Positions 1-41,657 of a stretch of 41,657 bases of DNA are shown here, in pieces (positions within the stretch are counted from its first letter, which is position 1; the number at the start of each line of letters is the position of its first letter). Location of the stretch: NCBI GenBank assembly GCA_045863395.1, contig BTVJ01000062.1:1-41657 (forward strand). Direction: 5' to 3'. Both the position numbers and the translations under genes were made by a program. The stretch comes from Myxococcales bacterium. GTDB lineage: Bacteria; Myxococcota_A; UBA9042; JABWCM01; BTVJ01. The notes under the pieces are model-generated. The model was not told the origin of the DNA and made no database searches. It was given only the letters and a program-made list of their open reading frames with translations.

Positions 1-448
1 GCCAGTCCCCCTCCGGCGTGCTGTGATTTGCGCGGTTTCCGATGCGCGTCAACACGCGTCTTGCTGAACCCGCGCTGTCGCCAGGCAGGTCGCGTTCACC
101 CCACCGGCCGCGCGGCCGTTCGAGCCAGGGGCTCACGCGGGGCGCAGTCCACCTACGGTCGAACACGCGCTTCGTGCTGACAGCCGGCGCTGCCGACGGG
201 GCCACTCCCGAGATTGCCTCCGCCAGGATTGCCTCCGGGGCTTACGCCCCTACGGCAGTCTTGGCTACGGCAGTCTCCACAGCCAACATCACCGTGAACC
301 ACCTCCTGCGAAGTCCCACGTCCGCCAATGGCCTAGGTCACCCCACATGGTCGCGTCGCGCCCCAAGGCATCGGGACCGGCAGACTCATCACACGCTCTC
401 CCTGAGGCTCGACCGGCTCCCCCATCAAGTGCCATATTCCGCGCCCCC

Positions 449-894
449 TCACCCCCGCCACCAAGCCACGAGCGCCTCCCCCACTGCCGCCAGCACCGAG
501 AAGCGGATCACGCGGCCCAGCATCGTCACCGGCAGAAACTTGCGGAGCGGTATCTCGAAGCCGCTCGCCAGGGTCGCCAGCGCCACGATGGGGGGAATCC
601 CGGTCGTGGCTCCCGCCAGACTCAAGATCAAATAGTTCCTGTCGAGGTGGGTCTGGTACCTCCCCCTCGTCCGGTCGATCTGCCTGGCCAGCCAACCCCA
701 CCGCGTCAGCAACACGTGGCCGAAGTGGTAGAGCAGCACGTACATGCCGGCTTGCGCAATCGCCACGACTCCCCCCACCGCCACCGGGTTCCAGCCCAGC
801 TCGCTGCCGTAGTAGATGGCGGCGGCCTCCGGGCTCAGGACCCAGAAGACTGACCCCACGAAGCCGACTCCCATCAGCGTCAGGACCTGGAGGA

Positions 895-898
<4 letters not shown>
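449..898 (-). CDS. VTT/DedA (YqaA-like) small membrane protein
   Basis: 149 aa, hydrophobic; 'GIPPIVALATLASGF...FLPVTMLGRVIRF' resembles the DedA/VTT C-terminal GR-xx-RF motif; GTG start overlaps the oppF stop. Confidence 0.65.
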
Positions 899-1889
<991 letters not shown>

Positions 1890-1893
<4 letters not shown>

Positions 1894-2936
1894 CCGCCCT
1901 CCCCCGCCCTCACCGCCTCGACCTCCCAGCACCACGACACGTGCCCGCCCCCGAGCTCCACGGGCTCAGGGAACCTCTCCTTGCACACCGCCTGGGCAAA
2001 CGTACACCGCGGGTGAAACGGGCACCCCGCCGGCTTCCGTGCCGGGTCCGGCGGCTGCCCGTCGATGGTCAACAGCCGCTCGCGCGCCCCGGCCCCCAGC
2101 CGCGGCACCGCCCGCAGCAGCGCCCGGGTGTAGGGGTGGGCCGCATCGCCGAACAGCGCCTCCGTCGGCCCCGTCTCCATCACCTTCCCCGCGTACATGA
2201 CCATGACCCGGTGGGCGATGCCCGCCACCACGCCGAGGTCGTGGGTGATGAACACGATGGCCGTCCCGAACTGCCCCTGGAGCCTCGCGAGCAGCTCCAG
2301 GATCTGCGCCTGGATGGTGACGTCCAGCGCCGTCGTCGGCTCGTCCGCGATGAGCAGCTCGGGCTCGCACAGGAGCGCCATGGCGATCATCACGCGCTGC
2401 CGCATCCCCCCCGACAGCTCGTGGGGCCACGCGTCGATGCGGCGCTCCGGGTCCGGGATGCCCACCCACTTGAGCATCTCCACGCTGCGCTCCCGTGCCG
2501 CCCGCCGAGACACCCCTCGGTGGAGCTGCAGGACCTCGGTGAGCTGCCGCTCCACCCGCAGATACGGGTTCAGCGACGTCATGGGGTCCTGGAAGATCAT
2601 GGCGATGCGGTCTCCGCGAATGCCCCGCAGCTCCCGCTGCGACAGGCGCAGCAGATCCACGCCGTCGAACAGCGCCCTGCCCCCAGCCACCCTCGCGGGC
2701 GGCACGGGCAACAGCCCCAGGATCGAGTGGGTCGACACGGACTTTCCGCTGCCGCTCTCCCCGACGACGGCCAGGGTCTCCCCGCGTCCCACATGGAACG
2801 AGACACCGTCCACGGCGCGCACCACCTCGCCGTCCACGTGGAAGTGCGTCTCGAGCCCCTCTACCTGAAGGAGCATGCCGTCCGCTCTCCGCCCAGGAGC
2901 GCCACCAGCACCGCGACCAGCACGTTCATCACCCAT
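1890..2936 (-). CDS. oppD: Oligopeptide ABC transporter ATP-binding subunit
   Basis: [49 protein letters not shown]; start placed at ATG 2936 (coupled to oppC stop), alternative ATG 2876. Confidence 0.92.
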
Positions 2937-4432
2937 CAGTCCTTCCCACTCTGCGGGTCCAGGGCGTCGCGCAGCCCGTCCCCGAGGAAGTTCATGCAGA
3001 ACAGCGTGATGGCCAGCGCGAGCCCCGGGTAGACGATCAACCAGTGATAGTCCTCTATCTTCGTCGCCCCCTCCGCGATCAGGTTGCCCCAGCTCGGGTC
3101 CGGGGGCTGTACGCCAAGCCCGAGGAAGCTCAGGAACGCCTCCTCCTTGATGACCGCCGGCACCATCAGCGTGGAGTACACGATGACCGGGCCCACGGTG
3201 TTCCGCAGCAGGTGCCGGAAGATGATCGCGAAGCTGCCGACCCCAGTCGCCCGCGCCGCCTCCACGAACTCGCGGGTCTTCAGTGACATGACCTGCCCGC
3301 GCACCACCCGCGACATGGTCAGCCACTGCACCGCCCCGAGCGCGATGAACAGGTTGACCGTGCTCCGCCCCACCGTGACGATGAGCAGGATGACCACGAA
3401 CATGAACGGCAGCCCGTACAGCACGTCGACGATGCGCATCATGAGGTTGTCCGTGCGCCCGCCAAAGTACCCGGCAATCGCCCCATACGAGATCCCGATG
3501 ATGAAGCTGACCAGCGTCGCCAGGAGCCCGATGGTGATGCTGATACGCGCGCCGTAGAGCATGCGCGTCAAGAGGTCTCGCCCCTTGCTGTCCGTGCCCA
3601 GCCAGAACGTGTGCAGCTCGGGCAGCCCCGGAAACTCCCCCTGGTCAATCACCAGATCCCGGTTGCGGTCGAACCTCCGAAGCAGGTCCTCCTTGTCGAA
3701 GCGCAGGTGCCGCGTCCCGGCGATCACCTCTTCCCGCGACAGATACTGGTCCCCGTTGGCGTCGAGGGCGCGGAATATCTCCTCTCCGCCTCTGACCCCC
3801 AAGGCGCGATACTCCGCCGACAGCTCCCCCGCGACAGGAAACTCATGGACGGACAGGTAATCGTCGGGCTGCTTGCCGAGCCTCTCCGCCGCGCTCACGG
3901 GTCCACCATGGGCGACCACGTCCCAGTCCGCGAACAGGAAGTCATAGAATCGAAACGCCTTGTTCAGCCGGTCAATCTCGGGGCAGCGCAGCGTCCCCAG
4001 GTCGTTGCGCACGATGTCCCGAAACGGGATGCCCCGGCCCTCGATCTCGGCGACCACCCTCCTCTCCAGCTCCGCATGGACCGTGCCCCCACCCGACAAC
4101 GCAAACACCTCCAGCGACCGCAGGCTCGGCAGGCTGAATCGCCCGATGGGCTCAAGATGACAGGCGATCCGCCCGTCTCCGTCCAGGTCGACGAGCCCGA
4201 AGGCGTCCACGTTCCCATCATACGAGGGCCGGTCGAAGGAGATGTCCGCCACCCCGGGCGGCATGTACGCGAGGCTCGTGTGCTGCTCGTCCAGCGAGAA
4301 GTGCGTCACCCACCGCGAGAGCAGGGGCGCGCAATAGCCCAGCACCGCGATGACCAGCACCACCGCCCCGCTCCAGACCGCCAGCCGGTTCTTCCGCAGC
4401 CTCCGCCACGCCTCGCCCCACGGTCCCCGCAT
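2936..4432 (-). CDS. oppC: Oligopeptide ABC permease with ~200-aa EF-hand-like insertion
   Basis: N-terminal 'AWRRLRKNRLA', 'FWLGTDSKGRDL', EAA loop 'EFVEAARATG', end 'GDGLRDALDP'; the insert carries DxNxD...E loops. Confidence 0.9.
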   Translation of the reverse strand: MRGPWGEAWRRLRKNRLAVWSGAVVLVIAVLGYCAPLLSRWVTHFSLDEQHTSLAYMPPGVADISFDRPSYDGNVDAFGLVDLDGDGRIACHLEPIGRFSLPSLRSLEVFALSGGGTVHAELERRVVAEIEGRGIPFRDIVRNDLGTLRCPEIDRLNKAFRFYDFLFADWDVVAHGGPVSAAERLGKQPDDYLSVHEFPVAGELSAEYRALGVRGGEEIFRALDANGDQYLSREEVIAGTRHLRFDKEDLLRRFDRNRDLVIDQGEFPGLPELHTFWLGTDSKGRDLLTRMLYGARISITIGLLATLVSFIIGISYGAIAGYFGGRTDNLMMRIVDVLYGLPFMFVVILLIVTVGRSTVNLFIALGAVQWLTMSRVVRGQVMSLKTREFVEAARATGVGSFAIIFRHLLRNTVGPVIVYSTLMVPAVIKEEAFLSFLGLGVQPPDPSWGNLIAEGATKIEDYHWLIVYPGLALAITLFCMNFLGDGLRDALDPQSGKD

Positions 4433-4433
4433 G

Positions 4434-5537
4434 TCAGCTCGCCTCCACGGTGACGCGCGGGTCCAAGAGCGTATAGGCGATGTCCACGAGCAGGTTCAGC
4501 CCCACCAGCAGCGCCGAGAACAGCACGACGACGCCCATGACCATCGGGTAGTCCCGGTTGAGCGCCCCCGTCACGAAGTACTCGCTGACGCCGGGGATGT
4601 TGAAGATGCGCTCCACCACCACCGAGCCGGTCATGATGCCCGCAAGCCCCGGCCCCAGGAACGTCACGCTCGGCAGGATCGCCCCCTTCAGCGCGTGCCG
4701 GAGCACGACCGTCGTCTCCGACAGCCCCTTGGCCCGCGCGGTGCGAATGAAGTCCTGGCGCACGACCTCGAGCATCCCGCCGCGGGTCAGCCGCGCGAAG
4801 TAGGCCGCGTAGATGAGGCCGAGCGTCAGGACCGGCAGGATCTTCGTCTCTGCGGTGGACCAGCCGCCGTACTCCACCCACCCGAGGTGTACGCCAAAGA
4901 CCAGGATGAGCACGGGCCCGAGCACGATGGCCGACATGCTGACCCCGACCATGCCGAGGGACATGAGCCCGTAGTCGAGGCCGGTGTTCGGCCGGAGCCC
5001 CGCCAGCAGCCCGAGCGTCACTCCCAACAGCACCGCAAAGCCCATGGACCAGAGCCCCAGCTCCATGGACACGGGGAAGGTCTGGCGGATCGCCTCATTG
5101 ACCGTCCACTGCCCACCACCCGACAGCGACACCCCGAAGTCGAGCCGGAGGTAGCTGCCCATGGACGTGAGATACTGCCTGACCAGCGAAGTCTTGAGCC
5201 ACGCAACGGTCTGCCCCGCCGCCACGGTCTCCCCCACCGCGACCGCGACGCCCAGGAGCTCCCCGTCAACCACCACGTCCACCCCACTGACGCGCACGAC
5301 CGCCCCCCGAGCCCCCTTCCCCGCCGGCACGGCCTCCACCACCCCAGCCACAGGCGCCACCACGGCATCTGCCATCCCATACGTCGTGTAGAGGTTGGCC
5401 TCCACCGCAAGCGGCAGCTTGCGGTCCGCGTCGAAGGGCCCGCCGGGCGCCCACCGCATCATGAAGAAGCTCAACGTCATGATGGCCCACAGGACCACCA
5501 CGCCGCTGACCAGGCGCCTGAGTAGAAAGCGCGCCAC
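4434..5537 (-). CDS. oppB: Oligopeptide ABC permease with biotinyl/lipoyl-like insertion
   Basis: 'ARFLLRRL', 'APGGPF', 'DFGVS', 'DFIRTARAKGL', 'RDYPMVMG', 'LDPRV'; GTG start at 5537 just after the oppA stop. Confidence 0.9.
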   Translation of the reverse strand: MARFLLRRLVSGVVVLWAIMTLSFFMMRWAPGGPFDADRKLPLAVEANLYTTYGMADAVVAPVAGVVEAVPAGKGARGAVVRVSGVDVVVDGELLGVAVAVGETVAAGQTVAWLKTSLVRQYLTSMGSYLRLDFGVSLSGGGQWTVNEAIRQTFPVSMELGLWSMGFAVLLGVTLGLLAGLRPNTGLDYGLMSLGMVGVSMSAIVLGPVLILVFGVHLGWVEYGGWSTAETKILPVLTLGLIYAAYFARLTRGGMLEVVRQDFIRTARAKGLSETTVVLRHALKGAILPSVTFLGPGLAGIMTGSVVVERIFNIPGVSEYFVTGALNRDYPMVMGVVVLFSALLVGLNLLVDIAYTLLDPRVTVEAS

Positions 5538-5541
5538 CGGC

Positions 5542-7260
5542 CTACCGCTCGAACCAGAGGTACTTGAGCAGGTGATTGTCGCGATACTGCGGCTCAAACC
5601 CACGGACCCAGGGCTTGAGCAGGTAGGAGCGCGTGTAGAAGTAGAGGGGCAGGATGGGCAGGTCCCGGTTGATGATGGCCTCCGCCTGGGCCATCAGGTC
5701 GTTGCGCTCCCCCACGTCCCCCGTCTGCCAGACCCGGTCGAGCAGCGCGTCATACTCTGGGTTCTTGTACGCCGCGTAGTTGCTCTCGCCCTGCGAGTGG
5801 AACACCTGCAGGAAGTTGTACGGGTCCGCGTAGTCCGCGCACCAGGACCCCCGCGCGATCTGGAACTCCCCCTCGTTGAGCCGCTTGAGCAGACTCTTCC
5901 ACTCCATGTTGGACAGGGTCGCCTGCACCCCCAGCACGTCCTTCAGGTTCCGCTGAATCGACTCGGCGATGAGGCGGTGTCCCTCCAGCGTGTTGTAGAT
6001 GATCTCCAGCGACGGGAGCCCCTTCCCGCCCGGATACCCCGCCTCGGCCAGCAGCCGCGACGCCTCCTCCGGATCGAACGCATCACCCTCGGGCGACTCG
6101 TACCCCATCTCCGCAAACATGGGGGGCACCAGGTGGGTCGCCGGAGTCTGCCCGCCGCGTGTGATGTGCTTGGTGATGCGCTCCTTGTCGGTCGCCCGGT
6201 TGAGGGCGCGCCGAAGCTCCACGTCGTTGAAGGGCGGCCTGTCCGTGCGGAACAGGTAGTAGTAGACGCACATGTACGGGTGGGTGTGGAAGTCGGGCCT
6301 CCCCGACGCCATCAGCAACGGGATCTTGTCGGTCGGCACCGTCCCCGGCGTCCAGTGCACCTTGCCCTGCTCGTAGAGCTGCCACGCGTTGGTCTCGCTC
6401 TCGCTGTGGAGCACCACCGCCCCACTCAACCGGACGCTGGCCGCGTCCCAGTAGGTGGGGCTCTTCTTCATGACCAGGCGCTCGCGGAGCTTGTTCTCCG
6501 TGAGGTGGAAGGCGCCGTTGGTCACGATGTTCTCGGGGCGGGTCCAGGCGTCGCCGTGGGCCTCGATGGCCTCCCGCGGAACCGGCGCATAGGCGATGTA
6601 GGGCAGCACCTTGGGGAAGAACGGCGTGGGCCCGACCAGCGTGACCTCCAGGGTCCGGTCGTCGACGACCCGGACGCCCACCTTCGAGAAGTCCCGCAGC
6701 GCCCCCGTGTTGAACTCCTTGGCGCCCTCGATGAACCAGAGCTGCTGGGCGTTGCGGCTCGCCGTGGCCGGCTCCAGGCCGCGCTGCCACGAGTACGCGA
6801 AGTCGCCAGCGGTCACCGTGCGCCCGTTCGACCACCGCGCGTCCCCCCTGAGATGGAATGTCCACGTCCGGCTGTCGCTCGACTCCCACCGCTCGGCGAC
6901 GCCAGGCCGTGGCGGCCCGTTGTCCGGCGCGTACACCAGCAGCCCTTCGAACAGGTTCATGCCGATGGTGGAGCCCGCGGTCTCGCTGATCTTGTTCGGG
7001 TCCAGGTACTCGGCGCCGACCTCGGGCCACACGAAGACGTTGTCGGCCGGCGCCGGGTCCCGAGGCATGGGGAGGTCACCCGTCCCGGTCGCGCGCCCCC
7101 CCTCGGCCGCCGCCTCCCGCACCTGCCCGGCCCCAACAGGGTCACCGACCAGCGGCACGGCGGGCGGGGGCGGGTCGCGGCGGCACGCCGCCAGGGCCAT
7201 CAGAGCCCCCAAGGCCACCAGGACCAAGGCGCGCACAACGGGTCGGGTCCAGTGCTGCAC
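5542..7260 (-). CDS. oppA: Oligopeptide ABC substrate-binding lipoprotein (family 5)
   Basis: Lipobox LAAC; 'LFEGL', 'PGVAERW', 'WTFHLR..ARWSNG..VTAGDF', 'NGAF', 'WCADYADP'. Confidence 0.92.
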   Translation of the reverse strand: MQHWTRPVVRALVLVALGALMALAACRRDPPPPAVPLVGDPVGAGQVREAAAEGGRATGTGDLPMPRDPAPADNVFVWPEVGAEYLDPNKISETAGSTIGMNLFEGLLVYAPDNGPPRPGVAERWESSDSRTWTFHLRGDARWSNGRTVTAGDFAYSWQRGLEPATASRNAQQLWFIEGAKEFNTGALRDFSKVGVRVVDDRTLEVTLVGPTPFFPKVLPYIAYAPVPREAIEAHGDAWTRPENIVTNGAFHLTENKLRERLVMKKSPTYWDAASVRLSGAVVLHSESETNAWQLYEQGKVHWTPGTVPTDKIPLLMASGRPDFHTHPYMCVYYYLFRTDRPPFNDVELRRALNRATDKERITKHITRGGQTPATHLVPPMFAEMGYESPEGDAFDPEEASRLLAEAGYPGGKGLPSLEIIYNTLEGHRLIAESIQRNLKDVLGVQATLSNMEWKSLLKRLNEGEFQIARGSWCADYADPYNFLQVFHSQGESNYAAYKNPEYDALLDRVWQTGDVGERNDLMAQAEAIINRDLPILPLYFYTRSYLLKPWVRGFEPQYRDNHLLKYLWFER

Positions 7261-7408
7261 CGGGGCCTCCTGGGTGGAGCGGCTACACTACCCCCGCCGG
7301 TTTCAGGGGGTCAAGCGACGGGGGGGTCGAGCGCCCTTGCTCCTTGTGATAGACTCGGCCCGTCGGCGCCTCCCACCAGGCGCCACCCGCGCCCGAGAGG
7401 TTGGCCCC

Positions 7409-8287
7409 ATGGCAGTAGATCGCCGCTCAGCTCCCCGGGTCGCCAAGCTGACCCCTGCCACGCTCGTGGGCGACAACCAACGCGACGCCGCGACGGCCGT
7501 GGACGTCAGCGGAGCCGGAGGGTTCCTGCGCACGCACCTGCTGCTCCCCGTCGGCAGCATCGTCCAGGTGACCCTCCAGTCCGGGCACGCCAGCGGCTCC
7601 GTCGCGCGCCTGCTTGCTCGCGTCGTCCGCATCGCCGAGCCCGGCTCCCGCATCTACCCGGTGCCCGGCGTGGGCATCGAGTGGCTGACGGCGTCGAGCG
7701 CTGCCGGAGAGGAGGCCCTGCGCGCCTTCCTTCGCGATACGCTGCACATCCCCGCCGAGCGCCTGGACCGCATCGCCGCACGGCCGGGCGACGCGCCCAA
7801 CGTGGCCGTGATCCCCCTGCACCGGGACGCGGACAAGCCGGTTGACGACGCCACGACCGGCGAGCTGGCCGTCCCCACTCTGGGCGACCACCTGCCCGCC
7901 ACGGCCCGCCGACATCAGCCCCCCGAGCAGCGGGAGGCGGACCGGTTCTGGGTCCGCACGGACATCGTCTACACCCTGGACGAGCTCCCCCACGCCGGCA
8001 TGGTCTTCAACCTCAGCGCCAAGGGCGCCATGGTCGCCACGCAGCAGCGCCTGCCGGACCGAGGCGTGGTCATCAAGTGCCGCATCCCGCTCACGGGCCC
8101 CTTCGCGGACTGCTGGCTCCGCTGCACCAGCAAGGTGCTGCGCCACGTCTCCATCAGCGGATCCAGGGGCGAGGGCTTCGTCGTGAGCTTCACGCACATC
8201 GACGAGATGGGGCAGCCGGGCGTGTTCCGCGCCTACCTGGACTTCCTGCGCCGCTCCCAGAGCGGAGGTGCCCTCCCTCACGGGTGA
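7409..8287 (+). CDS. Tandem PilZ-domain (c-di-GMP receptor) protein
   Basis: RxxxR + (D/N)xSxxG twice: 'RRSAPR...DVSGAG' and 'QREADR...NLSAKG'; ATG 7409 after GAGAGG; divergent from oppA. Confidence 0.8.
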   Translation: MAVDRRSAPRVAKLTPATLVGDNQRDAATAVDVSGAGGFLRTHLLLPVGSIVQVTLQSGHASGSVARLLARVVRIAEPGSRIYPVPGVGIEWLTASSAAGEEALRAFLRDTLHIPAERLDRIAARPGDAPNVAVIPLHRDADKPVDDATTGELAVPTLGDHLPATARRHQPPEQREADRFWVRTDIVYTLDELPHAGMVFNLSAKGAMVATQQRLPDRGVVIKCRIPLTGPFADCWLRCTSKVLRHVSISGSRGEGFVVSFTHIDEMGQPGVFRAYLDFLRRSQSGGALPHG

Positions 8288-8334
8288 GCACTTTCTGCAC
8301 ATGTGGCCGAGTCCCCCAGCCGCGCCCCGTCAGC

Positions 8335-8400
8335 ACCCAAAAATTCAAAATAATTTCAACAACTCACAAGCCAACAATCGGCTCGACATATGCATACCAG
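8335..8400 (+). promoter_or_regulatory. AT-rich intergenic tract, probable promoter/UP region of the downstream gene
   Basis: 'cccaaaaattcaaaataatttcaacaactcacaag' stands out in very GC-rich DNA; no -35/-10 boxes assigned. Confidence 0.35.
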
Positions 8401-8448
8401 TCGAGCGGGCCAACGTGTGGCCACCTGCCACGGCCCCGGAGGTGTGTC

Positions 8449-10716
8449 ATGTTGCGAGTCGGACGGATCGTATGGGCAGTCCTGGCCCTCCCGCTGACCG
8501 CCTGCATCGGGCTCGACGGCGGCAACGGAGAGACCGGCGACCTGAACTCCCGAATCCAAGGAGCGATCACGCTCGAGCAGTTCGGGAGCTGCCCGGAGGC
8601 GGAGACCTACCTGAAGACGATGGCGGTCGAGCAGATCGACCTCCAGGTCGCCGGCATCAAGAGCGGCAAGTGCTGGGGGTGGAGCTGCGCGATGCGCGGC
8701 GGCAAGGACTGGGGAGCGCCGGTCAACGCAGGCGGCGCGACGGGCGGCGCGGCGGGCGGCGAGGCCCCCTCGGGCTCAGGCGCCGCAGACTACAGCAAGA
8801 CCAACACGCAGGAGGAGGGCGTCGACGAGGCCGACCTGGTCAAGACCGACGGCGAGTGGCTCTACGTGCTGCGCGGCACCAACCTGCTGATCGTCCGCGC
8901 GACGCCGGCCGACCAGGCGCAGATCGTCTCGACCACGCCGCTGCCCGGCACCCCGGTCGAGCTGTTCCTCGAGGGCGACACCGTGCTGGTGTTCTCGACC
9001 ATGTGGGCGTGGCAGGCCGACGGTGCCCAGACTGGCCCCAAGGCATGGAACGACCAGCTCGCCATCATCGTGGTCGATGCCAGCGACCACGCGGCGCCCG
9101 TCATCCTGCGCACGAGCGTCGTCGAGGGCTCCTACGTGAGCTCACGGCTCGTGGACGGCACGGCCCACATCGTGGTGCGCACGCAGGTGACGCTGCCGTG
9201 GGCGGACGTGTCGGGCCTGAGCGGAGGCGGATCCGTCACCCCAACCGATCCCGATGGCGGGCCGGTCTCGCCGGCGGACGCGTCCGGGCCCAACACGGGT
9301 GGTGGCACGACCCCGAGCGAGGGCACGGACCCGGCGAACACCCCCGACCCGGGCAAGGCGGACGTGGCCGACCCGGACCCGCCCATCGAGGTCGGGAGCG
9401 AGGAGTGGCTCGCCAAGGTGGACGCGGCGCGCGACGCGGCCGTAGCCGCCGTGAACGCCCTGACCCTGGACGACCTGCTGCCGCTGACCTGGACCCTGGA
9501 CGCGGACGGCACGAAGGGCACCCCGGAGCGCCTCACCGCGTGTACGGACCTCTACCACCCGAGCGTGGCGCACGGCCCGGGCATCCTGTCCATCGTGAGC
9601 ATCCCGCTGGCGGACGCACCGCAGACCAGCGCGGCCATCGTCGGCAACGGCGACACGGTCTACGCGTCGACGCAGACCCTGTACGTGGCGAGCGACATCT
9701 ACAACGGCTGGTACGCGTGGTACCCCGAGAAGCAGGAGGACTGGCAGATCACGGTCATCCACGCCTTCGACATGGGGAGCAAGGTCACCTACACCGCGAG
9801 CGGCAAGGTGCCTGGCCACGTGCTGAACCAGTTCTCCATGGGCGAGCACGACGGGCGGCTGCGCGTCGCGACGACCAAGGACGTGTGGACGGGCACCGAC
9901 GAGAGCGAGAGCGCGGTCACGGTACTGCGCCGCGAGGGCTCGGCGCTGGTCGAGGAGGGCCGTGTGGGCGGCCTCGGCAAGGGCGAGCGCATCTACTCGG
10001 CGCGGTTCATCGGCGACAAGGGCTACGTGGTCACGTTCCGCCAGGTGGACCCGCTCTACACCCTGGACCTGTCGGACCCGGCGGCCCCAAAGGTCATGGG
10101 CGAGCTGAAGATCCCAGGGTTCTCCACCTACATCCACCCCTACGGCGATGACCACCTGCTGACCGTGGGGCGCGACACCCTGGACAACGGCGAGTGGGTG
10201 CAGCTCGCGGGCGTCCAGCTCACCATCTTCGACGTGACCGACCTGGCCGCGCCGACGCAGGCGCACAAGACGGTGCTCGGCGACGCGGGCACCACCAGCG
10301 ACGCCCTCTACGACCACAAGGCGTTCACGTTCTTCGCGCCCAAGGGGCTGCTGGCCATCCCGCTGTCGAGCTGGGGCTCCGGCCCGAGCGGCGGTGGCGG
10401 CGTGGTCCCCGGCGGCGGCACAGGAGTGGAGCTGGACCCGCTCACGGAGCCCTTCGCAGGCGCGGTGGTCTACGACGTCTCGCCGGAGACGGGCTTCTCG
10501 AAGCGCGGCACCATCGACCACTCCTCGTTCCTGGCAGGCACGGACGGCTGGCGCCCGGAGCACGTGAGCCGCACGGTGATCATCGGCGAGCACATCTACA
10601 CCATCGGCGACCTGGGCATGAAGGTCTGCGCCCTGGAGGGCCTCGCCCCCGTGGCATCGGTCGACTTCCCGCAGAGCGCGGGCGGCGACACTCCGAAGCC
10701 TGAGCCGGCGATGTAG
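8449..10716 (+). CDS. Secreted beta-propeller-domain lipoprotein
   Basis: GGAGG RBS then ATG; lipobox LTAC; family motifs 'YSKTNTQEEGVDEADLVKTDG', 'GHVLNQFSMGEHDG.LRVATT', 'ERIYSARF', 'VTFRQVDPL', 'GELKIPGFSTYIHP'. Confidence 0.85.
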   Translation: MLRVGRIVWAVLALPLTACIGLDGGNGETGDLNSRIQGAITLEQFGSCPEAETYLKTMAVEQIDLQVAGIKSGKCWGWSCAMRGGKDWGAPVNAGGATGGAAGGEAPSGSGAADYSKTNTQEEGVDEADLVKTDGEWLYVLRGTNLLIVRATPADQAQIVSTTPLPGTPVELFLEGDTVLVFSTMWAWQADGAQTGPKAWNDQLAIIVVDASDHAAPVILRTSVVEGSYVSSRLVDGTAHIVVRTQVTLPWADVSGLSGGGSVTPTDPDGGPVSPADASGPNTGGGTTPSEGTDPANTPDPGKADVADPDPPIEVGSEEWLAKVDAARDAAVAAVNALTLDDLLPLTWTLDADGTKGTPERLTACTDLYHPSVAHGPGILSIVSIPLADAPQTSAAIVGNGDTVYASTQTLYVASDIYNGWYAWYPEKQEDWQITVIHAFDMGSKVTYTASGKVPGHVLNQFSMGEHDGRLRVATTKDVWTGTDESESAVTVLRREGSALVEEGRVGGLGKGERIYSARFIGDKGYVVTFRQVDPLYTLDLSDPAAPKVMGELKIPGFSTYIHPYGDDHLLTVGRDTLDNGEWVQLAGVQLTIFDVTDLAAPTQAHKTVLGDAGTTSDALYDHKAFTFFAPKGLLAIPLSSWGSGPSGGGGVVPGGGTGVELDPLTEPFAGAVVYDVSPETGFSKRGTIDHSSFLAGTDGWRPEHVSRTVIIGEHIYTIGDLGMKVCALEGLAPVASVDFPQSAGGDTPKPEPAM

Positions 10717-10749
10717 ATCCTGGAGCAGGCGGGGGCGTTGCAGCCTCCC

Positions 10750-11841
10750 ATGAGTCACCTCACCACGCTCCCTCTCCTCGCCGTCCTCGCAGCACTCCCC
10801 GCGGAGGTCCGGGCCGCCCCCGAGCCGCGCCTCACGGGTGTCCACGTGGTCGCGCGCCTGGCCGACGAGGGCGTCGCCACCACCAGCCCGGTCGTGGCAC
10901 GCGCCTCGCGCAAGGCGATCCTGTCCGTCGTGGCCGTCGTGACGGAGGGCGGCCGGGAGCGCATCTACGGCGACGTGCCCGTCCGCCTGCCGGGGCGCCG
11001 CGGCGTCATCACGCCCGAGCCCTGGCCGTCCCTCCCGGTACGCATCCGCTGGTGGCGCATCGAACCCGACACCGTCGGGCAGAGCTTCGACAACACCGCG
11101 CCCTCGTATCACTATGACCCGATCCCCTACGCCGAGACCGCCATCCTCGGGGCCCAGCAGCAGTGGTCCCTCGTCGCGGACCCTCGCCCCACCCTGCTGC
11201 CCTCCACGGACGAGTGGATAGGCACCATGCGGTACAAGGCAGAGGTGACTGCACTTGGGGCGACGCTGGCGACGCCAGGCGCCGAGCGGCGGACTCTCGG
11301 GGGCCCGGACCCGGCCGTGCTGCGCGTGTCCTACGAGGGGGAGCGGGGCCACGCCTACGTCAACGCGCTCCTCGCGCACTTCCACCAGCCATACATCTGG
11401 GGGTCCATGGGCCCGAGCGACCGCAGGCACCAGGCAGAGCTGTTCATCGGCGCCGACTGTGCGGACCTGTTGACGGCTGCGTACCGCCGCTGGTCCGGCA
11501 AGGACGTCGCCTACGGGTGGTCAGCGTCCTTCCTGCCGGGTGGGGCCTACGCGAAGAAGCACGGGCGCGTCGTCGCCCGCAAGGCCAGCCGCGCCCCGGA
11601 CGGCGTCATCCGGGACGCCGGCGGCCAGCCCGTCACAGTGGGCCCCGGGGAGACCGCGCAGATCGGCGACGTAGTGGTGCTGCCTCGGCACGTGGGAGTC
11701 CTCAGCGAGGATCGCGCCCCGCTGGGCGTGCTCGACGACAACGATCTCATCATCCACACGCTGTTCGCCGAGCCTCGCGAGGAGCCCCTGCTCCGGCGCT
11801 GGCCGAACGTGCTCGCGATCTTCCGGTGGCACCAGCCATGA
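10750..11841 (+). CDS. Secreted protein with C-terminal NlpC/P60-like papain-fold domain
   Basis: Signal peptide ending VRA-A; 'PYIWGS...GADCADLL...RHVGV...IIH' follows the NlpC/P60 Cys-His-polar layout. Confidence 0.55.
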   Translation: MSHLTTLPLLAVLAALPAEVRAAPEPRLTGVHVVARLADEGVATTSPVVARASRKAILSVVAVVTEGGRERIYGDVPVRLPGRRGVITPEPWPSLPVRIRWWRIEPDTVGQSFDNTAPSYHYDPIPYAETAILGAQQQWSLVADPRPTLLPSTDEWIGTMRYKAEVTALGATLATPGAERRTLGGPDPAVLRVSYEGERGHAYVNALLAHFHQPYIWGSMGPSDRRHQAELFIGADCADLLTAAYRRWSGKDVAYGWSASFLPGGAYAKKHGRVVARKASRAPDGVIRDAGGQPVTVGPGETAQIGDVVVLPRHVGVLSEDRAPLGVLDDNDLIIHTLFAEPREEPLLRRWPNVLAIFRWHQP

Positions 11842-11910
11842 GGTGGCGGTAGCGATAATGCGGTGAAGCGGTACAATGGGAGGCGCGGTCTGAAACGTGG
11901 AGCCTAGAAA

Positions 11911-11967
11911 CGTCACGCCCGGGAGCGTTGGCGGGGGGGGAGCACCAACGGGTTCCCGGGCGTGACG
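11911..11967. repeat. Long palindrome/stem-loop (REP-like or terminator)
   Basis: cgtcacgcccggga pairs perfectly with tcccgggcgtgacg (14 bp); inner cgttgg/ccaacg stem; G-rich loop; lies between convergent genes. Confidence 0.7.
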
Positions 11968-12168
11968 AGGGCTAATATGCTCAGGTTGCGGGTCATCGTC
12001 AACAACTTTTTTTCACCACGGCGAGCAAGCCGCCCCACAGAGGGCGACATGGCTCCAAATCGCCGTCATGGCTGGAATATTGGCGCGCACTGGAGGGGTG
12101 GTAGCCGCCATCTGGAGTGCTTTGACCGACTTGACCCCCGCGGCCCACGACACCAAGCTCTGCCGGAT

Positions 12169-12187
12169 TGTGCGGCCCGGCCGCACA
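12169..12187 (-). terminator. GC-rich hairpin directly after the stop of the 12189-13175 gene
   Basis: tgtgcggc-ccg-gccgcaca, 8-bp stem; no clear U-tract. Confidence 0.35.
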
Positions 12188-12188
12188 G

Positions 12189-13175
12189 TCAGCGCTTGGC
12201 GGGCGGACCGCCAGCCGTGGAGAAGCCGGGGTTCTTCTTGTCGCGGTTTCGCGCCGCGGTGATCGCGCGGTAGGTCTTGACCTTGGGCAGGTCGAGCCAT
12301 GTCTGGAAGTCGCCCGTCCGCTGCACCTGGTAGTGGTAGCGCCCGTCGCCCTCCGCCGCCCACTCCTGCCCCAGCGAGGCCGTGCGCAGCGTCAGGGAGC
12401 GGTCGTCGATGGGCAGGGCCTTCACGTTGTCGCGGAAGGACTGCACGTAGTCGAAGTACAGCTCGGCGTTGGACAGGGACAGCACGCGCACGGCGACTCC
12501 TGCAGCCTTCGCCGCCTCGGCGATGCCGCGCATGGCGCTCGTCCCCGTCAGGTCGCCCCGGACGGGGAACACCCGGTTCGCCTTGAACAGCGCCACCAGG
12601 TACCCGTACTGGTCGGCGTCGTCGAGGAAGGACGGGAAGCCCTGCTTCTTCGCGAGCTTCTTCGTGGACCCCAGCTTGCCGATCACCAAGCCCCGGGAGA
12701 TCTTGAGGGCCTTCTTCACACCCTTGTTCTCTTGCGGGTCCGGGTAGTAGCGGTCGAGGAGCGCCTCGACGGTCGCCTGGTTCTCCTTTCGCCAGAAATC
12801 GAAGAAAGACGCAGGATCGGGCGATTCCAGGAAGGCCACCTTATAGATCTTGTGAAGATCGACCACGACCTGGTCAAAATCCATGGGAACCAGGATCTCA
12901 GGCCGCGCCCAACCTGCCATGAGGTAGAGCTGGTCGGTGCCAACGCCCGTGAGCAGGCCGCCGACGCCGTCGATGGAAGTGCGGTAGAGGTCGTGCCGCT
13001 TCTCGTCGGAGACCACGAAGTGAGAGTTGGCGGCGAGCTGCTTCGGCAGCGGATCGGGCACCACGGCCTCGAACGCCGCGACCGCCTTCGCCGGCAGAGG
13101 CTGAAGCACCGGGGGCGCGGCGGCGGCCGGGAGGGCCAGAGCGCCACACAGGGCTGCGATGACGGCGATCCTCAT
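12189..13175 (-). CDS. Secreted hypothetical protein, LIC_10091-like
   Basis: GGAGG RBS, ATG 13175, Ala-rich signal peptide; 'VSDE...GGLLTGVGTDQLY...MDFD...LSNAE' recalls the LIC_10091-like family (from memory). Confidence 0.55.
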   Translation of the reverse strand: MRIAVIAALCGALALPAAAAPPVLQPLPAKAVAAFEAVVPDPLPKQLAANSHFVVSDEKRHDLYRTSIDGVGGLLTGVGTDQLYLMAGWARPEILVPMDFDQVVVDLHKIYKVAFLESPDPASFFDFWRKENQATVEALLDRYYPDPQENKGVKKALKISRGLVIGKLGSTKKLAKKQGFPSFLDDADQYGYLVALFKANRVFPVRGDLTGTSAMRGIAEAAKAAGVAVRVLSLSNAELYFDYVQSFRDNVKALPIDDRSLTLRTASLGQEWAAEGDGRYHYQVQRTGDFQTWLDLPKVKTYRAITAARNRDKKNPGFSTAGGPPAKR

Positions 13176-13492
13176 ATGTTCGACCTCCAAGCGGGGGGAG
13201 CGCGGTGGCTCGTGGAACGGCAGAGCGGGACGAGGGCCGAATTCTAGCGCCCACCTCGTCCTTGTCCAGCCCCAGGGCCCGGCCGCCGAGCTGGCCGCGC
13301 TGCTCTGGCGCCTGGCGTCCCCCCCGCTCGCCCGGAGGCGCCCGGCGCTGACTCACAACCGATTGGAATCACGACGATTTATCTGACTCACTTTGGCATC
13401 CGGGGCCAATCGCGGTAAGAGATGCACGCTGCGCCTCCATCAGTGAACGGCGCGGCACATCGACGTGTACAACCCCAGCAAGGGAGGTCCCC

Positions 13493-13912
13493 ATGGCACA
13501 GCTCAACGGAACCAAGACCCACCAGAATCTGAAGGACGCGTTCGCGGGCGAGTCCCAGGCGAACCGCCGCTACCTGTACTTCGCGAAGATCGCGGACGTC
13601 GAGGGCTACCCGGAGATCGCGGGCAACTTCCGCGAGACGGCGGAGGGCGAGACCGGCCACGCCCACGGGCACCTGGACTACCTGAAGGCCGTCGGCGATC
13701 CGGCGACGGGCCTGCCCTTCGGCGACACCATCCAGAACCTCAAGGCGTCGGTGGCGGGCGAGACCCACGAGTACACCGACATGTACCCGGGCATGGCGAA
13801 GGCGGCGCGGGAGGAGGGCTTCCCCCAGATCGCCGACTGGTTCGAGACCCTGGCCAAGGCTGAGAAGTCCCACGCCGGGCGCTTCCAGAAGCTGCTCGAC
13901 AGCATCGACTGA
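13493..13912 (+). CDS. rbr: Rubrerythrin (short, no rubredoxin domain)
   Basis: '[12 protein letters not shown]', 'EGETGHA', '[11 protein letters not shown]', 'AEKSHA' diiron ligands; GGAGG RBS. Confidence 0.93.
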
Positions 13913-13944
13913 GAACCCGCTGGCGGGGCGCTCTGAGGGTGTTG

Positions 13945-13992
13945 CCAGGAGGCCCGTCGTGTCCGCGAGGGCGCCCGCGACGGGCCACCTGG
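13945..13992 (+). terminator. Intercistronic stem-loop after rubrerythrin (partial terminator or mRNA stabiliser)
   Basis: ccagg-a-ggcccgtcgtg ... cgcgacgggcc-a-cctgg paired arms. Confidence 0.45.
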
Positions 13993-14047
13993 GCTACGCC
14001 TTCGTGCTCGCCCCGCCGTTCGCCCCCCTCCAGCAGGCGAGCGTCCC

Positions 14048-15382
14048 GTGTCCCACGCCAACATCTCCTACCAGCCCACCGACGGCCTGAGCTACGACCC
14101 CAACGAGGCCCTCTACTGGGATCCGGCCAAGCTGGACCAGGAGGTCACCCGCGTCTTCGAGGTCTGTCACGGCTGCCGCATGTGCTTCAAGTACTGCGAC
14201 TCGTTCCCGCTGCTCTTCAAGGCCATCGACGAGCGGCACGACGGCGACGTGCGCAAGATCACGGCGGAAGAGACGGGCGCCGTCATGGACGCCTGCTTCC
14301 AGTGCAAGCTCTGCGAGGTCCAGTGCCCGTATACGCCGCGGGACGGCCACGAGTTCCAGCTCGACTTCCCGAAGCTGGTCCACCGGTTCCGCGCGCAGCA
14401 GGTAGAGAAGCACGGGGTCAAGCTCCGCGACCGCATCCTCGGGGACCCGGACGGTACGGCCGCCTTTGCGCGCCTGTCCTTCGGGCTCGCCAACCTGATG
14501 AACCGGGTGCGGGTGCATCGCTGGTTCATGGAGAAGACCCTCGGGATCCACCGGGACAAGCTGCTGCCGGACTTCGCACGCAAGACCTTCGAGGGGCACG
14601 TGCGCGAGGCCGGGAGGCTCGCTGCGGCGCCCGGTGACGAGGAGGCGGTGCTCTTCCAGACCTGCTTCGTCGAGCACAACGAGCCGCAGCTCGGCCTCGA
14701 CACCCTGGAGGTGCTCGACCGCAACGGGGTGAAGGCGGCGTGCGTCGAGGGCCTGCGCTGCTGCGGGATGCCGGCCTGGGAGCACGGCAACCTGGACACC
14801 CTCCGCGAGCACGCCCACCACAACCTGGAGCGCCTGCGACCGTTCGCGGAGGCCGGCAAGAAGGTGCTCGTGATCAACCCGACCTGCGCCATGATGCTGC
14901 GCCGCGAGTACCCGGAGCTGGTCGCCGAGGGCGACCGGGCAGCGGCAAGGGTCGTGGCGAGCGCCGTGATGGACCCGAGCGAGTACCTGTGGTCCATCCG
15001 CGACCAGCCGCGCTTCAACGCCGAGGTCAAGACGAAGCCCGCGTCGCTCGCCTACCACGCGCCGTGCCACCTGCGGGCCCAGGCGGTGGGCTTCAAGGGC
15101 CGGGACCTGATGCGAAAGGTGCTCGGCGTCACCCCTGGGACGGTGCTGGAGTGCTGCGGCCACGACGGCACCTACGCCATGAAAGTGGAGTCCTTCGAGG
15201 ACTCGGCGCGGATCGGCAAGAAGGCCTTCGACGACATGGGGGCGAAGGGGGCGGCGGTGTGGTCCACGGACTGCCCGCTCGCCGGCATGCAGTTCCAGCA
15301 GCACGCGGGCAAGAAGGGGCTCCACCCCATGACGGTGCTGGCGCGGGCCTACCGAGGGGAGTCATTCGAGGAGGAGCCATGA
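14048..15382 (+). CDS. Fe-S oxidoreductase (GlpC/HdrD-like, rubrerythrin-associated)
   Basis: CxxCxxCxxxC twice ('[11 protein letters not shown]', '[12 protein letters not shown]') plus two CCG domains ('CCGMP', 'CCGHDG'). Confidence 0.88.
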
Positions 15383-15936
15383 GGCCGGTGCTGCGCGAAG
15401 AGATCCTGGACTGGCAGACCTATGGGGAGCAGCGGGCCGCCATGCAAGAGCGGATCTTTCCCGCCAAGGCGGCCCGGCGGATCCACGTGGGGCCGCACCT
15501 GACCTTCCTGTTCGAGAACCGGGACACGGTGCGCTACCAGATCCAGGAGATGATGCGAGCGGAGCGCATCGTGCGGGAGGCGGACATCCGCCACGAGATC
15601 GACACCTACAACGAGCTCCTGGGGGGGCCGGGCGAGCTCGGGTTCACCCTGCTCATCGAGATCGAGGACGCAACAGAGCGACCCGCGAAGCTCGCCGCCT
15701 GGCTGACGCTGCCGGAGCACATCTACGCTCTGACGGGTGACGGCGAGCGGGTGCGGGCCACCTTCGACCCGCGGCAGGTGGGCGACACGCAGGTCTCGTC
15801 CGTGCAGTACATGAAGATCGATACGGGGGGCCGGGTGCCCGTGGCCATCGGCGTCGACCACCCGGCGTACACGGCGGAGGCGCGGCTCTCGGACGAGCAG
15901 CGCACCGCCCTGGCCGCGGATCTGGCCGACGACTGA
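15379..15936 (+). CDS. DUF3501 family protein
   Basis: ATGA overlap with the upstream gene; 'FLFENRDTVRYQIQEMMRAE', 'EIDTYNEL', 'TLLIE', 'SSVQY', 'DHPAY'; conserved synteny with rbr. Confidence 0.88.
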   Translation: MRPVLREEILDWQTYGEQRAAMQERIFPAKAARRIHVGPHLTFLFENRDTVRYQIQEMMRAERIVREADIRHEIDTYNELLGGPGELGFTLLIEIEDATERPAKLAAWLTLPEHIYALTGDGERVRATFDPRQVGDTQVSSVQYMKIDTGGRVPVAIGVDHPAYTAEARLSDEQRTALAADLADD

Positions 15937-15956
15937 CCGCTGACGGCGCGGTCGCC

Positions 15957-16277
15957 TCAGCGCGGGTCGTCGAGGAGCGGCCGCACCCACGAGTGGATCG
16001 CCACCGTGGACGGCATCCCGAGCGTGCTCGCGGCGAGCGCGATGACCTGCTCGATGGCCTCCCGCTCGATGCCCAGCGCCAGCGCCTTGCGCACGCTGGA
16101 CCGGACCGCGCCCTCCCGCATGGCCCCGACGGCGATGCCCAGCTTGACGAGCCGCGCCTGCCGCTCGTCGAGGGGGCCCGCCGACCCCGCGTCGTTGATC
16201 AGATCCCACGCCTGCTGCAGCTTCGGGTAGCGGGTCACGAAGTCGTCGTAGGCTTTCGGTGGCTTGGGCTGGCTCAT
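15957..16277 (-). CDS. Carboxymuconolactone decarboxylase (CMD/AhpD-like) family protein
   Basis: 106 aa; 'GPLDERQARLVKLGIAVG...SSVRKALALGI..EAIEQVIALAASTLGMP'; GGAGG RBS. Confidence 0.8.
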   Translation of the reverse strand: MSQPKPPKAYDDFVTRYPKLQQAWDLINDAGSAGPLDERQARLVKLGIAVGAMREGAVRSSVRKALALGIEREAIEQVIALAASTLGMPSTVAIHSWVRPLLDDPR

Positions 16278-16412
16278 GGTCGTCCCTCCGGAGTGGTTGC
16301 CGGGCCCGACCATAGCGCAACCCCGCGAACACCGTCGAGGGGGTTGCGCCCGGGACGCGGTCGATCCTACTCTGCGCCGCTCAGTGTCCACCCAGACAGC
16401 GAGGCAGAGGAG

Positions 16413-18344
16413 ATGAGCACCCATGCGGCAGTCGCGACACTCATCGCGGGCGTCATCGTGAGCGGACCAGCGCTGGCAGAGCCGGCCTGGGTCCCGGACG
16501 CCAACGCACCCCGGAGCGCCCTCCCGGTGGAGGCGACGTGGGACCTCGGGGCCCTGTTCCCGAGCGACGCGGCCTTCGAGGAGGCGCTGGCGGCGCAGCC
16601 GGCCGCCCTCGCAACGCTGGAGGCGCTGCGCGGCTCGCTCGGCACCCCCGCGAAGCTGGCCGACTGCCTCGAGCTCTACTTCGAGCTGCGCATGGCCACC
16701 AACCGGCTGACCCTCTACGCGAACCTTCGCTTCGACTCGGCCCAGCGCTCCGACGAGGTGAAGGGCATGTCGGAGCGCGCGCAGAAGGCGCTTCACGACT
16801 TCATGCGCGTGGCGGGCTTCATCCGGCAGGAGCTGCTCGCGCCGTCGGACGAGGCGATGGCCGCGACCCTGGCCGGGGAGCCTCGCCTCGGGCCCTTCGC
16901 GGCCTTCGTCGAGGAGGTGCGGCGGCGCCGTGGCCACGTAGCGAGCCCGGATGGGGAGCGCATCCTGGGCCTCGCCGGCGACAACCTGTGGGCGGAGGTC
17001 GATCTGAACGAGATCCCCAGCGACCACGAGAAGACCTTCGGCGCGCTGCTCTCGGATCTGGTGCTCCCGACCATCCGCGACGAGGACGGCAAGGAGGTCC
17101 AGCTCACCCTGTCCAACTACCCGCGCTACCGGAGTTCGAAAGATCGGCGGGTCCGAAAGGACGCGGTGGATGGCCTGTTCGGCGCTCTCAACCGGTATCG
17201 CAACGCCTTTGCGTCCACGCTCGCTGGGCAGGCTCGTTTCTCGACTTTTCTCGCCCGATCGCGTGGGTATGATACCGTCCTCGACGCCTACCTGGACCGG
17301 GACCAGATCGACCCGGCAGTCTACCGGGGCCTGATCTCCGCCGTGCGCGCCAACCTGGAGCCGCTCCACCGCTACGTGAAGGTGCGCAAGCTGGCCCTCG
17401 GACTGGACACGGTCCACATCTACGACCTCTACCCGCCGCTCGTGCCGAGCGTGGAGCTGCGCTACACCTGGGAGGAGGGGCGCGCGGCGGTCCTGGAGGC
17501 GCTCGCCCCCTTGGGAGACGCGGCCCTGGCCGTGCTGAAGGACGGGCTCGACCCGGCGAACCGCTGGGTGGACGTCTACCCCCACAAGGACAAGGACAGC
17601 GGCGCGTTCTGCGCGGCCATGTACGGGGTCCACCCCTACGTGAAGCTCAACTGGCTCGACGACCTGGACGGCCTGTCGACGCTGGCCCACGAGCTGGGCC
17701 ACGCCCTGCACAGCCACCTGGCCATGACGCACCAGCCGGTGGCGACGTGGAGCTACGTGCCCTTCATCGCGGAGATCGCGAGCACCATCAACGAGAAGAT
17801 GCTCTCAGACTGGCTGCTCGCGCGGGCGAAGACGGACCAGGAGCGCCTCTACCTGCTGGCGGAGCTGGCGGAGACGCTGCGGACGACCATCTATCGACAG
17901 ACGCTGTTCGCGGAGCTGGAGCTCATCGTCCACGAGGCGGTGGAGCGGGGCGAGCCCGTCACGGCCGACATGCTGAGCGACACCTACGCGCGCCTGGTCA
18001 AGGAGTACTACGGGCCGGACTTCGAGCTCGGCGAGCACGACGGCATGGAGTGGGCCTACGTGGGTCACTTCTACTACAAGTACTACGTGTTCACCTACGC
18101 GACGGGCCTGTCCGCAGGGATCGCCCTCGCGGAGCGCATCAGCACGCAAGGCGAGCCCGCGCGAGAGGCCTTCCTGACCATGCTCAAGGGCGGGTCGTCC
18201 AAGCCCCCTCTCGACCTGCTGCGCGACGCGGGGGTCGACCTGACGAAGCCCGACGCCGTCGAGGCCGCCGCGCGCTTGCTAGACGACACCCTCGGCAAGA
18301 TGGAGCAGCTCCTGGCGAAGCGATCCCGGGTCCGGGGGCGCTGA
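16413..18344 (+). CDS. pepF: Oligoendopeptidase F (M3B) with N-terminal signal peptide
   Basis: 'TWDL..LF', 'RWVDVYP...KDSGAF', zinc motif HELGHALH, 'AEIAST.NE', 'YVFTYATG'; signal ending ALA-E. Confidence 0.9.
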   Translation: MSTHAAVATLIAGVIVSGPALAEPAWVPDANAPRSALPVEATWDLGALFPSDAAFEEALAAQPAALATLEALRGSLGTPAKLADCLELYFELRMATNRLTLYANLRFDSAQRSDEVKGMSERAQKALHDFMRVAGFIRQELLAPSDEAMAATLAGEPRLGPFAAFVEEVRRRRGHVASPDGERILGLAGDNLWAEVDLNEIPSDHEKTFGALLSDLVLPTIRDEDGKEVQLTLSNYPRYRSSKDRRVRKDAVDGLFGALNRYRNAFASTLAGQARFSTFLARSRGYDTVLDAYLDRDQIDPAVYRGLISAVRANLEPLHRYVKVRKLALGLDTVHIYDLYPPLVPSVELRYTWEEGRAAVLEALAPLGDAALAVLKDGLDPANRWVDVYPHKDKDSGAFCAAMYGVHPYVKLNWLDDLDGLSTLAHELGHALHSHLAMTHQPVATWSYVPFIAEIASTINEKMLSDWLLARAKTDQERLYLLAELAETLRTTIYRQTLFAELELIVHEAVERGEPVTADMLSDTYARLVKEYYGPDFELGEHDGMEWAYVGHFYYKYYVFTYATGLSAGIALAERISTQGEPAREAFLTMLKGGSSKPPLDLLRDAGVDLTKPDAVEAAARLLDDTLGKMEQLLAKRSRVRGR

Positions 18345-18473
18345 CACCGTAGGTAACGAGGAGCGCAGAAATACGCCAGCGGAAGGTCACTTCGGGTGGT
18401 CGGTCGCGCTGCCATGGTGTAGAGTCCTGGCCTCTGGTCACTGAAGGCCACCCCGAACCAACGCGAGAGAGCC

Positions 18474-20447
18474 ATGCGACTTCGAGCAACACTGAGCGCC
18501 TCCGCGCTGCTGTCGGCCCTGGTGCTGGCGGGCGCGGGCTGCGAGTCGGACCCGTCGTCCTCCGGGTCCAACAACTCGGGCCAGGACGCGGCGGGAGACA
18601 CGACAGGCGGCGGCACCGAGGACGGGAGCGTCGCCGGCGACACCGCCGGACCCGGTGGCGGAGACACCGCCAAGCCCGGCGACGACGCCACCACCCCCGG
18701 CGATGATGGCGCCAGCACGACGGATGTCCCCGTAGGGCCGAAGCCGGATCGTGTGGTCGACCTGCGGGTCGACACGAACCGAAATGGCGTCATCGACCTC
18801 GACGACCCCACGGAGGACGAGGGCGAGGACGAGTGGACCGCCGACCACGGCGCCATCTTCCTGGCGAACATCGACGACGACTTGGTGGCCTGTCCCAAGT
18901 CGGGCAAGGGCATCAACGACATCACGCTCCCGGACTGCAACGACGCCGCGGACGAGGTGGTCAACGGCGAGAACGACCTGCTGGACATGGCGCCCCTCCA
19001 CGTGGTCGCCATCCCCGACGCCCCGGACGGCGCGAAGGGCCACCTCGACCTCGGGCCCTTCGGCACCGACCGGGCCCGGCTGTTCATCGAGCGCGACGGC
19101 GAGTGGGTCTACTTCAATCCGCGCCAGGAGGACCTGACGGGCGCCGAGCTGCGCGCCGGCGTCAACCTGAAGCTCGAGGGGCGGGACGTGGTCCGTGACA
19201 CCGAGGCATGGGACGGCATGCTCCCCATCGAGCTGACCGTCGACTACGGCGACGGGACCAAGGACTCCGACAAGGTGCAGATGCGCGTCGCGCCCATGGT
19301 GCTCTACCACCACCTGCTCGAGGGCGAGATCTCGCACGTCACGACGTTCAACTACGCGGCGTCCAAGGTCTTCCGCGACGACCTGAAGAAGGCGAACGCC
19401 GCGATGGCGAAGCCCGTGACCTTTGACGAGATCAGCGTCGGCGATCAGTGGACACAGGACTTCTTCGAGCCCGCGTACATGTCCATGCCGTCGCCGAGCG
19501 GCCAGCACGCAATCCGCGTGTACCTTCGCAGCGCCAACGTGTTCAGCCCGAGCAACGCCTCCAACCCGCTGCGCCCGGCTGGCAAGGTGGTGTTCACCCA
19601 CTTCCGCGGCAAGGACGCGGCGGGCGTGCAGCAGTTCGACATCAAGCACAACGGCCAGTCGGACTCGCTGAACAGCTTCGGCAACACGGAGACCATCCCG
19701 CCCTACAGCAAGGACGGCGTGGACTACCCGCTGGGCCGCGTCTTCCAGGGCGAGATCCCGTCCTTCGCCATGGACAAGAACTTCGTCAAGATGATGGACT
19801 CGCAGGCCGTGCAGCCGCGGGTGACCGTCGACACCTCGTGGCTCCTCGTGGGGCACGTGGACGAGACCATCACCTTCGTGCGGGCGGACAATGAGCGCGG
19901 GTGGACCATCGGGCGCAACGACGCCATGATGGCCGTCCACATGCTGGAGGAGCTCGAGGCGGCCGGCCACGGCGCCGTGCCCATGTTCGTCGGCAAGGAC
20001 TGGGACGAGAACGACCCTGCCGAGGCGACCATCGCCGAGGTGCTCGACGACACGGACGTCATGTCCGAGACCGCCGCGTCCGCCGCGGAGGTGGACGACC
20101 AGGTCGAGATCCTGAAGGAGGTCACGGGCGTCACAGACGACGAGATGCTGCTCGTGCCCTACCTGCACTGGAGCATCTACGGGTACTCGGTGGCGTACCA
20201 ACCTGGCACGATCAACGGCCAGTACCTGGACCACAAGACCTTCGCGCCGCCCGAGACGCACGGCCCGCTGATCGACGGCAAGGACCCCTTCAAGGAGCAG
20301 TTCGAGAAGGAGTTCGCCAAGGTGGGCGTCAACGTCTACTGGATTGAGAACTGGGACCTGTACCACGCGCTACTCGGCGAGGTGCACTGCGGAACCAATA
20401 CCACGCGGGAGATCCCCAGCGTGAAGTGGTGGGAGACCGGACGATGA
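18474..20447 (+). CDS. Protein-arginine deiminase (PAD) family lipoprotein
   Basis: Lipobox LAGAGC, acidic linker, 'GAIFLANIDDD', catalytic motifs 'DQWTQD', 'WLLVGHVDE', 'GEVHCGTN', C-terminal 'KWWE'. Confidence 0.9.
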   Translation: MRLRATLSASALLSALVLAGAGCESDPSSSGSNNSGQDAAGDTTGGGTEDGSVAGDTAGPGGGDTAKPGDDATTPGDDGASTTDVPVGPKPDRVVDLRVDTNRNGVIDLDDPTEDEGEDEWTADHGAIFLANIDDDLVACPKSGKGINDITLPDCNDAADEVVNGENDLLDMAPLHVVAIPDAPDGAKGHLDLGPFGTDRARLFIERDGEWVYFNPRQEDLTGAELRAGVNLKLEGRDVVRDTEAWDGMLPIELTVDYGDGTKDSDKVQMRVAPMVLYHHLLEGEISHVTTFNYAASKVFRDDLKKANAAMAKPVTFDEISVGDQWTQDFFEPAYMSMPSPSGQHAIRVYLRSANVFSPSNASNPLRPAGKVVFTHFRGKDAAGVQQFDIKHNGQSDSLNSFGNTETIPPYSKDGVDYPLGRVFQGEIPSFAMDKNFVKMMDSQAVQPRVTVDTSWLLVGHVDETITFVRADNERGWTIGRNDAMMAVHMLEELEAAGHGAVPMFVGKDWDENDPAEATIAEVLDDTDVMSETAASAAEVDDQVEILKEVTGVTDDEMLLVPYLHWSIYGYSVAYQPGTINGQYLDHKTFAPPETHGPLIDGKDPFKEQFEKEFAKVGVNVYWIENWDLYHALLGEVHCGTNTTREIPSVKWWETGR

Positions 20448-21376
20448 AGCGACACACGTTGGGGATGTTGTTCCTGCTGGCCGGGAGCCTCGCGGCGGGC
20501 CCGGCGATGGCGGAGGGCGTCGTCCGGACGGCGGCGCTCCCACCGGCGACCCGCGCGGCGCTGATCCAGGACATCGAGGCGGCGCGAGTCAGCTCGCCTC
20601 AGATCTTCGAGCGCCTGGCGCGGATGCGCAGCCGTGTGGCCGAGCTGGACGCGGCCAAGCGCGGCCGGTTCGCGCCCATCGCGCTCTACCTGAAGCAGCT
20701 CGGCCCCGAGACCCTGCTCCCCATGCTCGAGGCCATCGCCATCGACGCGGACGAGCGGGGCGACCTCACCGACACGGCCTGGGCCGCCTGGCGCGCCGGG
20801 CTCATCGAGGCGGTGGGCGGCAACCGAGACGTGCGGGCGCAGCCCGTCCTCCTGGCCGTGCTCCAAGGGCCGGAGACGGACGCGATGATCGTCCGCTCCA
20901 CGGCGGAGGCCGTCGGCAAGCTCGGCACCGACGAGGCCGTGGCAGCGCTGCTGCCGCTCGCGACGACGGCGGGACCCAAGCGGCTCGCCGTGGTCAGCGG
21001 CATGGGCGCCTGCCGCCGGGCACAGGTGGCGGAGACGCTGGCCTCGCTTCTCGCGGGCGCCGACGAGGAGCTGTCCCTCGCAGCCATCCGCTCCCTCGGC
21101 GACGTCGGCAACAGCCGGGCGTGGAAGACCTCCTCGGTCGCGGTGTGGGCCAATGAGCAGGAGGCCGTGCAGTCCATGGCAGCGACGGCCCTCGTACAGG
21201 TCCTCGCAACGACGGAGAGCGTGGCTCTTCGCAAGGCGGCCAACAACGCGCTGATGGTGGTCGACTACGCCGGCACGCCGGCGCTGCTCGCGGCCGCCCA
21301 GGCGACGGCGGGCGCCGACACGAAGGCCGTGCTCGAGGCCGCCGCCAAGCGCTTCGCCAGGAACCCCGCCCGCTGA
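20444..21376 (+). CDS. Secreted HEAT-repeat-like helical protein
   Basis: ATGA overlap with PAD; signal peptide ending AMA-E; repeats such as 'TAEAVGKLGTDEAVAALL' and 'AAIRSLGDVG'. Confidence 0.65.
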   Translation: MKRHTLGMLFLLAGSLAAGPAMAEGVVRTAALPPATRAALIQDIEAARVSSPQIFERLARMRSRVAELDAAKRGRFAPIALYLKQLGPETLLPMLEAIAIDADERGDLTDTAWAAWRAGLIEAVGGNRDVRAQPVLLAVLQGPETDAMIVRSTAEAVGKLGTDEAVAALLPLATTAGPKRLAVVSGMGACRRAQVAETLASLLAGADEELSLAAIRSLGDVGNSRAWKTSSVAVWANEQEAVQSMAATALVQVLATTESVALRKAANNALMVVDYAGTPALLAAAQATAGADTKAVLEAAAKRFARNPAR

Positions 21377-21401
21377 GCCGCGCTGGCTCGCCTCCCCCTG
21401 C

Positions 21402-22832
21402 TCAGCCCGGCTCCACGGGCATGCACGCCCCCAGCTCGATGTGGACCGCGTCGCCCTCAAAGCGCAGGATCACGTAGTTGCGCAGGCCGGGCTCCAGCGG
21501 GCCGCGGATCTCCTGGAAGACCGGCGCCCACGTCCCGGTGTTGACGTAGGAGACCCCCCGCCCAAGCGGGACGACCTCCGGCGCGTGGGTGTGCCCGAAC
21601 GCGACGACACGGACTGGAAGCATCTCCGCGATGCGGCGCGCCGCCGCGCGCAGCTCCTCCGAGACGCCCAGGATCGAGTCCGACCGGGCCAGCGACTCGT
21701 AGACCAGCCACAGGAGGGGGAGGCTCGACAGCGGGACCATCAGCTTGACCCAGAGGGGGGCGCCGCTGACGGCCAGGGCCACCGTGCCGATGGTCATGAG
21801 CAGCGCAAGCAGGACGCGATCGAGCCAGAGCTCTCGCAGCAGACCGAAGACCCGGTCCACGATGGGGGGCCGCTTCATGGCGTCGATGCGCCGCGCCACC
21901 TCCACCGGCACACCCGCCCGCTCGGCGAACTGGTCGACGGCCTCCAGGTGGTCTCTCCGGCGGCGTCGGGACGCTGGCAGCTTGCCGAAGAGCTGCGCCA
22001 TGACCAGGACGCTGCCCCAGAGCCAGTTGATCACGAGGCTGCGGCGCGTGAAGGCATAGTAGCGCAGCCAATGCGCCACGTAGCGCCACGCGTTGAGGAT
22101 GAAGTTGGTGGAGTGCGGGTTGAAGTAGCCCATCACGCTGATCAGCGTGCGGTTGGTCAGGTTGCCCATGGGCAGGTCGATGCTCTGCTCCCCGTTCTGG
22201 ACGATGGTGGGCGAGAGCAGGTTCGGGAAAGAGCTGAAGGGGTCGTACTGGTTGCCGTGCTCGATGAACACCCACCCCGGCTCATGGTAGAACCACGGCT
22301 CGAAGGTCACGGCGGTGTGGGGAAAGGACAGCCCCTGGCGCGCCGCGGCCGCCTGCAGCCCACCGACGAGGGCCCTCTGCACCCCCTCGAAGTGAAACTC
22401 CCGATCATGGTTGCCCATGACGTAGAGCACGCGATGGCCCGCGACCAAGAAGCGGGCGATGCCGTCCGCGAGGCTCGGGTGCTGGGCCAGGACGAGCTCC
22501 ACGGTCCAGACGGCCTTCTGCTCCAGCGGGTCGAGGCCCCGCCTGCGCTCCCCGCGGGACACGGGGAAGGGCGCCGGGTCGGGGACACGCGTCACGAGGT
22601 CGAAGTCGATGATGTCGCCGTTGAGCACCAGCAGACACGGCTCACCGGGCTCGGCCTCGGCCTGAAATCGCTCCAGCAGCGCGACCAGCTCCTGGTCGTA
22701 GAGCATCTCGGAGCTCTTGTAGCGCTTCCAGCCGTCCGCGTGGTCCTCGACGTCGCAGAGGTGCAGATCCGAGACGATGAGGGTACGCCGCCGCCCGGGG
22801 GTGCCCCCGGTGACCGCCGGAGCGGGCGTCAC
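21402..22832 (-). CDS. Calcineurin-like metallophosphoesterase with membrane insert
   Basis: SDLH, LNGDIID, GNHD, EHGN, FGHTH, YVNTG; GTG start at 22832 overlaps the upstream stop. Confidence 0.82.
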   Translation of the reverse strand: MTPAPAVTGGTPGRRRTLIVSDLHLCDVEDHADGWKRYKSSEMLYDQELVALLERFQAEAEPGEPCLLVLNGDIIDFDLVTRVPDPAPFPVSRGERRRGLDPLEQKAVWTVELVLAQHPSLADGIARFLVAGHRVLYVMGNHDREFHFEGVQRALVGGLQAAAARQGLSFPHTAVTFEPWFYHEPGWVFIEHGNQYDPFSSFPNLLSPTIVQNGEQSIDLPMGNLTNRTLISVMGYFNPHSTNFILNAWRYVAHWLRYYAFTRRSLVINWLWGSVLVMAQLFGKLPASRRRRRDHLEAVDQFAERAGVPVEVARRIDAMKRPPIVDRVFGLLRELWLDRVLLALLMTIGTVALAVSGAPLWVKLMVPLSSLPLLWLVYESLARSDSILGVSEELRAAARRIAEMLPVRVVAFGHTHAPEVVPLGRGVSYVNTGTWAPVFQEIRGPLEPGLRNYVILRFEGDAVHIELGACMPVEPG

Positions 22833-23938
22833 AGCTCGCAGCAGACGAAGGCGTCGGGGCCCCACCCTCCAGGAGCGGCCAGGCAGCCGGTCGCGATGGC
22901 AGAGCCGTCGTTGAGGAGCTGGTAGGTGCGCGTGCAGGTGGACCAGCCCGCGGCCACGCAGGCGTCGTCGCCCGCGATACCCGAGCCCTCCGTGAGCGTC
23001 ACGGGCGCGAAGCCGGTGACCGTCCCGACCTGCGGCGCGCACAGGGCGGTGCGGAGGATGTCCGTGCCGACGCCGGTCACGAAGTCCTCGGTGGCCACTC
23101 CCGGGGGAGTGACCAGGCAGTCGGCGGCGTCCGCGGTGCCGTCCCCGTTGGCGTCGCCCGTCGCCTCCCAGCAGTTGGCCCCCGCCGGACCGGTGAGGGC
23201 CGCGACGGCCACCGGGTCCCCGAGCAGCGCGGTCGCCACGGCAGCCGCCGACGGCGACTCACCCGGAGGCCCCTGCTCGCCCTGCTCACCCTTGTCGCCC
23301 GGGTCGCCCTTGTCTCCCTTCGGCCCTGGATCTCCGCCGAAGAGCGCAGAGTCATCCATGGCCGCGAGCAGCGCCTGACGGAGCTCCAGATTGTTGATCA
23401 GGCTCGTCGCCACATCCAGGGGCTTCGGGGACTCCCCCGGCTTGCCATCGACGCCGTTCGTGCCAGCCTCCCCCTTGAACTGGCCGCTCTGCGCCATGGC
23501 GGCGAGCATCTTCTGCCGGATGCCGTCGTTGTCGATCAGCTCGTTCGCGACCTCCGTCGACGTGGGCGCCTTGCCCTGGAGGCCCTGCTCGCCCTTGTCA
23601 CCCTTGGGGCCGACGCAGTCCCCCACGTCGAGGCCGCCGCTGCCGTTGACGTCCGTCACCCCGGGGGCGTCGAAGCAGGCCTGGCCGGTCTCTCCCTTCT
23701 CGCCCTTGGTCCCCTCGGACCCCTTGAACTTCCCGGAGGCCTCCATGCGCGTCACCAGAGCGTCGAGGAAGTCCGGGTCCCCCACCATGGGAGCCTGGAT
23801 GCCCTCCAGGAGCCCCTCGGCCTTGAGGCAGGCGTAGAGCTTCCCGGTCTCCATGCCGGCGCACGCCGACTCCTTGGCCTCGGGCGCGCACGCCACCAGA
23901 GTCCATGCCAGCAGCGCGGCGAATGCGACGGTCTTCAT
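22829..23938 (-). CDS. Collagen-like (Gly-X-Y) lipoprotein with DxNGxG Ca-binding-like loops
   Basis: AGGAGG RBS, ATG 23938, lipobox LVAC; GxY runs (GDPGPKGDKGDPGDKGEQGEQGPPG); 'DVNGSGGLDVGDC' and 'DANGDGTADAADC'. Confidence 0.75.
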   Translation of the reverse strand: MKTVAFAALLAWTLVACAPEAKESACAGMETGKLYACLKAEGLLEGIQAPMVGDPDFLDALVTRMEASGKFKGSEGTKGEKGETGQACFDAPGVTDVNGSGGLDVGDCVGPKGDKGEQGLQGKAPTSTEVANELIDNDGIRQKMLAAMAQSGQFKGEAGTNGVDGKPGESPKPLDVATSLINNLELRQALLAAMDDSALFGGDPGPKGDKGDPGDKGEQGEQGPPGESPSAAAVATALLGDPVAVAALTGPAGANCWEATGDANGDGTADAADCLVTPPGVATEDFVTGVGTDILRTALCAPQVGTVTGFAPVTLTEGSGIAGDDACVAAGWSTCTRTYQLLNDGSAIATGCLAAPGGWGPDAFVCCEL

Positions 23939-23970
23939 GTCTCCTCCTTGGCTTCCCTTACTCATGAGAT

Positions 23971-24984
23971 TCAGAAACGCGCGGTCGCAGAGAGGCCTCC
24001 CCCGTCCGGGAGGGCCATCGGGGCAACGGTCGCCACGGGGGGCTCCGGCTCGTCGAGGACGAGCATGACGATACCCCCGGCGACCAGTGCTCCCCCCGCC
24101 ACGTACAGCCCCACACCGGCGTTGTAGAGCCCGCGCCCCTCGTTGTAGACGTCCACGTAGGTGGGAGTCCCCGGGACGTGGTCATCGTTGGCGGTCTGCA
24201 TCTTGCCGTTTCCCACCGCGTTCAGCGCCGCCGCACCGGCGATGGCCGCCGCCCCGACGCCGACCGCCGTCCAACCCCAGGGCGTCAGGGGGCCCGCGCT
24301 CGGGGGAGGCGGCGTCACGGTGAGCGGCAGCGTCTCGACGGGCGTGGGAGCGACCTCCGTGGGCGTGTCGTCGGGGGCCACGGGCTCGATGACGGGCAAC
24401 AGCTCCGACGGCGCCCTCGTCAAGGCGAGGGTGCGCGCGGCGACCTGCCCCGCGCTGACCTCCTCCGAGGTCTCGAGGGCCAGATAGCGGTCCTGGCGTG
24501 CTATCACCGTGTAGCGCCCGGCCGGGAGCCGCACCTCCACGGGGGCCGTCAGCCAGAGATCGTGCGCGCCTGCCGGGTGGCCAAGGATCGCCCCTGCCCT
24601 GATGGCGATCTGCCCCCCACTCGGCTTGGTGTCCACCTTGAGCGTGCCCAGAGTGGACGGCATGCGCTTCTCGCACTTGCCGATCTCTCGCTCGAGGAGA
24701 GGGCGGTCAGGGTCGCCGGGGCTCTCCACCAGGACCCGCGTGAAGTAGAGGACGGTCGCGGTGCAGTTGCCTCGGCGCACCGCGATGAGCCCCAGGTTGA
24801 ACAGGGCGCCCGTTCCGGCCCCGCTCGAGTGGGCCGCGAGGAAGTGACGATCCGCGGCGTCCAGATCACCCGCGGCGAGCGCCGCGCGTCCGGACTGCAT
24901 GAACCCGTCGGCGCCTTGGGCGTTCACTGCGGACGGTACGAGGAGCGTCAGCGCGAGGATGGCTGCGAGGGCGCTACGACCCAT
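23971..24984 (-). CDS. TPR + PEGA domain secreted/membrane protein
   Basis: Signal peptide; TPR-like 'ALFNLGLIA...CTATVLYF'; PEGA-like 'GTLKVDTKPSGG...LPAGRYTVIA'; C-terminal hydrophobic segments ending in F. Confidence 0.75.
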   Translation of the reverse strand: MGRSALAAILALTLLVPSAVNAQGADGFMQSGRAALAAGDLDAADRHFLAAHSSGAGTGALFNLGLIAVRRGNCTATVLYFTRVLVESPGDPDRPLLEREIGKCEKRMPSTLGTLKVDTKPSGGQIAIRAGAILGHPAGAHDLWLTAPVEVRLPAGRYTVIARQDRYLALETSEEVSAGQVAARTLALTRAPSELLPVIEPVAPDDTPTEVAPTPVETLPLTVTPPPPSAGPLTPWGWTAVGVGAAAIAGAAALNAVGNGKMQTANDDHVPGTPTYVDVYNEGRGLYNAGVGLYVAGGALVAGGIVMLVLDEPEPPVATVAPMALPDGGGLSATARF

Positions 24985-25016
24985 CTCGATTCCTCCTCCG
25001 GGGGTGCCCCCGGACT

Positions 25017-26609
25017 TCAGCGCGGTTGGAGCGTCCGCGGGCCGACCTTGCGCTCAGGCTTGGGCTCCGGCTTCAGAGGCTCGACCACGAGCTCCGCCCG
25101 GTCCCGCCGGTCCAGCTCGGTTGTCGCCTCCCGCAGCGGCGCGGGTCGCTCGTCGATGCGCCCCGCCTCTTCGGCCCCGCCCGTCTCCCCCACGACCGGC
25201 TCGTCCACCGGAGCCTCCGGAGCGGGAGCCACCGGCGGAGCCTTCACCGGCGGCACGGCCTCGGATGGCGGCGCTCCTACGCTGGGCGGGGCGACCGGCG
25301 CTGCCCCAGAGGCTGGCACCTTGGACGGGATGAAGCGGTCCACGAGGGTCGGGTCGACGAGCAGCGCTACACCGATGCCGGCGATGACCAGCAGCAGGAA
25401 CAGCATGGTCACGAGCAGCCAGCGTCCCCGCTCGGGTGGCGGATCCTCGATGCGCACCGGCGCGGCCTCGGCGATGCGAGGAGGTGGGGTTGGGGCGGCA
25501 GAGGGCGCCTTGATGCGCGCCCCTGCCCGCTGGGGTGCCGCTGGCCGGGCGGCCTCCGCCTCCCCCCTGGGGGTGGGGTGCACGACCGCCGCGGGGGCCG
25601 CGCTCGGGTTCATGACGAAGACGGTAGTGGAGTCCAGCTCCGACGCCTCCTGCACCTCGTCGATGGCCGCGACCACGTCCATGGCCGAGTCGAACCGATC
25701 CGAGGGGTTCAGCGCCATGAGCCGCGCGAGGAGGCCGTCGCTCCCTGGTGGCGCCGCGACGCGCGGCGCAGCGACGCTGAGCAGGAGCGGCTCCTCGTAG
25801 AGCACGCGCTGAACGGTGCCGGCCATGTTGGCCGCCGCCAGGGGGCGAGCTCCGGTCAGCATCTCCCAGAGGACCACGCCGAGGCCATACAGGTCGGAGC
25901 GGGGCGTCGGCTCGTCCCCCGCCACCACCTCCGGGCTCACGTAGGCTGGGTGACCGAAGGTCAGGCCGCCGCCCATCTCCGTCGCGTCCCAGGCTGCGAC
26001 CTGGGTGAGCCCGTAGTCGATGACCGTCGCCACGTCGATGCGCCCGAAGGCGTCGCGAAGGAGAACGTGCTCGGGCCGCAGGCAGGCGTGGACGACCCCC
26101 TGGCCGTGTGCCTCCGCCAGGGAGTCGGCCACCTGCCGCGCGATGGCGAGGGCGCGCTGCGGCGGGATGCGGCCGTCCCGCTCCAGCTTCCGGCGCAGAT
26201 CCTCCCCCTCGACCAGGTCCATCACGATGAACCCCTGCCCCTGCGGCGTCTTGCCGAAGTCGTGCACGGAGACGGTCTGTGGGTGCTTGAGGCGGCTGAT
26301 CAGCCGAGCCTGGGCGAAGTACCGGTCCAGCGACTCCGGGTCGGCGGACAGCTCCGGATGGAGCACCTTGACGGCGACGCTCCGTCCCATGGTCTGGTCG
26401 ACGGCCCGATGGACATCGCCCAAGGCTCCGCCGCCGATGCGTGGGCCGAGGGCGTAGCGGCCGCCGAGCACGGACCCCGCCATCACACCCCGGGGCCGCT
26501 CCTCGATGAGGATGGCGCCGTCCGCGGGACAGCGGGCAACGTCGTCGCCGGCACCGGTGCTGCATACTGGACAAAGGCGGGACATCACGGACTCCTCGTG
26601 CGCTGCCAT
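25017..26609 (-). CDS. Membrane-anchored Hanks-type Ser/Thr kinase-like protein (probable pseudokinase)
   Basis: N-terminal CPxC..CP; GGGALG, VAVK, DYG, SPE, SDLYGLGVVLWEMLTG; catalytic loop reads HACLRPEH; one TM helix; start 26609 or 26585. Confidence 0.85.
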   Translation of the reverse strand: MAAHEESVMSRLCPVCSTGAGDDVARCPADGAILIEERPRGVMAGSVLGGRYALGPRIGGGALGDVHRAVDQTMGRSVAVKVLHPELSADPESLDRYFAQARLISRLKHPQTVSVHDFGKTPQGQGFIVMDLVEGEDLRRKLERDGRIPPQRALAIARQVADSLAEAHGQGVVHACLRPEHVLLRDAFGRIDVATVIDYGLTQVAAWDATEMGGGLTFGHPAYVSPEVVAGDEPTPRSDLYGLGVVLWEMLTGARPLAAANMAGTVQRVLYEEPLLLSVAAPRVAAPPGSDGLLARLMALNPSDRFDSAMDVVAAIDEVQEASELDSTTVFVMNPSAAPAAVVHPTPRGEAEAARPAAPQRAGARIKAPSAAPTPPPRIAEAAPVRIEDPPPERGRWLLVTMLFLLLVIAGIGVALLVDPTLVDRFIPSKVPASGAAPVAPPSVGAPPSEAVPPVKAPPVAPAPEAPVDEPVVGETGGAEEAGRIDERPAPLREATTELDRRDRAELVVEPLKPEPKPERKVGPRTLQPR

Positions 26610-26761
26610 GGCCCCTATGATTGCCAGTATTCCCTGGACTTGTCGAGAACGTGTGCGGACCCTTGGCCCATCGACCCGCTCCGGGGTGGCCAGGCGCCCC
26701 CCGTTGATCGCGCCAGGCCAGCCGTCTATGGTGTTCGGACCCCTGCAACGCCAGGAGCTTC

Positions 26762-27742
26762 GTGAGACGCCCGACCCTCCTCCTCACCCTCGCCTGTCTG
26801 TCCGCTGCGAGCGGCTGCACCCTCCAGGTGGAAGCCGCAGACTACATCGGCGTGTGCGCTGCGGGCGCCGAGCGGTGCAAGGGCGCCTCGGTCCAGGCGT
26901 GCTCGGCGGATGGGGACCGGTGGCTGACCCGCGAGGTCTGCCCGGCCGACCAGATCTGCCGCGACGCGGCCTGCGTCCCGCCCGACGCGCCGCTGCTCGA
27001 ACCCGACGGCGGCGAGGGGGACGCCGCGGGGGACGCCGTGGTCACCCCCACGGTCGACATCGTGATTCCACCGCTGGCGGATGGGGGTCCACCGACGTTC
27101 GGTAGCGTCGTCGACGTGACCGTCCGCCTCCAGATCGTGGCCGCCCTCCCGGGCGGCTACGTGGACCTGGGCTTCTGCGCGGGGCCGCTGGCGGGACCCG
27201 TGCAGGGCGGCCCGCCCACCTGCGCTGGCGCCTTCTTCCTGCGCATCGAGCGGACGGGAACGGGGCTGTGGGGCCAGCTCTACGTCCATGACCCGACCGA
27301 CGGGACCATGGAGCCCAAGCTGTGGGACCAGGAGGCGGGCGTGGCGGCCCCGGTGCTCCTCTTCCCGGGAGAGCTGTACGAGCTGCGCCTGCGCGACTAC
27401 GCACAGCAGGTGAGTGACGCGGGCGAGCGGACCATGAGCTTCGAGCTGCGGGGCTTTGCGACCAGCGCCTGGGCGTCCCAGGTGGTCAGCGTCCCTGACG
27501 CGAGCCTGGCCACGTTCGGGCTGTGGAATCTGGATACGGCGGGCACGGACGAGCAGGCACTGCAGGGCGCCGCGTCGTCCGTCGACATCCGCATCGATCA
27601 GGCGCAGTCCTGGGACATCAAGGACTTCAGCACGCTCGCGTCCACCCAGGGCGCGATCCTGCAGTCCAACCGTGGCAACGCGGTGCTCGACTTCCACGTG
27701 ACTCGGGCCGTCGCGGGGCTCGCGCTCCTGCCGCTCCGGTGA
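26762..27742 (+). CDS. Hypothetical lipoprotein with N-terminal Cys-rich module
   Basis: Lipobox ASGC; 'CAAGAERC...C...C.....C....C' module; beta-rich C-terminal domain. Confidence 0.6.
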   Translation: MRRPTLLLTLACLSAASGCTLQVEAADYIGVCAAGAERCKGASVQACSADGDRWLTREVCPADQICRDAACVPPDAPLLEPDGGEGDAAGDAVVTPTVDIVIPPLADGGPPTFGSVVDVTVRLQIVAALPGGYVDLGFCAGPLAGPVQGGPPTCAGAFFLRIERTGTGLWGQLYVHDPTDGTMEPKLWDQEAGVAAPVLLFPGELYELRLRDYAQQVSDAGERTMSFELRGFATSAWASQVVSVPDASLATFGLWNLDTAGTDEQALQGAASSVDIRIDQAQSWDIKDFSTLASTQGAILQSNRGNAVLDFHVTRAVAGLALLPLR

Positions 27743-28029
27743 GGGAGGAGGCGGCCCGGCCCCTTCCTTTACATCCCGCCCTCGATACGTTATCCAACGT
27801 CCCATGGTCGAACTGCCGGCCATGGTGGACATGCGCCCCACGCGTATCAGTTGATAACACGACCTCGAGCCATGAACCGCCTCTCACCGGCGCGCCGGTT
27901 ACACGAGAGCGCGCAGGGTCGCTGGTCGTGTGCTCAACTGTTCGGCTCGCGATGCCGTCGACGGTGGGCTCGCGCGGGCTCCCGTGCGGTGGCCCCCGAC
28001 GTGGCTGGGGCGCTCGGAGGAGGAACGAC

Positions 28030-31000
28030 ATGATGTTGCGCGGTTGGTCGATCACGTGGGCGCTGGTCCTGGCCCTCTCGGTGGCTGGGTGCCCAGACGA
28101 CGACGTCACCGGGGGCGGAGGGGACGTCGACGCCGAGGCAGATGCCGAAGGCGACGTGCCGGACGGGACGTCGGACGACGGCGGGGGCGGCGACGACATC
28201 CACGCGGACTCCGGGCCAGGGACGGACACGGGGAGCTCGGCGAGCATCGAGCTCGTCGCCCTCACGGCGGTCGGCGTCCGGGGCCTGGGCGTCGACCAGT
28301 TCGCGCTGACCCAGTTCGACGAGCCAGCCGCCTATGTCGAGAGCGCCGGGTATCAGATGGACCTCCAGGCGCGCGCGCTGGGCCTGCCCAAGGCGACCCC
28401 CGTGACCCTCACCATCGACGGCGTGGACAAGGGGACTGCCTCCCTGGACGCCAACGTCACCAACTTCCCGGAGGTGACGCTGACTCCGGGCGTCCACCAG
28501 ATCAAGGTGCGGGCCTCCCTTGGGGGCCAGCTCATCGAGGACGGCAACACAGTGACCGTCGGGGTCGGCCCCTGCGACGTGACCGTCTCTCCTGGCCCTG
28601 CCGCCTGCCTGCTGACCGACGTGGATCCCGCCACCGCGGGCCTCCAGGTGACGTTCACGGTCGCGAACCCCAACAAGAGATGCACCCTGGCGTATCTACA
28701 GATCAACGGGCCCTCGGGGACCGCGCAGACGGCGCCGGTGGCCCTCGACGGGGACGGGGTGGCGACCATCACCGCGTCGCTGACCACCGACGACGTGCCC
28801 GTGAACACCGCCCCCGTGGAGGTGACCGCCGTTGTCACGTGGCCAGGGGTCGACGAGCTGACCTCCGCCAAGGTGAGCACCTACAAGATCGATACGCAGG
28901 CTCCCGCACCGACAATCACCACACCCTTCAAGCCGATCCTCACCGCAGCAGACGACGAGGGGGACCCGGCGACTCCCGGCATCTCCATCACCGTCAAGGG
29001 GGACGTAGCTGGCCTGTCCGCCGAAGAGCTGGACAGCCTGACGCTGACGGTGAACGGGGAGCTGCGAGGCACGACGTCGCCCTCCACCAACGGGAAGTTC
29101 CAGTTCAAGAACGTGCAGTTCGACGCATCCGGCGATTACACGCTGCGCGTCGTTGGTGTGGACACCTGCGGGCTCACCGGGTCCACGGAGCAGGGCGTCA
29201 CGGTGGACCTGGGCGCGGTGCCACCGGCTCCCGCGGTGGACCTGGTCGCGGTGACGGCGCAAGGCGTCAAGGGCGCCGGCGCTGCGACCATTCCGCTCGT
29301 TGCCGCGGACGAACCCGCCGCCTGGGCGGCGGCCGCGGGCTTCCAGATGGACTTCGAGGCACTGACGACCAACGTCCCCGCAGGCACCACGGTCACCGCC
29401 AACGTCGGCGGCGCGGTGCTCCAGGCGCAGACCGACGGAGCAGGCGCGGCCCGGTTCGAGGGAGTCAACCTCACCAAGGGAGACACGACGATCTCGGTGG
29501 GCCTCACCACAGGTGGGCAGACGGCCCAGGTCACGAAGGTGGTCTCGCTGGACATCGCGGCCTGCGACGTGCTGGTCGAGCCGGCGGGCGGCTGCCTGAC
29601 CGACGACGCGTCGCCCGCCCCCGGCCTCCAGGCGACGATCCTGGTGAAGAACCCGGACGGGCTGTGCGACACGGCGACCCTGACGGTCCAGACGGACACC
29701 GGATCCACCGAGCTGACGGCGACCCTCACGGCCGGACAGGCGAGCTTCCTCGTGACCATCGCCGCGGCCGGGGTGGACGACGTGACCCTGACCGCCACGG
29801 CCAAGGTGGAGTCGGGCGGCGACCCCTCACTCACGGCGCAGACCAACGCCATCTCGTTCCTCGGCGACGCGCTGCCGCCAGCGATCACCATCACCGAGCC
29901 GGCGAGCGCGACGGTGTCCACGACGGCGGACGCGGACGGCGACCCGAGCAACGGCCTCCAGCTCGACCTGGCGGGCACCGTTGCGGGCAACCACGCCCTG
30001 GACGGGCTGGCGCCGCTCGCCGTCTCGGTGGACGGCGTGGCCCAGGGCAGCGCGGCGCAGACCGGCGGCCTCTGGACGGCACAGATCACGGTGGCTGGCT
30101 CGGGCACCTATGAGGTGGCGGTCAGCACCGCCGACACCTGTGGCCTCGCGGCCTCGGCCACGCTCAACTTGACCGTGGTGGACGTACCCGCGCCCGCGGT
30201 CGACCTGGTGGCAGCGACGGCCAACGGTCCCGTGGGGGAGGGGGTGGACTCCATCGCCCTCGACGCCACCGACGAGCCCGTCACGTACCAGAGCACCCCG
30301 GGCTTTCAGATGGACTTCTCCATCCTGACGACGAACGTGCCGGAGGGAGTCGTCGTGACGCTCTCCGTAGGCGGGGCGACCTTCGAAGCGGCGGTCGACG
30401 AGAACGGGGTCGCCCTGGTCGGTGGAGTCGTGCTCTCCAAGGGCGCTCAGGTGGTGAGCGTCACGGTCTCCGTGGGCGGGCAGACCGCGATGGTGGAGAA
30501 GACCATCACCCTGGACGTCCCGGCGTGTGACATCGTGTTGGAGCCGTCCGTGGCGTCCTGCCTCACCGACGATGCGTCCGCGAACCCCGGCTTCCAGGCG
30601 ATCTTCACGGTCAGCAACCCGGATGGTCAGTGTGACGTCGCGGCCCTCGTCGTGACAGACACCGATGGGGCAAAGGTCACGCTCGGCGCGGCCCTGGTCG
30701 ACGGGCAGGCCACCTTCGTGGCGACGCTCGCGGCTGGAGGAGCCGACGGCGAGACGGCGCTCGTCGCAGCGGCCGTGGACAGCACGACAGACCCCGAGCT
30801 CGCGGCTCAGACCAACGAGGTGGCGTTCCCCGTGGACACCACGGCGCCGGTCATCGCCATCATCGAGCCCGTCGGCGATCTCACGACGGCGGCGGACCTC
30901 GACGGTGACCCGTCCAACGGGGTCCAGGTCACCGTCTCTGGCACGGTCAGCTCCGCGACCGCAGTGACCCTGACGGTGGACGGCGCCCCGCAGGGCGCGG

Positions 31001-34000
31001 CCACGGTCGACGGCGGGGCCTTCACGGGTGCGGTGACCCTGCCGGGCCTGGGCGAGCACGTGATCACGGCGACCGCGACCGACGGCTGCGGCCTCACGGG
31101 GGCAAGCGACGTCACGCTGACCCTGCTCCCGGTGCTGGTGCCGACCATCGAGGTGATCGCCTCCACGGCCAACGGCCCCCAGGGCGAGGGCGAGGGCACA
31201 ATCACCCTCGGGGCGAGCGACGAGCCGGCCGCGTGGCTCGCGACGCAGGGCTACCAGATGGACTTCGTCATCCTGACCGAGGACGTCGCAGAGGGCACGC
31301 CGATCACCCTGCTCGTGGGCGGCGCGGAGGTCCAGGCGCCTACGGGCCCCGGCGGCGTCACGGTGTTCGCCGGGATCAACCTGACCAAGGGCACCCAGGC
31401 CGTTGGCGCGTCCGTGACGGTCGGTGGGCAGAGCGCCACGTCGGCCAAGATCGTGATCCTCGACATCCCCGCCTGTGATGTGACCATCGAGCCCGCGACG
31501 CCTGCGTGCCTCACGGAGGACGCCTCCGGCGATGCGGGCTTCCAGGCGGCCTTCACGGTGCGTAACCCGGACGGGCAGTGCGACGTGGCGGGCCTGGTCG
31601 TGACGCGCACCGACGGGACGACGGCGACCCTGACGGCCCCCCTGGTCGGCGGTCAAGCCGCTTTCGTGGCGACGCTTGCCCTCGGGGCCGCGGACGGCGA
31701 GACCGCCAAGGTCGCGGCCTCGGTGGACAGCACCCTCGACGGGGGCCTCTATGCCCAGACCGGCGAGGTCGCGTTCGCCGTGGATGCAACGCCTCCCGAG
31801 GTCGCGATCACGACCCCGGCCAGCGACACGGCCTCCACCACCGACGACCTGGACGGCATCGCCGCCAACGGGGTCCAGCTAACCATCGGAGGGACGTCCA
31901 CAGGGGCGACCACCGTCGAGCTGTTCCTCGGTGGGGCCTCCCAGGGGGCTCAGACCCCGTCGGTGAGCGGCGCGTGGTCCTACGAGGTGACCTTCACGGG
32001 AGCCGGGACCTTCGCGCTCGCCGTGCAGGCGAGCGACGGCTGCGGGCTCGAATCGTCGGCGCAGAGGTCGCTGACCATCGCGGCGCCGCCCGTCGAGGTG
32101 GCGGTGCTGTCGCCGCTGGGCGCCTCAACCCTGTTTGCCAAGGGCGACGGTGACCCGGGCACGGCCCTCGTCTACGAGAGCACCTTCACGGCTTCGGTGA
32201 GCCTGCCAACGGAGGGCGGCGTCCTTCAGATCCAGTGCACGAGCGCCGATGCGCCCGGCCTCTACGTGACGGTGGGCAGCGTCACGCTGACCCAGACCGA
32301 CATCGACAGCGCCGTCGCCAGCGCGTTCGACGTGCCCGTCGGCATCGACGTCGGGTCCATCGGCACTGCGAACACTCTGTGCCGCGCCACCTACGAGCTT
32401 GGCGACCTGTGGCAGAGCGATCCTGTGCTGATCATCGTGGCGCTCCCCGCGCCCAGCTTGGTGATCGCCGCGCCGGTGGCCGGCTGGGCGACCAGCTCAC
32501 TCGCAGTCCCCGCGTCGCTGTTCGCGCAGCACCTGGACGGGGTCACGCCCGTCGTCGTCCTCGCCGACAGCGACGGGACACCGGTGGGAGACCCGATCAC
32601 CCCGGACCCCATCGACGGCGGGGCGCTGGCCTTTGAGGTCTCCCTGACGCAGGGCGGCGCGCCTCTGCCCGACGGCGCCTACACCCTGTTCGTGGACGCG
32701 ACCGACGCCTTCGGGAACCTGGCTTCCGAGCAGGCCGGCGCCGTGACGGAGGTGACCTTCACCCTGGACACGGCGGCCCCGAGCGTGACCATCACGGCGC
32801 CGAAGCCGCTCCTCCAGCCCCAGATCGTCGCGGAGGACGCGGACGAGGACGAGGCCAAGCCGGGCTATCAGACCACCGTGACGGTGACGGTGGGCGCGAG
32901 CGAGCCGATGGAAACCATCGAGGTGTGCCTGACCGTGGGCGCCGCCGCACCCGCCTGCCAGACGCCCACCGCCGGGTCCAGCGAGGTCAGCTTCTCTGGC
33001 GTGACCCTGGTGCCTGGGGCCAACGAGCTCTCCGTCTCCGCCGCCGACCCCCTTGGGAACGTCGGGACGGCAGAGCAGACGACGACCCTGGAGCTGGACG
33101 CACCCGTGGTCGTCATCACGAGCCCGGCGGACGGTGTCTTCGTGACGGTCGAGGCCATCGACGTAGTGGTGACGGTCGCGGACGGCGACGGCACGCCGAT
33201 CCCGGGGGCCGACGTGGAGCTGCTCATCGGCGGAGTGTCGTCGGGCGTCGCCGGCACGGAGGATCCGGCGGGCACCTGGACCTTCGCTGCCGCTCCCCTG
33301 GCCGCGGGTCCCAACGAGCTCCAGGTGACCGCCACCGCAGCGGGCGTGTCCGGGGCCAGCGCTTCGATCACCGTCAACCGCAAGACGACGCTCCCGTCCA
33401 TCGGCATCACCCTGCCGACGGACCTTCAGACCCTGAACCTGGCGTCCACCGTGTGCCAGACCGGCGTCACGCCCTGCATCCTGGACGTCCAGGCGCTCGT
33501 GGAGAACGTCGCCGATGGCGTCGAGACCACCCTGACCGTCGACTGTGGCGCCCCGGACACGTTCGTGAGCGTGGTGGCGAGCGGGACGAGCACCTGGGCG
33601 GGCATCGTCCTCCCCCACCAGTCCACGTGCTCGCTCAAGGCCAGCGTCGTGGACCTGGCGGGGCAGCCTGCGGAGAGCGCCTGGATCACCGTCTCCGTGG
33701 ATCGGGTGGCGCCGGTGCTCCTGTCCTTCCCGAAGCCGACCGGCGACGTGATCCAGCCCACGGCGGACGAGGAGGTGCTGGTCCCCGGCGTGCAGAAGAA
33801 GGTCCAGGTCAACGTCCGCGGCGTGGAGCAGGGCCGGGTCATCCAGGTCCGCGTGTACCCCGAGGGCACCGACCCGAGCACCGTGGCCCCGACGCTCTTC
33901 GGGGCCGCGCAGACCGCCGTGTCGGACACGGGGACCCTCACCGTGGAGGTGGGGACCCTCAGCATCACCACCAACGGCTTCTGGGTCCTTCAGGCGGATG

Positions 34001-37000
34001 TGATGGACGCGGCGGGCAACCCGGCTGCGTCGCTGTTGCGAACCATCTACTTCAACGTGACGGCGCCGGTCGTCAGCATCGTGAGCCCGACCAACGTGGA
34101 GCCGGTGGCTTGCACGGTGAACGCCAACTGCGGCCCGGCGGGGATCTGCAACGACGGCAAGTGCGCCGTCCCCTGGGGCATGAACGCGACGCGCTCGGTG
34201 CTCCTGCAGCTCACAGGGATCGCGTTCGGCACCGACAACCTCCGGCTGTGCACGAACAACCCAGGAAACGGCGGCTCCCCCTGCGCGACGGCAGGCTTCA
34301 CGGTGGCGAAGATCGGCAACGCGACCAGCAACTCGGTCTCACTGGACGCCTCGGCGCTCGGCGATGGTCTGCACCGCATCATCGCGGAGGCAGAGACCTT
34401 CCCGGGCGACGGAGACTGGGCCTCGTCGCTGGTGACGGCGGGAGCGGGCCTGAAGGAGCGAACAATCTTCATCGACACCGTGGCGCCCGTGGTCACGCAG
34501 ATCACCAGCACCTCCGACACGCTGCCCCCGGCGTTCGTGCTCAACCAGGCCGAGCAGGTCTCCCCGAGCACCTTCGCCTTCGCGGTCACGGCTACGGACA
34601 ACGGCCTCCCAGCGAAGGGCACGCTGGAGGTGTACGCCAATGCCGGGTTCAAGGTGAACCTCCCCATCACGGCGGGAACCGCGTCCGGCAATGTCAACTT
34701 CACGGCCGACGGCGTGAAGAAGATGCAGGCGGTGGTCCGTGACACGGTCGGCAACACCAGCCTCCCCATCGCGAACGCCGCCGCATACTCCGTCAACTAC
34801 ACGGTGAAGGTGGCCCCGCTGACGCTCACGTTCCTCGCGCCGACCAAGTCGCCGCTGCTGGCTGGCGACTCCCGCGCCGTGTCACTGAGCAGCAACCAGA
34901 CCTCAGGGACGGTCGCGATCCTCGACGGCGGGGTCGAGGTGGCCTCCAAGGCGATCGGGGCGGACGGGACCGTCCTGTTCGACCACGCCACCTACGGCAT
35001 CCTCTCGGACGGGGCCCACGAGCTGACGGCCGTCCTCACCGACACGGCCAACAACACAGCTCAGGCGGCGACCGAGCCGGCGGTCATCACGGTCGATACG
35101 GAGCCGCCGACGGTGGCGCTGGCCGCACCAGTGACAGGAGCCCTGACCGACGCCGACGACGCCGCGCCGACCACGGGCGGGTTCCAGGTGGCCGTGGAAT
35201 TTGCCACGGGCGAGGCGTCGTCGTGGAAGATCCTGCTCCAGAGCGGGTGCACGGCGGCCTTCACCGGCTGCGGCGCCGCAGTGACGGTTGCCTCTGGCGC
35301 CATCTCCAACCCGGGCGGGTCGGAGCCGGTCAAGGTGATCACGCTGCCGATCACTGCGGGGGACACCTGGCACAAGGTGACCGTCGAGGTGAGCGACGCG
35401 GTCGGCAACAAGGCGACGGCGACCGCGGACGTTCAAGTGACGCTCGCCGCCTGCGTGGTGAGCTTCACGAACCTCCCGCTGGACGGCACCTACAACGGCG
35501 ACGACTGCGCGGCACCGGGGTGCACGAGCATCGATGTGAACCTTGGCGTGCAGTTCCTGGGCCCCTGCAACGGGGTAGACACCCTGACGCTCTACAAGGA
35601 TGGGGTGCCCGTGGGCCAGGCGACGGACCTCGCCACCCAGGAGGCGACCTTCCCCCTCACTCTCAGCGATGGTGAGGTGTTCACCATCTGGGCGGAGCTG
35701 ACCTCGGGTGGGGGCCTGGTCGCTGAGACCGGCAACTTCGATGTCGTGGTGGACCTGATTGATCCGGAGGTGGCCTTCACGGCCGCGACGGTCCTGGGCT
35801 TCCAGACGCCGGCGACCGGCGCCTCGATCCAATGGGGCCTGGCGGCCGACCAGACGCCAGGCTCCACGTCCACCCTCGAGGTGCACATGCGGGTGACCGT
35901 CACGGGCGGTGCCTCTGGGCAGATCGTCGCGCTCACGGCCACCGGCCCTGGCGGGACGACCGCGCTTGCGGCGGGTGAGACCCCCGTTGCGGTGACGGGC
36001 ACCCCGTTCGTCCACGACTTCAAGTTCGTCTCCATCCCCGACCAGGGGGTCTACACGGTGGTCGTGACCGTGGCGGACGGGGCAGGCAACCAGGCGTCGT
36101 CGTCGTTCCAGGCGACGGTGGACATCTCCCCGCCCGAGGAGGTGATCATCGAGCCCATCGATGCGCTGCTCGACGTGGTGCCGCGCCTGCCCGCGGTGAC
36201 CCTGAAGTGGCAGCCGCCGTCGTCCAACACTGGTGTCCCGGGCGGGCCGGCCAGTTCCTACGAGATCCGGTACTCCTCCGAACCCATCGCCACGGACGCG
36301 GATTGGGCCGACGCGTGCCCCGTCGCGGCGCTTCCCTTCGTCGCCCCGACCCCTGCGCCGGGCGACCCCGACGGCGCCGCATTGGATACCTACGTGGTGA
36401 GGGGTCCCGACCCCCGCTCCATCAACACCAACGCCGCGTGCAAGTTCGCGGTGCAGCCCGACGCAAAGGGTTGGTACTTCGCGATCCGCGCTACGGACGC
36501 GGTGGGCAACCAGTCCCCGGTGACGGGGACCGGCGCCGCCTTCACGGACGCCGCGAGCCTGAGCTACGCGAAGATCACCCACACCGTGGCCGCGCCCATG
36601 GGCAACGAGGTGCGCCTGGAGGACAAGGTCTGGGCCATCGGCGACATCAACGACGACGGCTACGACGACCTGGCGGTCGGCGGCCAGGACATGAGCGGCT
36701 TCTGCATCGTCTACGGGCACGACAACGGGGGCGACCCCCTGGCGGACGTGGCGCTCGCGGCGACCAGCGGCACGAACTACCAGTGCATCTTCGACGCAAC
36801 GCCAACGGCCCTCGGCTTCCCCATCGCGCGGGGTGGCGACATGAACGGCGACGGGCTCCCAGACCTGATCGCGGGCGCGGGCATCAAGCTCGGCGCCAAC
36901 CTCTACCCCGAGGAGGTGCGGGTGTACCTGGGCGTCACGGGAGGAGGTCAGATCGACCCAGTGCCCGTCCTGACGGTCAAGGGCACCACCAACAACGCGA

Positions 37001-38013
37001 TCTTCGGCCTCAAGAACATCGCCTCGGCGGGCAACTTCAACGGGGACGTCCACAGCACCACAGGACTACCCATCGAAGATCTGATCATTCCGAGCGGCAT
37101 CGGCAACAAGGTCTTCATCGTGCCCGGCAGCGAGGCCTTCGTGCCCGGATCATCGACGACAATCAACGTGACCAGCGCGACCGACCGCGCGGCGTGGGAC
37201 GTGGTGACAGTGACCGTGAGCGGCGCCCAGGGGAACTCCTACTTCGGTTGGTGCGTCGAGGGCGCGGGCAACATCCTGACGGATGTGGGCTCGTCCCAGT
37301 ACGACGACGTGCTCATCGCCATGGCCAAGGATCCAGCCCAGGTCATCCTGCTGAAGGGGCGCCCGGTGAGCGGAGACACGGTGATCCCCCTGTCCAACTC
37401 CAACAGCGGCGCACAGGCGGGCGACGCGACCGCCGTGCGCCTGTTGCCCGAGCTGGGCGTCGGCACCAACTCCTTCGGTGCGGACCTGGGCGTCCGCCGC
37501 GACCTGGACGGAAAGGGGACGCCGGACATCGTCATCAACCACCAGTACGCGAGCGCGACCGTCGGGCGCATCTACACGTTCTTCGGCGAGAAGCTGACCG
37601 GCAAGGAGGGCCTGTCCGTCTCCGTGCAGCCGTCTGGCCCTGCGACGGTGGATGGCGCGCAGGCGGGCCTCAACGGCGTCATGTACCAGAAGCAGCAGCA
37701 CTACGCCTGGCCGCTCGGCGACTTCGACGGCTCGCTCTTCGGAGAGCAGAGCACGGTGGACCTGGCGTACAGCGTCTACAGCTTCTCGTCCTACGGAAAG
37801 GTGACCATCCGCCTCAACCACGCGAGCGGCGCCCCCGGCATGGTGGAGGGGCTGCTGCCCTTCGAGGACGTCGTCATTCGCGACCCCTACACCGAGCCCC
37901 CGTCCGACAAGTTCGGCATCACATGGGCGCCCATCGGTGACTTCAACGGAGACGGCCTGCCGGACCTGCTGGTCGGGACCAACGGCATGGGCTGGGCAGT
38001 CCTGGTGTACTGA
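28030..38013 (+). CDS. Giant (3327 aa) surface lipoprotein/adhesin: Ig-like repeats, FN3-like domain, C-terminal FG-GAP beta-propeller
   Basis: GGAGGAGG RBS, ATG 28030, lipobox VAGC; many 'D..GN' and 'DT.AP.V.I..P' Big-like motifs; FN3-like 'LKWQPP..SYEIRYS..WYFAIRATD..GNQS'; FG-GAP 'GDINDDGYDDLAVG', 'GDMNGDGLPDL', 'GDFNGDGLPDLLVG'. Confidence 0.85.
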   Translation: MMLRGWSITWALVLALSVAGCPDDDVTGGGGDVDAEADAEGDVPDGTSDDGGGGDDIHADSGPGTDTGSSASIELVALTAVGVRGLGVDQFALTQFDEPAAYVESAGYQMDLQARALGLPKATPVTLTIDGVDKGTASLDANVTNFPEVTLTPGVHQIKVRASLGGQLIEDGNTVTVGVGPCDVTVSPGPAACLLTDVDPATAGLQVTFTVANPNKRCTLAYLQINGPSGTAQTAPVALDGDGVATITASLTTDDVPVNTAPVEVTAVVTWPGVDELTSAKVSTYKIDTQAPAPTITTPFKPILTAADDEGDPATPGISITVKGDVAGLSAEELDSLTLTVNGELRGTTSPSTNGKFQFKNVQFDASGDYTLRVVGVDTCGLTGSTEQGVTVDLGAVPPAPAVDLVAVTAQGVKGAGAATIPLVAADEPAAWAAAAGFQMDFEALTTNVPAGTTVTANVGGAVLQAQTDGAGAARFEGVNLTKGDTTISVGLTTGGQTAQVTKVVSLDIAACDVLVEPAGGCLTDDASPAPGLQATILVKNPDGLCDTATLTVQTDTGSTELTATLTAGQASFLVTIAAAGVDDVTLTATAKVESGGDPSLTAQTNAISFLGDALPPAITITEPASATVSTTADADGDPSNGLQLDLAGTVAGNHALDGLAPLAVSVDGVAQGSAAQTGGLWTAQITVAGSGTYEVAVSTADTCGLAASATLNLTVVDVPAPAVDLVAATANGPVGEGVDSIALDATDEPVTYQSTPGFQMDFSILTTNVPEGVVVTLSVGGATFEAAVDENGVALVGGVVLSKGAQVVSVTVSVGGQTAMVEKTITLDVPACDIVLEPSVASCLTDDASANPGFQAIFTVSNPDGQCDVAALVVTDTDGAKVTLGAALVDGQATFVATLAAGGADGETALVAAAVDSTTDPELAAQTNEVAFPVDTTAPVIAIIEPVGDLTTAADLDGDPSNGVQVTVSGTVSSATAVTLTVDGAPQGAATVDGGAFTGAVTLPGLGEHVITATATDGCGLTGASDVTLTLLPVLVPTIEVIASTANGPQGEGEGTITLGASDEPAAWLATQGYQMDFVILTEDVAEGTPITLLVGGAEVQAPTGPGGVTVFAGINLTKGTQAVGASVTVGGQSATSAKIVILDIPACDVTIEPATPACLTEDASGDAGFQAAFTVRNPDGQCDVAGLVVTRTDGTTATLTAPLVGGQAAFVATLALGAADGETAKVAASVDSTLDGGLYAQTGEVAFAVDATPPEVAITTPASDTASTTDDLDGIAANGVQLTIGGTSTGATTVELFLGGASQGAQTPSVSGAWSYEVTFTGAGTFALAVQASDGCGLESSAQRSLTIAAPPVEVAVLSPLGASTLFAKGDGDPGTALVYESTFTASVSLPTEGGVLQIQCTSADAPGLYVTVGSVTLTQTDIDSAVASAFDVPVGIDVGSIGTANTLCRATYELGDLWQSDPVLIIVALPAPSLVIAAPVAGWATSSLAVPASLFAQHLDGVTPVVVLADSDGTPVGDPITPDPIDGGALAFEVSLTQGGAPLPDGAYTLFVDATDAFGNLASEQAGAVTEVTFTLDTAAPSVTITAPKPLLQPQIVAEDADEDEAKPGYQTTVTVTVGASEPMETIEVCLTVGAAAPACQTPTAGSSEVSFSGVTLVPGANELSVSAADPLGNVGTAEQTTTLELDAPVVVITSPADGVFVTVEAIDVVVTVADGDGTPIPGADVELLIGGVSSGVAGTEDPAGTWTFAAAPLAAGPNELQVTATAAGVSGASASITVNRKTTLPSIGITLPTDLQTLNLASTVCQTGVTPCILDVQALVENVADGVETTLTVDCGAPDTFVSVVASGTSTWAGIVLPHQSTCSLKASVVDLAGQPAESAWITVSVDRVAPVLLSFPKPTGDVIQPTADEEVLVPGVQKKVQVNVRGVEQGRVIQVRVYPEGTDPSTVAPTLFGAAQTAVSDTGTLTVEVGTLSITTNGFWVLQADVMDAAGNPAASLLRTIYFNVTAPVVSIVSPTNVEPVACTVNANCGPAGICNDGKCAVPWGMNATRSVLLQLTGIAFGTDNLRLCTNNPGNGGSPCATAGFTVAKIGNATSNSVSLDASALGDGLHRIIAEAETFPGDGDWASSLVTAGAGLKERTIFIDTVAPVVTQITSTSDTLPPAFVLNQAEQVSPSTFAFAVTATDNGLPAKGTLEVYANAGFKVNLPITAGTASGNVNFTADGVKKMQAVVRDTVGNTSLPIANAAAYSVNYTVKVAPLTLTFLAPTKSPLLAGDSRAVSLSSNQTSGTVAILDGGVEVASKAIGADGTVLFDHATYGILSDGAHELTAVLTDTANNTAQAATEPAVITVDTEPPTVALAAPVTGALTDADDAAPTTGGFQVAVEFATGEASSWKILLQSGCTAAFTGCGAAVTVASGAISNPGGSEPVKVITLPITAGDTWHKVTVEVSDAVGNKATATADVQVTLAACVVSFTNLPLDGTYNGDDCAAPGCTSIDVNLGVQFLGPCNGVDTLTLYKDGVPVGQATDLATQEATFPLTLSDGEVFTIWAELTSGGGLVAETGNFDVVVDLIDPEVAFTAATVLGFQTPATGASIQWGLAADQTPGSTSTLEVHMRVTVTGGASGQIVALTATGPGGTTALAAGETPVAVTGTPFVHDFKFVSIPDQGVYTVVVTVADGAGNQASSSFQATVDISPPEEVIIEPIDALLDVVPRLPAVTLKWQPPSSNTGVPGGPASSYEIRYSSEPIATDADWADACPVAALPFVAPTPAPGDPDGAALDTYVVRGPDPRSINTNAACKFAVQPDAKGWYFAIRATDAVGNQSPVTGTGAAFTDAASLSYAKITHTVAAPMGNEVRLEDKVWAIGDINDDGYDDLAVGGQDMSGFCIVYGHDNGGDPLADVALAATSGTNYQCIFDATPTALGFPIARGGDMNGDGLPDLIAGAGIKLGANLYPEEVRVYLGVTGGGQIDPVPVLTVKGTTNNAIFGLKNIASAGNFNGDVHSTTGLPIEDLIIPSGIGNKVFIVPGSEAFVPGSSTTINVTSATDRAAWDVVTVTVSGAQGNSYFGWCVEGAGNILTDVGSSQYDDVLIAMAKDPAQVILLKGRPVSGDTVIPLSNSNSGAQAGDATAVRLLPELGVGTNSFGADLGVRRDLDGKGTPDIVINHQYASATVGRIYTFFGEKLTGKEGLSVSVQPSGPATVDGAQAGLNGVMYQKQQHYAWPLGDFDGSLFGEQSTVDLAYSVYSFSSYGKVTIRLNHASGAPGMVEGLLPFEDVVIRDPYTEPPSDKFGITWAPIGDFNGDGLPDLLVGTNGMGWAVLVY
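28243..32090 (+). repeat. Four ~320-aa tandem modules inside the giant protein
   Basis: Units start near 28243, 29230, 30193 and 31141, each with 'DEP....G(Y/F)QMD', 'CD(V/I)', 'CL', 'G(L/F)Q', 'NP...C' and 'D.CGL'. Confidence 0.8.
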
Positions 38014-38042
38014 CGCGCCGAGGCGCGAGGAGCAGAGAGAGC

Positions 38043-38207
38043 ATGGAGCAGGAGCAGACCAGGCAGGACGACGGGAGCGAGCGGGAGGCCGACGACCGCC
38101 TCCCGTACACGACGCCACGCATCGAGTCGTCCGATGCCTTTGAGTCCTTCACACTCAACTCGTGCGGGCTCATCCCGGGCGGCTGCATGGACGGCACCAA
38201 CCCCTGA
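38043..38207 (+). CDS. Putative RiPP precursor peptide, 54 aa (MEQEQTRQDDGSEREADDRLPYTTPRIESSDAFESFTLNSCGLIPGGCMDGTNP)
   Basis: Translated by hand, below the ORF-track cutoff; GAGGAG RBS about 10 nt upstream; acidic leader with PYxxPxI motif; Cys/Gly tail; fills the gap directly upstream of kinase, radical SAM and peptidase genes. Confidence 0.8.
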   Translation: MEQEQTRQDDGSEREADDRLPYTTPRIESSDAFESFTLNSCGLIPGGCMDGTNP

Positions 38208-38239
38208 CCGGGTGCGTGTTCGGGCCCGAGACGACACCC

Positions 38240-39079
38240 ATGGACCGAGCGCGACGCGTGCTGGACCTGGGCCCGCTGCATGCGGAGGTTCTCGCTCCAC
38301 CGGCGCTCGTGGCGGCGCTCGCGAGGTACGCGGCAGCACCACCAGGCGGCGGGTCCCCGATGCGCGTGGAGCTGCTCGATCCGAGGGCCGGCGATGGCCA
38401 TGTGCCGCCCCCTCTCCCTTGCACGCCGGCGCCGGACGACCCCGCGACGCTGGTCGTCGACAGCCCGTGGTTCCGAGGTCACGTACGCAGGGGCGCCGAT
38501 CCTCTGACGCCCCCCTGGTCGGCATCCATGCAGCCCCTGGATCCCGAGGTGCCGCCGACGGGGCTCGAGCGGCGCGTGTTCGCCATGCTTCGGATGCTGA
38601 CGTGCATGAACGTGACCGCGCGAGGGGGCGTCGCGCTGCACGGCGCGACGGTTGAGCGCGACGGGCGGGCTATCGTCTTCGTCGGGCGGCGACGCGCGGG
38701 CAAGACCACGTTGGTGAGGAGGCTGCCGGAGGGGATGCGTTCGCTGGGCGACGACCTGGCCCTCCTGCTGCCGACCGGCGACGGCTTCGTTGCCCACGGG
38801 AGCCCGTTCACAGGACGGGAGCGTACGGCGGCCGAGCTTGGAGCGGCGCCTCTCCATCGAGTGTGCGTCATCGAGCAGGGGGAGCGCACCATCGCCACGC
38901 CCCTCGGCGCACGGGACGCGACGCGAGAGCTGCTGAGGCGGGCGTTCCTTCACGTGGACGCGCCGAGCGAGCGGCAACGGGTGGTGGACGCCACGCTACG
39001 CCTTGTGGCAAGAGTACCCGTGCTGCGAGTCACCATACACCTGGAGACGTCCCCGTGGACGCTGGAGGCCTTGTCATGA
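38240..39079 (+). CDS. HPr-kinase/PEPCK-like P-loop protein (ScmC/HprK-related)
   Basis: 'LHGATV', Walker A 'GRRRAGKTT', 'LGDD', 'HGSPFTG'; stop overlaps the radical SAM start. Confidence 0.75.
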   Translation: MDRARRVLDLGPLHAEVLAPPALVAALARYAAAPPGGGSPMRVELLDPRAGDGHVPPPLPCTPAPDDPATLVVDSPWFRGHVRRGADPLTPPWSASMQPLDPEVPPTGLERRVFAMLRMLTCMNVTARGGVALHGATVERDGRAIVFVGRRRAGKTTLVRRLPEGMRSLGDDLALLLPTGDGFVAHGSPFTGRERTAAELGAAPLHRVCVIEQGERTIATPLGARDATRELLRRAFLHVDAPSERQRVVDATLRLVARVPVLRVTIHLETSPWTLEALS

Positions 39080-40368
39080 GCCGGGTCTACGACATGGAGG
39101 ACAAGCTCCGCGCGCTGTACGTCAAAGACCATCGCCTGCTGAGCCTGCACATCGACCTTGCGCTCAAGTGCGACCTCGACTGCTGCCACTGCTACCTGGA
39201 CGACAAGCGGACGCGCGAGATGTCCACCGCCCAGGTGGTCACGCTCTTCGACCAGGCGAAGCGCATGGGCGTGCTGAAGCTCGCGCTGGGGGGCGGCGAG
39301 CTCTTCTTGCGCCGCGACGTGCCGGAGCTGCTCGAGGAGGCCCGCAGGCGGCGCTTCGCCATCGTGCTCAAGACCCATGGCGGCACCGTGTCCGACCGCA
39401 TCGCCGATGCGGTCCGCGACGCGGGCGTGGTGCGGGTCGACGTGAGCGTCTACGCGCTGGACTCGAGCATCCATGACGCGATTACCCGGCGCGAGGGCTC
39501 CCTGTCGCGGACGCTTCGCGGCATCGAGCGCCTGACCGAGCGGGGAGTGCGCGTGCGGGTCAACTGCTCGGTGATGCACAGGAACCGCAACCACTACAAG
39601 GACCTGTACCGGGAGATGGTCCGTCGCGGCGTCGAGTGCCAGCTCGACGGGTCCATCCACGGCACCCACGGCGGGACCATGGAGACCGCGGCCCTCAACC
39701 TGACGGTCGCGGAGAAGGCGGACCTCGAGCGCTTCAAGCACGACGAGATGAAGGACAGCCCGAGCCTTGGCGGGGCGGATCCCGACTTCCACATCTGCTG
39801 GGCGGGGAAGATCAGCGGCCACGTGGCCCCCGACGGATCCCTCACGCCCTGCGTAGCGTGGCCCATGCCCGTCGGCAACGTGCTCGACACGCCGCTGGAT
39901 CTGCTATGGAAACACGCGCCACTGCTGCAGGAGATTCGAGGGGTGCGGCGCAAGGACCGCGGCTGCGGCGGGTGCAGCTTCGAGCACCAGTGCAACTTCT
40001 GCCCAGGCAAGGCCTACGTGGAGAACCGCGGCGAGTGGCTGGCGCCCGCGCCGCTCCAGTGCGCCGACACCACGGGCAAGGTGTGGGGGATCCTCGCGTT
40101 CAACGCCTCGCAGGTGCACCCCGAGCGGCGGGTGGAGTTCCCCATCCTCAAGCCGGGCGCCCTCCACGCGGGGCCGGCGCGCGCAAAGGGGCAGCCCCGG
40201 CCCAAGCTCACGCCGGAGATGGTCGAGCGCGTCCCGCGTGAACAGACCGGGCGCCCACGGTCGAGGCTCTTCCGCATCCTGAGTGACACCGAGGTGCAGG
40301 GCGCCCGCGGCGACGGGTCCGCGGGGACCATGGAGCACGTGGCGCCGGTGCCTCGGGCGGCCGGATGA
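39076..40368 (+). CDS. Radical SAM/SPASM peptide maturase
   Basis: CxxxCxxC 'CDLDCCHC', GGE motif 'GGGEL', SPASM 'CWAG...DGSLTPC...GNV...CGGC....CNFCPG...C'; ATG 39076 in an ATGA overlap. Confidence 0.9.
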   Translation: MSRVYDMEDKLRALYVKDHRLLSLHIDLALKCDLDCCHCYLDDKRTREMSTAQVVTLFDQAKRMGVLKLALGGGELFLRRDVPELLEEARRRRFAIVLKTHGGTVSDRIADAVRDAGVVRVDVSVYALDSSIHDAITRREGSLSRTLRGIERLTERGVRVRVNCSVMHRNRNHYKDLYREMVRRGVECQLDGSIHGTHGGTMETAALNLTVAEKADLERFKHDEMKDSPSLGGADPDFHICWAGKISGHVAPDGSLTPCVAWPMPVGNVLDTPLDLLWKHAPLLQEIRGVRRKDRGCGGCSFEHQCNFCPGKAYVENRGEWLAPAPLQCADTTGKVWGILAFNASQVHPERRVEFPILKPGALHAGPARAKGQPRPKLTPEMVERVPREQTGRPRSRLFRILSDTEVQGARGDGSAGTMEHVAPVPRAAG

Positions 40369-40823
40369 GCCAAGAGCACGCGGAGGAGCACGCTCGGGTT
40401 GCACCCGCTGCGCTGGGAGACCTCGCCCGCCAGCGCCTGTCGCGGGGCGGCCCGTTCCGATTCTACGCCCGGGGGCTCAGCATGCGCCCGTCCATCCCCG
40501 ACGGGGCCCGGGTCACGGTGGCTCCACTTGGGAGCCGCAGCGTGAGGCCGGGCGACGTCGTGCTGCTGCTCGTAGGCGAGCGGGCGAGCGTCCATCGGGT
40601 CGTGGCGCGGTGGGCGGGCCTGGTGTGGACCAAGGGCGACCTGAACCCATGGACGGATCCTCCTGTGTCCACGGCGTCGGTCCTCGGGCGCGTCGTGGCC
40701 GTGGAGCACGGCGGGAGCCACCGACGTCTGGACCACACGGCCGATGGCCTGTGCGGGGTGGGCTGGGCAGCGCTCGCCCTCCTGGCGGGCCTGCGGGGCA
40801 GCCGATGGCCCGGTTTTGTTTGA
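40365..40823 (+). CDS. S24/S26 family peptidase (Ser-His type)
   Basis: 'GLSMRP', 'GDVVLL', 'VHRVV', 'TKGD', 'VLGRV'; ATGA overlap with the radical SAM stop. Confidence 0.82.
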   Translation: MSQEHAEEHARVAPAALGDLARQRLSRGGPFRFYARGLSMRPSIPDGARVTVAPLGSRSVRPGDVVLLLVGERASVHRVVARWAGLVWTKGDLNPWTDPPVSTASVLGRVVAVEHGGSHRRLDHTADGLCGVGWAALALLAGLRGSRWPGFV

Positions 40824-40926
40824 CCAGCCGACGGCGGCTGCCCATAATCGAGCGCTGCGCCGACCTCTCCCGAGATGGGTGCGCCCACGGGGGCGCCCGG
40901 GCGACCAACCAACGGCAAGAGTGAAG

Positions 40927-41657
40927 ATGCCCTGCCGCTCGCCCATCGCCGCTGCGCTCGCCGTGCTGATCGCCGGGACGTCAGCGTGCGCCACCCAGGA
41001 CGAGCAGATCCAGCGCCAGATGGAGCAGATGAGACGGGAGCTTGCCGAGTCGCGGCGCTCCAATGAGGCGCTGGCCGACCGCCTCCGCCAGATGGACGGC
41101 CGCCTGTCGCTCCAGGTGGATGCCACTCGGACGCCACCGCCGAGCGCTCCGCAGTACACCGGCGCTGTCCCCACACTGCCCGTCATCAAGGCGTCGCCGG
41201 CGGCCCCGGCACCAGCCGCAAAGTCGCTGGCACGCCCCAAGGGGGGGGCCCGACGCGTGGGCTCGAACATCCACGTCCCGGGCCAGGAGCCCTTGACGTT
41301 CCGGAACATCGACGGGGAGGGGCGAGTGGTGGGGGAGGACGGTGAGCCCGTCGAGCCGCGCCGATCCACGCTGCCTCCCCGTGAGCTGGATCTGCCTCGC
41401 GCCACGGACCTGCACGGCGCAGCGGCGGATGACGCGGACGACCCGCGGGAGGAGCCTGCGATTCAGGTGGCAGACGTCCCCCCGCTGCCGGTGGTCCGCG
41501 TCGGAGACCACGATGCGGCACCTCGCGCCGGTGGAGCGGTCGGTCAGGGTGCGACGAGGCGCACCCCGGGGAGCGCGGACTCCACGCCCCTCCCCATCGT
41601 CACCGCGCCACGGGAGGAGCCCCTCCCCATCGTCTCCGCGCCACGGGAGGAGCCCCT
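40927..41657 (+). CDS. Lipoprotein with N-terminal coiled coil and Pro-rich linker (possibly CpoB/YbgF-like); runs off the window
   Basis: Open frame from ATG 40927 (or GTG 40921) to the window end: MPCRSPIAAALAVLIAGTSAC-ATQDEQIQRQMEQMRRELAE...; lipobox TSAC; C-terminus not visible. Confidence 0.6.
   Translation, partial: MPCRSPIAAALAVLIAGTSACATQDEQIQRQMEQMRRELAESRRSNEALADRLRQMDGRLSLQVDATRTPPPSAPQYTGAVPTLPVIKASPAAPAPAAKSLARPKGGARRVGSNIHVPGQEPLTFRNIDGEGRVVGEDGEPVEPRRSTLPPRELDLPRATDLHGAAADDADDPREEPAIQVADVPPLPVVRVGDHDAAPRAGGAVGQGATRRTPGSADSTPLPIVTAPREEPLPIVSAPREEP
41587..41657 (+). repeat. 33-bp in-frame tandem repeat (PLPIV(T/S)APREE), at least 2 copies, truncated by window edge
   Basis: cccctccccatcgtc(a/t)ccgcgccacgggaggag at 41587 and 41620; a third copy starts at 41653. 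Confidence 0.85.

Follow-up and report, generated by a model that had tools for sequence, protein, structure and literature searches.

A conserved operon of myxobacteria with a probable role in phosphorylating, sulfur-crosslinking and trimming a small gene-encoded peptide

The closest characterised system to the one described here is the LPP pathway, encoded by lppA-K-B-S-D-N of Paenibacillus alginolyticus and described in 2026 (PMC13381572). In the available passages of that report, the genetics assign cleavage after Y+15 (counted from the leader tyrosine) to an S29/H68/D93 peptidase acting in an RRE-dependent manner, and place phosphorylation at Y+18; an S3T variant of LppA was not phosphorylated, and the leader consensus is YxxPxVLxHQxIxFETxxS (PMC13381572). 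The same passages give a patchy spread for LPP and paeninodin clusters alike, and state that the function of both is unknown and that no final product was found for either (PMC13381572). Neither 'radical' nor 'Myxococc' occurs in the main text of that paper, as far as accessible, and its four Myxococcota peptidase rows stand in the supplementary dataset only, outside the studied cluster (PMC13381572). A Chondromyces apiculatus DSM 436 locus in that supplement, with a kinase-RRE fusion (EYF04406.1) and a peptidase (EYF04409.1), is a candidate for the second gene order described below.

We analysed a stretch of 41,657 nucleotides from a Myxococcales bacterium (the window). What was obtained is gene content, order, conservation, motifs and folds; the pathway chemistry discussed below is prediction. 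An earlier note on the window had described a four-gene system, and its four forward-strand open reading frames are as claimed, with a 32-nt gap between the precursor and kinase genes and ATGA overlaps at the kinase/radical SAM (rSAM) and rSAM/S26 junctions. Its extent needed revision: the four genes form the 3′ part of a unit of six in the order RRE, giant lipoprotein, precursor, kinase, SPASM rSAM enzyme and S26 peptidase.

28030-38013, + strand: giant Ig/FG-GAP lipoprotein gene, 3,327 aa
38043-38207, + strand: precursor peptide gene, 54 aa (ORF call, high third-position GC)
38154-38204, + strand: predicted core L38-P54, 17 residues (LNSCGLIPGGCMDGTNP), placed by register with LPP
38240-39079, + strand: HprK-like kinase gene, 279 aa
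39076-40368, + strand: radical SAM/SPASM gene, 430 aa
40365-40823, + strand: S26 peptidase gene, 152 aa

The giant gene stops 29 nt ahead of the precursor start, and third-position GC is 0.82-0.93 across all four ORFs from precursor to peptidase. In the genome studied the RRE lies in trans on another contig (G000:C71:10287-10556); related genomes carry a PqqD-type RRE gene ahead of the giant gene, on the same strand and 8.06-10.9 kb upstream of the rSAM gene in 47/47 same-contig cases (62 genomes have both), and it falls inside the fetched span at 56 of 76 loci from the same class. The RRE profile matches TbiB1, TfuB1 and LppB (9x8z, E 1.8e-6), the lasso protein TbiB1 better than LppB. There is no exporter inside the unit, whose genes from RRE to S26 leave no space for one, and no NTP_transf_5 (LppN-like) gene in the locus. 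The genome copy of the latter is on contig C33 behind a Glycos_transf_4 (WecA-like) gene; homologues fall within the fetched span at only 4/76 class loci and 6/58 further loci, are present in 94 of 107 class genomes, and are lost together with the operon.

The operon is conserved among myxobacteria. The 76 class loci were chosen by the presence of the rSAM gene; the S26 peptidase is found at all 76, the kinase and the giant gene each at 75, and the gene order is kept in 75-76 of 76 and again in 8/9 loci from other classes, with the caveat on these and all further conservation counts that kin genomes are not independent observations. The earlier view of an uncharacterised RiPP cassette is supported, and the cassette is real and conserved. 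A conserved upstream peptide, the check set beforehand, was likewise found: precursor homologues occur at 75/76 class loci, the one locus without a precursor being truncated at a contig start, and at 36 loci of other classes. A second order (kinase, RRE, rSAM, FG-GAP lipoprotein, precursor, S26) occurs in 8 of 20 weaker-scoring loci. A single query finds the rSAM in 76/107 class genomes and profiles find it in about 90; the cassette is present as one copy per genome, with near-universal retention in the class. Nine class genomes from three genera (80-97% complete) gave no rSAM, RRE or NTP_transf_5 match, and no match to the giant gene either. No cassette genes surrounded the rSAM homologue at ten of the loci fetched. 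True duplication of the cassette was rejected, contig C145 being a redundant copy 100% identical to the stretch. We also rejected a downstream TPR lipoprotein gene as a member, since at many loci its place is taken by other genes, such as one for DNA polymerase III delta; a weak promoter-like site lies ahead of it. Searching for related loci with a single protein returned none, and with an alignment five, three of them already in the set. RNA-library contigs from three studies cover the locus, single contigs spanning giant and precursor (and kinase), but such contigs cannot show transcription (in one run the entire stretch appears as one DNA-like piece) and we draw no support from them. The operon is not described in the open-access literature searched, which included passages of PMC10288494 and PMC7470986; a listing in a supplement is possible.

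The precursor carries a leader motif of the RRE-binding type, Y22-x-x-P25-x-I27, followed by Thr37 (Y+15), Ser40 (Y+18), Cys41 and Cys48. Among class precursors the leader Tyr/Trp is kept in 78/79 and the Pro in 79/79. Ser or Thr stands at Y+18 in 62 of the 79 unique class sequences (Thr in 10) and at Y+18/19 in 77, against 15% in the remaining core. F/Y-E at Y+11/12 occurs in only 29/79, and the LPP F-E-T cleavage motif is not kept in register. In precursors from other classes, Ala/Ser occupies Y+15 in 33/35 and a C-terminal Ser is found in 25/35, as in PadeA/PsmA. All 114 unique precursors have Cys in the core (one to five, a single one in 24/114), the first lying anywhere from Y+17 to Y+30, with no fixed spacing, no conserved acceptor, no conserved donor-acceptor motif such as CX3D, and a maximum residue frequency of about 30% at any offset from Cys. 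Aromatics are rare in class cores (Trp 0.5%, Tyr 0.6%), and core sequences are highly variable (79 unique among 80). None of 72 family members matched an NCBIfam model and the profile matched nothing in the PDB. Judged by sequence, the precursor ORF is not a chance one, because a leader-plus-Cys pattern built from homologues (fitting 54/74 class precursors) matched only this peptide among 212,607 stop-terminated genome frames, where it was counted twice owing to the duplicate contig C145. Reading L-x-S-(G)-C as a lipobox was rejected, there being no hydrophobic stretch (maximum hydropathy 0.57) and the position of the first Cys varying. We place the predicted core at L38-P54 because in LPP, as the available passages have it, the leader is removed after Y+15 and the phosphate sits at Y+18 (PMC13381572). 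Unmodified, it would have a monoisotopic mass of 1647.7 Da; an alternative cut two residues earlier, after Ser35, would give a 19-mer of 1895.8 Da.

The kinase-like protein has an HprK/PEPCK fold according to its model (pLDDT 88), which matches PEPCK with Z 14.4 (rmsd 5.1, 239 aligned) and HprK with Z 11.0 (rmsd 2.8, 116 aligned); its sequence gave no significant PDB match. Of its landmarks, His134, the P-loop 149-157 with Lys155, and Asp171-Asp172, the His and Lys are invariant in 75/75 and the acidic pair is kept in 71/75 and 74/75. The peptidase is of SEC11/SipW type, with Ser39-His77-Asp92 conserved in 76, 75 and 70 of 76 homologues, respectively. Its profile has SEC11A/C as best PDB matches (E 5e-8) and Pfam Peptidase_S24 falls slightly below its cut-off (23.1 vs 23.3 bits). 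It has no N-terminal membrane anchor, the top 19-residue hydropathy (1.47) lying near the C-terminus.

The rSAM enzyme scores above the Pfam cut-offs for both Radical_SAM and SPASM. Its C32/C36/C39 and seven SPASM Cys (241, 259, 297, 300, 306, 309, 329) are conserved in 74-76 of 76, apart from the last auxiliary ligand (Cys in 41, His in 34), and it has no fused RRE. The SPASM spacing is 18/38/3/6/3/20, compared with 18/38/3/6/4/19 in CteB. AuxI is predicted to be a three-Cys cluster as in CteB, PapB and Tte1186 because the alignment has no conserved fourth Cys ahead of C241; these ligands are assigned by Cys spacing, not from structure. A SPASM domain with a predicted three-Cys AuxI and a Cys-bearing core is a feature of ranthipeptides and sactipeptides. 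The nearest solved structures are SkfB and PqqE, and the closest NCBIfam families NirJ2, AhbD and MftC, the best models being the heme-biosynthesis NirJ2 and AhbD (127 and 115 bits, cut-off 500).

The giant protein has a probable ATG start, an RBS (GGAGGAGG) and a lipobox at Cys21, followed by an acidic linker, bacterial Ig-like repeats and a C-terminal FG-GAP, integrin-alpha-like beta-propeller (~36600-38010). In Pfam, Big_13 passes and FG-GAP is weak; the propeller model (pLDDT 89) matches integrin alpha with E 2e-10 and TM ~0.45. Relatives are mostly 2,300-2,500 aa; the giant has about 30-55 Cys. The gene is directly upstream of the precursor at 75/76 class loci, and an FG-GAP gene still stands directly ahead of it in the second order. 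Those second-order propellers do not cluster with the first-order set, and their scores do not exceed that of an unrelated FG-GAP protein from the genome studied; they may be unrelated recruits. At 7/27 precursor-bearing outlying loci there is no adjacent FG-GAP gene; in six of these genomes a propeller search at 1e-30 came up empty, and the seventh had only partial generic matches. Conversely, G065 (95% complete) has a giant and no rSAM or kinase match, and G060 has a second giant without a cassette. A search of 1.84 billion representatives with the propeller profile brought up generic FG-GAP repeat proteins and was of no diagnostic value, and a complex prediction of the propeller (residues 70-540 of A3) with the precursor scored 0.02, which is evidence neither way.

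Taken together, the operon probably phosphorylates, sulfur-crosslinks and trims its small peptide. By analogy with LPP and lasso structures, the discrete PqqD-type RRE (here in trans, C71) would very probably bind the Y-x-x-P-x-I leader. Register with LppA Ser3 suggests that the HprK-like kinase then likely (poly)phosphorylates Ser40 (Y+18). We lean towards a third step in which a core Cys binds the open iron of the SPASM enzyme's three-Cys auxiliary cluster and one or more Cys-to-carbon thioether rings form; this thioether is something we infer, and we grade it so because the cores share neither a conserved acceptor residue nor a Cys spacing. The soluble Ser-His-Asp peptidase has a good probability of being what removes the leader, with Thr37 as the marginally favoured cut site. 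More tentatively, the NTP_transf_5 enzyme encoded elsewhere might add a sugar to the phosphate. Chances seem about even that the small modified peptide is exported and either binds the integrin-like propeller as a ligand or forms a small subunit of it.

We give slightly better than even credence to a RiPP pathway of LPP type that includes an extra rSAM step and whose product acts together with the giant lipoprotein of the same operon. An elaborated form of it strikes us as unlikely in its entirety: a thioether-cyclised, phospho-glycosylated, lineage-specific peptide, exported and loaded tightly or covalently on the giant's integrin-like head, where it would serve an adhesin as variable structural subunit or as identity tag and might, through the LppN-like transferase, tether it to surface glycan. 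The same RiPP chemistry might instead yield a peptide that acts alone, as signal or antagonist, the giant being a co-regulated neighbour kept by inheritance. Propeller-less cassettes in several lineages, giants without a cassette and the variability of the cores are what one would expect of such a peptide. That account nevertheless seems unlikely to us, as the giant is flanked by RRE and precursor, stays next to the precursor through reordering of all other genes and is absent together with the enzymes from nine genomes, and single copy with near-universal class retention contrasts with the patchy LPP and paeninodin clusters.

Two further readings concern the enzymes. The rSAM might perform non-thioether chemistry (oxidation of Cys or Ser to an aldehyde, decarboxylation, epimerisation or C-C coupling), with paired Cys possibly forming a disulfide after export. 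We regard this as quite improbable: the lack of a conserved acceptor or Cys spacing, the NirJ2, AhbD and MftC affinities and the His ligand in 34/76 all agree with it, but AuxI is predicted to be three-Cys like CteB/PapB/Tte1186, single-Cys cores cannot make an internal disulfide and yet Cys is never lost, and aromatics, which cyclophane chemistry requires, are scarce. Peptidases of the SipW type act on dedicated surface proteins. The S26 enzyme could be a SipW-like peptidase dedicated to the giant, itself the substrate of the enzymes, and the small ORF a chaperone or regulator; the giant's many Cys would suit this, and SPASM enzymes can crosslink protein substrates, according to the available part of PMC13692751. 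The giant's lipobox is, however, a signal peptidase II signal, the S26 enzyme has no N-terminal anchor, loci without the giant still have peptidase, kinase, rSAM and precursor, and the homologous LppS cuts a small precursor in the LPP passages available (PMC13381572), all of which make this version very improbable.

On the preferred reading, in which peptide and giant lipoprotein work together, the operon supplies a concrete candidate partner for peptides of the LPP kind, joins rSAM chemistry with kinase and signal-peptidase-type maturation, and offers residue-level predictions (phospho-Ser40, a cut after Thr37, Cys41/Cys48). It behaves as an inherited cell-surface system, not as a patchy antibiotic cluster. 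The lineage swap, with Ser at Y+18 here and Cys at Y+18 plus a C-terminal Ser elsewhere, brings the phosphorylation modes of LPP and paeninodin together in one family.

Among known systems, the lasso peptides paeninodin and pseudomycoidin share an HprK-like kinase acting on a precursor Ser and a PsmN-type transferase for hexose on phosphate, as the accessible passages describe (PMC6993621). The earlier note was right to set lasso peptides aside: the macrolactam cyclase is absent from the cassette and a B2 protease (PF13471) was not found in the 97%-complete genome. Its comparison with SynChlorMet did not hold. That system, GeoRSP and the HprK-related kinase A/B systems draw on the same kinds of component (a PqqD protein, an HprK-related protein and a SPASM enzyme), but their NCBIfam models fall far below cut-off (score/cut-off in bits: ScmC 49/125, ScmD 18.7/100, ScmE 74.5/400, ScmF 80.3/400; the kinase A models TIGR04352/TIGR04353 26.5/200, with the best RRE relative tested at 20.1/35), there is one rSAM here as against two, and the precursor matches no model; no paper on these systems was found in the open-access literature. 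The ranthipeptide synthases CteB, PapB and Tte1186 have almost identical three-plus-four Cys spacing and a Cys-containing substrate, whereas here there is no fused RRE and no CX3D or six-Cys motif, similarity is low, and a kinase and S26 are added (PMC10177961, passages available). In the qhp operon (quinohemoprotein amine dehydrogenase), an rSAM-thioethered, leader-cleaved and exported peptide becomes a subunit of a larger extracytoplasmic protein of the same operon, according to the part of PMC7876137 available; the likeness is an analogy only, as here the protease differs, the partner is an adhesin-like lipoprotein, there is no conserved quinone-cofactor Trp, and genes for a qhp-type Trp-bearing gamma subunit and for the heme subunit are absent from the mapped unit.

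LPP remains the nearest, sharing in its accessible passages the discrete RRE, the Y-x-x-P-x-[VIL] leader, Ser 18 residues past the leader Tyr, the HprK-like kinase, a soluble SipW-like Ser-His-Asp peptidase, a putative NTP_transf_5 partner, a variable core and association with surface or capsule genes (PMC13381572). The phosphorylation, S26 release and Cys-based rSAM step proposed earlier would still be the best predictions, kinase and S26 now with LPP precedent. The proposal of a wholly new RiPP class gives way to that of a variant, because the kinase, RRE and S26 steps have direct precedent in LPP. Compared with LPP, the leader lacks HQxIxFET, the unit has no ABC exporter, the transferase is mostly in trans, and the system is myxococcotal, single-copy and broadly retained (PMC13381572, passages available). 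What is new relative to LPP is the SPASM rSAM enzyme, the obligatory core Cys and the enclosed giant FG-GAP lipoprotein gene; set against the linear LPP product, a putatively ring-forming enzyme is present at all 76 loci and Cys in all 114 cores.

The four ORFs that the earlier note described as a four-gene system, with their 32-nt gap and two ATGA overlaps, agreed with that description when re-checked in the sequence. The genes therefore stand, but the extent does not, as the unit also includes genes for a discrete PqqD-type leader-binding protein (RRE) and a giant lipoprotein. The window holds five of the six genes:

28030-38013, plus strand: giant FG-GAP/Ig-like lipoprotein
38043-38207, plus strand: precursor peptide
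38240-39079, plus strand: kinase
39076-40368, plus strand: radical SAM protein
40365-40823, plus strand: S26 peptidase

Of 107 genomes in the host's class, 76 contain exactly one orthologue of the radical SAM protein (E<=1e-40), and profile searches found it in about 14 more, some partial. The host genome carries two PqqD-family genes, of which the stand-alone one (contig C71) has orthologues in 75/107 class genomes. RRE and radical SAM genes are both present in 62 genomes and share a contig in 47; in 47/47 of these the RRE lies 8.06-10.9 kb upstream on the same strand. Profile mapping of 76 class loci (75 fetched plus the window) placed the S26 peptidase in 76, the kinase and the C-terminus of the giant FG-GAP protein each in 75, the precursor in 72 (three more were added by motif) and the RRE in 56. 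The sole locus without kinase, giant and precursor is interrupted by a contig start. The giants carry lipobox signals, and in 69/74 cases no more than 250 nt separate the leader Tyr from the giant's stop codon. Locus mapping and RRE co-location thus define a unit of RRE - giant - precursor - kinase - radical SAM - S26, relative to which the RRE is relocated in the host genome. The second PqqD-family gene there (L031:1372-2768, contig C114) is a separate RRE system; it is the first gene of an ATP-grasp gene cluster, which runs divergently from the gene for a Cys-repeat surface protein. An apparent second cassette copy was rejected as a redundant contig (C145, 100% identical to window 30828-41657); contigs C123 and C124 are likewise redundant (99.98%), and copy counts from this assembly are therefore inflated. 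At window 40927-41657 lies a TPR lipoprotein gene, by its architecture presumably CpoB-like, with a 33-nt tandem repeat where the contig breaks; it continues at the end of contig C37.

Among window proteins, Radical_SAM and SPASM exceeded the Pfam cut-offs and Peptidase_S24 fell just below. The NCBIfam search of the cassette proteins gave sub-threshold matches only: the kinase to ScmC (49 bits, cut-off 125), the radical SAM protein to NirJ2 (127, cut-off 500) and the peptidase to archaeal signal peptidase I (29.9, cut-off 51.85). Five related loci are all from MAGs, and the family is placed in Myxococcota. In predicted structure comparison, the kinase model aligns with PEPCK along the full chain and with HprK over residues 129-279; its His and P-loop Lys are invariant. 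One kinase match is interrupted by a single TAG (L201, G025:C71:10030-10767) and another is spread across two frames (L169, G202). The peptidase, whose nearest relative is SEC11, has an invariant Ser and near-invariant His and Asp. The SPASM domain has seven Cys spaced almost as in the ranthipeptide synthase CteB, in which AC1 is described as three Cys plus an open site (PMC10177961). The last SPASM ligand (C329 in the window) is His in 34/76 class proteins, all of family f18, which on sequence appears to be a clade-wide ligand swap at the second auxiliary cluster. In its model, the giant ends in an integrin-alpha-like propeller domain.

Eight of nine other-class loci fetched via the giant have it directly 5' of the precursor, together with kinase and radical SAM genes. 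A further 40 loci were fetched via the radical SAM protein. Among the 27 with a precursor, 11 have the class order, eight a second order (kinase - RRE - radical SAM - FG-GAP lipoprotein of 850-1,450 aa - precursor - S26), seven no adjacent FG-GAP gene, and one lies at a contig edge; in two more loci the radical SAM gene is closely followed by an FG-GAP gene, and one has the enzymes with no precursor detected. In six of the seven genomes lacking a giant, no propeller was matched at 1e-30 (the control reached 1e-130); conversely, G065 has a giant and gave no radical SAM or kinase match. In a midpoint-rooted FastTree phylogeny, in which 20 of the 76 class loci were included, the first-order propellers group in a single clade (support 0.95, one short control fragment inside), and second-order propellers fall outside it among unrelated FG-GAP controls. 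The scores of the second-order propellers lie within those given by an FG-GAP protein that belongs to no cassette. Together, these orders, genomes and propeller comparisons indicate that the cassette-giant pairing is strong and not obligatory; perhaps it arose twice. L150 (G294:C291) contains a facing pair of complete enzyme cassettes whose precursors differ, a giant being seen before one only. The remaining ten loci fetched via the radical SAM protein lack cassette neighbours; such close homologues (L165, L167, L181-L184, L188-L190, L196), without kinase, RRE, peptidase or precursor, may have scattered partners or a different substrate. One lies 3' of an arginine-methyltransferase-like gene.

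An NTP_transf_5 transferase occurs in 94/107 class genomes and adjoins the cassette in ten fetched loci. Nine genomes from three genera lack transferase, radical SAM, RRE and giant alike. Twelve had the transferase without a radical SAM match at first tally, though the latter was later found in several; G014 has it without radical SAM, RRE or giant. The host's copy is 3' of a Glycos_transf_4 gene, as in 3/25 other transferase loci. NTP_transf_5 genes are also part of linear polyphosphorylated peptide (LPP) clusters (PMC13381572), and a relative, PsmN, is reported to be required for hexose on a phosphopeptide (PMC6993621).

The 79 unique class precursors share an anchor Y/W (78/79), P at +3 (79/79), S/T at +7 (76/79), L at +16 (68/79) and S/T at +18 (62/79; 77/79 at +18 or +19). 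Every core has 1-4 Cys, with neither spacing nor acceptor residue constant; the G001 precursor, outside these counts, is Cys-bearing in its core as well. The 35 unique other-class precursors have Cys at Y+18 (30/35), Ala/Ser at Y+15 (33/35) and a final Ser (25/35). In the LPP pathway (PMC13381572), the leader has its Tyr at position -16, RRE-dependent cleavage by the peptidase (S29/H68/D93) takes place after Thr-1 (Y+15) and LppK phosphorylates Ser3 (Y+18). The window precursor has Thr37 at Y+15 and Ser40 at Y+18; an alternative register, on the F-E motif, would put the cut two residues earlier. Most likely this is a pathway of the LPP type to which a radical SAM step acting on Cys has been added, and which would yield a phosphorylated, ring-containing peptide of about 17 residues serving the giant lipoprotein. 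Alongside the observed gene content and motifs, we infer each chemical step and the peptide-giant binding. No description of the operon was found in an open-access library, the supplements of genome-mining papers lying outside that search.

A cassette variant (L197, G150) has NTP_transf_5, RRE-radical SAM, kinase, S26 and ABC-2 transporter genes, with no precursor detected when sought, and its Wzc- and Wzy-like capsule gene neighbours recall LPP loci. For Chondromyces apiculatus, rows 174-175 of supplementary file 2 of PMC13381572 give an S26 peptidase and a kinase-RRE fusion whose accession numbers differ by 3-4; this cultured strain may have the second gene order. The system resembles LPP in its working and yet is no member of that family, having no exporter in the unit, a different leader consensus and an additional enzyme, the radical SAM protein.

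Follow-up and report, generated by a model that had tools for sequence, protein, structure and literature searches.

The 54-aa open reading frame (ORF) at 38043-38207 on the forward strand of the window, the whole 41,657-nt stretch of Myxococcales DNA analysed here, is a real small gene. Its product is a precursor peptide that is very probably phosphorylated, cross-linked and trimmed by the enzymes encoded next to it. We consider it likely that the peptide is the substrate of an RRE-dependent maturation pathway combining a kinase, a radical SAM (rSAM) enzyme and an S26 peptidase, with a role at the cell envelope or in cell contact. The interpretation given in an earlier note on this DNA, which mentions neither the giant lipoprotein nor the displaced RRE described below, is partly supported.

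The precursor gene, its operon and their conservation

The 54-aa translation was reproduced as first reported, and the good ribosome binding site claimed for it is found as GAGGAG at 38027-38032 (+), 10 nt ahead of the ATG. The precursor starts 30 nt past the stop codon of a giant lipoprotein gene. A codon model trained on 1734 long ORFs of the genome gave it a score of 0.33 per codon (GC3 0.91), compared with 0.2-0.5 for the long genes of the window and -1.16 to 0.06 for the other five frames of the locus. The leader-plus-Cys pattern occurs 10 times in the 212,288 stop-to-stop frames of the genome, a frequency within chance, so the case for the gene rests on its position and conservation. No Pfam or NCBIfam model matches the precursor; the ESM Atlas entry for its sequence is a hypothetical protein, and the unnamed clusters resembling it at 0.90 serve as no more than a lead. 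Scanning the sequence around the ORF gave no sigma-70 promoter or terminator match. RNA-run contigs from four studies touch the precursor, one of them spanning the 3' end of the giant gene into it, and were left out of the evidence because they show neither strand nor level and may contain DNA. The genome holds no paralogous precursor, and contig C145, which copies the end of the window at 100% identity, is taken as assembly redundancy.

Upstream, the giant lipoprotein gene (28030-38013, +) encodes 3327 aa from the ATG at 28030, with a lipobox-type signal, Ig-like repeats (Pfam Big_13) and a C-terminal FG-GAP beta-propeller of the integrin-alpha type. Its last 490 aa were modelled with a pLDDT of 91 and a pTM of 0.93, and integrin alpha heads are the best structural matches of the propeller. 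The protein is about 950 residues longer than the 2350-2450 aa usual in the class, apparently via extra N-terminal Ig-like repeats; the giants of L025, L026, L032 and L041 are likewise expanded, and a partial paralogue (45% over 1149 aa) is located on G000:C9. Downstream follow three genes overlapping by ATGA, all with intact catalytic motifs. The first (38240-39079, +) encodes an HprK/PEPCK-fold kinase that is ScmC-like below the cut-off (TIGR04249, 48.7 bits vs 125), has PEPCK matches and, by column counts in the alignment, retains the active-site His (H134), the P-loop and the DD. The second (39076-40368, +) encodes a radical SAM/SPASM maturase with no fused RRE, bearing CxxxCxxC at 32/36/39 (model pLDDT 86). 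The third (40365-40823, +; TIGR02228) encodes a leader peptidase (S26; S24/S26) that is like signal peptidase I of the archaeal type, with a Ser39/His77/Asp triad, the same as that of LppS; S39 and H77 are kept in 31/31 sequences, D92 in 30/31 and D98 in 28/31. The start of a probable CpoB/YbgF-like lipoprotein gene (40927-41655, +) runs to the contig end; the gene at the orthologous position in L023 scores as YbgF above the cut-off. A CpoB-like gene lies downstream in 24 of 37 loci and is probably a syntenic neighbour, not part of the pathway, while an NTP_transf_5 gene ends the operon in three of the 37.

The window holds no RRE. The genome has two PqqD genes, and the one at G000:C71:10287-10556, over the PF05402 cut-off, is the cognate, orthologous RRE of the operon: with a profile built from the relatives and without this sequence it scores 90 bits, compared with 28 for the other, and beside it lies the same divergent neighbour as beside the intact operon of L029, L032-L035, L037 and L041. 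As this RRE stands beside the operon's usual divergent neighbour, the remaining operon would have moved away in this lineage. The RRE directly precedes the giant gene in 28 of the 34 relatives with enough sequence; L021, the closest relative belonging to the same order, is also without an RRE at that place. The C71 RRE (L066) adjoins a divergent MAM-like lipoprotein gene, as the intact operons of several relatives do. The second PqqD, on G000:C114 (L065), is of HPr-rel-A type just over the cut-off, lies between a small ORF and an ATP-grasp-like gene, and marks a different peptide cluster.

Concerning conservation, the rSAM enzyme has matches (E-value 1e-40) in 44 of 61 genomes, once in each, the second match in the genome itself being the duplicate contig. 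Among the relatives there are 43 loci, one of which ends 95 nt upstream, leaving 42 with upstream sequence. All 42 show the order giant-precursor-kinase-rSAM-S26, and all 42 have a YxxP-type ORF 0.8-1.2 kb before the rSAM gene, as found by a pattern search not requiring Cys together with the inspection of two loci; loss of the motif next to homologous maturases had been named as a finding that would overturn the precursor reading. Gene-order profiles were built from the same loci and show order, not sensitivity. In an even sample of 301 genomes, a precursor profile matched 41 of 58 genomes of the class and 29 of 243 from other classes. Eight class genomes had the enzyme and no precursor match; inspection revealed the precursor in seven of them, the remaining one being cut. 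From the other classes, 29 of 30 precursor matches adjoin a kinase, rSAM or S26 gene, and none was used for the profile. The operon is single-copy, and the pathway is kept in about five of six class genomes. A quick tree of the rSAM enzyme (44 rows, 13 host families) requires a minimum of 12 family-label changes, against a mean of 30 for shuffled labels; it follows the host families, which points to vertical inheritance and to a cell system passed on by descent, not a mobile weapon. Viral contigs contained no close relative, only four distant rSAMs with 22-28% identity. In the scan of contig collections the single protein found nothing and the alignment found the matches; among the 79 listed of 181 matches, most named carrier records bear titles of Myxococcota, Myxococcales, Deltaproteobacteria or Bradymonadia MAGs.

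Some loci depart from the common arrangement. L104 and L178 carry two inverted precursor-kinase-rSAM copies with different cores, facing one S26 gene. In L179, L184, L185 and L197 (family f34) an RRE-giant-precursor-kinase block is present and the rSAM and S26 genes are scattered on the chromosome, so that their action on the precursor in these four genomes is an assumption. Upstream of the giant gene, L206 and L207 have a second, distant rSAM gene overlapping the RRE match, together with an NTP_transf_5-like gene at the operon end.

Leader, core and proposed maturation

The leader carries the motif [Y/W]xxPx[L/V/I/A/F/Y] as Y22-x-x-P25-x-I27 (38106-38123, +), which is an RRE-binding motif as defined in the accessible part of PMC13381572. 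The positions of this motif, of C41 and of C48 agree with those first described. The reading also holds that this is a precursor of RiPP type, with a YxxPx(V/I/L) leader for RRE binding and conservation next to homologous maturases. We aligned 37 precursors, from the 42 relatives and the window, near-duplicates and three later pick-ups being left out. P25 is invariant, position 22 is Y or W in all, and L38 is nearly invariant. Over 16 loci, leaders are more alike the more alike their rSAM enzymes are (Spearman 0.41, Mantel p 0.008), which is not so for the cores (0.01). The search pattern proposed in the earlier note allowed four residues (x4) from I to FE, one fewer than the x5 of the peptide; it matched none of the 37 precursors, and its corrected form matched two.

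The predicted 14-residue core, C41-P54 (38163-38204, +), is Gly-, Cys- and Pro-rich and hypervariable across the family; a core made of about the last 14-17 residues, close to the original proposal, is supported. Its cysteines, proposed as thioether donors, are the sole constant, with at least one Cys in 37/37 cores. The C-x6-C spacing is no family feature: it occurs in 6/37 aligned precursors and in 11 of 108 distinct tails, seven of the 37 cores have a single Cys, and spacing ranges widely. The 108 tails comprise 76 from the class (a few of unknown class) and 32 from other classes, and all contain Cys, two Cys-free matches having been removed beforehand (L205, with no maturase nearby, and L200, with a kinase only); one further tail dropped out because of the pattern, and five loci gave no match. 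Asp or Glu is present in 64/76 in-class cores and in only 11/32 from other classes, at positions that are not conserved, and Gly in 72/76 and 31/32, respectively. Asp50, Asn53 and Thr52, which had been offered as acceptors, are therefore not family features, given the low presence of Asp/Glu outside the class and the lack of a conserved position.

That the cleavage site could not be determined from sequence was too pessimistic a view, as the family alignment leaves two testable sites. Among characterised systems, that of the linear polyphosphorylated peptides (LPP; lppA-K-B-S-D-N of Paenibacillus alginolyticus) comes closest. According to the accessible part of its description (PMC13381572), the RRE binds YxxP, an HprK kinase phosphorylates core Ser3, and cleavage behind F-E-T, 16 places from the Tyr, is due to an SpI-like peptidase (S29/H68/D93) in which a hydrophobic cleft takes up the Phe. 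In our peptide the conserved leader ends with L38-N39-S40 (38154-38162, +), which would be either P3-P1 of the cut or, in the LPP register, the first three core residues with S40 as phosphorylation site. A cut at S40|C41, after place 19, has a hydrophobic P3 and a small P1 in 37/37 precursors, the sole such cut among ten scanned. At T37|L38, the LPP register, P1 is small in 11/37, P3 is hydrophobic in 2/37 and both hold in 1/37. Judged from these residues, cleavage would probably fall at S40|C41 rather than at T37|L38. Such a cut would let the best-conserved Ser leave with the leader (S/T at place 19 from the leader Tyr, that is S40 or core place 3 in the LPP register, in 31/37), and the kinase would have no fixed target within the class, where a C-terminal Ser is found in 4/37. 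Relatives from other classes show A-L-[AS]-C at this point, with Cys at place 19 in 28/32 and a Ser among the last two residues in 26/32; the latter may recall the kinases of phosphorylated lasso peptides. A lipobox reading of the L-x-S-C leader end was rejected, as no hydrophobic stretch precedes it, and so was a PQQ/mycofactocin-like cofactor product, as the core is not conserved.

We propose the following pathway, in which RRE binding, phosphorylation and cleavage are drawn by analogy with LPP, while we infer the type of cross-link, the cut site and the biological role. The displaced stand-alone PqqD-type RRE would grip the YxxPxI leader and present the peptide to the three enzymes. The HprK-like kinase would phosphorylate a Ser/Thr of the peptide, and the radical SAM/SPASM enzyme would join the sulfur of a core Cys to a carbon of the backbone or of a side chain, with an alpha-carbon as the likeliest acceptor and Gly favoured. 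Leader removal would fall to the SpI-like peptidase, with L38-N39-S40|C41 as the most likely site, and the product would be a peptide of 14 (or 17) residues that is both phosphorylated and cross-linked; without modification, the core would have a monoisotopic mass of 1333.5 for the cut at S40|C41 or 1647.7 for that at T37|L38. A natural kinase-rSAM fusion (P0104) counts for a shared pathway; further natural fusions (P0069, P0038, P0042) include RRE-rSAM and tandem double rSAM proteins. Being single-copy, vertically inherited and, as predicted, co-expressed with a giant surface lipoprotein, the operon would most likely yield a product with a cell-envelope or cell-contact function, not a mobile antibiotic. 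A scan of neighbouring genes in 11 loci showed neither a transporter nor an immunity gene, leaving export unexplained. With the substrate, the displaced RRE and two sharp cut predictions at hand, the pathway becomes testable in E. coli from five short genes.

Radical SAM chemistry and related systems

The maturase has seven SPASM cysteines (241, 259, 297, 300, 306, 309 and 329), of which C241, C259 and C309 are invariant in 39/39 sequences, and the AuxI site is open; a three-Cys AuxI pattern is also described for CrpC in the accessible part of PMC13692751. Its nearest solved relatives are SkfB, PqqE and SuiB, with SkfB the best match in both sequence and structure. The enzyme belongs to a wide family, whose 150 best representatives all have E-values below 1e-79 and in which some members bear a fused RRE. 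An unusual K99-T-H-G motif is present; K99, kept in 37/39, may bind phosphate. At the six proximity positions taken from the accessible part of PMC10288494, the family has Y, S, K, S, V and a variable residue, position 3 being assigned by alignment and not by coordinates. In the same source StsB has Y,T,I,S,K,L and CteB has F,F,T,S,H,Q; SkfB has Y,T,F,S,Q,L by alignment. The family thus has three positions in common with StsB and SkfB and one with CteB. These residues argue against a ranthisynthase and lean to a sactisynthase; CteB-like residues and the conserved Cys-Asp/Glu motif of ranthipeptides are absent. At three of the six positions none of the characterised thioether enzymes compared has a matching residue, and the chemistry may therefore be a different one. 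Specifically, the likeness to the sactipeptide maturases SkfB and StsB lies in the Tyr, Ser/Thr and Ser of positions 1, 2 and 4 and in a Cys-/Gly-rich core, whereas Lys, Val and a variable residue at positions 3, 5 and 6, a stand-alone RRE, the lack of a fixed cysteine hairpin pattern and the presence of a kinase and an SpI peptidase set our system apart.

The operon is an uncharacterised pathway that resembles LPP in its logic and departs from it in leader motif and gene set. Both have a YxxP leader with a variable core, a discrete RRE, a kinase resembling HprK, an SpI-like peptidase with Ser/His/Asp and a Ser at place 19. However, an rSAM/SPASM enzyme and core cysteines are found here, while LPP is without a radical SAM enzyme; the NTP transferase of the LPP core cluster is linked in only 3/37 loci, and an MsbA-like exporter did not turn up in the neighbourhood of 11 loci. 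The LPP leader consensus YxxPxVLxHQxIxFETxxS is not matched: Y, P, V/I and the final S are in register, HQ is absent, FE lies two places earlier and L stands at place 17, so that the leader ends in L-x-S instead of F-E-T. Additionally, LPP is patchy in Bacillota, whereas our operon is vertical and single-copy in Myxococcota and includes a giant lipoprotein gene.

The closest orphan models are those of the SynChlorMet cassette (TIGR04248-04251). These and the HPr-rel-A/B models (TIGR04352, 04353, 04355) share an ScmC-like kinase, a PqqD-type RRE and a SPASM enzyme with our operon, which stays below the cut-off for ScmC (48.7/125 bits), ScmD (18.7/100), ScmE (74.5/400), ScmF (80.3/400) and every HPr-rel model. 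One rSAM enzyme is present in the window and the 43 relatives instead of ScmE plus ScmF, and the precursor is without an NCBIfam model. To our knowledge, SynChlorMet and HPr-rel systems are known only from comparative genomics. The present operon would therefore provide a handle on orphan ScmC-type kinase cassettes, and it extends the newly described logic of LPPs (RRE, HprK kinase and signal peptidase) to a radical SAM pathway.

The YxxP leader, the discrete RRE, the HprK-like kinase and the C-terminal Ser of the other-class relatives are reminiscent of phosphorylated lasso peptides of the paeninodin type. Nevertheless, this is not a lasso peptide: the B2 peptidase model PF13471 has no match in the 97% complete genome, and the four PF00733 cyclase matches are all on other contigs, with none among the neighbours scanned. 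In the literature searched, where subscription journals were mostly beyond reach and supplements of rSAM compendia may list the enzymes, no description of the operon was found; the accessible texts on giant genes and on sludge Myxococcota held nothing relevant.

Alternative readings and the giant lipoprotein

The best surviving alternative, possible and yet somewhat unlikely, is an LPP with one enzyme added: the cut would fall at T37|L38, S40 would be the third residue of a 17-residue core and carry the (poly)phosphorylation, an unlinked nucleotidyltransferase would elaborate it, the rSAM enzyme would act on the phosphopeptide and K99 would bind the phosphate. LppA is cut after a T at place 16 and phosphorylated on an S at place 19, and our peptide has T and S at the same places; the frequency of S/T at place 19 and of K99 within the family, and the NTP_transf_5 gene at three operon ends with an unlinked one in the genome itself, agree with it. 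On the other hand, the residues around T37|L38 are poorly kept where those around S40|C41 hold in every precursor, the FET motif needed by LppS does not fall in register, in other classes place 19 is a Cys and the Ser stands among the last two residues, and the unlinked nucleotidyltransferase was found in only 18/58 class genomes with the query used. That enzyme is 27% like the linked one and patchy; in our genome it lies at G000:C33 (L236:1426-2472), coupled to an MraY/WecA-like glycosyltransferase gene.

The modified peptide might be a physical partner (ligand, plug or small subunit) of the integrin-like propeller of the giant lipoprotein, its variable core serving as a kin or state tag, which we find unlikely on present evidence. 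The giant gene sits between the RRE and the precursor, as close to the latter as stated above. Among the 58 class genomes, with the rSAM counted as cognate at E 1e-75, rSAM and giant occur together in 46, neither in eight, the rSAM only in two (82 and 89% complete) and the giant only in two (one of them at a contig break); the relatives are not independent, so this table overstates the link. In other classes, a large FG-GAP protein of 850 to 2900 aa directly precedes the precursor in 17 of 29 loci (14 by strict pattern, three by Pfam or inspection), in at least two gene orders, and three further such loci were found starting from the enzyme. A precedent is QhpC, described in the accessible part of PMC7876137 as a cross-linked peptide that is a subunit of quinohemoprotein amine dehydrogenase. 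With QhpC/QhpD our system has in common an rSAM-modified small peptide encoded among genes for large exported proteins; the QhpC core is conserved and catalytic, however, whereas here the core is hypervariable, the large protein adhesin-like and the partner role putative. Several observations speak against a partnership. The peptide cassette (RRE, precursor, kinase, rSAM and S26) is complete in five f44-family genomes, and the giant is found in 0/5 of these (positive control 5/5). G009, conversely, has a giant followed by 7 kb free of any precursor and lacks the cognate rSAM, and a second giant in G035 is likewise without a precursor. The correlation between core and propeller identity is weak (0.16, p 0.057), and no export route is known for the peptide. 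A complex prediction of the propeller with precursor residues 20-54 scored 0.02, compared with a mark of 0.32, and counts for neither side. The link between giant and cassette is tight, not obligatory.

A bolder version of the partnership is distinctly unlikely as a whole: a house-keeping RiPP of uncultured myxobacteria, single-copy, vertical, phosphorylated, rSAM-cross-linked and free to vary in its core, that would be ligand or small subunit of the giant and act as self/kin tag or adhesion switch, with an active-site lysine of the rSAM enzyme reading the phosphate and a chemistry that is undescribed. A single-copy pathway tied to an integrin-like giant would suggest that a RiPP serves cell contact in a structural or signalling capacity, an unusual role; should the giant be no more than a neighbour, the operon is one more uncharacterised kinase/rSAM cassette.

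We find it very doubtful that the product is a secreted antimicrobial of the sactipeptide type or a predation toxin. The sactisynthase SkfB as nearest solved relative and the hypervariable core would suit it, as would the hosts, since Myxococcota include many predators. The single copy, the fixed order and a tree following host families speak against it, being unlike the patchy LPP and paeninodins (accessible part of PMC13381572), as do the lack of an exporter or immunity gene among the neighbours of the 11 loci and of a close relative in viral contigs. Finally, it is highly improbable that the ORF is there by coincidence while the enzymes work on a different substrate such as the giant protein: an rSAM enzyme can cross-link large proteins (CrpC; accessible part of PMC13692751) and the RRE gene abuts the giant gene, but a small ORF with the RRE motif is present in every intact locus, also where the giant is gone, the consensus of the giant is without a conserved YxxP leader, and a lipoprotein signal exports the giant, whereas the enzymes appear to be cytoplasmic.

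Elsewhere, the window encodes a predicted lipoprotein with a protein-arginine deiminase (PF03068) domain at 18474-20447 (+), a rubrerythrin followed by a CCG/4Fe-4S protein at 13493-15382 (+), and a Ser/Thr kinase at 25017-26609 (-).
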